Notes: generated by a model not told the origin, from the letters alone. Shown: positions 1-38,762, counted from the stretch's first letter. The stretch: 38,762 bases of DNA from Planctomycetota bacterium (GCA_012517265.1 JAAYVJ010000109.1:1-38762); one strand, 5' to 3'. Made by a program: numbers and translations.

Positions 1-510
1 CAGCAGCTTCTGCGACCGCCCCTCCCCCGCCTGCTGGCAGAACGCCTGCGCCCTGGCGTACTGGCCGGCCTTCACGGAGCAGTCGGCCGCCTTCGCCAGG
101 GCATCGAAGCTGTTGGGATCCAGCTCCACCGCCCGGGCGTAGGCGTCCGCCGCCTGCGGGAGCTTCTTCATATCCTCATAGCTCTGAGCGAGATTGAACT
201 GGTACTCGAACGACCAGGCGTCCAGTTTGACCGCCTGCTTGAACGCGGCCAGAGCCCTTTCGTGGTCCCCCAGCTTGCGGCTGGTCTTGCCCAGTTCGGA
301 ATACGCCAGCACGAACTTGGGGTCGGCCTTGATCACCTCGTTGAGCTTCTCGATCGCGAGCCGGTCCTGGCCCAGTTCCCGAAGCGCCACGGCGTCCAGG
401 TAGAGATTCACCACCGGCTCCCGCCGGGCGCACCCGAACAACAGGCACAACCCCGGCAACAGAGCAGCGAATCCCGCCCAACCGATTCTGCTCCCGATTC
501 CGCCCACCAA
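1..510 (-). CDS. TPR-repeat lipoprotein; 3' end lies outside the window (partial)
   Basis: Absent from the ORF track because it runs off the left edge. The reverse frame ending at nt 1 reads (L)VGGIGSRIGWAGFAALLPGLCLLFGCARREPVVNLYLDAVALRELGQDRLAIEKLNEVIKADPKFVLAYSELGKTSRKLGDHERALAAFKQAVKLDAWSFEYQFNLAQSYEDMKKLPQAADAYARAVELDPNSFDAL... This is a signal peptide with lipobox LLFGC followed by TPR-like 34-aa repeats. An in-frame TGA at 559-561 bounds the 5' side. The TTG (508-510) or GTG (505-507) start is preceded by GAAAGGAAG. Confidence 0.6.
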   Translation of the reverse strand, partial: MVGGIGSRIGWAGFAALLPGLCLLFGCARREPVVNLYLDAVALRELGQDRLAIEKLNEVIKADPKFVLAYSELGKTSRKLGDHERALAAFKQAVKLDAWSFEYQFNLAQSYEDMKKLPQAADAYARAVELDPNSFDALAKAADCSVKAGQYARAQAFCQQAGEGRSQKLL

Positions 511-579
511 CCGGCTTCCTTTCCAGACGCCCAGGCGCCCTCCGCTCCTGACTACGCCTCATCACGAAGGGCGGGAGGG

Positions 580-607
580 ATTATACCAGAACAACGGCCC
601 CAGTCAA
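580..607 (-). promoter_or_regulatory. sigma70-type promoter for the TPR lipoprotein gene
   Basis: The minus strand reads TTGACT (607-602), a 16-nt spacer, then TATAAT (585-580). It lies about 65 nt upstream of the start codon. Confidence 0.45.
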
Positions 608-649
608 AGCGCCCGGCGGCAGTCCGTGAGCCGCCGGCCGTCTAAAGAT

Positions 650-679
650 TTGACAGCAGCCCCCTGCCGCCCATATGAT
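650..679 (+). promoter_or_regulatory. sigma70-type promoter for gpmI
   Basis: TTGACA (650-655), an 18-nt spacer, then TATGAT (674-679). It lies about 100 nt upstream of the gpmI ATG and is divergent from the promoter at 580-607. Confidence 0.5.
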
Positions 680-787
680 AGTCGGCCCGCAGACCATCCA
701 GCGGGCTGTTTCTGCGCTTCGAACCGGTCCCCTCCGACGCGGCGCGTCGCACCGGGGCCTTGTACTTGTTTGAAAGGCTTGTTCTAG

Positions 788-2362
788 ATGACGAAAGAGA
801 AGATCGCCCTGAGAAAGAGGCCGTGCGTTTTGATCATCCGCGACGGCTGGGGGTATAACCCGGACCCGAGTGAAGACCGGTACAACTCGATCAAGCGGGC
901 CAACACCCCGACCGATGACATGCTCATGGCCGAATACCCCCACTGCCTCGTGCACACCTTCGGGGAATGGGTCGGCCTGCCCGACGGCACCATGGGCAAC
1001 AGCGAGGTCGGCCATCAGAACATCGGGGCCGGCCGCATCGTGCCTCAGGAGTCGGTGCGTCTGACCTTCGCCATCCGCGACGGCTCGTTCTTCAAGAACG
1101 AGGAGTTCCTCAAGATGGTCGATTTCGTCAAGACCCACAAGGGCAAGGTGCACTTCATGGGCCTGGCCAGCGACATCGGCGTCCATTCCCTGCTGGGGCA
1201 TCTCTACGGCCTGCTGGAGCTGGCCAAGCGCAACGACCTCAAGGACGTCTTCATCCACGCCTTCACGGACGGCCGCGATTCCCCGCCCGACAGCGGACTG
1301 GGCTACATCACCGACATCGAGAAGAAGGCCGCCGAGATCGGCGTCGGCAAGATCGCAACCGTCGCCGGACGGTTCTATGCGATGGACCGGGACAGCCGCT
1401 GGGATCGCGTGCAGAAAGCCTTCGAGTGCCTGCGGTTTGGCAAGGGGCAGAAGGCCCGCAGCGCGACCGAGGCAATCAAGAGCAGCTACGAGAAAGGCGT
1501 GACGGACGAGTTCATCGAGCCCACGGCCATCGTGAACGAGGAAGGCGAGCCGATCGCGACGATCTCCGACGGCGACGGCGTCGTGTTCTTCAACTTCCGA
1601 GGGGATCGGCCCCGAGAGCTGACCCGCGTGTTCGTCGATCCGGACTTCAAGGAGTTCACCCGGACGGTCCAGCCGAACGTGTACTTCGTCTGCATGACGG
1701 AGTACGACGCCTCGATCCCGGCGCCGGTGGCCTTCCCCAAGCCCGGCAAGATGAAAAACACGCTCGGCGCGTACTGGGGCTCCCTCGGCCTCAAGCAGTT
1801 CCGCTGCGCCGAGACCGAGAAATACGCCCATGTGACGTTCTTCTTCAACGATTACAACGAAAAACCCTTCAAGGGCGAAGATCGGCAGATTGTGCCGTCG
1901 CCGAAGGTTCGGACGTACGATCTCAAGCCCGAGATGAGCGCGTATGAAGTGGCCAACGTCGTGCTCGAACGGCTGGAATCCGACAACTACGACGCCATGG
2001 TCATCAACTTCGCCAATCCCGACATGGTGGGCCACACGGGCGACCTGAACGCCGCGATCAAGGCCGCCGAGACCGTCGACGAATGCGTCGGCAAGATCCT
2101 CGCCAAGATCAAAAGCATGGGCGGAGCGGCCATCGTCACCGCCGATCACGGCAACTTCGAGAAGATGATCGACGGCTCGCCGAACAATCCGCACACGGCA
2201 CACACCGTGGGCGACGTGCCCCTGATCATCTTCGACGACGAGTTCAAGGGCCGCAAGCTCCGCGAAGGCGGCACGCTGGCCGATATCGCGCCGACGATGC
2301 TCGAAGTCATGGGCTTGCCTCAGCCCAAGGAAATGACCGGCAAGAGTCTGCTGCAACTTTAG
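788..2362 (+). CDS. gpmI: 2,3-bisphosphoglycerate-independent phosphoglycerate mutase
   Basis: 524 aa. Hallmark iPGM motifs are present: MGNSEVGHQNIGAGRIV, FTDGRDSPP, NFANPDMVGHTG and TADHGN. Confidence 0.95.
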   Translation: MTKEKIALRKRPCVLIIRDGWGYNPDPSEDRYNSIKRANTPTDDMLMAEYPHCLVHTFGEWVGLPDGTMGNSEVGHQNIGAGRIVPQESVRLTFAIRDGSFFKNEEFLKMVDFVKTHKGKVHFMGLASDIGVHSLLGHLYGLLELAKRNDLKDVFIHAFTDGRDSPPDSGLGYITDIEKKAAEIGVGKIATVAGRFYAMDRDSRWDRVQKAFECLRFGKGQKARSATEAIKSSYEKGVTDEFIEPTAIVNEEGEPIATISDGDGVVFFNFRGDRPRELTRVFVDPDFKEFTRTVQPNVYFVCMTEYDASIPAPVAFPKPGKMKNTLGAYWGSLGLKQFRCAETEKYAHVTFFFNDYNEKPFKGEDRQIVPSPKVRTYDLKPEMSAYEVANVVLERLESDNYDAMVINFANPDMVGHTGDLNAAIKAAETVDECVGKILAKIKSMGGAAIVTADHGNFEKMIDGSPNNPHTAHTVGDVPLIIFDDEFKGRKLREGGTLADIAPTMLEVMGLPQPKEMTGKSLLQL

Positions 2363-2387
2363 AAGGATCGTTTTCCGAGCATTGCGC

Positions 2388-2409
2388 AGGGTGGGCTCTT
2401 GGCCCGCCC
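2388..2409 (+). repeat. REP-like GC-rich hairpin repeat (single copy of the element found at 15435-15508)
   Basis: The 20-mer AGGGTGGGCTCTTGGCCCGC (2388-2407) is identical to the reverse complement of 15489-15508. It can fold locally (GGGTGGGC / loop TCTTG / GCCCGCCC with one G-U pair). It sits 26 nt after the gpmI stop. Confidence 0.55.
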
Positions 2410-2501
2410 GACAGCGTCCAGGCGTTCTCCCGCGTCTGTGGGGGGCAAGCCGTGTAGGGTCGGAGAATGCGCCAACTGCCCTTCGGGGCTGTATCACGTT
2501 T

Positions 2502-4322
2502 ATGAGTCGCATCATCGTCCTCGATCGCAATCTGGTGAACCTGATCGCCGCAGGCGAGGTGATCGAACGCCCGGCCAGCGTCGTCAAGGAACTGGTCGAA
2601 AACAGCATCGACGCCGAGGCCACCTCCATCACCGTGACGATCGAGGACGGCGGCCGAAAGCTCATCGCCGTCAGCGACAACGGCAACGGCATGGACGCCG
2701 ACGACCTCGCGACCGCCTTCGAACCGCATGCGACAAGCAAGGTCAGGGAGGCCGACGACCTGAACCGGATCGCCACGCTCGGGTTTCGCGGAGAGGCGCT
2801 GGCCAGCATCGCGTCGGTGGCGCAGATCCGCGCCGTCAGCCGAACGCCGGACAGCGACCAGGCCCACTGCATCGAGATCGATTGCGGCGAGAAGGGCCCC
2901 GTCGTGCCGTGCAGCGGCGACATCGGCACGACGATCCAGGTCCGCGACCTGTTCTACAAGACCCCGGCCCGCCGCAAATTCCTGCGCACCGCCAACACCG
3001 AGCTGGGCCACATCACCGAGCAGTTCGCGAGGATCGCGTTGCCCCAGAACGGCCTGGACTTGGCGTTGATCCACAACGGCCGAGAGTTGTACCGCCTGTC
3101 GAAGACCGAGAGCCTCAAGCAGCGGGTCGGCCGGCTCTTCCCCATGCTCGCATCCGGGACCGGCGACGACCTGATCGAGACCGAGACCCACGAGAAGGGC
3201 ATCCGCATCAAGGCTCTGCTCGGCCCGCCCGGACTGTCTCGCACGAGCAACCAGTTCCAGTACGCGTTCGTCAACGGCCGCTTCATCCGCGACAAGTTCA
3301 TCTCGCACGCGATCAAGGAGGCCTACCGCGGCCTGCTCGACGCCAACCGCTTCCCGGTGGTGTTCCTGTTCATCGAGATGCCTTTCAGCGAATACGACGT
3401 GAACGTCCATCCGACGAAGATCGAGGTGCGGTTCTACAATTCGAATCTGATTCACTCCCAGGTCCTCGGCGTCCTGCGAGAGCGTCTGCTGGGCACGAAT
3501 CTGAACATCGCGGCCCGGTTGCCCGCCGGCAAATCGACGCCGGGGGACGAGGAGAACGTCGGCCGGGATCTGCGAAAGCAGCAGATCGCCGACGCGATGG
3601 CCGAGTTCTTCCGAAAACAACGACCGGTCCATCAGCAGCAGCAGTTCGACCTGCGCGTCGAGGGCGTTCCCGACCACCGGGAGCCGGCGTACGCGAGAAC
3701 GACGATCGACCGGCCCGCTCCGGCGTCCATACCCTTCCAGGCCCCGCTCCCGGACGTCAAGTATCTCCAGATCCACGACAGCTATATCATCGAGCAGACC
3801 GACGAGGGATTCGTCATCATCGACCAGCACGCTCTGCACGAGCGGATGCTCTACGAACTCATGCGGCGACGGCTGGAACGCGAGAACCTCGAATCCCAGA
3901 GGCTCCTGCTGCCCGAGAGCTTCGAGGTCACCGAAGCGCAGGCCGGGGTCATCGAGAACCACGCCGACATGTTGACGCAACTGGGCGTCGAGCTGACGCC
4001 CTTCGGGCCGCGGACGTACGCGATCCAGACCTTCCCGACGATGCTCTCGAGCGTCTCGCCGCAGGAATTCGTGCACGACCTGCTCGATCTGCTCGTGGAG
4101 CGAGGGGACGGCGTAGCCAAACGCGATCTGTTCGATGACATCCTGAATATGGCCGCCTGCAAGGCGGCGATCAAGGCCGGACAGAAACTCACCGACAGCG
4201 AGATCCGGCAACTGCTCGCAGACCGCGAGCGGTTCGAATCGACGAGCCGGTGTCCCCACGGCCGGCCCACGACAATCCGCTTCTCGATCGGCGAGTTGGA
4301 AAAACAGTTCAAGAGAACGTGA
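2502..4322 (+). CDS. mutL: DNA mismatch repair protein MutL
   Basis: An internal ATG at 2502 gives MSRIIVLDRNLVNLIAAGEVIERPASVVKELVENSIDAEAT (GHKL ATPase N-terminus). The C-terminal endonuclease/dimerisation region contains IIDQHALHERMLYE and ACKAAIKAGQKL. The 40 codons upstream of 2502 in the track ORF cover the REP element and look non-coding. Confidence 0.9.
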   Translation: MSRIIVLDRNLVNLIAAGEVIERPASVVKELVENSIDAEATSITVTIEDGGRKLIAVSDNGNGMDADDLATAFEPHATSKVREADDLNRIATLGFRGEALASIASVAQIRAVSRTPDSDQAHCIEIDCGEKGPVVPCSGDIGTTIQVRDLFYKTPARRKFLRTANTELGHITEQFARIALPQNGLDLALIHNGRELYRLSKTESLKQRVGRLFPMLASGTGDDLIETETHEKGIRIKALLGPPGLSRTSNQFQYAFVNGRFIRDKFISHAIKEAYRGLLDANRFPVVFLFIEMPFSEYDVNVHPTKIEVRFYNSNLIHSQVLGVLRERLLGTNLNIAARLPAGKSTPGDEENVGRDLRKQQIADAMAEFFRKQRPVHQQQQFDLRVEGVPDHREPAYARTTIDRPAPASIPFQAPLPDVKYLQIHDSYIIEQTDEGFVIIDQHALHERMLYELMRRRLERENLESQRLLLPESFEVTEAQAGVIENHADMLTQLGVELTPFGPRTYAIQTFPTMLSSVSPQEFVHDLLDLLVERGDGVAKRDLFDDILNMAACKAAIKAGQKLTDSEIRQLLADRERFESTSRCPHGRPTTIRFSIGELEKQFKRT

Positions 4323-5215
4323 TGCGCAAGTGGTGGCTCCTATCAGCGGCGACGGTGCTCTGGATGGCGTCCGGATACGCCCTCGTGCGATCCGACGCCG
4401 GCCGGGCGTCCGAGGTCCCGCGGCGACAGATCCCGGCCCGGATCGTTTCGATGGCCCCCAACCTGACGGAGATCCTCTTCGCTCTCGGCCTGGAATCTCG
4501 TGTGGTCGGCGTGACGCAGGACAGCGACTATCCCCCCGCCGCCAAGGATAAGCCGCGAGTCGGCACATTCTGGCAGCCCGATATCGAGTCGATCATCGCC
4601 ACCCGGCCCGACTTGGTCGTGACACAGACGTTCGAGCAACACAGAGACCTGGTCAGACGGCTGCAATCCATGGGCTATGAGAGCCTGATGGTCGATGTGG
4701 ACACGGTCGCCGGGCTGTTCGACGGGATTGTCACGATCGGCCGGGCTACCGGCGCGGCGGTGCAAGCCCGGACGCTGTGCCAGACCATGCGGGCGGAGGT
4801 GGATCGGCTCGCCGCCGCGACCGCCGGGCAGCGTCGCGTGAAAGTGCTCTGGGTCGTGCAGAGGGAACCTCTCCGCGTGGCCGGGCGAGCCACCTTCGTC
4901 AATGAGATGATCGAACTGGCCGGAGGCGAGAACGCCATCGGTCCGACCCTGCACGTCTATCCCGCCATCGGCGCCGAGCAGGTGATCGCTGCGGCGCCCG
5001 AGGTCCTCATCGAGCCGGCCATGCTGCCGGAGATGATCGATGAGCAGCGAATCCAGGCCATGTCGTACTGGAGCCGCTTCGCGAACGTCCCGGCCGTCCA
5101 GGCGGGACGAATCCATGTGATCGACGGCGACATCGTCTCCCGGCTGGGGCCCCGCCTGCCTGCCGCGATCCGGACGATCGCCCAGTGTCTTCGGCCGGAC
5201 CTGTTCGGAGGTTGA
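4322..5215 (+). CDS. ABC transporter periplasmic substrate-binding protein, BtuF/FhuD class (cobalamin or iron-chelate type)
   Basis: MRKWWLLSAATVLWMAS signal peptide, then RIVSMAPNLTEILFALGLESRVVGVTQDSDYP...PDIESIIATRPDLVV, typical of class III periplasmic binding proteins. The ATG at 4322 overlaps the mutL TGA by 1 nt (TGATG). Confidence 0.8.
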   Translation: MRKWWLLSAATVLWMASGYALVRSDAGRASEVPRRQIPARIVSMAPNLTEILFALGLESRVVGVTQDSDYPPAAKDKPRVGTFWQPDIESIIATRPDLVVTQTFEQHRDLVRRLQSMGYESLMVDVDTVAGLFDGIVTIGRATGAAVQARTLCQTMRAEVDRLAAATAGQRRVKVLWVVQREPLRVAGRATFVNEMIELAGGENAIGPTLHVYPAIGAEQVIAAAPEVLIEPAMLPEMIDEQRIQAMSYWSRFANVPAVQAGRIHVIDGDIVSRLGPRLPAAIRTIAQCLRPDLFGG

Positions 5216-5218
5216 CTC

Positions 5219-6250
5219 GTGCACCCGCCCCTGACGCCCCAGAAGCTGTTGTTGCGGACGAGCCTCGCCGGAGCACTGCTCGTAGCGATCCTGCTGGGCT
5301 GCTCGCTGGTCGGTCCCCAGGCGATCTCGCTGAAGGCGGCGTTCCACGGACCCCAGATCGGCGGGACGCCCAACCCCGACTACGAGATCCTCGTGCGAGT
5401 CCGCATCCCTCGCGTTCTCCTGGCGGCCATGGTGGGAGCGGCGCTGGCGGCATCGGGCGTCATCTTCCAGGCCCTGTTGCGCAATCCACTGGCCGACCCT
5501 TACATCCTCGGCGTCTCCAGCGGGGCGGGCCTCGGCGCCATGCTCGCCGTGATTGGCGGCCTGAGCTGGACGCTCTGGGGCCGATCCCCCATCGCGCTGT
5601 TCGCGTTCATCGGGGCCCTGGGCACCGTCTGGCTGGTCTGGGGCATCGGCCGGGTCACCGGCAAGTACCAGGTCACCGGCCTGCTCCTGGCCGGCGTCGT
5701 CGTCAACGCCTTCTTCTCGGCGATGATCATGTTCCTGATTTCGATCGCCAGGAGCCAGCAGCTCTATGCGACCATCTTCTGGCTGATGGGCAACATGACG
5801 GAGGAGGACTGGCTTGTCCTCTGGGTCGGCGGCGGCTGCATCCTGGCCGGGATCGTGTCGCTGTTCTTCCTGGGCCCGCAGCTCAACATCCTCAGCGTGG
5901 GCCGGCAGGACGCGCGGAGCATCGGCGTCCCGGTCGAACGGGTCGAGCTGGCCGCCTTCGCCATTTCCGCGTTCATCACCGCCGCGGCGGTCAGTCTCAG
6001 CGGACTCATCGGATTCGTCGGCCTGATCGTGCCCCACGCGGTCAGACTCGTCTTCGGGCCGGATCATCGCCAACTCATTCCCTTGAGCGGTCTGGTCGGC
6101 GCGATGTTCCTGGTCGTGGCCGACACGGTCGCGCGAATGGTGGTGGCACCGGCGCAATTGCCGGTCGGCGTCGTCACGGCCATGATCGGCGGGCCGTTCT
6201 TCCTCCTCCTGCTCGTAGCGCACAGCAAGAAGGTGTACTGGGCGGCATGA
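5219..6250 (+). CDS. FecCD/BtuC-family ABC transporter permease
   Basis: 343 aa and polytopic. Contains NPLADPYILGVSSGAGLGA and GLIGFVGLIVPHAVRL, which are typical FecCD motifs. Confidence 0.9.
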   Translation: MHPPLTPQKLLLRTSLAGALLVAILLGCSLVGPQAISLKAAFHGPQIGGTPNPDYEILVRVRIPRVLLAAMVGAALAASGVIFQALLRNPLADPYILGVSSGAGLGAMLAVIGGLSWTLWGRSPIALFAFIGALGTVWLVWGIGRVTGKYQVTGLLLAGVVVNAFFSAMIMFLISIARSQQLYATIFWLMGNMTEEDWLVLWVGGGCILAGIVSLFFLGPQLNILSVGRQDARSIGVPVERVELAAFAISAFITAAAVSLSGLIGFVGLIVPHAVRLVFGPDHRQLIPLSGLVGAMFLVVADTVARMVVAPAQLPVGVVTAMIGGPFFLLLLVAHSKKVYWAA

Positions 6251-7104
6251 CAGCGGCGATCCAGGTCAATCAGGTGTCCTTCCGTTACAGCCCGCAAAGG
6301 CAGGTCCTCAGCGGCATTGACCTGAGCGTCCGCGCCGGGACCTTTCTGGCAGTGGTTGGGCCGAACGGCGTGGGCAAGAGCACACTCATTCAGGTCATGG
6401 CGGGGATGCTCAAACCCCGGTCCGGCTCGGTGCTCCTGGAGGGCAAGGACCTGCGTTCGTACGGCGTGCGCGAGCTGGCCAGGAAGGTCGCCCTGGTTCG
6501 TCAGGAGTTCGTTCCGGCCTTCGGCTTTTCGGTCTACGAGACGGTCCTGATGGCCAGAACGCCCTGCTACGGGCAATGGGGCTTCGAGAGCCGGGAGGAC
6601 CGCGAGCAGGTCGCCAAGGCCCTCGAACGAACCGACACCGCCAGGTTCGCCTCCCGAGCCCTGGGCAGCCTCAGCGCGGGCGAGCGACAGCGGGTCTTCA
6701 TCGCCAGGGCCCTGGCGCAGAACACGCCCATCCTCCTTCTGGACGAGCCCACGTCCTTCCTCGATCTCAAGCACCAGGTGGCCATTTACGACCTCCTGAA
6801 GTCGATCCAGCAAGAGACAGCCGCGACCATCATCGCGGTGACCCACGACATCAACCTGGCCTCGCAGTACTGTGACGAAGCCTTGCTGCTCTATCCGGTC
6901 GCCGGAGAGGTCGCCCCCTCGGAGCCCGCTCCTCACCCCACCCGTCACCGCGTCGGTCCGACCCGTGAAATCCTGACCCCCGAAGCAATCCAAAGTGCGT
7001 TCGGCGTCGCCATTTTCTCCGGCGTCATCGGCAAGGAACGTTTTGTCGTTCCTCTGGGCTCCCACGCCAAGGACGCCAACATTCCACGGTCGTCAGACGT
7101 ATAA
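6247..7104 (+). CDS. ABC transporter ATP-binding protein (FecE/BtuD type)
   Basis: The ATG at 6247 overlaps the permease stop (ATGA). Walker A GPNGVGKST, signature LSAGERQR, Walker B ILLLDEPTSFLD and an H-loop VTHD are present. The first 354 codons of track ORF 5185-7104 are an out-of-frame shadow of the permease gene. Confidence 0.9.
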   Translation: MTAAIQVNQVSFRYSPQRQVLSGIDLSVRAGTFLAVVGPNGVGKSTLIQVMAGMLKPRSGSVLLEGKDLRSYGVRELARKVALVRQEFVPAFGFSVYETVLMARTPCYGQWGFESREDREQVAKALERTDTARFASRALGSLSAGERQRVFIARALAQNTPILLLDEPTSFLDLKHQVAIYDLLKSIQQETAATIIAVTHDINLASQYCDEALLLYPVAGEVAPSEPAPHPTRHRVGPTREILTPEAIQSAFGVAIFSGVIGKERFVVPLGSHAKDANIPRSSDV

Positions 7105-7241
7105 TAGTCGCGGCCTTCAGAAGAACCGCAAGCCCTTATCGGACGGCGCAGTGATGCCCCGCGCCGACCTTGTGGGTCCGGCGATCGGCGATTGATAAAG
7201 GCTTTTTTCGTGAAATTGGGCTATGAATGAGGACGTCCACA

Positions 7242-7250
7242 TGGTATAAT
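7242..7250 (+). promoter_or_regulatory. extended -10 promoter element (TGgTATAAT) upstream of the dksA-like gene
   Basis: TGGTATAAT lies at 7242-7250 in a locally AT-rich intergenic stretch, about 48 nt upstream of the GTG start at 7298. No good -35 hexamer is present. Confidence 0.4.
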
Positions 7251-7297
7251 ACGGTGTTCGGTTGATGTGATCATACGTAGCTGTACGCATGTGAGAG

Positions 7298-7765
7298 GTG
7301 GATACGGAAGTGGCTGAGAGAAAGAAGAAGACACCGAAGAAAGCCGACGCACAGGAGCAGAATCCGAAATCCCCCCTGAGCGAGAAGGAGATCGCGGCTT
7401 TTAAGGCCATGCTCCTGCAACGACGCCGAGAAATCCATCAGAATGTCCATGTCATCGAGGGGGAGACGCTCAGGAAGTCGAGGCTGGACGCCAGTGGTGA
7501 TTTGTCGAGTATGCCGATCCACATGGCAGACCTCGGGACCGACAATTTCCAGCAGGAGTTCTCGCTGGGGTTGATGGATAGCGAGCGACGGCTTATCGCC
7601 GAGATCGATGATGCCCTTCACCGCATAGAAGCTGGCACTTACGGCATCTGTGAGGGCACGGGCAAGCCGATCGCCAAGGCCAGGCTCGAGGCACAACCCT
7701 GGGCCCGGTATTCGGTCGAGTACGCCAGGCTGATCGAGCAGGGACGCGTCGAGGAGGCGGAATAG
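7298..7765 (+). CDS. DksA/TraR-family regulator lacking the canonical four-Cys zinc finger
   Basis: 155 aa. It has a coiled-coil region and a C-terminal IDDALHRIEAGTYGICEGTGKPIAKARLEAQPWARYSVEYA matching the DksA/TraR layout. Only the first of the four expected Cys positions is Cys; the others are T, S and Y. Confidence 0.8.
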   Translation: MDTEVAERKKKTPKKADAQEQNPKSPLSEKEIAAFKAMLLQRRREIHQNVHVIEGETLRKSRLDASGDLSSMPIHMADLGTDNFQQEFSLGLMDSERRLIAEIDDALHRIEAGTYGICEGTGKPIAKARLEAQPWARYSVEYARLIEQGRVEEAE

Positions 7766-7801
7766 AGAACAGGCGATCTCGAGGTCCAGGATAGGAGCCG
7801 G

Positions 7802-8065
7802 ATGCCAGACCGAGATGGGATGAAGAACGACCAAGGGAACACGATGGGTTTCACTTGCCCCACGTGCAAGCGGCCGGTGAGAGTGTCCCGGCAAGAGGGC
7901 GAGGGCCTGCCCCGGTTCTTTCCTTTCTGCTCCGAGCGATGCAAGCTGGTCGATCTGGGCGCCTGGTTCAACGCCGACTACCGCATCGCGGGCAAGTCCG
8001 GCGGGGACACCGAGGCATCTCTCGACGGCGATCCCCCCGTTGCGTCCGGGAATGACGCCGATTGA
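7802..8065 (+). CDS. yacG: DNA gyrase inhibitor YacG-like zinc-binding protein
   Basis: CPTCKRPV...FFPFCSERCKLVDLGAWF matches the YacG CPxC...PFCSxRCxxxDLGxW signature. AGGAG lies 4 nt upstream of the ATG at 7802. An internal ATG at 7844 is an alternative start. Confidence 0.75.
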   Translation: MPDRDGMKNDQGNTMGFTCPTCKRPVRVSRQEGEGLPRFFPFCSERCKLVDLGAWFNADYRIAGKSGGDTEASLDGDPPVASGNDAD

Positions 8066-8173
8066 GCCGGCCTCCCAGTAGACACTCCGGCCGTCACGCG
8101 GTACCATAGCCATGGTTTGCCTGATTGATCCGTGTTGCAGCGATGCGGTCCGGTGGTCTTGAAAGGAGGCAGC

Positions 8174-9511
8174 ATGGTCCACGAGCGAGAATCCCTGTCG
8201 CCGCTGAAGAGCTTTCTCTTCCCTCACATCTTCCGTTCATTTCGCATGGCAATCCAACCCTCGCGGCTGACGATCGCGTTTGCCGCTCTGCTGGCGATCT
8301 GCCTGGCCGGGTGGATCATGGACCTGAGCCAAACGGTGGTCGTCTTTGCCCAAGATCAAGTGGCACTCCCCGGAGGAATCGCGGGCCGACGGCCTCAAGG
8401 CGGGATCACCGAATTGAACGCCTATCTGCGTTCCCCGGCGCAGTTCCGAAGTCTCGTCGATTCGCCGCCCTCCTCGCACACAAAGACCGGCGTGTTCAAT
8501 GCGCTGGGCGGCTTCGCGGACGCAGAGCTTCAGACCGTAACGACCGCCCTGCTCTCACTGGACATCCGTCAGTTCGTTCGGAGTCTCGTGAACAGCATCC
8601 AGCGGTCCGCCCAGGCCGTGATCTGGGCCTTCACCTACCACACGCTCTATAGCCTGATCTTCTTCGCCGTCGCCCTGGTCGTCCTCTCCGCGGCCGGAGG
8701 GGCGATCTGCCGCCTGACCGCCCTGCAGTTTGCTTCTGGAACACATCAGGGTCTCCCGAATGCATGCCGCTTCGCCAGGAAGAGACTGGCAAGCCTCGTC
8801 GCGGCGCCGGTCGGTCCATTGGTCATCGCGTTCCTCCTGGGTCTTCCGATCCTCCTGCTGGGCGTCATCGGCAACATTCCCGTCGCCGGCGAACTTCTCG
8901 CCGGCTTGCTTCTGCCCCTGGCCCTCCTCCTGGCCCCCTTCATCGCGGTGATCCTCATCGGCGAAGCGGCGGGATTAGGGTTGATGTTCCCCGCCGTCGC
9001 CTACGAGGATTCCGACTTCTTCGACGCGGTCGGGCGGTCTTTCAGCAGCGTCTACGCCAAGCCCTGGAGGCTCGGTTTCTATACTCTCCTGGCCACGGTT
9101 TATGGGGCCGTCTGTCATCTCTTTGTCCGTCTTTTCGCCTGGGTCCTGCTGTGGGTCACAGGGTGGTTCCTCCAACTGGGCCTGAGCGACGCGAAGTCTC
9201 GCGCAATCTGGCCGGGAGCGCATCCCGCCGATGTCATCGGGACCGTCGGTGCGCCGCAGGCATGGTCCCTCTGCGCGGGGGCGTTTCTGGTCCGGATGTG
9301 GACCTTCGCAATCACCGGGCTGACCGTGGCCTTCCTCATCAGCTTCTATTTCACGGCCAATACGGTCATCTACGCGCTCATGCGCCGCCATGTCGACGGG
9401 ACCGAACTCGAGGAGGTATACGAGGTGGCCGATGAAGACTCGCGGCAGGAAGCGGGCCGTGTTGGCATGGCCTCCGCCAGTCCCGAACCGGCGGACGCAA
9501 CGTCCGAATAA
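8174..9511 (+). CDS. polytopic membrane protein of unknown function
   Basis: The ATG at 8174 is preceded by AAAGGAGG. The protein has multiple hydrophobic helices (for example LTIAFAALLAICLAGWIM, LYSLIFFAVALVVLSAAGGAI, LVIAFLLGLPILLLGVIG) and an acidic C-terminal tail. No family was recognised. Confidence 0.6.
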   Translation: MVHERESLSPLKSFLFPHIFRSFRMAIQPSRLTIAFAALLAICLAGWIMDLSQTVVVFAQDQVALPGGIAGRRPQGGITELNAYLRSPAQFRSLVDSPPSSHTKTGVFNALGGFADAELQTVTTALLSLDIRQFVRSLVNSIQRSAQAVIWAFTYHTLYSLIFFAVALVVLSAAGGAICRLTALQFASGTHQGLPNACRFARKRLASLVAAPVGPLVIAFLLGLPILLLGVIGNIPVAGELLAGLLLPLALLLAPFIAVILIGEAAGLGLMFPAVAYEDSDFFDAVGRSFSSVYAKPWRLGFYTLLATVYGAVCHLFVRLFAWVLLWVTGWFLQLGLSDAKSRAIWPGAHPADVIGTVGAPQAWSLCAGAFLVRMWTFAITGLTVAFLISFYFTANTVIYALMRRHVDGTELEEVYEVADEDSRQEAGRVGMASASPEPADATSE

Positions 9512-9647
9512 CCGCACTTCATTCCGCTGCGACTGAACTTGCCCTGGACCTGTGCCGATGATAGGCATAGACCCGTGTGATGGTCTGCTTTGCCACGGGC
9601 CCCGAAACGGCCGTTGATGCGGAAACCAAGTGCGATGCCGGGAGAAT

Positions 9648-11618
9648 ATGTCCGATCCACACGCTGAAACCCACGCACAGCCCGACGAGGGCGGGCGCTC
9701 GGGTCGCGCGCCCTCGCCCGCCGGCTTCCTGCTGACGTTCCGCAAACCGCTGATCATGCTGGCCCATATCGCGGCCTTCGCCGCCTCGCTGATGTTCTCC
9801 TTCCTGGTCACGAACAACATGCAGTTTCGCCGGGACTGGATTGTAAGGCAGTACCCGTTTCTCCTGCTCTTGGCGCTGGTGATCAAACTGCCGGTCTTCG
9901 GGGCCTTCAAACAGTACCGAGGCTGGTGGCGGTATGTGAGCATCTCGGATCTGCTGGGCATCCTGCGGGCCTCGCTGGTCAGCACACTGATCCTGGTGGC
10001 GCTGTGGTTCATCGTCATCCTGCAGGTCCCCGCGGTCCGGCGGGCCCTGCCGCCGGGGATCGCCGCCATCAGTCAGGGCGTGTTCATGGCCGACCTGTTC
10101 TGCACGATCCTCCTGCCGGCGGGGCTGCGAATGATCACCCGCCTGTATCACGAGGAGTTTCGCACCAAGGAAAGCCGCCGGCTGACGCGGTTCCTCATCG
10201 TCGGCGCCGGCAACGCCGGCGAGGGGCTTCTTCGCGAGATTCTCCGCATGCCGGTCACCCGATACGAGACGATCGGACTGATCGACGACGACCCCATCAA
10301 ACAGGGAACCAGCATCCACGGCATCCCCGTCCTGGGCACCGTGCCGGAGCTTCCCCGGATCTGCAGAGAACGCAACATCGAGGAGATCGCCATCGCGATC
10401 CCTTCGGCCACCCGCCAGCAGCTCCGCCGGGTCATCCAGGTCTGCGAGGGCGCCCAAATCCGATTCCGAACCGTCCCCTCGATCACCGACATCGCTTCGG
10501 GCCGACTGCGAGTCTCCGAGATCCGCGACGTGGACATCAACGACCTGCTCGGCCGGGAGGTCGTGCAACTCGACCTGGACCGAATCGAGGCGTTCGCCCG
10601 GGACAAGGTCATCCTGGTCACCGGGGCCGGCGGCTCCATCGGTTCGGAGATGTGCCGCCAGATCTGCCGCTTCACCCCCAAGCTTCTGCTGCTCGTCGAA
10701 CAGGCGGAGAACCCGCTGTTTTACGTGGAGCGGGACCTGCGCCGCGAATTCGCCGACGTGCGGACGAAGCCCCTGATCTGCGACATCACGGATCGGTCCC
10801 GGGTCGAGGCGATCTTCGCGGAGTACGGACCGCACGTAGTCATCCACGCCGCGGCGCACAAGCATGTGCCCCTGATGGAACTCAACCCAAGTGAGGCGGT
10901 CAAGAACAACGTGCTGGGCACGCGGACCGTCGCCGACGCGGCGGACCGGCACCGGGCCACGCACTTCGTCATGATCAGCACGGACAAGGCGGTGAACCCG
11001 ACCAGCATCATGGGTTCGTCCAAACGGATCGCGGAGATGTACATCCAGGACCTGGGCAAGACGAGCAGGACGCAGTTCATCACCGTGCGGTTCGGCAATG
11101 TCCTGGGCTCCGAGGGCTCGGTCGTCCCGATCTTCAAGAAGCAGATCGCCGAAGGCGGGCCGGTCACGGTGACGCATCCCGAGATGAAACGCTACTTCAT
11201 GACCATCCCGGAGGCCAGCCAGCTCGTGCTCCAGGCCGCCAGCATGGGCCAGGGAGGGGAGATCTTCGTCCTGGACATGGGCGATCCGGTCAAGATCGTG
11301 GACCTCGCCAAGGAACTCATCACGCTCAGCGGCTTTCGGCCCGGCGAGGACATCGAGATCGTTTTCACCGGCCCTCGTCCCGGCGAGAAGCTCTTTGAAG
11401 AACTGCGGATCGAAGGCGAAGACATGCAGCGGACCCGCCACCCCAAGATCAGCATCTGGAAGAACATCCCCATGGACCGCACCGCCCTGCGGGCCGGGAT
11501 CGACGATCTCATCGAGCTGGCCTGCCAACCCCACCAGACGCCCGGGGCAATCGCGGCCGGGATCAAGGATCTCGTCCCCGAGTACATAACGACCGTTGCC
11601 GCCGAACCCCGGGCCTGA
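9648..11618 (+). CDS. membrane-anchored polysaccharide biosynthesis nucleotide-sugar 4,6-dehydratase/epimerase (CapD/WbpM/PglF family)
   Basis: The N-terminal half has TM helices followed by a Rossmann-like LIVGAGNAGEGLL. The SDR catalytic domain contains VTGAGGSIGSE, HAAAHKHVPLME and STDKAVNPTSIMGSSKR. The ATG at 9648 follows GGGAGA; a GTG at 9630 is also possible. Confidence 0.9.
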   Translation: MSDPHAETHAQPDEGGRSGRAPSPAGFLLTFRKPLIMLAHIAAFAASLMFSFLVTNNMQFRRDWIVRQYPFLLLLALVIKLPVFGAFKQYRGWWRYVSISDLLGILRASLVSTLILVALWFIVILQVPAVRRALPPGIAAISQGVFMADLFCTILLPAGLRMITRLYHEEFRTKESRRLTRFLIVGAGNAGEGLLREILRMPVTRYETIGLIDDDPIKQGTSIHGIPVLGTVPELPRICRERNIEEIAIAIPSATRQQLRRVIQVCEGAQIRFRTVPSITDIASGRLRVSEIRDVDINDLLGREVVQLDLDRIEAFARDKVILVTGAGGSIGSEMCRQICRFTPKLLLLVEQAENPLFYVERDLRREFADVRTKPLICDITDRSRVEAIFAEYGPHVVIHAAAHKHVPLMELNPSEAVKNNVLGTRTVADAADRHRATHFVMISTDKAVNPTSIMGSSKRIAEMYIQDLGKTSRTQFITVRFGNVLGSEGSVVPIFKKQIAEGGPVTVTHPEMKRYFMTIPEASQLVLQAASMGQGGEIFVLDMGDPVKIVDLAKELITLSGFRPGEDIEIVFTGPRPGEKLFEELRIEGEDMQRTRHPKISIWKNIPMDRTALRAGIDDLIELACQPHQTPGAIAAGIKDLVPEYITTVAAEPRA

Positions 11619-11874
11619 CGTCCCCGGCCATGCACCGGCCGGCCAACACCATCAGATCCCCGCCATCGTCCAGATTATCGCTTTGCGGCCTTTGGCCTGA
11701 ACGCGAACGAAGCGTTCGCTCGCGGACCTGGGTGTTGCGCAGGGGCGTGCAACGCCCCTCCATGCTGGTGGCCCCAATGCGCCAGACTCCCGACGCCCTC
11801 GACGCAAATCGCCGCTGCGCGTCGGGGCGTCGGAATCCGCATCCGTTCGTCGCCGCGATTCCGTGAAGAACCAC

Positions 11875-11900
11875 AAAAAAAGCCGCTCTTGGGAGCGGCT
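11875..11900 (-). terminator. Rho-independent terminator of xerC
   Basis: The minus strand reads AAGCCGCTC-CCAA-GAGCGGCT followed by TTTTTTT. The stem occupies 11881-11900 and the T-tract is the complement of the A-run at 11875-11881. It starts 25 nt after the xerC stop. Confidence 0.65.
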
Positions 11901-11924
11901 TGGGAACTCGGAACTCTCTCGATC

Positions 11925-13010
11925 TCAGTGCTGGTAGCCGTTGCTTGCGGCCGAATCTCCGGGAGCGTAGCTATCCTGTGTCATGTTCTCCCGCGGATGG
12001 GCGTTGTCGTAGACTTCCTTGAGCTTCCTGGTCGTCAGGTGCGTGTAGACCTGGTTGGTCGAGAGCGAGTGGTGGCCCAGCAGCTCCTGGACGCTTCGCA
12101 GATCCGCGCCGTTGTTGAGCATGTGGGTCGCGAAGCTGTGCCGCAGCGTGTGGGGGCTGATCGCGGGATCCAGGCCGGCTTGCTTCAAGTACTTGTCCAT
12201 CTTTCGGCGGACGCTTCGCGTGCTCAGACGCTGCCCGTGCTTGTTCACGAACAGCACCTTGGAATCGAAGTGGCTGTTGCTCTGGGCCCGCCGATTGCGG
12301 TACTCCATGTAGTGTTGAATCGCCTGGAGGGCCGAGGAACTGATCGGAGTGATGCGTTCCTTCTTGCCCTTGCCGCGGATGTGGATCACTTCGCCCAGGA
12401 AGTCGATGTCGTCCATGTTCAGGCCGACCAACTCGCTGACGCGGATGCCGGTGCTGTAGAGCGTTTCGAGGATGGCCCGGTCGCGGGCGCCCAGCCACGA
12501 ATCCGTCGGCGGAGTCTCGAGCAGTCTCTTGACCTCTTCGAACTCCAGGAAGCGAGGCAGCTTCTTCTCCTGCTTGGGAGTGCGGATCGCACTGAGCGGA
12601 TTGGAATCGCGACGGCCGGTCTTGACGACGAACTTGTAGAAGCTCCGCAGCGTCGCCAGCTTGCGGGCGATCGTCGCCTTGGAGTAGCCCTTGTCGTTCA
12701 AGAAGGCCAGGTAGGTCCTCGCCTCGTCCACATCGACGGCCAGCAGCTTCTGATCCACTTCCTGCTCGGTCTGCGTGGCGACCGCGGTGGCGACGCCGCC
12801 GTCCTGGTGCCCCAGATGCGTCAGATCGGAAGAGGAGCTATCCGACGAGGTGTTCAGCAGGAACTCGGAGAATTGGGCCAGGTCGGCACCGTAGCACTTG
12901 GCCGTGTGCTCCGAGAATCGCTTCTCAAACTTCAGGTAGCGAAGGAATTGTTCAACGATCGCACTGCTTTCGTCCATAGTCCACCTGTTTATCTGATCCA
13001 TCGGCATCAT
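11925..13010 (-). CDS. xerC: tyrosine site-specific recombinase XerC/XerD family
   Basis: 361 aa. The N-terminal SAM-like domain has VEQFLRYLKFEKRFSEHTAKCY. The catalytic domain has ARDRAILETLYSTGIRVSE, HTLRHSFATHML and LLGHHSLSTNQVYTH (the R-H-R-Y constellation). A Ser/acidic insertion lies between the two N-domain helices. Confidence 0.9.
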   Translation of the reverse strand: MMPMDQINRWTMDESSAIVEQFLRYLKFEKRFSEHTAKCYGADLAQFSEFLLNTSSDSSSSDLTHLGHQDGGVATAVATQTEQEVDQKLLAVDVDEARTYLAFLNDKGYSKATIARKLATLRSFYKFVVKTGRRDSNPLSAIRTPKQEKKLPRFLEFEEVKRLLETPPTDSWLGARDRAILETLYSTGIRVSELVGLNMDDIDFLGEVIHIRGKGKKERITPISSSALQAIQHYMEYRNRRAQSNSHFDSKVLFVNKHGQRLSTRSVRRKMDKYLKQAGLDPAISPHTLRHSFATHMLNNGADLRSVQELLGHHSLSTNQVYTHLTTRKLKEVYDNAHPRENMTQDSYAPGDSAASNGYQH

Positions 13011-13113
13011 CGACCACCTTTATCCATGACAAGTGACGATTAGTGATTGACTGTTCGCGATCGACAATCCAGGACACACAGCACAGAAATCGCGAAGAGT
13101 AAGTGTTCCATTC

Positions 13114-13350
13114 TCAAGGCGCTGCCCGGACGTCCGACCCCTCCTGCAGGAGTTGCTCTGCACAGCCGATCAGAGACTGCGTCAGCTTGAAACTGATCAC
13201 AGCCGCATCGAACCAGTCGAAGTCCGTTCGCTTGTCCTTCACCTGGTCGATCAAGGCGTCGAGAAGCTCGTCCTCCCGCCCTTGTTCGTAGCGGAAGATG
13301 TACTTCTCCGCGCCCTTGTTGAGCACAAGTTGCCTCTGCGGTCTTTTCAT
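13114..13350 (-). CDS. small hypothetical protein (78 aa)
   Basis: The internal ATG at 13350 gives MKRPQRQLVLNKGAEKYIFRYEQGREDELLDALIDQVKDKRTDFDWFDAAVISFKL..., with a coding-like charged composition and GC-rich third positions. No family was recognised. The upstream 30 codons in the track ORF look non-coding (Arg/Ala-rich). Confidence 0.5.
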   Translation of the reverse strand: MKRPQRQLVLNKGAEKYIFRYEQGREDELLDALIDQVKDKRTDFDWFDAAVISFKLTQSLIGCAEQLLQEGSDVRAAP

Positions 13351-13596
13351 TGAGTACGCCTTACGAGTGACGTTCGCCGCGGAACGCCACGCCTGCGAGG
13401 CTCTTTCGCGACCGCGACAGCCTCGCGGGGCCTCGTCCATCCACGTGCCGAGTGGGCTCCGCGAAACGTTACAACGCTTTTATCGGCCAATGGAACGTCC
13501 GGCTTTACAAAAAGTGGACGTCGGCACGGTCCATATATGCGGTCCTTCAGCGGAGATTGTCACGTGCGAGGACTCCCGTCGCGCCGGCCGAACGAC

Positions 13597-14550
13597 CTAC
13601 GGAGCGTCCGGACGGATGTGAAAATAGGCAACTCCCCCCCGCCGTTCCGAGATGACGGCCCCGGTCTGCTGCAGCCGGGAAACGTACTTGACAGCCTCGT
13701 TTCGGGCGATTCCAAGGCCGCAACAGATGTCCTCGATGGTGCAGGGCCGGCGTTTCAGCACGGAAACGATGTCCGCCTCGGTCCGCATCTCGTGGCGGTC
13801 GGCCGGCCCGGACGGGGCCTCCCCGATCACTTCGCAGACCCCTCCGATTTGTTGTGCGATCCGGTCGAGAACCTCACGCGGAACCGCCACAACATCCGGC
13901 TCGGCCGGGGGGCGGACCGCGGTGTTCAGATGGACCTTGTCGGGCCGGATCCGCTCGATCAACCCCTTGATCCGCTCAACCTGCTCGGCGCCGGTGTTCA
14001 CGCCGGCGATCAGGAACACCTCCAGCCAGATCTGTCCGGAGTACTCCTTGCGGAACTGTTCCATTCCCCAGACCAGTTTTTCGATGGTGATGTCGCGATT
14101 CGGACGGTTCACCGCCTCGAACGTGGCGGCGTCGCCCGCGTCCAGCGACGGGGCAACCACGTCGGCCTTCGCGCATTCGGCCCGCACATCCGCGCGATAG
14201 AGCAGCGTGCCGTTGGTCAGAATCGCCACCGGGATGTCCGTGAGTCGGCGGATCCCGTCGATCAGGTCACCCAGACGGGAGTTGAGCGTCGGCTCGCCCG
14301 AACCGCCCAAGGTGATGAAGTCCGCCTTCAGGCCGGCTTCGATCTTGCCTCGGATCTCGGCCAGGACCGCGTCGATGTCCACGAAGTCCGCCCGCTCCAC
14401 GCTGCTGCGGGTCGTGCGGCCGAGCTGACAATAGACGCAGTCGAGAGTGCAAATCTTGGGCGGCACGATGTCCACGCCCAGACTCATGCCCAGCCTGCGA
14501 GAAGGAACCGGGCCGTAGGTGAACGACGTTTGTTGTTCTTTCTCAGCCAT
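13597..14550 (-). CDS. radical SAM protein with a C-terminal winged-helix-like domain
   Basis: The CX3CX2C cluster motif is CTLDCVYC, within GPVPSRRLGMSLGVDIVPPKICTLDCVYCQLG. A GGSGEPTL glycine-rich SAM motif is present, and the C-terminal roughly 70 aa are helix-turn-helix-like. The start overlaps the kdsA stop by 8 nt. Confidence 0.85.
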   Translation of the reverse strand: MAEKEQQTSFTYGPVPSRRLGMSLGVDIVPPKICTLDCVYCQLGRTTRSSVERADFVDIDAVLAEIRGKIEAGLKADFITLGGSGEPTLNSRLGDLIDGIRRLTDIPVAILTNGTLLYRADVRAECAKADVVAPSLDAGDAATFEAVNRPNRDITIEKLVWGMEQFRKEYSGQIWLEVFLIAGVNTGAEQVERIKGLIERIRPDKVHLNTAVRPPAEPDVVAVPREVLDRIAQQIGGVCEVIGEAPSGPADRHEMRTEADIVSVLKRRPCTIEDICCGLGIARNEAVKYVSRLQQTGAVISERRGGVAYFHIRPDAP

Positions 14551-15385
14551 GGACGATCTCGAAAATGCCCTTGCAGGCGATAACCAGGTCTTCCAGCCAA
14601 TCCAGCGGTATCATGGTCGCCGCGTCGGATAGCCCCTTTTCCGGCTCGGGATGGACCTCCAGGAACAGGCCGTTGACGCCCGCGGCGACCGCCGCCTTCG
14701 CCAGCAGAGGCGCCATCTCGCGACGCCCGCCGCTGGACGAGCCCAGACCACCGGGCTGCTGCGTGCTGTGCGTCGCGTCGAACACCACGGGGCACCCGAA
14801 CTGCTGCATGATCGGGATGCCGGTCATGTCGTTGACCAAGCGGTTGTAGCCGAAGAAGGTCCCCCGCTCGGTCAGAATCACTTTGTCGTTCTTGCACGAA
14901 CGGATCTTGTCGGCGACGTTGCCCATCTCGCTGGGGGAAACGAACTGCCCCTTCTTGACACTGATCGGCCTGCCGGTTTCGGCGCAGGCGACCAGCAGAT
15001 CGGTCTGGCGACACAGAAACGCCGGGATCTGGAGGCAGTCGACCGTCGCGCCGGCCTCGGCCGCCTGGGCCGGCTCGTGGATGTCCGTCATCACAGGCAG
15101 TCCGCTTTCGGCCCGGACCTTCGCCAGAATCCGCATGCCTTCGGTCAGACCCGGGCCGCGGAAGCTCGAATGACTGCTGCGGTTGGCCTTGTCGAAACTG
15201 GCCTTGAACACGATCGGCACACCCGTCCGTTCAGAGATCTGCACCAACCGCGAGGCGATGTCGAGACACAAACGCTCGCTCTCGATCACGCACGGCCCGG
15301 CCATCAGAAAAAGCGGCGCCCCAAGCCCCACCTCCACGTTGCCGATCTGGAAACTCGTCCCTGTCGCCATACCTATTGCTGCCAT
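14543..15385 (-). CDS. kdsA: 3-deoxy-8-phosphooctulonate (KDO-8-P) synthase
   Basis: 280 aa. Contains FKASFDKANRSS, LQIPAFLCRQTDLL, SVKKGQF and VVFDATHS, which are typical KdsA motifs. Confidence 0.95.
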   Translation of the reverse strand: MAAIGMATGTSFQIGNVEVGLGAPLFLMAGPCVIESERLCLDIASRLVQISERTGVPIVFKASFDKANRSSHSSFRGPGLTEGMRILAKVRAESGLPVMTDIHEPAQAAEAGATVDCLQIPAFLCRQTDLLVACAETGRPISVKKGQFVSPSEMGNVADKIRSCKNDKVILTERGTFFGYNRLVNDMTGIPIMQQFGCPVVFDATHSTQQPGGLGSSSGGRREMAPLLAKAAVAAGVNGLFLEVHPEPEKGLSDAATMIPLDWLEDLVIACKGIFEIVHG

Positions 15386-15434
15386 CTCACCTTCTTCAAG
15401 AACACGCGTCCGCCGCTGGAAACGGCGTCAGCAC

Positions 15435-15508
15435 GTAGGGTGGGCTCTTAGCCCACGCGTCAAGATCCGCCGCGAGTCAGGAACGCGCGGGCCAAGAGCC
15501 CACCCTAC
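15435..15508. repeat. REP-like inverted repeat (25-nt arms, 24-nt spacer)
   Basis: Arm 1 is GTAGGGTGGGCTCTTAGCCCACGCG (15435-15459). Arm 2 is CGCGCGGGCCAAGAGCCCACCCTAC (15484-15508). There are two mismatches on the plus strand, and both become G-U pairs in a minus-strand transcript. It lies between the CYTH gene stop and the kdsA start, and the same core occurs at 2388-2407. Confidence 0.7.
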
Positions 15509-15515
15509 ATTTCTG

Positions 15516-16073
15516 TCACAAGTAGATTTCGCGTTGTTTCATCCCCAACTCAGTCAGCCGCTCGCCGATCATGCAGGCGTAGCTGGCCATGATGTGCGGC
15601 GAGCCGGACAATCCGAGCATCGCCTGCACGCGCCAGATCGCGCCCGAGTCCGGCCCTTCGATCTCCACGAACACCCCCACAAGCGGAAGTTCGTCCAGCG
15701 CCACCTCGCAGCCCTGCAACTGCCAGAGACGGCGTCTCTTGTTGAACGCCAGGGCCTTGGCATAGCCGAGCGAGCCCAGGAGCAGGTCCATCGCCTCGGA
15801 GTCACTGACCTCGGTCTCGAGCTCGACGCGTCTTTTGTAGTCGTCCTGCTCCTTCGGGCCTTTGTACGTCAGGATGGACCGGTCCCGCCCGTCTTTTCTG
15901 TCGGACCGCAGACGCAGGGCCTTGTCGGCATGGGTCAGGTCCCGGCCGGGGGTGTCGTAGTAGCGATCCGTCTGGATCGTCTCGCGCAGAAACGATGCGC
16001 CGCACCGGACGAGACTCTCCTCGACCGGCGCCAGCGAATCGACCTTGAGCTTGGCTTCGATCTCCAAATGCAT
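15516..16073 (-). CDS. CYTH-domain protein (class IV adenylate cyclase / triphosphatase family)
   Basis: 185 aa. The N-terminal LEIEAKLKV carries the ExExK CYTH signature, and the fold pattern is CyaB-like (RLRSD..., LTYKGP..., EVALDELPLVGVFVEIE). Confidence 0.85.
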   Translation of the reverse strand: MHLEIEAKLKVDSLAPVEESLVRCGASFLRETIQTDRYYDTPGRDLTHADKALRLRSDRKDGRDRSILTYKGPKEQDDYKRRVELETEVSDSEAMDLLLGSLGYAKALAFNKRRRLWQLQGCEVALDELPLVGVFVEIEGPDSGAIWRVQAMLGLSGSPHIMASYACMIGERLTELGMKQREIYL

Positions 16074-16080
16074 AGGACCG

Positions 16081-18735
16081 TCACACCACGACGTTCACCA
16101 GCCTGCCTTTGACCACGAGCACTTTCTTGGGCGTCTTGCCTCCCAGCGCGGCGACGACCTTCTCGCCGGCCAGCGCGACCGCCTTGACCGTCTCGTCGTC
16201 GGCCTCCGCGGCCACCACGATGCGGTCCTTCACCTTGCCGTTGACCTGAACCGCCAGTTCGAGCTGCTTCTCGCGAGCCAGCTCTTCGTCGTACTGCGGC
16301 CACGGCTCATACGCCAGACTGCGGTCGTGCCCGAGCCGCTGCCACAACTCTTCCGCGATGTGCGGCGAGAAGGGCGCCAGGATCAGGACGAACGACTCGA
16401 CCACGGACCTGGGCCGAACTTCCTTGCGGGCCAAGTGGTTCACGAAGATCATCATCGCGCTGATGGCGGTGTTGAATCCGAACGACTCGACGTCGCCGCC
16501 GACCTTGCGAATGGTCTGGTGCAGCAGACGCAGCGTCTCTGCGTCCGCCTGGGCGTCGCGAACGGCCGGGTCGAGCTCGCCCGTCTCTTCGTTCACGACC
16601 ATTCGCCAGACCTTCTGGAGAAATCGGTACACGCCCTGAACGCCCTGCATGCTCCACGGCTTCATCGCCTCCAGCGGCCCCATGAACATCTCGTACAGCC
16701 GCATGGAGTCGGCGCCGTACTCGGCGATCACAGCGTCGGGGTTCACCACGTTGCCGCGGGACTTGCTCATCTTCTGGCCGTCCTCGCCGAGGATCATGCC
16801 CTGGTTGATGAGCCGGGTGAACGGCTCGGCCGTCGTGACATAGCCTCGGTCGTACAGGAACTTGTGCCAGAATCGCGAGTAGAGCAGGTGCAGCACCGCG
16901 TGCTCGGCCCCGCCGATGTAGAGATCCACCGGCATCCAGGACCGCTCCTTGACGGGGTCCCAGCCCTGCCGCGGGTTCTTCGGATCGATGTAGCGCAGGT
17001 AGTACCAGCAACTGCCGGCCCATTGCGGCATCGTGTTCGTCTCCCGCCGGGCCGGACCGCCGCAGCAGGGGCAGGTCGCCTGGACCCAGTCGGTCGCTTT
17101 CGCCAGAGGCGGCTCGCCGCTCACCGGGGGCGTGTAGTCGGTCACCTCCGGCAACGTCAGCGGCAACGCCGACTCCGGCAGCGATACAACCCCGCACGTC
17201 GGGCAGTGCACGACCGGGATGGGCTCGCCCCAGTACCGCTGCCGGCTGAACAGCCAATCGCGCAGCTTGAAGTTGATCGCCTTGTTGCCCAGGCCTTTCT
17301 CGGCAAGCCACGCCGTGATCCTGCTCTTGGCCTCGGGCGTAGGCAGCCCGGTGATCGAGACCTCCGGCCCGGTGGAGTTCACCGAGACCCCGTCTCCCAC
17401 GAAGCCATGCCAGTCGGTCGCCGCGTCGGGCGGCTGAACCACCTGAATCACCGGCAGGCTGAACTTCCGGGCGAATTCGAAGTCGCGCGTGTCGTGGGCC
17501 GGCACCGCCATGATCGCGCCGGTGCCGTAGCTGGCCAGGACGTAGTCCGCGATCCAGATGGGGATCTTGTCCCGATTGACCGGGTTGATCGCGCAGTTGC
17601 CGGTGAAGACACCGGTCTTCTCTTTGTCGAGCGAGGTGCGCTCCAATTCGCTCTTGCGGGCGGCCTCGGCCCGGTAGGCCTGCACCGCGTCGCGCTGCTG
17701 CGACGTCGTGATGCTCTCGACCAGCGGATGCTCGGGCGAAAGCACCATGTACGTGGCGCCGAAGAGCGTGTCCGGCCGGGTCGTGAACACGCGGAGCTTC
17801 CGCCCCGCCGCCGGACCCTCGGCGATCTCGAAGTCCACCTCCGCCCCTTCGCTTCGACCGATCCAGTTGCGCTGCATCTCCTTGATCGACTCGGACCACG
17901 TGACGAGCTTGAGGTCTTCCAGCAGCCGGTCGGCGTAGGCCGTGATCCGGAGCAGCCACTGCCGCATCGGCCGACGGACCACGTTCTCATGTCCCTTGCG
18001 GTCGCATTTGCCGTCCTTGACCTCTTCGTTGGCGAGCACCGCCTTGCAGCCCTCGCACCACCAGACGGGAACCCAGTTCTCATAGGCCAGGCGCAGATCC
18101 GACACGGTCTTGCGGACGAAGGCCTGCCGCTGCTGCGGGTCGCCGCCGGCCGCCTGCGCCGCCTTGTGCCACGACGTCAGAAACGCGCTGCTTTCCCATT
18201 CGTTCCTGCGCCGCGGCTTTTCCTCCAGCGCGTCTTCGAGGAGTGAAATGTCCGCCGCTTTGCCCCACGAGGGATCGTAGTAGCTGTTGAACAGCTTCAG
18301 GAAGATCCACTGGGTCCACTTGTAATAAGCCGGGTCGGTGGTGTCCACCTCGCGGTCCCAGTCGTAGGAGAAGCCCAGCATCTTGATCTGGCGGCGAAAC
18401 GTGTTGATGTTCTTTCCGGTCGTGATCGACGGATGCGTCCCGGTGTCGATCGCGTACTGCTCGGCGGGCAGGCCGAAGGCGTCCCAGCCCATGGGGTGCA
18501 GCACGTTGAACCCCTTCATCCGCTTGTAGCGCGCGACGATGTCGCTGGCGGTATAGCCCTCGGGATGTCCCACGTGCAGACCCTGGCCGCTCGGATAAGG
18601 GAACATGTCCAGAACGTAGTACTTCGGCCGGGAGCCGTCGTAGTCGGGGACCTTGAACGTTTTGTTCTGGTCCCAATACGCCTGCCATTTCCGCTCGATC
18701 GAACCGAAATCGTAAGTGCCCTGCTTTCCACTCAT
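16081..18735 (-). CDS. leuS: leucine--tRNA ligase
   Basis: 884 aa. The HIGH-type motif is [12 protein letters not shown] and the KMSKS motif is QKMSKSRGN. Length and editing-domain layout are typical of bacterial LeuRS. Confidence 0.97.
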
Positions 18736-18951
18736 CGCTGTCGGAAACCTCTTTCAAAACCCGTCGCGCCGCGTTCGTCCGCAGCGCGTGATGCGATCCC
18801 GTGTCCGGTTCGCCGGACCATCCGGGGGCCATCCAGTCCCCGCACGCCGAGCCCGCCCGACGGCGAAGACCGTAGCTGCACAAAGACGGATACTATACTC
18901 GATCCACGTTCGCCCGTGTAGGGAAAGTTGCGGCCCGCGCCCGGGAAATGC

Positions 18952-18994
18952 CGATGGCGGCGTCGAGACCGAAAAGGTCCTGACGCCGCCATCG
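18952..18994 (-). terminator. strong GC hairpin downstream of the LTD-protein gene (possible operon terminator, no clear U-tract)
   Basis: CGATGGCGGCGTC (18952-18964) pairs perfectly with GACGCCGCCATCG (18982-18994), giving 13 bp. A second 9-10 bp hairpin lies at 19015-19038. Only a short TTT follows on the minus strand. Confidence 0.35.
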
Positions 18995-19054
18995 CGATAT
19001 CCGGTCGAACCATGGTCGAATCGGAGGATCGATTCGACTCGTTCCAAACGCAGG

Positions 19055-20110
19055 TTAGAGCGAGAAGCCGAAGAAGCTCGTCATCGCCGAGGCCATGGGG
19101 CTGCTGACGATCGTGAAAGGCTTGTCGCTCACGTCGTACACCGCCGGACGCGTCTTGCTCGACACCCGCACCAGAGCCTGGGGAGCGTCCACGAGCGGGA
19201 CGAGCCACTTGTAGCTGCCGGTGTTGCCCACGTTGGCCGGGTAAGTCTCGGTCCACGAATGGCCGTTGTCGATGGAGAACTCCACGCGGACGGGCTCGGT
19301 CACGCTGGTGCTCTCCCACTTGACGTCCACGATGTCGCCCATCGCGAAGGCCTCGTCGCCGTTGGGCGCCAGCACCTTGAGAGAGGCTCCGGCGGCCGGG
19401 GTGACGACGGATCGCAGCTTGCCGAGGCCCTGGCTCGCCCACCGGTTCGGCGCGCCGAACGTGCTGAAGTCGGCGCCGTCGTCGTAATCGGTGGAAGCGG
19501 CGGTGATGGTGGCGTCCGGATCGGCTTCCAGGCGGAAGATTTCGGTGCCGCTGACGCCGCTGACGGGGCTGATCCCTTCACCGGCGGGCCCGAAGACGAT
19601 CTGGCCGGCCTTGTCGCGAATCCGCAACTGCCAGTTGGTGGCGCTGACCGGGAACGACGATTTCTCGATGTACAGGCCGTCGCCGTTGTTGTTGGCCTGC
19701 ACGTTGATCCACCAGTCTCCGGCGGCGGGATTGTAGCTGACGTCGCTGGGCACGTCCTCGGAGACCGTGATGATCGTTCCGGCCCGCAGGTCCTGCCAGA
19801 TCGGGTTGGCGGTCAGAACGAGCGTTTCGTCGAGGATCTTGTTCTCATAAATGTCCAGTTGCCAGCCGCGGATGTCGAGGTGGTCCTTGATGACGACCAG
19901 TTCGAACCAGTCGCCGCCGTTGCCGCGGACCCGGCCGAAGTAGCTGTCGGAGGCCCGGCCCCCGTCGTCGTCGGCCGAGGCGTTTCCGCCGTTGAGGAAG
20001 TCGTTGCTGTCGACGGCGTTGTACTCGTTCAGAATGATGTCCGCAGCCCGCCCGTTCACCGACAGCAGGGCCAATACGGCCAGGACGCTTGCGATCCTGT
20101 TGATGCTCAT
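19055..20110 (-). CDS. secreted protein with an N-terminal lamin-tail-domain (LTD)-like module
   Basis: The signal peptide is MSINRIASVLAVLALLSVNGRAA. It is followed by ILNEYNAV...GGDWFELVVIKDHLDIRGWQL, an LTD-like pattern. A C-terminal beta-sandwich-like segment contains FSIDNGHSWTETYPANVGNTGSYKWLVP. Confidence 0.7.
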   Translation of the reverse strand: MSINRIASVLAVLALLSVNGRAADIILNEYNAVDSNDFLNGGNASADDDGGRASDSYFGRVRGNGGDWFELVVIKDHLDIRGWQLDIYENKILDETLVLTANPIWQDLRAGTIITVSEDVPSDVSYNPAAGDWWINVQANNNGDGLYIEKSSFPVSATNWQLRIRDKAGQIVFGPAGEGISPVSGVSGTEIFRLEADPDATITAASTDYDDGADFSTFGAPNRWASQGLGKLRSVVTPAAGASLKVLAPNGDEAFAMGDIVDVKWESTSVTEPVRVEFSIDNGHSWTETYPANVGNTGSYKWLVPLVDAPQALVRVSSKTRPAVYDVSDKPFTIVSSPMASAMTSFFGFSL

Positions 20111-20207
20111 GATCCACCCTTTCCTTCTCTATAGATCAAGAAACTAAACGTCGGCCGCGCCCGCCGGGCTGCGGCTCTTCGTGTATCCACACCCGTCGCA
20201 CCGCCTG

Positions 20208-21848
20208 CTACCGCCCCGATGGGGCCGGAGCCTGCGTTGCGGATGTCATCCGGGCCACCGGCATCGACAACGACCCGACTTCCCACATCCCGTCCGGACG
20301 AACCTGCATGACGTCCGTATCGCGGTAGAAATTCAGCGTCGCGATCACGTAGTCGGTCAAAGCGTCGGCCATCTCATTCTGGGCGTCGTGCAAATGCTGC
20401 AGGCCGTCCAAAACCCGCCGGCTGCTGACCCGGCCGTACTCCATCAGCAGATAGTTCTTCCCGATGCGTTCCCGGGCCAGCTTGAGCCCTTTGTCCAGGA
20501 TCACATACCGCTCCGCGGTTTCCGTCAGCTTGCGGTAGGCATCGCGGATCTCCAGTCGGATGGTGTCGGCCATCTGATCGTAGTCCCGCTGCCTCTGATT
20601 GAGAACCGTCAATGCGTTGCGGTAGGCGACCTGCTCCGGAACGCGGTCCAAAGGCAGATCGACCGAAGGGCCCGCCGTGACGGCGCCCTGACCGTGGGAG
20701 TTGATGTCCACGGTGCCCGCCACGTTCAGCCCGGTCCTCAGACCGTCGGCCGCCACGTGGACGCCGCGCTGCGCGTCGAGGACCATATCGGCCTGATTGA
20801 CCAGATCCAGGCGGCGCGAAAGCCCCGTCTCGATGGCCTCGCTGACCACGAAATCTGGCTGAGGGATGCCGCCCTTGAGAAGAGCTTCAAACACCCCGCG
20901 ATCCAGTTCGAACTCGCTGGTGGGCGGCACGCCAAGCGTGATCTTGAACGCGTCGAGGAACCGTTCGTGCTCCTTCTGGGCCAGAACCCAGCGATCGCGG
21001 GCGCGAAGCCGTTCCTGCTCGATCCGGTCCAGCTCCTCGGACTCCAGCCTCGCGGCCCCGACGAGCTTCTCGACGCGGTCCCGAAGCGCCGTCAGGGACG
21101 TGTAGTACTCCTCGGTGTTGGCGGCCAGTTCCCTCTGTTCGAGGACCTCGTAGTACTGCGTGATCACCGAGACGACGAACGTCTTGCGGAAGCGGTTGAA
21201 GGACCGGATCTGGTACAAGGTGTTGCGTTTGGCCTGGGTCAGGGGTTCCAGGACCGCCATCCGGTCGCTGCCCCGCAACAGAGGCTGACTGACCGAAGCC
21301 CCGAACACGGAGGCGAAACCGTGGTCGCCCTGGCCGAGCAGGACGTCCACCCATTGGATGCCGACGCGCGTGCTGATCAGGGCGCCCGAGGCCAGAAGCC
21401 GATTGAAGCCGACGTTGGCCTCCGCCTGCAGGGCCTCGTCGGTCCCGTCGTTGGAATACAGGAGGCCCCCCCCGCCGAACAACTGCGTTTCATAGCCGTG
21501 ACGGACGAGTCGCTGATTCAGGGCGGTCGTGAAGAGAAGTTCCTTCTGGCTCTGGTATTCGCGATTGTTGGCCGTGGCGATGGCGACCGCGCGGGGAAGA
21601 GTCAATACGCCGGGGACCGGCGCGTACCGGTCGATCGTCAGATCGTTCGGCGACGCAGGAACGTCGCCGACCCGGTAGTTGGCCTTGTAACCGAACGAGG
21701 GATCCCACTGGGAATCGATGATCTCATAGGCCTGCTCATCGGCGTCAACCTTGTAGTTGCGCTGCGAGCAGCCGGCCGCCAGGGCCGCCAAAACCACAGA
21801 CATCGCCAGCAGTGCAGTACCTCTCATCGCGTTCATCACCCCAACCAT
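20208..21848 (-). CDS. TolC-family outer membrane channel lipoprotein
   Basis: The signal peptide and lipobox are MRGTALLAMSVVLAALAAGC. The two-fold repeated alpha/beta OMF architecture shows typical segments (LTLPRAVAIATANNREYQ..., LDLVNQADMVLDAQRGVHVA..., NYLLMEYGRVSSRRVLD). Candidate starts are at 21848, 21836 and 21827. The track start at 21965 would overlap the HlyD gene. Confidence 0.8.
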   Translation of the reverse strand: MVGVMNAMRGTALLAMSVVLAALAAGCSQRNYKVDADEQAYEIIDSQWDPSFGYKANYRVGDVPASPNDLTIDRYAPVPGVLTLPRAVAIATANNREYQSQKELLFTTALNQRLVRHGYETQLFGGGGLLYSNDGTDEALQAEANVGFNRLLASGALISTRVGIQWVDVLLGQGDHGFASVFGASVSQPLLRGSDRMAVLEPLTQAKRNTLYQIRSFNRFRKTFVVSVITQYYEVLEQRELAANTEEYYTSLTALRDRVEKLVGAARLESEELDRIEQERLRARDRWVLAQKEHERFLDAFKITLGVPPTSEFELDRGVFEALLKGGIPQPDFVVSEAIETGLSRRLDLVNQADMVLDAQRGVHVAADGLRTGLNVAGTVDINSHGQGAVTAGPSVDLPLDRVPEQVAYRNALTVLNQRQRDYDQMADTIRLEIRDAYRKLTETAERYVILDKGLKLARERIGKNYLLMEYGRVSSRRVLDGLQHLHDAQNEMADALTDYVIATLNFYRDTDVMQVRPDGMWEVGSLSMPVARMTSATQAPAPSGR

Positions 21849-21859
21849 GAATGGACCGG

Positions 21860-23089
21860 TCACAGCCCGCGGATGCCGACGAGCTCGCCCGGAATGATGG
21901 CCAGCCCCGCAGGGACTTCGATCACCACCGGCCTGCCCCACTGGGGGATGGTCGGACTGCGCCATAGCCTCTGCGGCATCAGCTCGATCGTCGGCCCGAT
22001 GGACAGCACATGGGACTGGGCAATCTGGGCCGGGTACCGCATCTTCACAAGCTCGACGTTCATGTCCTGCTCCAGGAGCCCGATCTGCTGCTCGTTGGCG
22101 TAGGCGATGATCTCGGTCGGCTCGGTCTGGGCCACGGCCAGAATCGGATCGCCCGCAGCAACCACTTCACCTGCCCGTCGGATCGTCTCCTCGCCCTGCC
22201 TCTTGAGCAACGCTTCGTTGGCCTTTCCCGAAATCGGGATCACGACCCCGTCGATCGGGGACTTGATCTCGACGGCCATGCGGGCCTTGAGCGCCGCGAT
22301 CTGCTCCTGCAACCCTTTGATCAGCTCCTCCTGCACCCTCGCCTCTTTGCGAATGGCCTCCAGAGCGTCATCGACGGAGGTCTGCGGCAACGTCTGGCGT
22401 TCGAATTCCTCCCGCCGGAGTTCCGCCTGGGTCTGGGCTTCCTTGGCCTGCTCGAGCTGCTCCTGGCACTCGTGGATCTTCTTGGCCGTGCTCTCGTAAT
22501 CGATCTTGAGCTTCTCCAGCTCAAAGGCCACGACGACCTTCTCTTCGACCAGCTTTTCGGTGGCTCGGATCTGAACAGCCAGACTGTTCAGCAGGATCTC
22601 GGCATCGGCGATCTCCGTCTGCACTTTCAACACGTTCAGGCGGGCGGCCTCGGCGTCCACGGCGAACCGACGCTGGTTGTCCGCGTGGTTGATTTGGAGA
22701 TCCGCGGCGTTGGCAAGCAGCTCTTCCTGCGTCGGGATCAGCGACGCCATCAGTCGGTCGATCTCGGCTGCGGCGGTCGCGATCTGGCTCTTGAGCTCCG
22801 TCTCGGTCATCCATTCGTCGGCCGGAACGGTGTTGAGGATGGCCAGCGTCTGGCCCGCCTTGACGGGCTGAAACAGCTCGACCGGAATGTCGGTGATGCG
22901 CGCAACGCAGTCGGACGCGATCTGACGAACCTCGCTCTGGGCGATGCCGACGATCTGGAAACTCTCCGACCGCTGGTAGAACAGCCAGCCCACGGCCGCC
23001 ACAGCGCCCAGCCACACGATCATCGGCACCACATGACGCAGGTAGGAGCGTTTGACCATGTAATCCTTTTTCGCTTGCTTCTCTTTCAT
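21860..23089 (-). CDS. HlyD-family periplasmic adaptor (membrane fusion protein)
   Basis: 409 aa. It has an N-terminal TM anchor (VVPMIVWLGAVAAVGWLF), a lipoyl-like half (PVKAGQTLAILN ... SPIDGVV), a roughly 190-aa coiled-coil hairpin and a C-terminal beta-barrel. Confidence 0.85.
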   Translation of the reverse strand: MKEKQAKKDYMVKRSYLRHVVPMIVWLGAVAAVGWLFYQRSESFQIVGIAQSEVRQIASDCVARITDIPVELFQPVKAGQTLAILNTVPADEWMTETELKSQIATAAAEIDRLMASLIPTQEELLANAADLQINHADNQRRFAVDAEAARLNVLKVQTEIADAEILLNSLAVQIRATEKLVEEKVVVAFELEKLKIDYESTAKKIHECQEQLEQAKEAQTQAELRREEFERQTLPQTSVDDALEAIRKEARVQEELIKGLQEQIAALKARMAVEIKSPIDGVVIPISGKANEALLKRQGEETIRRAGEVVAAGDPILAVAQTEPTEIIAYANEQQIGLLEQDMNVELVKMRYPAQIAQSHVLSIGPTIELMPQRLWRSPTIPQWGRPVVIEVPAGLAIIPGELVGIRGL

Positions 23090-23105
23090 AGATGGTCGCC
23101 GTCGC

Positions 23106-23801
23106 TCAGACCTCGAGCAGCTTCTCCTGCATCGTCAGACTGATATTTTCCATCCCGTCCACCTTCTCCAGCTCCGAGATGAACTCCTCGTTCTTGGCGG
23201 TGTTCTTCACCATGATCTGGTAGGCGTATTCCGCCGGTCCGCCGAACCCGCTGTCCTGCGAGGAAATCAACGTGAAATTCCCGCAGAACCGCCGCAAGAT
23301 GCCGGGCACCGGATGGTCGGTCCCGATCGGACCCCGCAGGCTGAACCGCAGGAAGCCATTGTGCGGCTCATGGGAGCCGAAGTCCGTGAAGTACAGATAG
23401 ATCGCAATCAGGCCGAGGACCACCGTGCCCAGAATGGCCGTCAGGTAGCGGTGCGAGCCGCACGCCATTCCGATCACCAGCGACGCGAAGATGAACACGA
23501 TGTCCCGCGTGTCCTTGAGCACGTTGCGGAAACGAACGATCGCCAGCGCGCCCATCAACCCGACCGCGGTGATGATGTTGTTGCCGATGACCGTCATCAC
23601 CATCGCGATGACCACGCAGATCAGGATCAGCGACTGCACATAGGTGCGGGAATAGGACAGCCCGCTGTGCGTGATGTAATACACCCAGGCGATCGCCTGC
23701 CCGAGGACGAACGCCAGCAGCAGCGCCAACAGGACCGCTTGCGGGCCAAACGACGTGCCGCCCAACGGCGTCTCCTCGATCAACTGCCACCATCTATCCA
23801 T
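23106..23801 (-). CDS. DUF4956-family integral membrane protein
   Basis: 231 aa with about 4 TM helices. It contains GALAIVRFRNVLKDTRDIVFIFASLVIGMACG, the conserved RFR...D.RD motif remembered for DUF4956, plus a soluble C-terminal domain. The start overlaps the VTC gene stop by 8 nt. Confidence 0.75.
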   Translation of the reverse strand: MDRWWQLIEETPLGGTSFGPQAVLLALLLAFVLGQAIAWVYYITHSGLSYSRTYVQSLILICVVIAMVMTVIGNNIITAVGLMGALAIVRFRNVLKDTRDIVFIFASLVIGMACGSHRYLTAILGTVVLGLIAIYLYFTDFGSHEPHNGFLRFSLRGPIGTDHPVPGILRRFCGNFTLISSQDSGFGGPAEYAYQIMVKNTAKNEEFISELEKVDGMENISLTMQEKLLEV

Positions 23802-24729
23802 TCCACACGCTCCTCATGGCCGGTCCGCAGAACCCCAGCCGGCTCGACTGCTCCATCGACGTGGCGAACTTCGAGATCGAACGGGCATCCAGATTGAAGA
23901 ACCGCACCAGGCGGCTGAGCCACTCGGGATACACGCCTGTGAACTTGATCTCCAGAATCGCGTAGCCTTCCGTCAAGTCGTTGCGCTGCCAGCCGGTGCC
24001 GCCTAGGCGAACAGTCGGCTCGGCGCTCACTTTATAGCACAGCTCCCGGTCAAACGTTATCCTGACCCGGTTCTCCGACGTGCTCTCGTATGCCTCTCTC
24101 ATGTACCGGATCAGGATCATCGGACCGGCTTGGACCGACGCGACGTAGAGCTGAAACTGGTTCAGCGCCTTTTCGTCGGTCGTATACCCCTGAGGAGGCA
24201 GCAACCTGCCCTGCAACAGGGTGGCGACATCCTGGTCCATGACCCGGGCCCGGCTCTTCATGATCACGCGGTTGATCCGCCGCTTGATCTCGAAGAACCG
24301 CGGGTACTCCGGCTCGTCGGTATAACTGCGGATCCGCAGCTTGAACCGGTTCTTTTGCCCCTGCTGGCTCTCCCGGCACAACTGCAAATCCTGCGAATCC
24401 AGATACAAACTGACAATCGGGTACATCCCTCCCCGTTGCAGCTTCGAATACTTGTCGTACTCGAGAAACGGGCGGATGTAGCTGGTGATCCTCGCAGCCT
24501 CGATCTCCGTCACGAGATATTTCATCTCGTATCGGCAGGCAAGCATGCCGTCGACGGCGGTCTTTTTCACCTGGGCAGGACGCGGCTTCTGTCCCGCCTT
24601 CGGGTCGGCCCCCGCGGCGGCAGCCGGCGCCACCGGTTGCCTGAGGGGAACCGTTCCCTGCCGCACGGAACCAGTCCGCGCGGTAAGGTCCGATACTCCC
24701 GGCCCTGTGTCAATCCTGCTGCTATCCAC
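23794..24729 (-). CDS. VTC-domain protein (polyphosphate polymerase-like, CYTH/TTM tunnel fold)
   Basis: The core begins at CRYEMKYLV (ExK-type tunnel motif) and includes YPIVSLYLDSQDL, KNRFKLRIRSY, FFEIKRR, RITFDREL and ILEIKF. The GTG at 24729 has a GAAGGAAA SD and adds a Pro/Ala-rich 60-aa N-terminal tail. An ATG at 24546 is the alternative start. Confidence 0.8.
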   Translation of the reverse strand: MDSSRIDTGPGVSDLTARTGSVRQGTVPLRQPVAPAAAAGADPKAGQKPRPAQVKKTAVDGMLACRYEMKYLVTEIEAARITSYIRPFLEYDKYSKLQRGGMYPIVSLYLDSQDLQLCRESQQGQKNRFKLRIRSYTDEPEYPRFFEIKRRINRVIMKSRARVMDQDVATLLQGRLLPPQGYTTDEKALNQFQLYVASVQAGPMILIRYMREAYESTSENRVRITFDRELCYKVSAEPTVRLGGTGWQRNDLTEGYAILEIKFTGVYPEWLSRLVRFFNLDARSISKFATSMEQSSRLGFCGPAMRSVWNG

Positions 24730-24851
24730 CTTGCTACATTTCCTTCTGCAAAACCTCGGAAGGGAGACCCCCCTCCGCAGGCTGGTGTTTCCGCCGACAC
24801 CCTCTTCCGCACTGGCGGGCGGGGTTCGGCTACAACCCCAGTCCCTTGTCT

Positions 24852-24881
24852 ATTTTAACACAACTGCGGGTTTCCAGTCAA
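24852..24881 (-). promoter_or_regulatory. sigma70-type promoter for the VTC-DUF4956-HlyD-TolC operon
   Basis: The minus strand reads TTGACT (24881-24876), an 18-nt spacer, then TAAAAT (24857-24852). It lies in the 225-nt gap between the CotH stop and the VTC start. Confidence 0.5.
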
Positions 24882-24954
24882 GCAGTCTATTAGATCTGCG
24901 TTAGGGAAACCTGTCCTCACCAGGACCGCCAGGAGAACGCTCCCGTGGGCTGGG

Positions 24955-27081
24955 TCAATTCACCCCGGTCCCGAGCGGTTCGGCGTTGGCCGCCAGCGGG
25001 GTCGGGACCGACGACACCTCCATGAAACCCGTTCCGTCCGGATACCGGGCACAGGACTGATCGCCCGCCAGGCGGTCGATCGTGACCGAGTCCAGGAGGA
25101 CGTGCCCGTTCGCGAGCGTGTCGAACAGCCAGATCGTCTCCCCTTGGGCCGAGAGCCTGAAGTTGGCGTGCAGCCCCGGCTCGTCTTGCCCGTCCTCATC
25201 GGCCCAGACCAGGAGGTACTGCCCCGGTCCCAGCACAGTCCCCTCGGGGAACTCCCACTTGAGCGGCTTGTCCGGACTGTCGCTCAGGTACATGCCGGCC
25301 AGGTCGACCGCCTGATCGCCGATGTTCTTCAGTTCGATCCAGTCGTCGTACTCGCCCTGGGGATCCACGATCACGGCCACGTTCTTGGCCATGACTTCGT
25401 TGATGACGATCCTGGAGAAGGCCGCGTGAGGATAGGTCACCAGATGGCTGTATACCTCGTGCTGGGCCCCTTGGGGGCTGTAGGCGACCGTCCCGGCCGA
25501 ATCGGCCGACGCGGCCTCGACGTAATACCGAAGCACCGTCCCCGGCGGGTAGTCGCCCAACGCCAGGGAGTAGACACGCTGCGAAACCCCGTCCAGGGTC
25601 TGCACGCCCTGATCGACCATGGGCTCAGGCGAGAACAAGGCGAACGGCCCCGGCGCGACGTACAACTGGACCCCGGAGACCGCCACGGCGGTTCCGAGCC
25701 GGGCGGTGACGAGTACGCTCTGCCCGGTCTTCGTCTCGGTCACTTCCTGATCGACCGAGTAGATGACCGGAGACTGCCGGTTGACCTCGGCGTTGGCCAG
25801 GAGCGACGCCCGGCGATTCTGGACGAAGCTCTTGAGAGCTGTCACGCCCGAGTCGAACGCCTGCGTCGTGTACAGCTTCTTCGTGTCGGCCTTGACCTCC
25901 GCCTCGATCAAGGCCCGGTAGGCGTCGATCCTGGCGTTGAGCAGGTCCGGCGTGAAGTAGTCGTTCAGGATCGTTCGGACGTGGGCGAGATACCGTTGGC
26001 GGTACTTCGGAATCGCCATCAGTCGGTACATGATCGGCACCGCCGAGTCGTCGGCCCTGTAGAAGATGGACCAGTTGGCCGTACTCATGGACTCGTTGCC
26101 GTCATATTGCATCAGATGCATCTGGCCGGTCTCCGGCTCGTAGTAGAGGCCGTAGTCGCTGCCCCGCTTGTTGACGTAGCCGTCGTCGTCCTCGAAGATG
26201 ATCTCAAAGGCGCAGAGCCACAGGGCCCCATCGACGTCCAGCACGGATTCCACCTTGTCGGCCAACTGCGCCAGAGGCGTGTTGTTCAGGACGTCGCAGG
26301 TGTGGATCAGGCTCGTCCACGGGTCCGCCTGATGAGTGCTCTTGAGCTCATAGGCCGACTGGTAGGCGGCCACGTTCGTGCCCTGCCAGGTCAACGCCGC
26401 GACCCCTGCGGTCACGCCCCCGCCCCCTTCGGCCATGCCCACCTCGCCGGCCGACCGCCGGATGGGAGTCACGCCGCCCCCCCCGGGGGTGGCCCCGCCG
26501 CCGGTGTTGCCCCCGCCCATGGCTCCCATCCCGTCGCCTCGCCATTGCGTGCCCTTGTTGCTCGGGAACCAGTCATTGAGGAACTGGGCGTTGAGCTGCT
26601 GAACGTTGGCGTAGACGCCCCAGTTCTCGCCGTTGATCACGAGCCTGACGAAATTGGCCTTGGCGCTGGGAACCTGCCGGCGGCAGGTGTTCGAATAGAG
26701 CACCTCCCGCATGAACGTCGCGTCGTTGTTGCAGTTGAGCAGGTTGAGCGTCTTGTACCCCATCAGACGCTGATCCGGGAGAGTATAGTCGATGGAGATG
26801 TTGAATGACTTCTTCTGGGAGTTGGCCGTCATCTGATACGAGGTGTTGCCCCGGAAACGCACGCCGACCCCTTCATACACCACGCCGTCCACCGTCAGCG
26901 TGGCCGCGATGTCCGTCTTGCTCTGATAGTTGCTCGTCAGAAGGGCGTACCAGTTCGTCTGCGCGAACTTCAGTTCCAGGACGGGCATCACGCCTTCGTC
27001 ATACAGGTCAACCCCGCAGGCCTCGCAAGAGCCCCACAACACTGTCGCTGCAGACAGTACAACCAGCCACTTCGTCGTCAT
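24955..27081 (-). CDS. secreted CotH-family atypical kinase with a C-terminal lamin-tail domain
   Basis: The ATG at 27081 is preceded by GAGGAGG and starts MTTKWLVVLSAATVLWGS (signal peptide). CotH-like segments are KKSFNISIDY, YKTLNLLNCNNDATFMREVLY, FVRLVINGENWGVYANVQQLN and GSDYGLYYE. The C-terminal LTD pattern is INEVMAKN...DDWIELKNIG...DLAGMYLSD. Confidence 0.85.
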   Translation of the reverse strand: MTTKWLVVLSAATVLWGSCEACGVDLYDEGVMPVLELKFAQTNWYALLTSNYQSKTDIAATLTVDGVVYEGVGVRFRGNTSYQMTANSQKKSFNISIDYTLPDQRLMGYKTLNLLNCNNDATFMREVLYSNTCRRQVPSAKANFVRLVINGENWGVYANVQQLNAQFLNDWFPSNKGTQWRGDGMGAMGGGNTGGGATPGGGGVTPIRRSAGEVGMAEGGGGVTAGVAALTWQGTNVAAYQSAYELKSTHQADPWTSLIHTCDVLNNTPLAQLADKVESVLDVDGALWLCAFEIIFEDDDGYVNKRGSDYGLYYEPETGQMHLMQYDGNESMSTANWSIFYRADDSAVPIMYRLMAIPKYRQRYLAHVRTILNDYFTPDLLNARIDAYRALIEAEVKADTKKLYTTQAFDSGVTALKSFVQNRRASLLANAEVNRQSPVIYSVDQEVTETKTGQSVLVTARLGTAVAVSGVQLYVAPGPFALFSPEPMVDQGVQTLDGVSQRVYSLALGDYPPGTVLRYYVEAASADSAGTVAYSPQGAQHEVYSHLVTYPHAAFSRIVINEVMAKNVAVIVDPQGEYDDWIELKNIGDQAVDLAGMYLSDSPDKPLKWEFPEGTVLGPGQYLLVWADEDGQDEPGLHANFRLSAQGETIWLFDTLANGHVLLDSVTIDRLAGDQSCARYPDGTGFMEVSSVPTPLAANAEPLGTGVN

Positions 27082-27170
27082 CTTGTACCTCCTCAATGGC
27101 CGCGCCGCCATTTCACACAATAGGTGTGCGCAACGACAGAATGGTTACAAAAACCCCCCCCGATCGAAGG

Positions 27171-27701
27171 TCATTGGCTGCCGCAATGCAGCAAGAAGGC
27201 CGCGAGAGACTTCGCGTGCCGGCGAAAGTCCTCCGCAGCCAGAGTCACGGTGCGCCACCTGCGGCTGCGGTCTCTCATGCGCTGGGCGTAATCCTCCAGC
27301 CGCAGACAGAAGAACATGTACCGATCCGGGCCCAGCACGAGCGGCTCATGCCCGTCCAGATCCACGTCCGCCTGCATGATCCGGTATGAGAAGACGAAGA
27401 CCGCTTCGTGATCCGGTCCCAAAGCCCTCTTCCACATCCGCAGGCTTTTCACGTCGTCCCGGGGCACCCAGCATTCTAGGCCGGTCAAACCCGCGAGCGT
27501 CGCGCCGGCGAACGTGCGGCCCTTGACCTCGACAAGGATCTTTCGGCCCGATTCGGGGCGCAGTAGAAAGTCGAAGTTCTTGATTGATCCGGCCGCGGGT
27601 CCAAGTCGATGATGCTCCTCCCAGTGGACGTACGGAATCTGGTGATCGATCAGCCAGTTCTCGAACGCCTGCTCATAGTGATTGAGAGAGGAGTCTCGCA
27701 T
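27171..27701 (-). CDS. HYExAFE-family protein (predicted PD-(D/E)xK nuclease-like fold)
   Basis: 176 aa. The N-terminal NHYEQAFENWL matches the family-defining HYExAFE motif. FDFLL...ILVEVKGR resembles a D...ExK restriction-endonuclease-like core. Confidence 0.7.
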   Translation of the reverse strand: MRDSSLNHYEQAFENWLIDHQIPYVHWEEHHRLGPAAGSIKNFDFLLRPESGRKILVEVKGRTFAGATLAGLTGLECWVPRDDVKSLRMWKRALGPDHEAVFVFSYRIMQADVDLDGHEPLVLGPDRYMFFCLRLEDYAQRMRDRSRRWRTVTLAAEDFRRHAKSLAAFLLHCGSQ

Positions 27702-27759
27702 TCTCCCGGCACCTCGTCTGGGAGCTGGCGGTCGAAAACCAATCGCATCAGGAGTCCGC

Positions 27760-29052
27760 TCAAGAGTTCAAGCGAGCCAGGAACTGCTCCAAATTCACGG
27801 TCTCCTGGGCGCCGCCAGCCATGTCCTTGACCACCACCTCCCGGTGGTCCTTGTACTCCTGGCCTATGATGACGCACTTGCGCGCATTCTGCCCGGCGGC
27901 CTCTTTGAGCTGCTTGGAGAGCCCGCCCTGCTTATAGCTGAAATTGGCCGATCGCCCCTGGGAGCGGATTCGAGCCGTAACCTCGTACATGGCGTCCGCG
28001 AACTGCGGGGCCGCCAGCGCGACGAAATAATCCAGGCCCCGCTTGGGCATCTGCGAGGCGAGCAGGCCCCGCTGCTCCAGCAGAATCTCCAGGACGCAGT
28101 CGCCCATGCCCATGCCGGTGGCCGCGATGGCCGGGCCCCCGAAATCGCGAAGCAGGTTGTCGTAGCGGCCGCCGCCGCAGATGGCACGCAGCTCGCCCGC
28201 GATGTCGTGCACCTCGAATACGATGCCTGTGTAATAAGCAAGACCCCGCACGATGCCGGGGTCGAAACCGCAGAACTCCGCCACGCCCATGGCCTTGAGA
28301 ACCGACAGAACGCTTCGAAGCTCGTCGAGCGCCTTGGTCAGAGCCTCGGTGGGCTGTGTGATCGCTGCAACGCCCTCCACCGACTCGAGGGCCATGAACT
28401 GGTGGATCTTCCCGGCCTGGTCCTTGTCCGGGACCTGCTCGGCCAGCAAGGCCTGGAACGTCTCCGGCGGCAGCTTGGCCTTCTTGTCCAGGACGGCATA
28501 GATGGGGTCCAGCCGCTCGGCGGGGATTCCGATGCTGGTCAGAACTGCCGCCAGAAGCCTTCGACTGGAGATCTTGGCGCGGACGTCCTTGCTGGTCAGG
28601 CCAACCGTCCTCAGGTAGTCGATCGTGGTGAAGATGATCTCGGCGTCGGCGTCGGCCCGGTCCTCCCCGATGATGTCGACGTTCCACTGGAAGAACTCGC
28701 GAAGGCGGCCCTTCTGGGGACGCTCCGCCCGGCACAGGCGGGGCACCGCGAACCACTTGATCGGCCGGGGAAGCGAGTGGATCTGCTGGTTGACCATGCG
28801 GGCCAGCGTCGGCGTGATCTCCGGCCGGATCGCCAGATCCCGCCCGCCGCGGTCCTGCAGGGAGAAGAGCTGCTCGACGATCTCCTGGCCGCTCTTGATC
28901 TGGTACATCTGGAGGTGCTCGAAGATCGGGCCGTCGTACTCCTCGAACCCGTTCCGCAGGGAGACCTTCTTCCAGCCGTCGATGATCCAGTTGCGCCGAG
29001 CCATTTGCTCCGGGTAGAAATCCCTCGTTCCTTTGACCGGCGGTATCTTCAT
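27760..29052 (-). CDS. hisS: histidine--tRNA ligase
   Basis: The internal ATG at 29052 gives MKIPPVKGTRDFYPEQM. Class II motifs are present, including FRYERPQKGRLREF-like (AERPQKGRLREFFQ) and GGGRYDNL, plus a C-terminal anticodon-binding domain. The upstream 124 codons of the track ORF are a shadow over the ykgJ-like gene. Confidence 0.95.
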   Translation of the reverse strand: MKIPPVKGTRDFYPEQMARRNWIIDGWKKVSLRNGFEEYDGPIFEHLQMYQIKSGQEIVEQLFSLQDRGGRDLAIRPEITPTLARMVNQQIHSLPRPIKWFAVPRLCRAERPQKGRLREFFQWNVDIIGEDRADADAEIIFTTIDYLRTVGLTSKDVRAKISSRRLLAAVLTSIGIPAERLDPIYAVLDKKAKLPPETFQALLAEQVPDKDQAGKIHQFMALESVEGVAAITQPTEALTKALDELRSVLSVLKAMGVAEFCGFDPGIVRGLAYYTGIVFEVHDIAGELRAICGGGRYDNLLRDFGGPAIAATGMGMGDCVLEILLEQRGLLASQMPKRGLDYFVALAAPQFADAMYEVTARIRSQGRSANFSYKQGGLSKQLKEAAGQNARKCVIIGQEYKDHREVVVKDMAGGAQETVNLEQFLARLNS

Positions 29053-29450
29053 GACTTGCGTCCCTTTGTATTGCGAATCTTCTCTTTCTCCGTGGCGTTG
29101 TTGTCGAACTTCACTCGGATATACTCCTCCATCTGCCTGTCGTCGGTGAAATGCAACTCGTAGTCGTAGTCGCCCTCGATGAAATCGCAGTCGGCGTGCT
29201 TGTACTTTCGGCAGATGGTCGGCCGGCGATCGTAGATGAGGCACTTGTGCGTCTTCTCCGACAGGTGGCGGCACTTGTTCTTGACGCTCAGGTACCAGTC
29301 GCCCTTCTCGACGAAGACGGAAATGTCCCGGTGGCACAGATACCATCGAATGTCGTCGTAGTCTTCCCGCGTCTCCGGCGTATCGAGCGGGAGCGCAAAA
29401 TACCGACAGCACATCCCTGTGCACCTATCACACTGGCTCTTCTGGGCCAT
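29049..29450 (-). CDS. YkgJ-family Cys-cluster (zinc/iron-chelating) protein
   Basis: 133 aa. Contains CDRCTGMCC near the N-terminus and CRHL...HKCLIYDRRPTICRKY, typical of the CxxCxxCC/YkgJ family. The stop overlaps the hisS ATG (ATGA). Confidence 0.8.
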   Translation of the reverse strand: MAQKSQCDRCTGMCCRYFALPLDTPETREDYDDIRWYLCHRDISVFVEKGDWYLSVKNKCRHLSEKTHKCLIYDRRPTICRKYKHADCDFIEGDYDYELHFTDDRQMEEYIRVKFDNNATEKEKIRNTKGRKS

Positions 29451-29492
29451 CCATATCCTTTGCAGAGAATCACAGTTGTCTTGGGACTACAG

Positions 29493-29521
29493 ACTATATG
29501 CCCCCGGCCCGGCGTAGTCAA
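29493..29521 (-). promoter_or_regulatory. sigma70-type promoter for ykgJ-hisS
   Basis: The minus strand reads TTGACT (29521-29516), a 17-nt spacer, then TATAGT (29498-29493). It lies about 40 nt upstream of the ATG at 29450, which has an AAGGA SD. Confidence 0.55.
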
Positions 29522-29730
29522 GGCAGGCACGAAGGGCGGCCCAGGCCCTCTTCACGCGTCGTTTCCCCCTCCGACCATGCCTTCCAGCCCCCTTTGCCCC
29601 AGAAAAGTCGCCGCACCGGGCCGGACCGGCGAGCATCGTAAATGCCTGTGTAGCAGAGAGTAACGCGGGCTTCGGCCGCCCGGAGACGTCGCCATCCGAA
29701 CAATTTTTCAAGAAAATCCACGGAAAGCTG

Positions 29731-29759
29731 TTGACGCCCGCGTTCGCGACGGATACTAT
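29731..29759 (+). promoter_or_regulatory. sigma70-type promoter upstream of a terminator-like hairpin and the PD40/CXXCH gene
   Basis: TTGACG (29731-29736), a 17-nt spacer, then TACTAT (29754-29759). Confidence 0.5.
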
Positions 29760-29781
29760 TACGGGCAGTTGATTTGACCAC

Positions 29782-29838
29782 AGGCCCCCGCATAGTCTCG
29801 CTTCCTCTCCCTCATCAAAAAGCGGGGGCTTCTTTTTT
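29782..29838 (+). terminator. intrinsic-terminator-like hairpin with a 30-nt CU-rich loop (leader attenuator or 3' end of a small RNA)
   Basis: The stem pairs GCCCCCGC (29784-29791) with GCGGGGGC (29822-29829) and extends by A-U and G-U pairs. The loop is AUAGUCUCGCUUCCUCUCCCUCAUCAAAAA. It is followed by TTCTTTTTT (29830-29838). Confidence 0.5.
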
Positions 29839-29865
29839 ACCTTGTGAGACCGCGTGGTGTGCAGG

Positions 29866-31404
29866 ATGACAACACGAATCGCCGGCCCGATCATCCCCCT
29901 GAATCTCCTCATCCTCCTGTTGTGCATCGCTTCGTGCAGCCCCCGTGCAATTGACAAGTACACGGAGGCCGGGGCCGATCCCAACCTCAGTCCCGACTAT
30001 CGCGACGCCGTCATCCCCCCCAATATCGCGCCGCTGAACTTCCGCATCCTCCAGGAAGGCGCCGCCTATTCGGTTACGATCCGCGCGGAGCAGGGGCAGC
30101 CGATCACCGTCTTCAGCCGGACGGGACAGATTCGAATCCCCCTTCGACCCTGGCGGGCCCTGCTCGACGCCAACAGAGGTCGCGACATCTTCTTCGACGT
30201 CTACGTCCAGGGCCGCGACGGCCACTGGCGACGCTACCGGCCTCTGGTCAACACGATCGCCCCCGAGCCCATCGACTCGACCCTCGTGTTCCGATTCATG
30301 AAACCGCTCTACAGTTGGTGGAAGGACATCGGCATTTATCAGAGGGACCTGACCTCCTTCGACCGGTCGGTCGTCCTGAGGGGCCGCTCCTTCGGGGAAG
30401 GGTGTCTCAACTGCCACAGCTTCGTGGGCAACAGCCCCGACACGATGACAATCGCCCTGCGAAGCGCGACCTACGGCAGCCACACGCTCATGGCCCACGA
30501 CGGCCGGGTCGAGAAGATCGGCGCCAAATGGGGCTACACCGCCTGGCACCCCAGCGGCACGGTCGCGGTCTATTCCATGAACAAGGTCACCCAGTTCTTC
30601 CAGGCCGGCGGCCTGGAGGTCCGCGACGTAGTGGACCTGGACGCGGCCCTGGTCTGCTACCGCCTGAAAGACGGCAAGACCGGCGCCGCGCCGGACCTGG
30701 CGGACAAGAACGTGCTCGAAACCTATCCCGCCTGGTCGCCCGACGGCAAGTGCCTTTACTACTGCGCCGCGCCGATCCTGTGGAAGGACCGCAACACCGT
30801 GCCGCCGGAGAACTACGACAAGGTCAAGTACGACCTGAAGCGGATCTCGTACGACGTCGAGACGGATCGCTGGGGACAAGCCGAGACCGTCCTTTCAGCC
30901 CAGGAAACCGGCATGAGCATCCTGCTGCCCAGGATCTCGCCCGACGGCCGCTTCCTGCTCTTCTGCATGTGCCGCTACGGCTGTTTTCCCATCTACCAGC
31001 CCAGCAGCGACCTGTACCTGATGGACTTGGCCACGAGACAATACCGCAAGCTGGAGATCAACAGCGAGTTCTCCGAGTCCTGGCACAGTTGGTCGAGCAA
31101 CAGCCGGTGGATCGCGTTCAGCAGCAAACGGCCGGGAGGCGTGTTCACGCGGACTTATTTCAGTTACGTCGACGAAGCGGGCGGGGTCCACAAGCCTTTC
31201 GTGCTGCCGCAGGAGGACCCGACCTGCTATGATTCGCTGCTGGAGACGTACAGCGTCCCGGAACTGGTGACAGGTCCCGTCGCGGCCAGCCCGACGAAAC
31301 TGGCCCTCGCCTCGCGCGCCAAGCCGGACACGTCGCCTCAGATCCCGATCACCGGCGCCACCCCGAAACCCGTCAAGCCCGGTCCGTGGCAGGAACGAGA
31401 GTGA
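29866..31404 (+). CDS. lipoprotein with one CXXCH heme-binding motif and a PD40/TolB-like beta-propeller
   Basis: The ATG at 29866 gives MTTRIAGPIIPLNLLILLLCIASC (lipobox). CLNCH is encoded at 30403-30417. PD40-like repeats are PAWSPDGKCLYY, PRISPDGRFLLF and SWSSNSRWIAFSS. A GTG at 29854 is the alternative start. Confidence 0.7.
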   Translation: MTTRIAGPIIPLNLLILLLCIASCSPRAIDKYTEAGADPNLSPDYRDAVIPPNIAPLNFRILQEGAAYSVTIRAEQGQPITVFSRTGQIRIPLRPWRALLDANRGRDIFFDVYVQGRDGHWRRYRPLVNTIAPEPIDSTLVFRFMKPLYSWWKDIGIYQRDLTSFDRSVVLRGRSFGEGCLNCHSFVGNSPDTMTIALRSATYGSHTLMAHDGRVEKIGAKWGYTAWHPSGTVAVYSMNKVTQFFQAGGLEVRDVVDLDAALVCYRLKDGKTGAAPDLADKNVLETYPAWSPDGKCLYYCAAPILWKDRNTVPPENYDKVKYDLKRISYDVETDRWGQAETVLSAQETGMSILLPRISPDGRFLLFCMCRYGCFPIYQPSSDLYLMDLATRQYRKLEINSEFSESWHSWSSNSRWIAFSSKRPGGVFTRTYFSYVDEAGGVHKPFVLPQEDPTCYDSLLETYSVPELVTGPVAASPTKLALASRAKPDTSPQIPITGATPKPVKPGPWQERE

Positions 31405-31428
31405 CGTCAGGAGCCCCAGGAACGAACG

Positions 31429-33360
31429 ATGGCCAAGTCCGAAGACAAGACAATGGAAGCCTCGCACAGGAAGCCCCGGATTCCCGGCCTTCTCATGCTC
31501 CTGCCCTTCTTCGCTCTCTCCTTCGTCTATTTGTGGCTGGTCGTGGAGCCGCGACTGATCTACTACACCATGGGCACGATCCTGTCCGACGCGCCCCAGT
31601 TTGCGACCGGCCGGGCGTTCCTGAGCGAGTCTCTGAATGCGCCGGCCGGACTGCTCGCCTACGCCAGCGGGTTCCTGTCGCTCGGGTTCTACTGCTCCTG
31701 GCTCGGCGCGGTCATCATCGTCCTGGCTGGCGTCGGCCTGACCGAGTTGACTCGCAGACACCTGGCCAAAGCGGGCTTGCCCAAGGCCGCCGGCCTGGCT
31801 GCCCTTCCGGCAATCGCGATGTTCCTGCTCTACGGCCACTACAGGCACCCCCTGCCCATGTGCCTGGCGGTTTCGTTCGGGCTGCTTCTGGCCCCGCTCT
31901 TCGAGGATCTGCCGGCCCGACGAACCCCGGTTCGCCTGGCTTGGTTCTGCCTTCTGGCCGCCGTCGCGTTCTGGCTCGCCGGCTCAGGGGCGCTCCTGAC
32001 GCTGGCCCTCATGGCCGTGATCCATGGGGGGTTCGGCCGCCGGGACTGGCTTGCGGCGGCTTTCCTGCCGATCGGCGCCGCAATCGCCTGGACGCTCTCG
32101 GAGTACCTGTTCCTGATCTCCGCCCGCCAGGGGTTCATCGCCTGGACGCCCCTGGAACGCTCGGCGACCGTCGGCCTGGGTCTGTTCCCCAAGACGTTGA
32201 TGCTCCTTCTCTACGTCTTCACGCCTCTGGCCGCGATGGCGACGCACATGGTCAGCCCCCTCCTGGCCATGTGGCGGCGGAAGCCTGTCACCAAACGCAA
32301 GCATGACAAGGATAAATCAAAACACGCTGCCACCGAGCGGAAGAGGTTCCCCCTCGCGGCGTTGGCAAGACCGATTCTGGCGGCCCTTCCGGTTGCACTG
32401 CTGGCCTTGGGTCTGTACTTCGACCGCGACGAGCTGCGAAAGCCCTATGTCCTGTCCAACTATTACTGGTCCCAGAAACAATGGGACAAGATCGTCGAGT
32501 TGGCCGCACGCCTGCCCAAGAGCAAGAGCAACGTCTTCGTGAACCACGACATCCTCCGGGCCCTCTACCACACCGGGCGGCTCCCCTACGACATGTTCCG
32601 CTTCCCCCTGGTCCCGGAGGCGATCCTCCTGACGCACGAGAACAGTGAATCCGACCTGACGCAGTTGAAGCTCAGCGACATCTTCCTGGAGCTGGGCCAC
32701 GTCAACATGGCCCAGAAGCTGGCGTCGGAACTGGTCGCGACGAAGGGGCACCCCAGCGCCGCGATCGAAAAGCTGGCTTGGGTGCACATCATCAAGGGGC
32801 AACCCTCTGCGGCCCGGGTCTACCTGAACGCCCTGAAGGAGGACCCCATCTACCGCCGGAGGGCCCGGTCCATGCTCGACGCCCTGGATGGGGGATTTAC
32901 GGCCGATCAGATCGCGTTCATCGACAGGATTCGCCCGTCCCTGGGCGACGAGGCTGCCGGGGTGACCGGGGCCGAACCCGTCGATCAGACGCTGACCGCC
33001 CTGCTGCGGCGCAACCCCGCCAACAGGATGGCCTTCGAGTACCTCATGGCCTGCTACCTGGTGACCGGCCGGGTGGACAAGATCGTGGAGAATGTGGACC
33101 GGCTCGGGGACCTTGGGTACGCGAGGATCCCGACCCTCTACGAGGAAGCCATCCTGATCCACTACGGAATCCAGGGCAAGGGCGCCCCTCCGGCTCGGCT
33201 GAACATAAGCCCTGACACACTCCGAAGATACGAGCGATTCGCCCAGATCAGGAACTCGATGGGCCCCCAGAACCAACAGGCGGCATTCAATCTCCTGATC
33301 CGCGAGTTCGGCACCAGCTACTTCTTCTACTACTCGTTCGGGCGGGTCGGCCTGGTCTGA
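31429..33360 (+). CDS. polytopic membrane protein with a C-terminal helical-repeat (TPR-like) domain; possibly DUF6057-like
   Basis: 643 aa. There are about 8-9 TM helices in the first 290 aa, then a basic linker (RRKPVTKRKHDKDKSKH), one more TM helix, and about 300 aa of alpha-helical repeat sequence. Length and layout recall DUF6057, but this is from memory and unverified. It begins 24 nt after the upstream gene. Confidence 0.6.
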   Translation: MAKSEDKTMEASHRKPRIPGLLMLLPFFALSFVYLWLVVEPRLIYYTMGTILSDAPQFATGRAFLSESLNAPAGLLAYASGFLSLGFYCSWLGAVIIVLAGVGLTELTRRHLAKAGLPKAAGLAALPAIAMFLLYGHYRHPLPMCLAVSFGLLLAPLFEDLPARRTPVRLAWFCLLAAVAFWLAGSGALLTLALMAVIHGGFGRRDWLAAAFLPIGAAIAWTLSEYLFLISARQGFIAWTPLERSATVGLGLFPKTLMLLLYVFTPLAAMATHMVSPLLAMWRRKPVTKRKHDKDKSKHAATERKRFPLAALARPILAALPVALLALGLYFDRDELRKPYVLSNYYWSQKQWDKIVELAARLPKSKSNVFVNHDILRALYHTGRLPYDMFRFPLVPEAILLTHENSESDLTQLKLSDIFLELGHVNMAQKLASELVATKGHPSAAIEKLAWVHIIKGQPSAARVYLNALKEDPIYRRRARSMLDALDGGFTADQIAFIDRIRPSLGDEAAGVTGAEPVDQTLTALLRRNPANRMAFEYLMACYLVTGRVDKIVENVDRLGDLGYARIPTLYEEAILIHYGIQGKGAPPARLNISPDTLRRYERFAQIRNSMGPQNQQAAFNLLIREFGTSYFFYYSFGRVGLV

Positions 33361-33855
33361 GCGAGTTGCCTCACTCCATCGACGTACCTGATCCGCAAAG
33401 CGTCCGAGAAAATGACTTGCAGATCGCGGTGCAATCTGATAGAAAAAAGATTGGACTGTCGGAAGTACCCTTTCTGTGCTTGGAACGGTCTGAGGCGCGC
33501 ACGGGCCGTTTTCAAGCGATCGGACGGGGTTCACAATACATGTCAAGTATTGTCGCAAGAGGACTGGGTGCCGCGTGCCCTTCAATGTGCACGACAGAGG
33601 TAGGGAGCAACGTAGGCGAGTTTGCCGCATTTCGGGCTCTTTCTGCCTCTTGTCTCCTAGGTCGGTCTTCAGGAAGGAGGTGATTCAGCCGATACAATCC
33701 CACGAAAACCGAGGAGGAGGATAGTACCGGTAGGCAGCTCTGATAGTATGAATACGCAGTCAAGACAGGTTCTTTCTCCAGAAATGCGGGGGGACGCACG
33801 CCCTGATGTGTGGTCGGGGCGGTGAAGATGTGATCGTACGGGAAGGAGAGCTCCT

Positions 33856-36756
33856 ATGTTGAAAAAGTACAGCAGTCTGGTCCTTTGGGCGGGGATTCTG
33901 GCCATGACCTTCGGGGGTGCCGCATACGGCGGGTACAATCCCCTGAAGGACCCTGCAATCATCGGGTGGTGGACGTGCGATGAAGGCGCTGGCGAAGTCG
34001 TCGCCGACTCGTCCCCGCTTCACCACGACGGAAAATTCATCAATGGTTCCCCGATGTGGCGGACCGGTATCCACGGCAACGCCATCACCCTGGTCGGCCC
34101 CACGCTGGTTGAAATCCCGGCGATGGGCCTGACGCTCAGCCAGGCCACGATGGCTGCCTGGCTGTTTGCCCCCACGGCGCAGCCCGAGTGGGCATCCATC
34201 ATTATGCACCGCAGCCCCGGTCCCGCGTCCGGCTTCAACGTGCTGGCCGACCGGCAACTGGCCTATCACTGGAACGATGCCTCCAACACCTGGAGCTACC
34301 GTGGAAACGTCCTGCATCCTCTCAATGAATGGGCACACGTGGCGTTGACGGTGGCGCCGGACAAGGCCACGTTCTACCTCAATGGCGAGCAGCGAGCCGT
34401 CAACACTGTCAGCCACCCGGCCTGCGCCTGGGACGGTCCGGTTTGGCTGGGCGGCGATGGCGGCGCGTCCTGGACGGCCCGCCGCATGAACGGCGGCTCC
34501 CTCGACGATGTCTGCTTCTTCAGCCGCGCGATGACCGGCGCGGAAATCCAGGCTCTCATGATGGGCCTTTCGGACCCGGCTCTGGCCGGCGATCCGAGCC
34601 CTGCCGATGAGGCGACCGATGTGCCTGCCGACTCTGTTCTCAGTTGGAAGGCCGGCGAAACCGCCACGTCGCGGGATGTCTACTTTGGCACGTCGCTGGC
34701 AGACGTCACGGATGCCTCGCGAGCCAATCCCAAGGGCGTCCTCGTGAGCCAGGGACAGACGGCCACCACGTTCACTCCGGCAGACCTTGTGCTTGGCCAA
34801 ACCTACTACTGGCGAATCGACGAAGTCGATGCCACCGGGACGATCCTGACGGGCAGCGTCTGGTCGTTCACCGTCGAGCCGGCCGCCTATCCCATCACGG
34901 CGATCACGGCGACCGCCTCCAGCCAGAGCCGAGCCGACACCGGTCCGGAGAACACCATCAACGGCTCCGGCCTCGATGCCGCCGATCAGCACGGCGTCAA
35001 TTTGAACCAGATGTGGATGAGCTTGGACAAGCCGCTGCCCAACTGGATTCAGTATGAGTTCGACAAGACCTACAAGCTCGCCGAGCTGTGGGTGTGGAAC
35101 TCCAACCAGGTCGTCGAACCGTTCGTCGGCTTCGGGGCCAAGAATGTCACCGTGGAGTACTCCACCGACGGCGTCACCTGGACCCAGATCGAGGGCGTGC
35201 CCGAGTTCGCACAGGCCCCCGGCGCGGCCACCTGCACGGCCAACACCAAGATCGATCTTGGCGGCGTCCTGGCCAAGTTCGTCAAGCTGACCATCAACTC
35301 CAACTGGGGCGGCGTCGTCAAGCAGACCAGCCTCAGCGAGGTGCGGTTCTTCTACAAGCCGGTCCAGGCCCGCGAGCCGCAGCCGGCGGACGCCGCGACG
35401 AACGTCCTGCTGACTGCCTCGATGAACTGGCGGCCCGGCCGCGAAGCCACCTCGCACAAGGTGTTCTTCGGCACCGACAGCGATGCAGTCGCCGCCGGCA
35501 CCGCTCCGTCCAGCACTGTGACCGACCACAGCTACACCCCGGCCGCGATGACCTTCGGCACGAAGTACTTCTGGAGAGTCGACGAGGTCGGCGAGACCGG
35601 CACGTACGAAGGCAGTGTCTGGAGCTTCACCGCCCAGGAGTTCGCCCCGATCGACGACTTCGAGAGCTACACCGACGACGAAGGCAGCCGAATCTATGAG
35701 TACTGGCTCGACGGGATCGCCGACGCCGCCTTCGGCGGATCGACGATTGGCTATATGGAGGCCCCGTTCGCCGAGAGGACCGTCGTCCACGCCGGCAGAC
35801 AGGCCATGCCCTTCGCCTACGACAACACGAAGGCCCCGTACTATAGCGAGGCTGTCAAGGAGTTCAGTTCGACCCAGAACTGGACCGGCTCCGGCGCCAG
35901 CGAGTTGTGCGTCTGGACCCGCGGCCGTCCGGCTCTGACCACCACGACCGTGACCGAGACCGGCGGCAAGATGACGCTCACCGGCGGCGGCGCGGACATC
36001 TGGAACAACTCCGATGAATTCACCTACGCCTATAAGACCCTCAGCGGCGACGGCAGCCTGGTCGCTCGCGTGACCAGCACCGGCACCGGAACCCAGACTT
36101 GGGCCAAGGGCGGCGTGATGATCCGCGACAGCGTCAACGGCGGCTCGACGCATGCCATGATGGTCATCACGACCCCCGGCGCCAACGGCGCGAGCTTCCA
36201 GTATCGCTCGGCCACCAACGGCGCCTCGGGCGGCGCGGACAGCGCCGCCGTCGTGACAGTCCCGGCCTGGGTCAAGATCGAGCGGACAGGCGGCACTCTC
36301 AGCGGGTACACCTCCGCCGACGGCAAGACCTGGAGCATCGTGGGCCAGACGGTCATTGAGATGACGGACCCGGTTCTGATCGGTCTGTGCGTCACCTCGC
36401 ACCTGGCCACCGAAGAGCGGACGTACCAGTTCGAGGGCATCGCCGCCACCGGCAACGTCACGGGCAACTGGCAGGGCGCGATCATCAACGCGGCCCAGTA
36501 CAACGACCCCGCTCCGATGTACCTGACCATTACGGACAGCGCCGGCAAGTCGGCCACAGTCACCAGCAGCACGGCAGTGACCGTTTCCGAGTGGACTCGC
36601 TGGACGATCCCGATGAGCAGCCTCAACGGCGTGAACCTCGCCAAGGCCAAAAAGCTCACGATCGGCATCGGCGACAAGAACGCCACCTCCGGCGGCGCCG
36701 GCATGGTCTTCATCGACGACATCGGCTTCGGCCGCTCTGTCCCGGCGCAGCCGTAA
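33856..36756 (+). CDS. large secreted multi-domain carbohydrate-binding-type protein (LamG-like, discoidin/F5-8 type C-like, ConA-like jelly-roll modules)
   Basis: The signal peptide is MLKKYSSLVLWAGILAMTFGGAAYG. The LamG-like segment is WTCDEGAG...LDDVCFFSRAMTGAEIQALM. The discoidin-like segment is ITATASSQ...NWIQYEFDKTYKLAELWVWNSNQ...VTVEYSTDGVTW. The ConA-like segment is GGGADIWNNSDEFTY...WAKGGVMIRDS...VKIERTGGTLSGYTSADGKTW. A strong SD (GGAAGGAGAG) precedes the start. Confidence 0.85.
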   Translation: MLKKYSSLVLWAGILAMTFGGAAYGGYNPLKDPAIIGWWTCDEGAGEVVADSSPLHHDGKFINGSPMWRTGIHGNAITLVGPTLVEIPAMGLTLSQATMAAWLFAPTAQPEWASIIMHRSPGPASGFNVLADRQLAYHWNDASNTWSYRGNVLHPLNEWAHVALTVAPDKATFYLNGEQRAVNTVSHPACAWDGPVWLGGDGGASWTARRMNGGSLDDVCFFSRAMTGAEIQALMMGLSDPALAGDPSPADEATDVPADSVLSWKAGETATSRDVYFGTSLADVTDASRANPKGVLVSQGQTATTFTPADLVLGQTYYWRIDEVDATGTILTGSVWSFTVEPAAYPITAITATASSQSRADTGPENTINGSGLDAADQHGVNLNQMWMSLDKPLPNWIQYEFDKTYKLAELWVWNSNQVVEPFVGFGAKNVTVEYSTDGVTWTQIEGVPEFAQAPGAATCTANTKIDLGGVLAKFVKLTINSNWGGVVKQTSLSEVRFFYKPVQAREPQPADAATNVLLTASMNWRPGREATSHKVFFGTDSDAVAAGTAPSSTVTDHSYTPAAMTFGTKYFWRVDEVGETGTYEGSVWSFTAQEFAPIDDFESYTDDEGSRIYEYWLDGIADAAFGGSTIGYMEAPFAERTVVHAGRQAMPFAYDNTKAPYYSEAVKEFSSTQNWTGSGASELCVWTRGRPALTTTTVTETGGKMTLTGGGADIWNNSDEFTYAYKTLSGDGSLVARVTSTGTGTQTWAKGGVMIRDSVNGGSTHAMMVITTPGANGASFQYRSATNGASGGADSAAVVTVPAWVKIERTGGTLSGYTSADGKTWSIVGQTVIEMTDPVLIGLCVTSHLATEERTYQFEGIAATGNVTGNWQGAIINAAQYNDPAPMYLTITDSAGKSATVTSSTAVTVSEWTRWTIPMSSLNGVNLAKAKKLTIGIGDKNATSGGAGMVFIDDIGFGRSVPAQP

Positions 36757-36822
36757 GGTTGTGCCAGAAGCAGTGAGAGACGACGGCAACTGAGCCGTCG
36801 TCGGATCGACAAGGCAAGTTCG

Positions 36823-36861
36823 AAGGGCCTGTGCTTGAAGAGGCACAGGCCCTTTGTTTTT
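36823..36861 (+). terminator. Rho-independent terminator of the LamG/discoidin gene
   Basis: AAGGGCCTGTGC (36823-36834) pairs with GCACAGGCCCTT (36843-36854) across an 8-nt loop, followed by TTTGTTTTT. An additional hairpin, GACGACGGC/GCCGTCGTC, lies at about 36778-36801. Confidence 0.75.
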
Positions 36862-37000
36862 GCTCGCAGAAAGCGAATCGCCAGGGATGCTCGCCCCGCT
36901 GCCGCCGGTCAACCGGTCAGGTCGGCGCACAATCCAACCGCCCCGACCGGATTCATCCGGCCGCGTCGGAAGACGGGTGCGTTGCAGGCGCCGCCGGAGG

Positions 37001-38011
37001 CTACGCGCACCAGGGCCGCGACCTCTTCAAGTTCCCTGCGAGAACCTCCCTCGCGATGATCGTGTTCTCGCGGACCTGAAAGTCGAACATGCCCACGCAC
37101 AGGAAGTCCGCGCCGCCTTCGAAGGCGAACTGGAACCCCGCCTTCGGCTGCACCGCCCCGGCGGCCAGGACCTTGAACGCAATCCACGGCTCCTTCAGCG
37201 AGTTCATGTACTCGATGGTTTCCTTCGGGTTGCGGCACCACATGTTGTCGTGATAATCGTCACGATCGTCGCCGTTGGGACCGACCACATCGAACACCTT
37301 TCGGTTCTCCTGCGGCGTGGCGGACCAGTAGTTGTCCGGATGGAGGGTCTTGACCCAGAAGTCCGGCTTGAAACCCGCCTTGACGCAGGCTTTGACCGTT
37401 TCGAGGTCGTGGGCCCCGAGCCCGCCGGGCACTTTGAAGTCCTTGATGTACTCAAGCATCTCGCCCAGTGCAGCCGTCTTGCCGTCCCGGACCGCCTGGT
37501 CGGCCAGGCCGCCCTGGAGGTACACGGCGTGCGCCCCGCTATCGACCGAGCGTTTGATGCCGTCCTTGAGACTGCCGCTGGCGCAGTCGGAGATCCACTG
37601 GATCTTGCCGCCCCGCTCGTTCCAGTAGCGATTGATCACGCGGTCGGAAACGGGGTTCGTCAGAACCGTGTTGATTCCCATCTCTTCGGCCAGTTCGAAG
37701 GTCTGGAAGATCTTCTCGTCCGTGTGGTAGGCCTTGACCAGATCGGAGACGTAGATCAAGTCCCGGCTGTGGGCCCAGCCGCCGATCAGGTTGCCGCCGC
37801 AGAAGATCCGGCTGATCTTGAGATTCTTGATCTGCCCGCAGGGCATCTTCGTATCCCCCGCCTTCGGCTTGGCCGAACCCGGCTTGGCGCCCTCGGACAT
37901 CTGGGCCAACAGGTTCTGCTCCTCGAAACTGCGAAGCCCCAGAGCCACTCCGGCGCCCGTCGCCACGGACCGTTTGATGAACCCACGCCGATCAACTTGA
38001 TTCTCAGCCAT
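37001..38011 (-). CDS. twin-arginine-signal protein of unknown function
   Basis: The ATG at 38011 is preceded by GGAAGAGAGG. The N-terminus MAENQVDRRGFIKRSVATGAGVALG is a TAT signal. The remainder has an alternating alpha/beta pattern (possibly a TIM-barrel), and no family was recognised. Confidence 0.6.
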   Translation of the reverse strand: MAENQVDRRGFIKRSVATGAGVALGLRSFEEQNLLAQMSEGAKPGSAKPKAGDTKMPCGQIKNLKISRIFCGGNLIGGWAHSRDLIYVSDLVKAYHTDEKIFQTFELAEEMGINTVLTNPVSDRVINRYWNERGGKIQWISDCASGSLKDGIKRSVDSGAHAVYLQGGLADQAVRDGKTAALGEMLEYIKDFKVPGGLGAHDLETVKACVKAGFKPDFWVKTLHPDNYWSATPQENRKVFDVVGPNGDDRDDYHDNMWCRNPKETIEYMNSLKEPWIAFKVLAAGAVQPKAGFQFAFEGGADFLCVGMFDFQVRENTIIAREVLAGNLKRSRPWCA

Positions 38012-38134
38012 GATGCCTACCTCTCTTCCAGACACACAACCCCGTTGAAGAACCTACGGTCACCCCGTCCATCGTCGCAGTTCGAGACGAGAAAATCAAG
38101 AGACAAGTTCCTTCGCCCAGGGCAATCGCATGTA

Positions 38135-38746
38135 CTATTGGGTCAAGATGTTGAGCGGATGCTGGTGATCCCAAGAACAGGCTTTGGTCTTGGTTTTGAT
38201 GCCCACGTTGTAGGTCTTGTCCTTCCGCAGCAGGTTCAACGCGATGCGGCGAAGACGGCTGAAGTTCTCCGCCGCGTGGCCCCTGCGAATGCGACTGTCG
38301 TCCTCGTTGAGACTGACGTCCAGGCACCAATGCAGGTGGTTCTCGATGCCCCAGTGCCCGCGAAGGGTCCGCAGCAGGAACTCCGGCGTCGCCTGACGAA
38401 GGCTGCTGATGTAGTAGCGACGATCCACCGAACGCTTGTCCCCCACCTGGCGAGTTGACTCGATGCAGATGAATCGTGACAGACCTTTCCACTGAGAAAC
38501 ATCGCCATACCAGGCGATATCGTCGGTCGTCCACAACCGGCGTCGTTCCACACGGCCGTGACCGCCATCGACATCTTCGATGGATTCGTGTCGAACCCCC
38601 TGGCAATCCGTACGCATCCCTTCGGCCAACTGGCCCAGCACCAGTTGATTCTCCTGCGACCAGGCGCTGATCATGTGGATGGCCGCCTTCTGGTCGGCCG
38701 TATCGAAGCTGTGTCGCAAGGCCTTGCCGTCGAGGGCGATCAGATG
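38135..38746 (-). mobile_element. ISAs1-family (H-repeat-type) transposase remnant, probably degenerate
   Basis: LIALDGKALRHSFDTADQKAAIHMISAW and the C-terminal RGHWGIENHLHWCLDVSLNEDDSRIRRGHAAENFSRLRRIALNLL match ISAs1 transposase signatures. An in-frame TGA at 38747-38749 interrupts the frame just upstream, and the middle of the protein appears shortened. The N-terminal part, if present, lies beyond the window. Confidence 0.7.
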
Positions 38747-38762
38747 TCACGGGGAGTGGGCC

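Follow-up and report, generated by a model that had tools for sequence, protein, structure and literature searches.

Analysis of the window, the whole stretch of 38,762 nucleotides from a Planctomycetota bacterium, showed a gene cluster in which a DUF4956 membrane protein is encoded next to an HlyD-type periplasmic adaptor (MFP) and a TolC-type outer-membrane channel (OMF). Judging by gene neighbourhood, DUF4956 is likely to serve this MFP/OMF pair as its functional partner in the inner membrane. Well over a hundred further genomes and metagenome contigs show the pairing, a recurrence that points to an export system not yet described, perhaps one for polyphosphate; no published description of such a system was found in the literature. 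The full reading, in which the products of the VTC, DUF4956, MFP and OMF genes and of gene 6 would form an envelope-spanning exporter of polyphosphate with DUF4956 in place of an ABC, RND or MFS pump, is given a probability of about 0.45. The features concerned are as follows.

27760–29424, HisRS, flank of the cluster
24955–27081, minus strand, CotH kinase-family protein with a C-terminal Lamin Tail Domain (LTD) (Pfam)
24852–24881, minus strand, sigma-70-like promoter candidate (TTGACT-18-TAAAAT, extended -10 TG) for the unit from VTC to gene 6
23794–24729, minus strand, VTC-domain (Vtc4-like triphosphate-tunnel) protein, putative polyphosphate polymerase (Pfam)
23106–23801, minus strand, DUF4956 membrane protein of 231 aa, proposed inner-membrane component (Pfam, AF2)
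21860–23089, minus strand, HlyD-type MFP, periplasmic adaptor (Pfam HlyD_3, HlyD_D23, Biotin_lipoyl_2)
20208–21848, minus strand, TolC-family OMF, predicted lipoprotein (Pfam OEP)
19055–20110, minus strand, gene 6, secreted protein with two beta-sandwich (Ig/Fn3-like) domains (AF2, translation)
18950–19040, minus strand, two strong stem-loops directly after the gene-6 stop (RNA fold)
16081–18735, LeuRS, flank of the cluster

On the minus strand the genes follow one another in the order CotH, VTC, DUF4956, MFP, OMF and gene 6, all co-directional. The five family identities proposed in the earlier note were borne out by Pfam, and the junctions that it gave agree with the coordinates: VTC and DUF4956 overlap by 8 nt, and gaps of 16 nt and 11 nt separate DUF4956 from MFP and MFP from OMF. 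Its five-gene cluster is right in genes, strand and spacing, but a sixth co-directional gene of the operon, gene 6, had been overlooked. The cluster is also pump-free, as had been claimed: no ABC, RND or MFS genes lie between HisRS and LeuRS, and the closest ABC ATPase ORF (5185–7104, plus strand) is 13 kb off on the opposite strand.

A consensus scan confirmed the near-consensus promoter-like site that had been placed before the last four genes of the note's five, with 10 of 12 consensus positions matched at 24881–24852 of the minus strand. The CotH gene is situated upstream of this site. Two such sites were found in the whole 9-kb region versus 1.4 expected, and the candidate on its own is therefore weak evidence; it is, however, identical in L007 and L008, the two orthologous loci nearest to that of the window, in which the sequence upstream diverges. 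The stem-loops after gene 6 (MFE -61 kcal/mol, z=-5.5 versus 200 shuffles) probably mark the end of the transcription unit and are terminator-like, without a U tract.

The VTC protein matches Pfam VTC at profile positions 2–233 of 235 (E=8.4e-39), and a profile of 15 VTC orthologues matches the catalytic domain of yeast Vtc4 (E=1.2e-8). Comparison with the Vtc4 catalytic residues (list taken from bioRxiv 10.1101/2023.01.27.525886), which the earlier note had recommended, showed that all alignable residues are kept: K9, R71, R73, K88, Y148 and R150, all invariant, correspond to Vtc4 K200, R264, R266, K281, Y359 and R361. Equivalents of Vtc4 E426 and S457/K458, for which no sequence alignment was obtained, were assigned by motif reading; close to the C-terminus, an S-K pair without variation is consistent with S457/K458, K458 being the lysine that distinguishes active Vtc4 from inactive Vtc2/3. 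The start of the gene is ambiguous, either GTG at 24729 or ATG at 24546, and the conserved core begins at the latter. The basic, Pro-rich extension of 61 aa from the GTG may be coding too; it remains open in L007 and L008 with an in-frame 3-nt indel.

The DUF4956 protein (Pfam DUF4956, E=2e-12) has, according to its AF2 model (pLDDT 81.5), an MgtC-like architecture: five helices form the N-terminal part (residues 20–138) and an ACT-like domain, beta-alpha-beta-beta-alpha-beta at 147–225, the C-terminal one. Foldseek matched the model to ACT domains, among them that at the C-terminus of MgtC (2lqj), and found no solved relative of the membrane part. Over this part the protein scores 20.7 bits against Pfam MgtC, under the gathering cut-off of 31.4. 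The label 'split VTC' given to the two genes was wrong: DUF4956 is MgtC-like, and no similarity between it and the membrane domain of yeast VTC could be detected. Residues R90, F91 and R92 are universal or nearly so across about 100 family members, while residue 100 is Asp in 35 of 35 VTC-linked proteins and Asn in 28 of 42 from loci with no visible VTC.

MgtC is regarded as a regulator and not a transporter, and MFP/OMF pairs normally require a pump. DUF4956 might then be an MgtC-like regulator or scaffold, with the MFP and OMF energised by a transporter encoded elsewhere and the conserved operon reflecting co-regulation or assembly instead of a DUF4956 channel. The sub-threshold MgtC similarity and the shared architecture with an ACT domain agree with this explanation, as does the composition of DUF4956, in which no ATPase, recognised transporter fold or energy-coupling module was found. 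It is nevertheless improbable in view of the gene neighbourhoods described below. DUF4956 also differs from the MgtC/SapB family in being a separate Pfam family, and we know of no partnership of MgtC with an MFP/OMF or a VTC enzyme.

The adaptor (HlyD_3, E=5e-7) is anchored by a TM helix at its N-terminus; a helical stretch of ~200 residues separates its lipoyl halves, and it also contains a beta-barrel. The OMF (OEP in two stretches, E=2.9e-17) carries the lipobox LAALAAGC, as read from the translation. In the adaptor with its anchor and long helical region, the TolC-family outer-membrane protein, here a lipoprotein, and the tightly packed operon, the system resembles HlyBD-TolC, EmrAB-TolC and MacAB-TolC. 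It differs from them in its third part, which is a five-helix ACT protein of 231 aa and not an ABC, MFS or RND protein, and in that both MFP (RND_mfp, HlyD and EmrA) and OMF score far under every NCBIfam subfamily cut-off. Homologues of the MFP number 468; among the 120 matches listed, identity is 52–88%, and wherever a taxon is named it is planctomycete/Phycisphaerae.

In a sample of 80 species-representative Phycisphaerae genomes, VTC adjoins and precedes DUF4956 in all 77 evaluable loci, MFP directly follows DUF4956 in 73 of 74, and OMF directly follows MFP in 59 of 68. The gaps between DUF4956 and MFP are mostly -14 to +14 nt, and the adjacency is kept down to an MFP identity of 32%. The mapped genes are contiguous in most orthologous loci, leaving no room for a pump gene. 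The trio VTC-DUF4956-MFP persists in nine loci despite OMF loss and rearranged flanks, and is retained in the more distant relatives L087 and L088 (VTC 40–52% and MFP 29–34% identical to those of the window).

A second sample comprised 80 unrelated metagenome loci, mostly Bacteroidota-like, which were picked by similarity to Bacteroidota DUF4956 and form a biased census; in 52 of the 66 evaluable, MFP lies directly downstream of DUF4956. The two genes are separated by a median of about 2 nt and often overlap by 1 or 4 nt, and HlyD domains were confirmed by Pfam in 43 of 46 MFP neighbours. The next gene is usually a divergent TolC-like one (13 of 35 match Pfam OEP, and all were joined by an iterated profile). 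Two plasmids show the orders DUF4956-HlyD-416 aa (Chondrinema) and DUF4956-TolC (Hymenobacter). The linkage of VTC/DUF4956 with MFP/OMF, for which the earlier note had proposed a neighbourhood survey, is thus found elsewhere, and the family tree places MFP-linked DUF4956 proteins in two distinct branches.

No pump gene was found beside the module in about 125 MFP-linked loci examined, which speaks against a transporter encoded elsewhere, as do the start/stop overlaps of DUF4956 and MFP, suggestive of stoichiometric co-production, and the adherence of MFP to DUF4956 despite OMF loss, a pattern of cognate inner-membrane partners. VTC adjoins DUF4956, by coordinates, in six Gram-positive plasmid-database records; in the two inspected, no MFP is annotated, and DUF4956 accordingly has a role of its own, a further point against a mere regulator. 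Given the very strong cross-phylum linkage to MFP/OMF in these surveys, DUF4956 very probably represents a novel type of partner for MFP/OMF in the inner membrane.

Many Phycisphaerae loci lie in a conserved block continuing into LeuRS and CYTH, as expected if VTC/DUF4956 stood next to HlyD/TolC through incidental synteny inherited within one clade. Such an origin is highly improbable and is contradicted by the survey: the linkage is kept with rearranged flanks in L040, L046, L055, L058 and L061, in the distant L087 and L088, and in the separate Bacteroidota-like branch with different neighbours, and the genes typically lie a few nucleotides apart.

The position of VTC is different. Outside Phycisphaerae, 20 MFP-linked loci were well flanked (at least 3 kb upstream and at least 6 kb downstream); 6 of these carry VTC, and in the other 14 no VTC was seen within about 8 kb, although many metagenome contigs are short, so that 'no VTC' can mean a VTC out of view. 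VTC is therefore optional for the MFP-linked DUF4956 module. Of the earlier proposal that VTC plus DUF4956 replaces the pump, the pump-free MFP/OMF partnership is strongly supported by the gene neighbourhoods, but the partner is DUF4956, and VTC is optional. The adjacent polymerase is dispensable and the cargo need not be polyphosphate, which is the best guess, though unsettled; for this organism the chance that VTC-made polyphosphate is the cargo is put at a little under even.

Another cargo is the less likely, though serious, alternative. DUF4956-MFP-OMF would then be a true tripartite exporter for something other than VTC-made polyphosphate, whether an anionic phosphoryl compound (nucleotide, PPK-made polyphosphate) needed by surface CotH/LTD proteins, an ion or a small molecule, and VTC would be a lineage-specific add-on feeding or regulating the channel. 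The loci devoid of VTC fit this, as do the steadiest neighbours, which are LTD and CotH proteins and not VTC; the ACT domain suggests small-ligand control, and the Asp/Asn split at residue 100 hints at two functional subtypes, although this difference is confounded by phylogeny. Set against it are the adjacency and overlap of VTC with DUF4956 throughout the clade of the window, and the joining of VTC to the module in the other branch too, in both orders: DUF4956-MFP-OMF-VTC-CotH in L110, L115, L117, L138 and L142, and VTC-DUF4956-MFP in L129, L135, L137, L143 and L154. Genomes with a VTC-less locus may also carry a VTC gene at another site.

For polyphosphate export by the whole system we infer the following course, which takes in physical interaction, channel function, cargo identity, the way export is powered and what the LTD/CotH proteins do. 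The soluble Vtc4-like enzyme, translationally coupled with DUF4956 via the 8-nt overlap, would sit on the cytoplasmic side of a DUF4956 oligomer and make polyphosphate there from ATP; the universally conserved RFR...R.D patch of DUF4956 and its ACT domain would point toward the enzyme. The growing chain would be threaded through DUF4956, much as the yeast complex passes it through a membrane domain of its own that is unrelated, and the TM-anchored adaptor and the TolC-type lipoprotein would take it across the periplasm and outer membrane. The CotH kinase-LTD and gene-6 proteins, secreted separately, would bind or use the exported material at the surface.

The yeast VTC complex, made up of Vtc4, Vtc3 and Vtc1, couples polymerisation of polyphosphate to translocation of the chain across the membrane. 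The window system shares with it the catalytic triphosphate-tunnel domain with conserved alignable substrate-binding residues, and the tight pairing of the polymerase gene with a membrane-protein gene, which fits synthesis coupled to transit. In contrast to yeast, the enzyme has no SPX domain and no transmembrane segment of its own, its membrane partner is unrelated to the VTC membrane domain by detectable similarity, and a predicted periplasmic adaptor and outer-membrane channel are added. The capsule export system KpsMT-KpsE-KpsD follows the same logic, with a synthesis/translocation unit at the cytoplasmic face, an adaptor, an outer-membrane channel and a long polyanion, but consists of unrelated families, carries polysaccharide and uses an ABC transporter as energy source.

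Gram-positive pel operons contain accessory genes for CotH, a 'polyphosphate polymerase' and DUF4956 (/DUF4832), with CotH predicted to be secreted and the trio having no demonstrated function; the adaptor/TolC link is absent from both papers, one of which suggested cytoplasmic retention of polyphosphate (bioRxiv 10.1101/768473, 10.1101/2024.04.20.589940). The same CotH, VTC and DUF4956 families are co-located in the window, and in the two inspected Gram-positive plasmids the trio lies within glycosyltransferase clusters. Unlike the pel accessory genes, the window cluster has no adjoining pel or glycosyltransferase genes, and it also encodes MFP, OMF and the secreted gene-6 protein.

The product of the CotH gene (CotH, E=7.9e-46; LTD, E=2.4e-17) has an N-terminus, MTTKWLVVLSAATVLWGSCEACG, which resembles a signal peptide in the translation. 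Among 29 neighbour proteins in Bacteroidota-like loci, 27 have an LTD domain and 13 a CotH kinase; the steadiest extracellular companion of the module is thus the LTD domain and not the CotH kinase. It is quite unlikely that the system moves or anchors these proteins from periplasm to surface via MFP/OMF, in a two-step secretion of the MacAB type. Secreted LTD-bearing proteins are indeed the steadiest neighbours, and the window CotH-LTD and gene-6 proteins, with their Sec-type signals, would otherwise end in the periplasm. A folded CotH-LTD of >700 residues, however, would not be expected to get through a TolC-type channel, and Gram-positives, with no outer membrane, still keep DUF4956 and VTC beside CotH. 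Moreover, in Bacteroidota-like loci 19 of 29 companions have their own T9SS C-terminal sorting domain, and companions bearing their own secretion signals, Sec in the window, are not the cargo. Use of the exported polymer by CotH is speculation.

The gene-6 protein has a signal peptide, as read from the translation, and no Pfam or NCBIfam family matches. Its N-terminal motif IILNEYN...GDWFELV is weakly LTD-like (hhalign against the LTD profile: probability 50%, E=1.6e-4, this motif only), and in the AF2 model (pLDDT 69) two beta-sandwiches are predicted, for which Foldseek gives generic Ig/Fn3 folds only. Its 883 homologues include none informatively named, and in the few cases where a taxon is named it is mostly of Phycisphaerae type; gene 6 comes after OMF in 24 of 51 orthologous loci. 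CotH is an accessory, variably linked member of the cluster, and the least conserved one, with a homologue upstream in 15 of 38 evaluable orthologous Phycisphaerae loci. HisRS and HYExAFE were found upstream of the cluster in only some Phycisphaerae loci.

The genes of interest are located on the minus strand of the window, the G+C content of which is about 64%, and the closest relatives of the window proteins are encoded in metagenome-assembled genomes of Phycisphaerae/Sedimentisphaerales (Planctomycetota). The five gene identities proposed in the earlier note, from CotH to the TolC-type protein, were all borne out by Pfam profile matches, and the cluster built from them is as described, although a sixth gene (gene 6), co-directional with the gene of the TolC-type outer-membrane factor (OMF) and situated 3' of it, had been missed.

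Genes of the cluster (coordinates, strand, product, profile evidence)
24955–27081, minus: CotH kinase-family protein with a C-terminal Lamin Tail Domain (LTD); Pfam CotH E = 7.9e-46, LTD E = 2.4e-17
23794–24729, minus: VTC-domain protein; Pfam VTC (PF09359) E = 8.4e-39
23106–23801, minus: DUF4956 protein; Pfam DUF4956 E = 2e-12, MgtC sub-threshold
21860–23089, minus: HlyD-type membrane-fusion protein (MFP); Pfam HlyD/lipoyl domains
20208–21848, minus: TolC-type OMF; Pfam OEP E = 2.9e-17 (~3e-17), lipobox
19055–20110, minus: gene 6, 351 aa; signal peptide

The coordinates confirm the tight packing described earlier, with an 8-nt overlap between the VTC and DUF4956 genes, a 16-nt gap before the MFP gene and an 11-nt gap before the OMF gene. 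The promoter-like site TTGACT-18-TAAAAT (24881–24852), also recognized earlier, is present, with the CotH gene located just upstream of it; the two orthologous loci closest to the window carry it unchanged, and there the sequence 5' of it diverges. Since two strong hairpins (MFE −61 kcal/mol, z = −5.5) stand 3' of the gene 6 stop codon, the transcription unit likely runs from the promoter through the genes of VTC, DUF4956, MFP, OMF and gene 6 to these hairpins. Rfam and tRNA scans found nothing in the window or in the VTC leader.

MFP/OMF pairs normally require an ABC, RND or MFS engine. The cluster is bordered by HYExAFE and HisRS genes upstream and by LeuRS and CYTH/CyaB-like genes downstream, and no ABC, RND or MFS gene is present between HisRS and LeuRS, in agreement with the earlier claim that a pump is lacking. 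The nearest pump-like gene of the window, an ABC ATPase ORF (5185–7104, plus strand, 639 aa, E = 7e-33), is 13 kb distant from the cluster and oppositely oriented, with housekeeping genes between, and nothing points to its link with the cluster.

The VTC profile PF09359 is covered almost completely by the window protein (positions 2–233 of 235; 133.9 bits, cut-off 23). The single sequence gave a marginal match to PDB chains (E = 0.25), and a profile of 15 orthologues was needed to reach yeast Vtc4, the structures of which (3g3q, 5iiq and 8i6v) were matched at E = 1e-8 to 2e-7, with the best E = 1.2e-8 for the catalytic domain. Residues K200, R264, R266, K281, R361, K458, S457, Y359 and E426 of Vtc4 are listed as essential in a cryo-EM study of the VTC complex, according to which the inactive Vtc2/3 have Ile or Leu in place of K458 (bioRxiv 10.1101/2023.01.27.525886). 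In the alignment, the triphosphate-binding K200, R264, R266, K281, Y359 and R361 correspond to K9, R71, R73, K88, Y148 and R150 of the window protein (numbering with the ATG at 24546 as start), and each is invariant in the 15 orthologues, the identity of which is 38–92%. The assumption of a Vtc4-like tunnel made in the earlier note is upheld for these residues, whereas the metal-binding E426 and the pair S457/K458 were left unaligned, the profile alignment ending before this region and a C-terminal VTC sub-profile giving no Vtc4 match. Judged by position and motif, without alignment, the invariant LEIKFT (E199) and S225-K226 (S-K-[FY]) are likely equivalents of E426 and S457/K458. No reported enzyme activity of bacterial VTC-domain proteins was found in the literature.

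The ATG at 24546 marks the beginning of the conserved VTC domain, and the presence of an alternative GTG start at 24729 makes the gene start ambiguous. The 61 codons from this GTG (24546–24729, minus strand) encode a basic, Pro/Ala-rich stretch, which may form a genuine, disordered tail at the N-terminus, because in the orthologous loci L007 and L008 the reading frame stays open and shows an in-frame 3-nt indel. In other loci, the VTC proteins are 250–299 aa long according to gene-caller output.

The DUF4956 protein matched its family PF16316 with 47.6 bits (gathering score 30.6), and a search of 50%-identity representatives gave 5394 relatives at E ≤ 1e-3. Besides this family assignment, Pfam gives MgtC as the sole weak relative (MgtC/SapB, PF02308, 20.7 bits, under the gathering score of 31.4). 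The AlphaFold model (pLDDT 81.5) consists of five helices (residues 20–138) and a beta-alpha-beta-beta-alpha-beta domain (147–225), which was matched by Foldseek to ACT domains, the MgtC C-terminal domain among them; likeness to MgtC is limited to the architecture and to the fold of this ACT-like domain. For the membrane part, no solved relative was found. The earlier note had regarded the VTC and DUF4956 proteins as a split VTC. A profile of 65 DUF4956 sequences searched against PDB sequences finds no Vtc1-type transmembrane domain and no Vtc1, Vtc3 or Vtc4 chain at E ≤ 10, though those chains are among the sequences searched, so that DUF4956 as a detached part of the yeast complex is ruled out.

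The MFP contains the domains Biotin_lipoyl_2 (residues 56–86), HlyD_3 (303–370; 30.8 bits versus 22.2) and HlyD_D23 (212–369), and starts with a short basic segment and a single TM helix; it further has two lipoyl halves (about 56–86 and 303–370) and a beta-barrel. The approximately 200 residues between the lipoyl halves, as read from the translation, would be mostly helical, with a heptad-like, Glu/Lys/Leu-rich sequence. Scores of 22–38 bits against the NCBIfam models RND_mfp, type_I_hlyD, EmrA and CzcB were far under the cut-offs of 95–391, and no PDB chain matched at E ≤ 0.1. Membrane-anchored adaptors, such as HlyD and EmrA, suit partners with almost no periplasmic mass, and the predicted architecture of DUF4956 would make it such a partner for this MFP. 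The OMF matched PF02321 (OEP) in two stretches (63.5 bits versus 22) and scored 25.7 bits against the NCBIfam model type_I_sec_TolC, the cut-off of which is 225.

For the survey of gene neighbourhoods, one genome per species was scanned, which gave 80 Phycisphaerae loci with DUF4956 63–94% identical to that of the window, and the window proteins were mapped onto these loci by tblastn. The VTC gene is directly upstream of DUF4956 in 77/77 evaluable loci, and the MFP gene is directly downstream in 73/74, with gaps mostly of −14 to +14 nt; the OMF gene follows the MFP gene in 59/68 loci, gene 6 follows the OMF gene in 24/51, and a CotH homologue is located upstream in 15/38. The only exception to DUF4956-MFP adjacency is locus L079, where a gene for a 762-aa signal-peptide protein (L079:11109–13397) is inserted, and adjacency is kept down to 32% identity of the MFP to the window protein. 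In nine loci, the operon stops after the MFP gene, the neighbours are different and LeuRS is inverted or absent, which marks the VTC-DUF4956-MFP trio as the stable core. The trio is also kept in the more distant loci L087 and L088, where VTC is 40–52% and MFP 29–34% identical to the window proteins; in L088, a small LTD protein is encoded upstream. That VTC and DUF4956 stand beside HlyD/TolC genes merely by incidental synteny, a concern of the earlier note, is contradicted by these counts, and this barely credible explanation was rejected.

No pump gene was found in or beside the module in any Phycisphaerae locus surveyed, and no ABC/RND/MFS pump in about 125 related loci. Together with the start/stop overlaps between DUF4956 and MFP, this makes it improbable that DUF4956 is an MgtC-like regulator and that export is performed by an unlinked pump. 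From gene content and order, DUF4956 is very probably the inner-membrane partner of the MFP/OMF pair.

The narrow DUF4956 alignment reached Phycisphaerae relatives only, and the matches listed in a distant-reach profile search were mostly planctomycete-like; the wider view comes from plasmids and one metagenome scan. A plasmid collection was searched by tblastn for annotated DUF4956 examples. A plasmid of Chondrinema litorale (Bacteroidota) contains genes for DUF4956, an HlyD-family adaptor and a 416-aa protein, without VTC, and in a Hymenobacter volaticus plasmid, DUF4956 is followed by a TolC-family protein. In the Gram-positive Planococcus and Pseudobutyrivibrio, plasmids carry the VTC/DUF4956/CotH trio within glycosyltransferase clusters, without an annotated MFP. 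VTC was found in this collection in Gram-positive records only, and each copy adjoins a DUF4956 match by coordinates. At least two double-membrane lineages distant from each other show the linkage of DUF4956 to MFP and OMF genes, and their presence beside DUF4956 there, with no MFP annotated in the Gram-positive pair, fits DUF4956 moving a cargo that must clear the outer membrane.

The metagenome scan, seeded with a Bacteroidota-type DUF4956, yielded 80 loci 29–59% identical to the seed, a seed-biased set with many short contigs. According to iterated profiles and ORF maps, MFP is directly downstream of DUF4956 in 52/66 evaluable loci, with a median gap of about 2 nt and common 1- and 4-nt overlaps, and HlyD domains were detected by Pfam in 43/46 MFP neighbours. 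The next gene encodes a protein of 390–500 aa with a signal peptide; Pfam OEP was matched directly in 13/35 cases (best E = 3.6e-24) and is the only family to recur. All 35 of these proteins were recruited by an iterated profile started from the Hymenobacter TolC; such iteration may drift on coiled-coil sequence, so that their TolC-like assignment rests mainly on the 13/35 direct matches, uniform size and signal peptides. The OMF model built from Phycisphaerae found only three divergent metagenome OMFs. In the neighbour-joining tree of DUF4956, MFP-linked members form two separate branches, with MFP-less, VTC-linked branches between them.

Among 20 MFP-linked loci outside the clade with at least 3 kb of upstream and at least 6 kb of downstream sequence, VTC is present in only six, absence meaning none within about 8 kb. 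VTC is upstream of DUF4956 in L129 and L137, as well as in the shorter contigs L135, L143 and L154; the order DUF4956-MFP-OMF-VTC-CotH was found in L110, L117 and L142, and also in L115 and L138. VTC adjoins DUF4956 in 11/14 metagenome loci without MFP. Accordingly, VTC is not obligatory to the DUF4956-MFP module, and DUF4956 appears as a hub with VTC on one side and MFP/OMF on the other; both are combined with it in the clade of the window. The MFP-linked loci without VTC favour the same export machine serving a different, general cargo, a reading that is nevertheless rather unlikely. Because the VTC enzyme is tightly coupled to DUF4956 in the window, polyphosphate is the obvious cargo there, and the chance that VTC-made polyphosphate is what this organism exports may be put a little short of even.

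In the most far-reaching reading, to which a probability of roughly one in three is given, the system belongs to a hitherto unrecognized, polymerase-driven class of envelope-spanning secretion systems: VTC would push polyphosphate via a DUF4956 conduit, the HlyD-type adaptor and the TolC-type channel to the surface, with energy from polymerization and no ABC ATPase or proton-driven pump, and surface LTD/CotH proteins would bind the exported chain or take phosphoryl groups from it. As judged from gene content and order, DUF4956 would pass the cargo out of the cytoplasm and, in double-membrane bacteria, hand it to the adaptor and the TolC-type channel, while polymerization by VTC could push the chain outward, as in the yeast VTC complex. 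In its working, the window system would resemble both the tripartite MFP/OMF exporters, but without their defining ABC/RND/MFS pump class, and the yeast complex, but without its VTC membrane domain; it is a member of neither.

To our knowledge, bacterial VTC-domain 'polyphosphate polymerases', DUF4956 and the accompanying CotH genes, common in gut, oral and environmental bacteria, have no known function. Several bacteria are reported to have polyphosphate outside the cell or on its surface, and no described export route for it was found in the literature; nor was a link of DUF4956 or polyphosphate polymerase to HlyD/TolC, or any such system exporting polyphosphate. The CotH/'polyphosphate polymerase'/DUF4956 trio is described, with no function assigned, in two preprints on Gram-positive pel operons, in one of which it is suggested that polyphosphate stays cytoplasmic (bioRxiv 10.1101/768473, 10.1101/2024.04.20.589940). 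The module offers a testable candidate for a polyphosphate secretion pathway as well as for a new type of inner-membrane component acting with TolC-type machinery. If the polymerase-driven route is true, it would provide bacteria with a dedicated path to extracellular polyphosphate, and polymerase-driven secretion of polyphosphate, if demonstrated, would be a new kind of secretion system.

Genes for secreted proteins accompany the module. CotH of the window covers the whole profile PF08757 (positions 1–322 of 322; E = 7.9e-46). Among the 29 flanking secreted proteins tested in the metagenome loci, LTD was found in 27, a type IX secretion C-terminal domain in 19 and a CotH domain in 13. Type IX secretion domains point to Bacteroidota, and the taxonomy of the metagenome contigs was inferred from these domains only. 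The explanation that the system secretes the LTD/CotH proteins themselves is opposed by their own type IX signals and by the Gram-positive loci, and was rejected as very unlikely. Because of their own secretion signals, the CotH/LTD and gene 6 proteins would more likely bind or use the cargo than be the cargo, and LTD is a possible surface receptor for it; that CotH uses the exported polymer is doubtful. Literature on any CotH-LTD link yielded nothing relevant.

Gene 6 has 883 homologues, none informatively named and, where taxon names were given, mostly of Phycisphaerae type; no Pfam or NCBIfam family was assigned to it. Its AlphaFold model (pLDDT 69) shows two beta-sandwich domains, matched by Foldseek to generic Ig/Fn3 folds only. 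The N-terminal motif IILNEYN...GDWFELV resembles the start of LTD, and hhalign gave a weak match to the LTD profile (probability 50%, E = 1.6e-4, N-terminal 45 columns only); Pfam at E ≤ 10 and a purpose-built LTD HMM gave no match.

The partners of DUF4956 may be reflected in its sequence. In an alignment of about 100 family members, R90, F91 and R92 are universal or nearly so, and under the positive-inside rule a cytoplasmic position is expected for the basic loop 90–100. At position 99, all 63 MFP-linked proteins have Arg, and the residue varies among MFP-less ones; at position 100, all 35 VTC-linked proteins have Asp, and 28 of 42 proteins from MFP-linked loci without visible VTC have Asn. 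Residues 99–100, encoded at 23502–23507 (minus strand), may be partner-specific signatures of two DUF4956 subtypes, a pattern confounded by phylogeny.

The CYTH/CyaB-like protein (15516–16073, minus strand; class IV adenylate cyclase model, E = 4e-26), a second triphosphate-tunnel enzyme of the window, is encoded immediately 3' of LeuRS, at a distance of about 3 kb from the VTC operon. Since most Phycisphaerae loci keep LeuRS and CYTH in synteny, this proximity is probably housekeeping synteny outside the export system. Genes for a tyrosine recombinase (Phage_integrase, Xer-like; 11925–13010), a radical SAM protein (13597–14550) and DAHP synthase (14543–15385), all on the minus strand, are located 3' of CYTH; their order is also kept in distant orthologous loci, which indicates that the recombinase belongs to conserved chromosomal synteny, with no sign of a mobile element.

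Other neighbours of DUF4956 were also observed. In one lineage (L001:4179–6993, L002:1245–4059), the place of CotH upstream of VTC is taken by genes for a MauE-family protein and a 760-aa Peptidase_C39+Rhodanese protein. On Sinorhizobium meliloti pSymA (L091:6251–8621), the family stands in a different context: DUF4956 is preceded by a Peptidase_C14 (caspase-domain) protein, and VTC, MFP and CotH are absent from the vicinity. In Bacteroides thetaiotaomicron, a DUF4956 gene paired with a DUF2490 gene (BT3498-BT3499) is listed among the iron-responsive genes (PMC10434189), and DUF2490 may be another type of outer-membrane partner. One sub-branch of metagenome loci (L110, L111, L112, L114, L115, L117, L141 and L142) encodes MFPs of 650–700 aa, for example L117:8654–10738, and in three of four examined one by one, a C-terminal extension matches DUF6929, DUF6910 or SdiA-regulated-like (beta-propeller-like) profiles.
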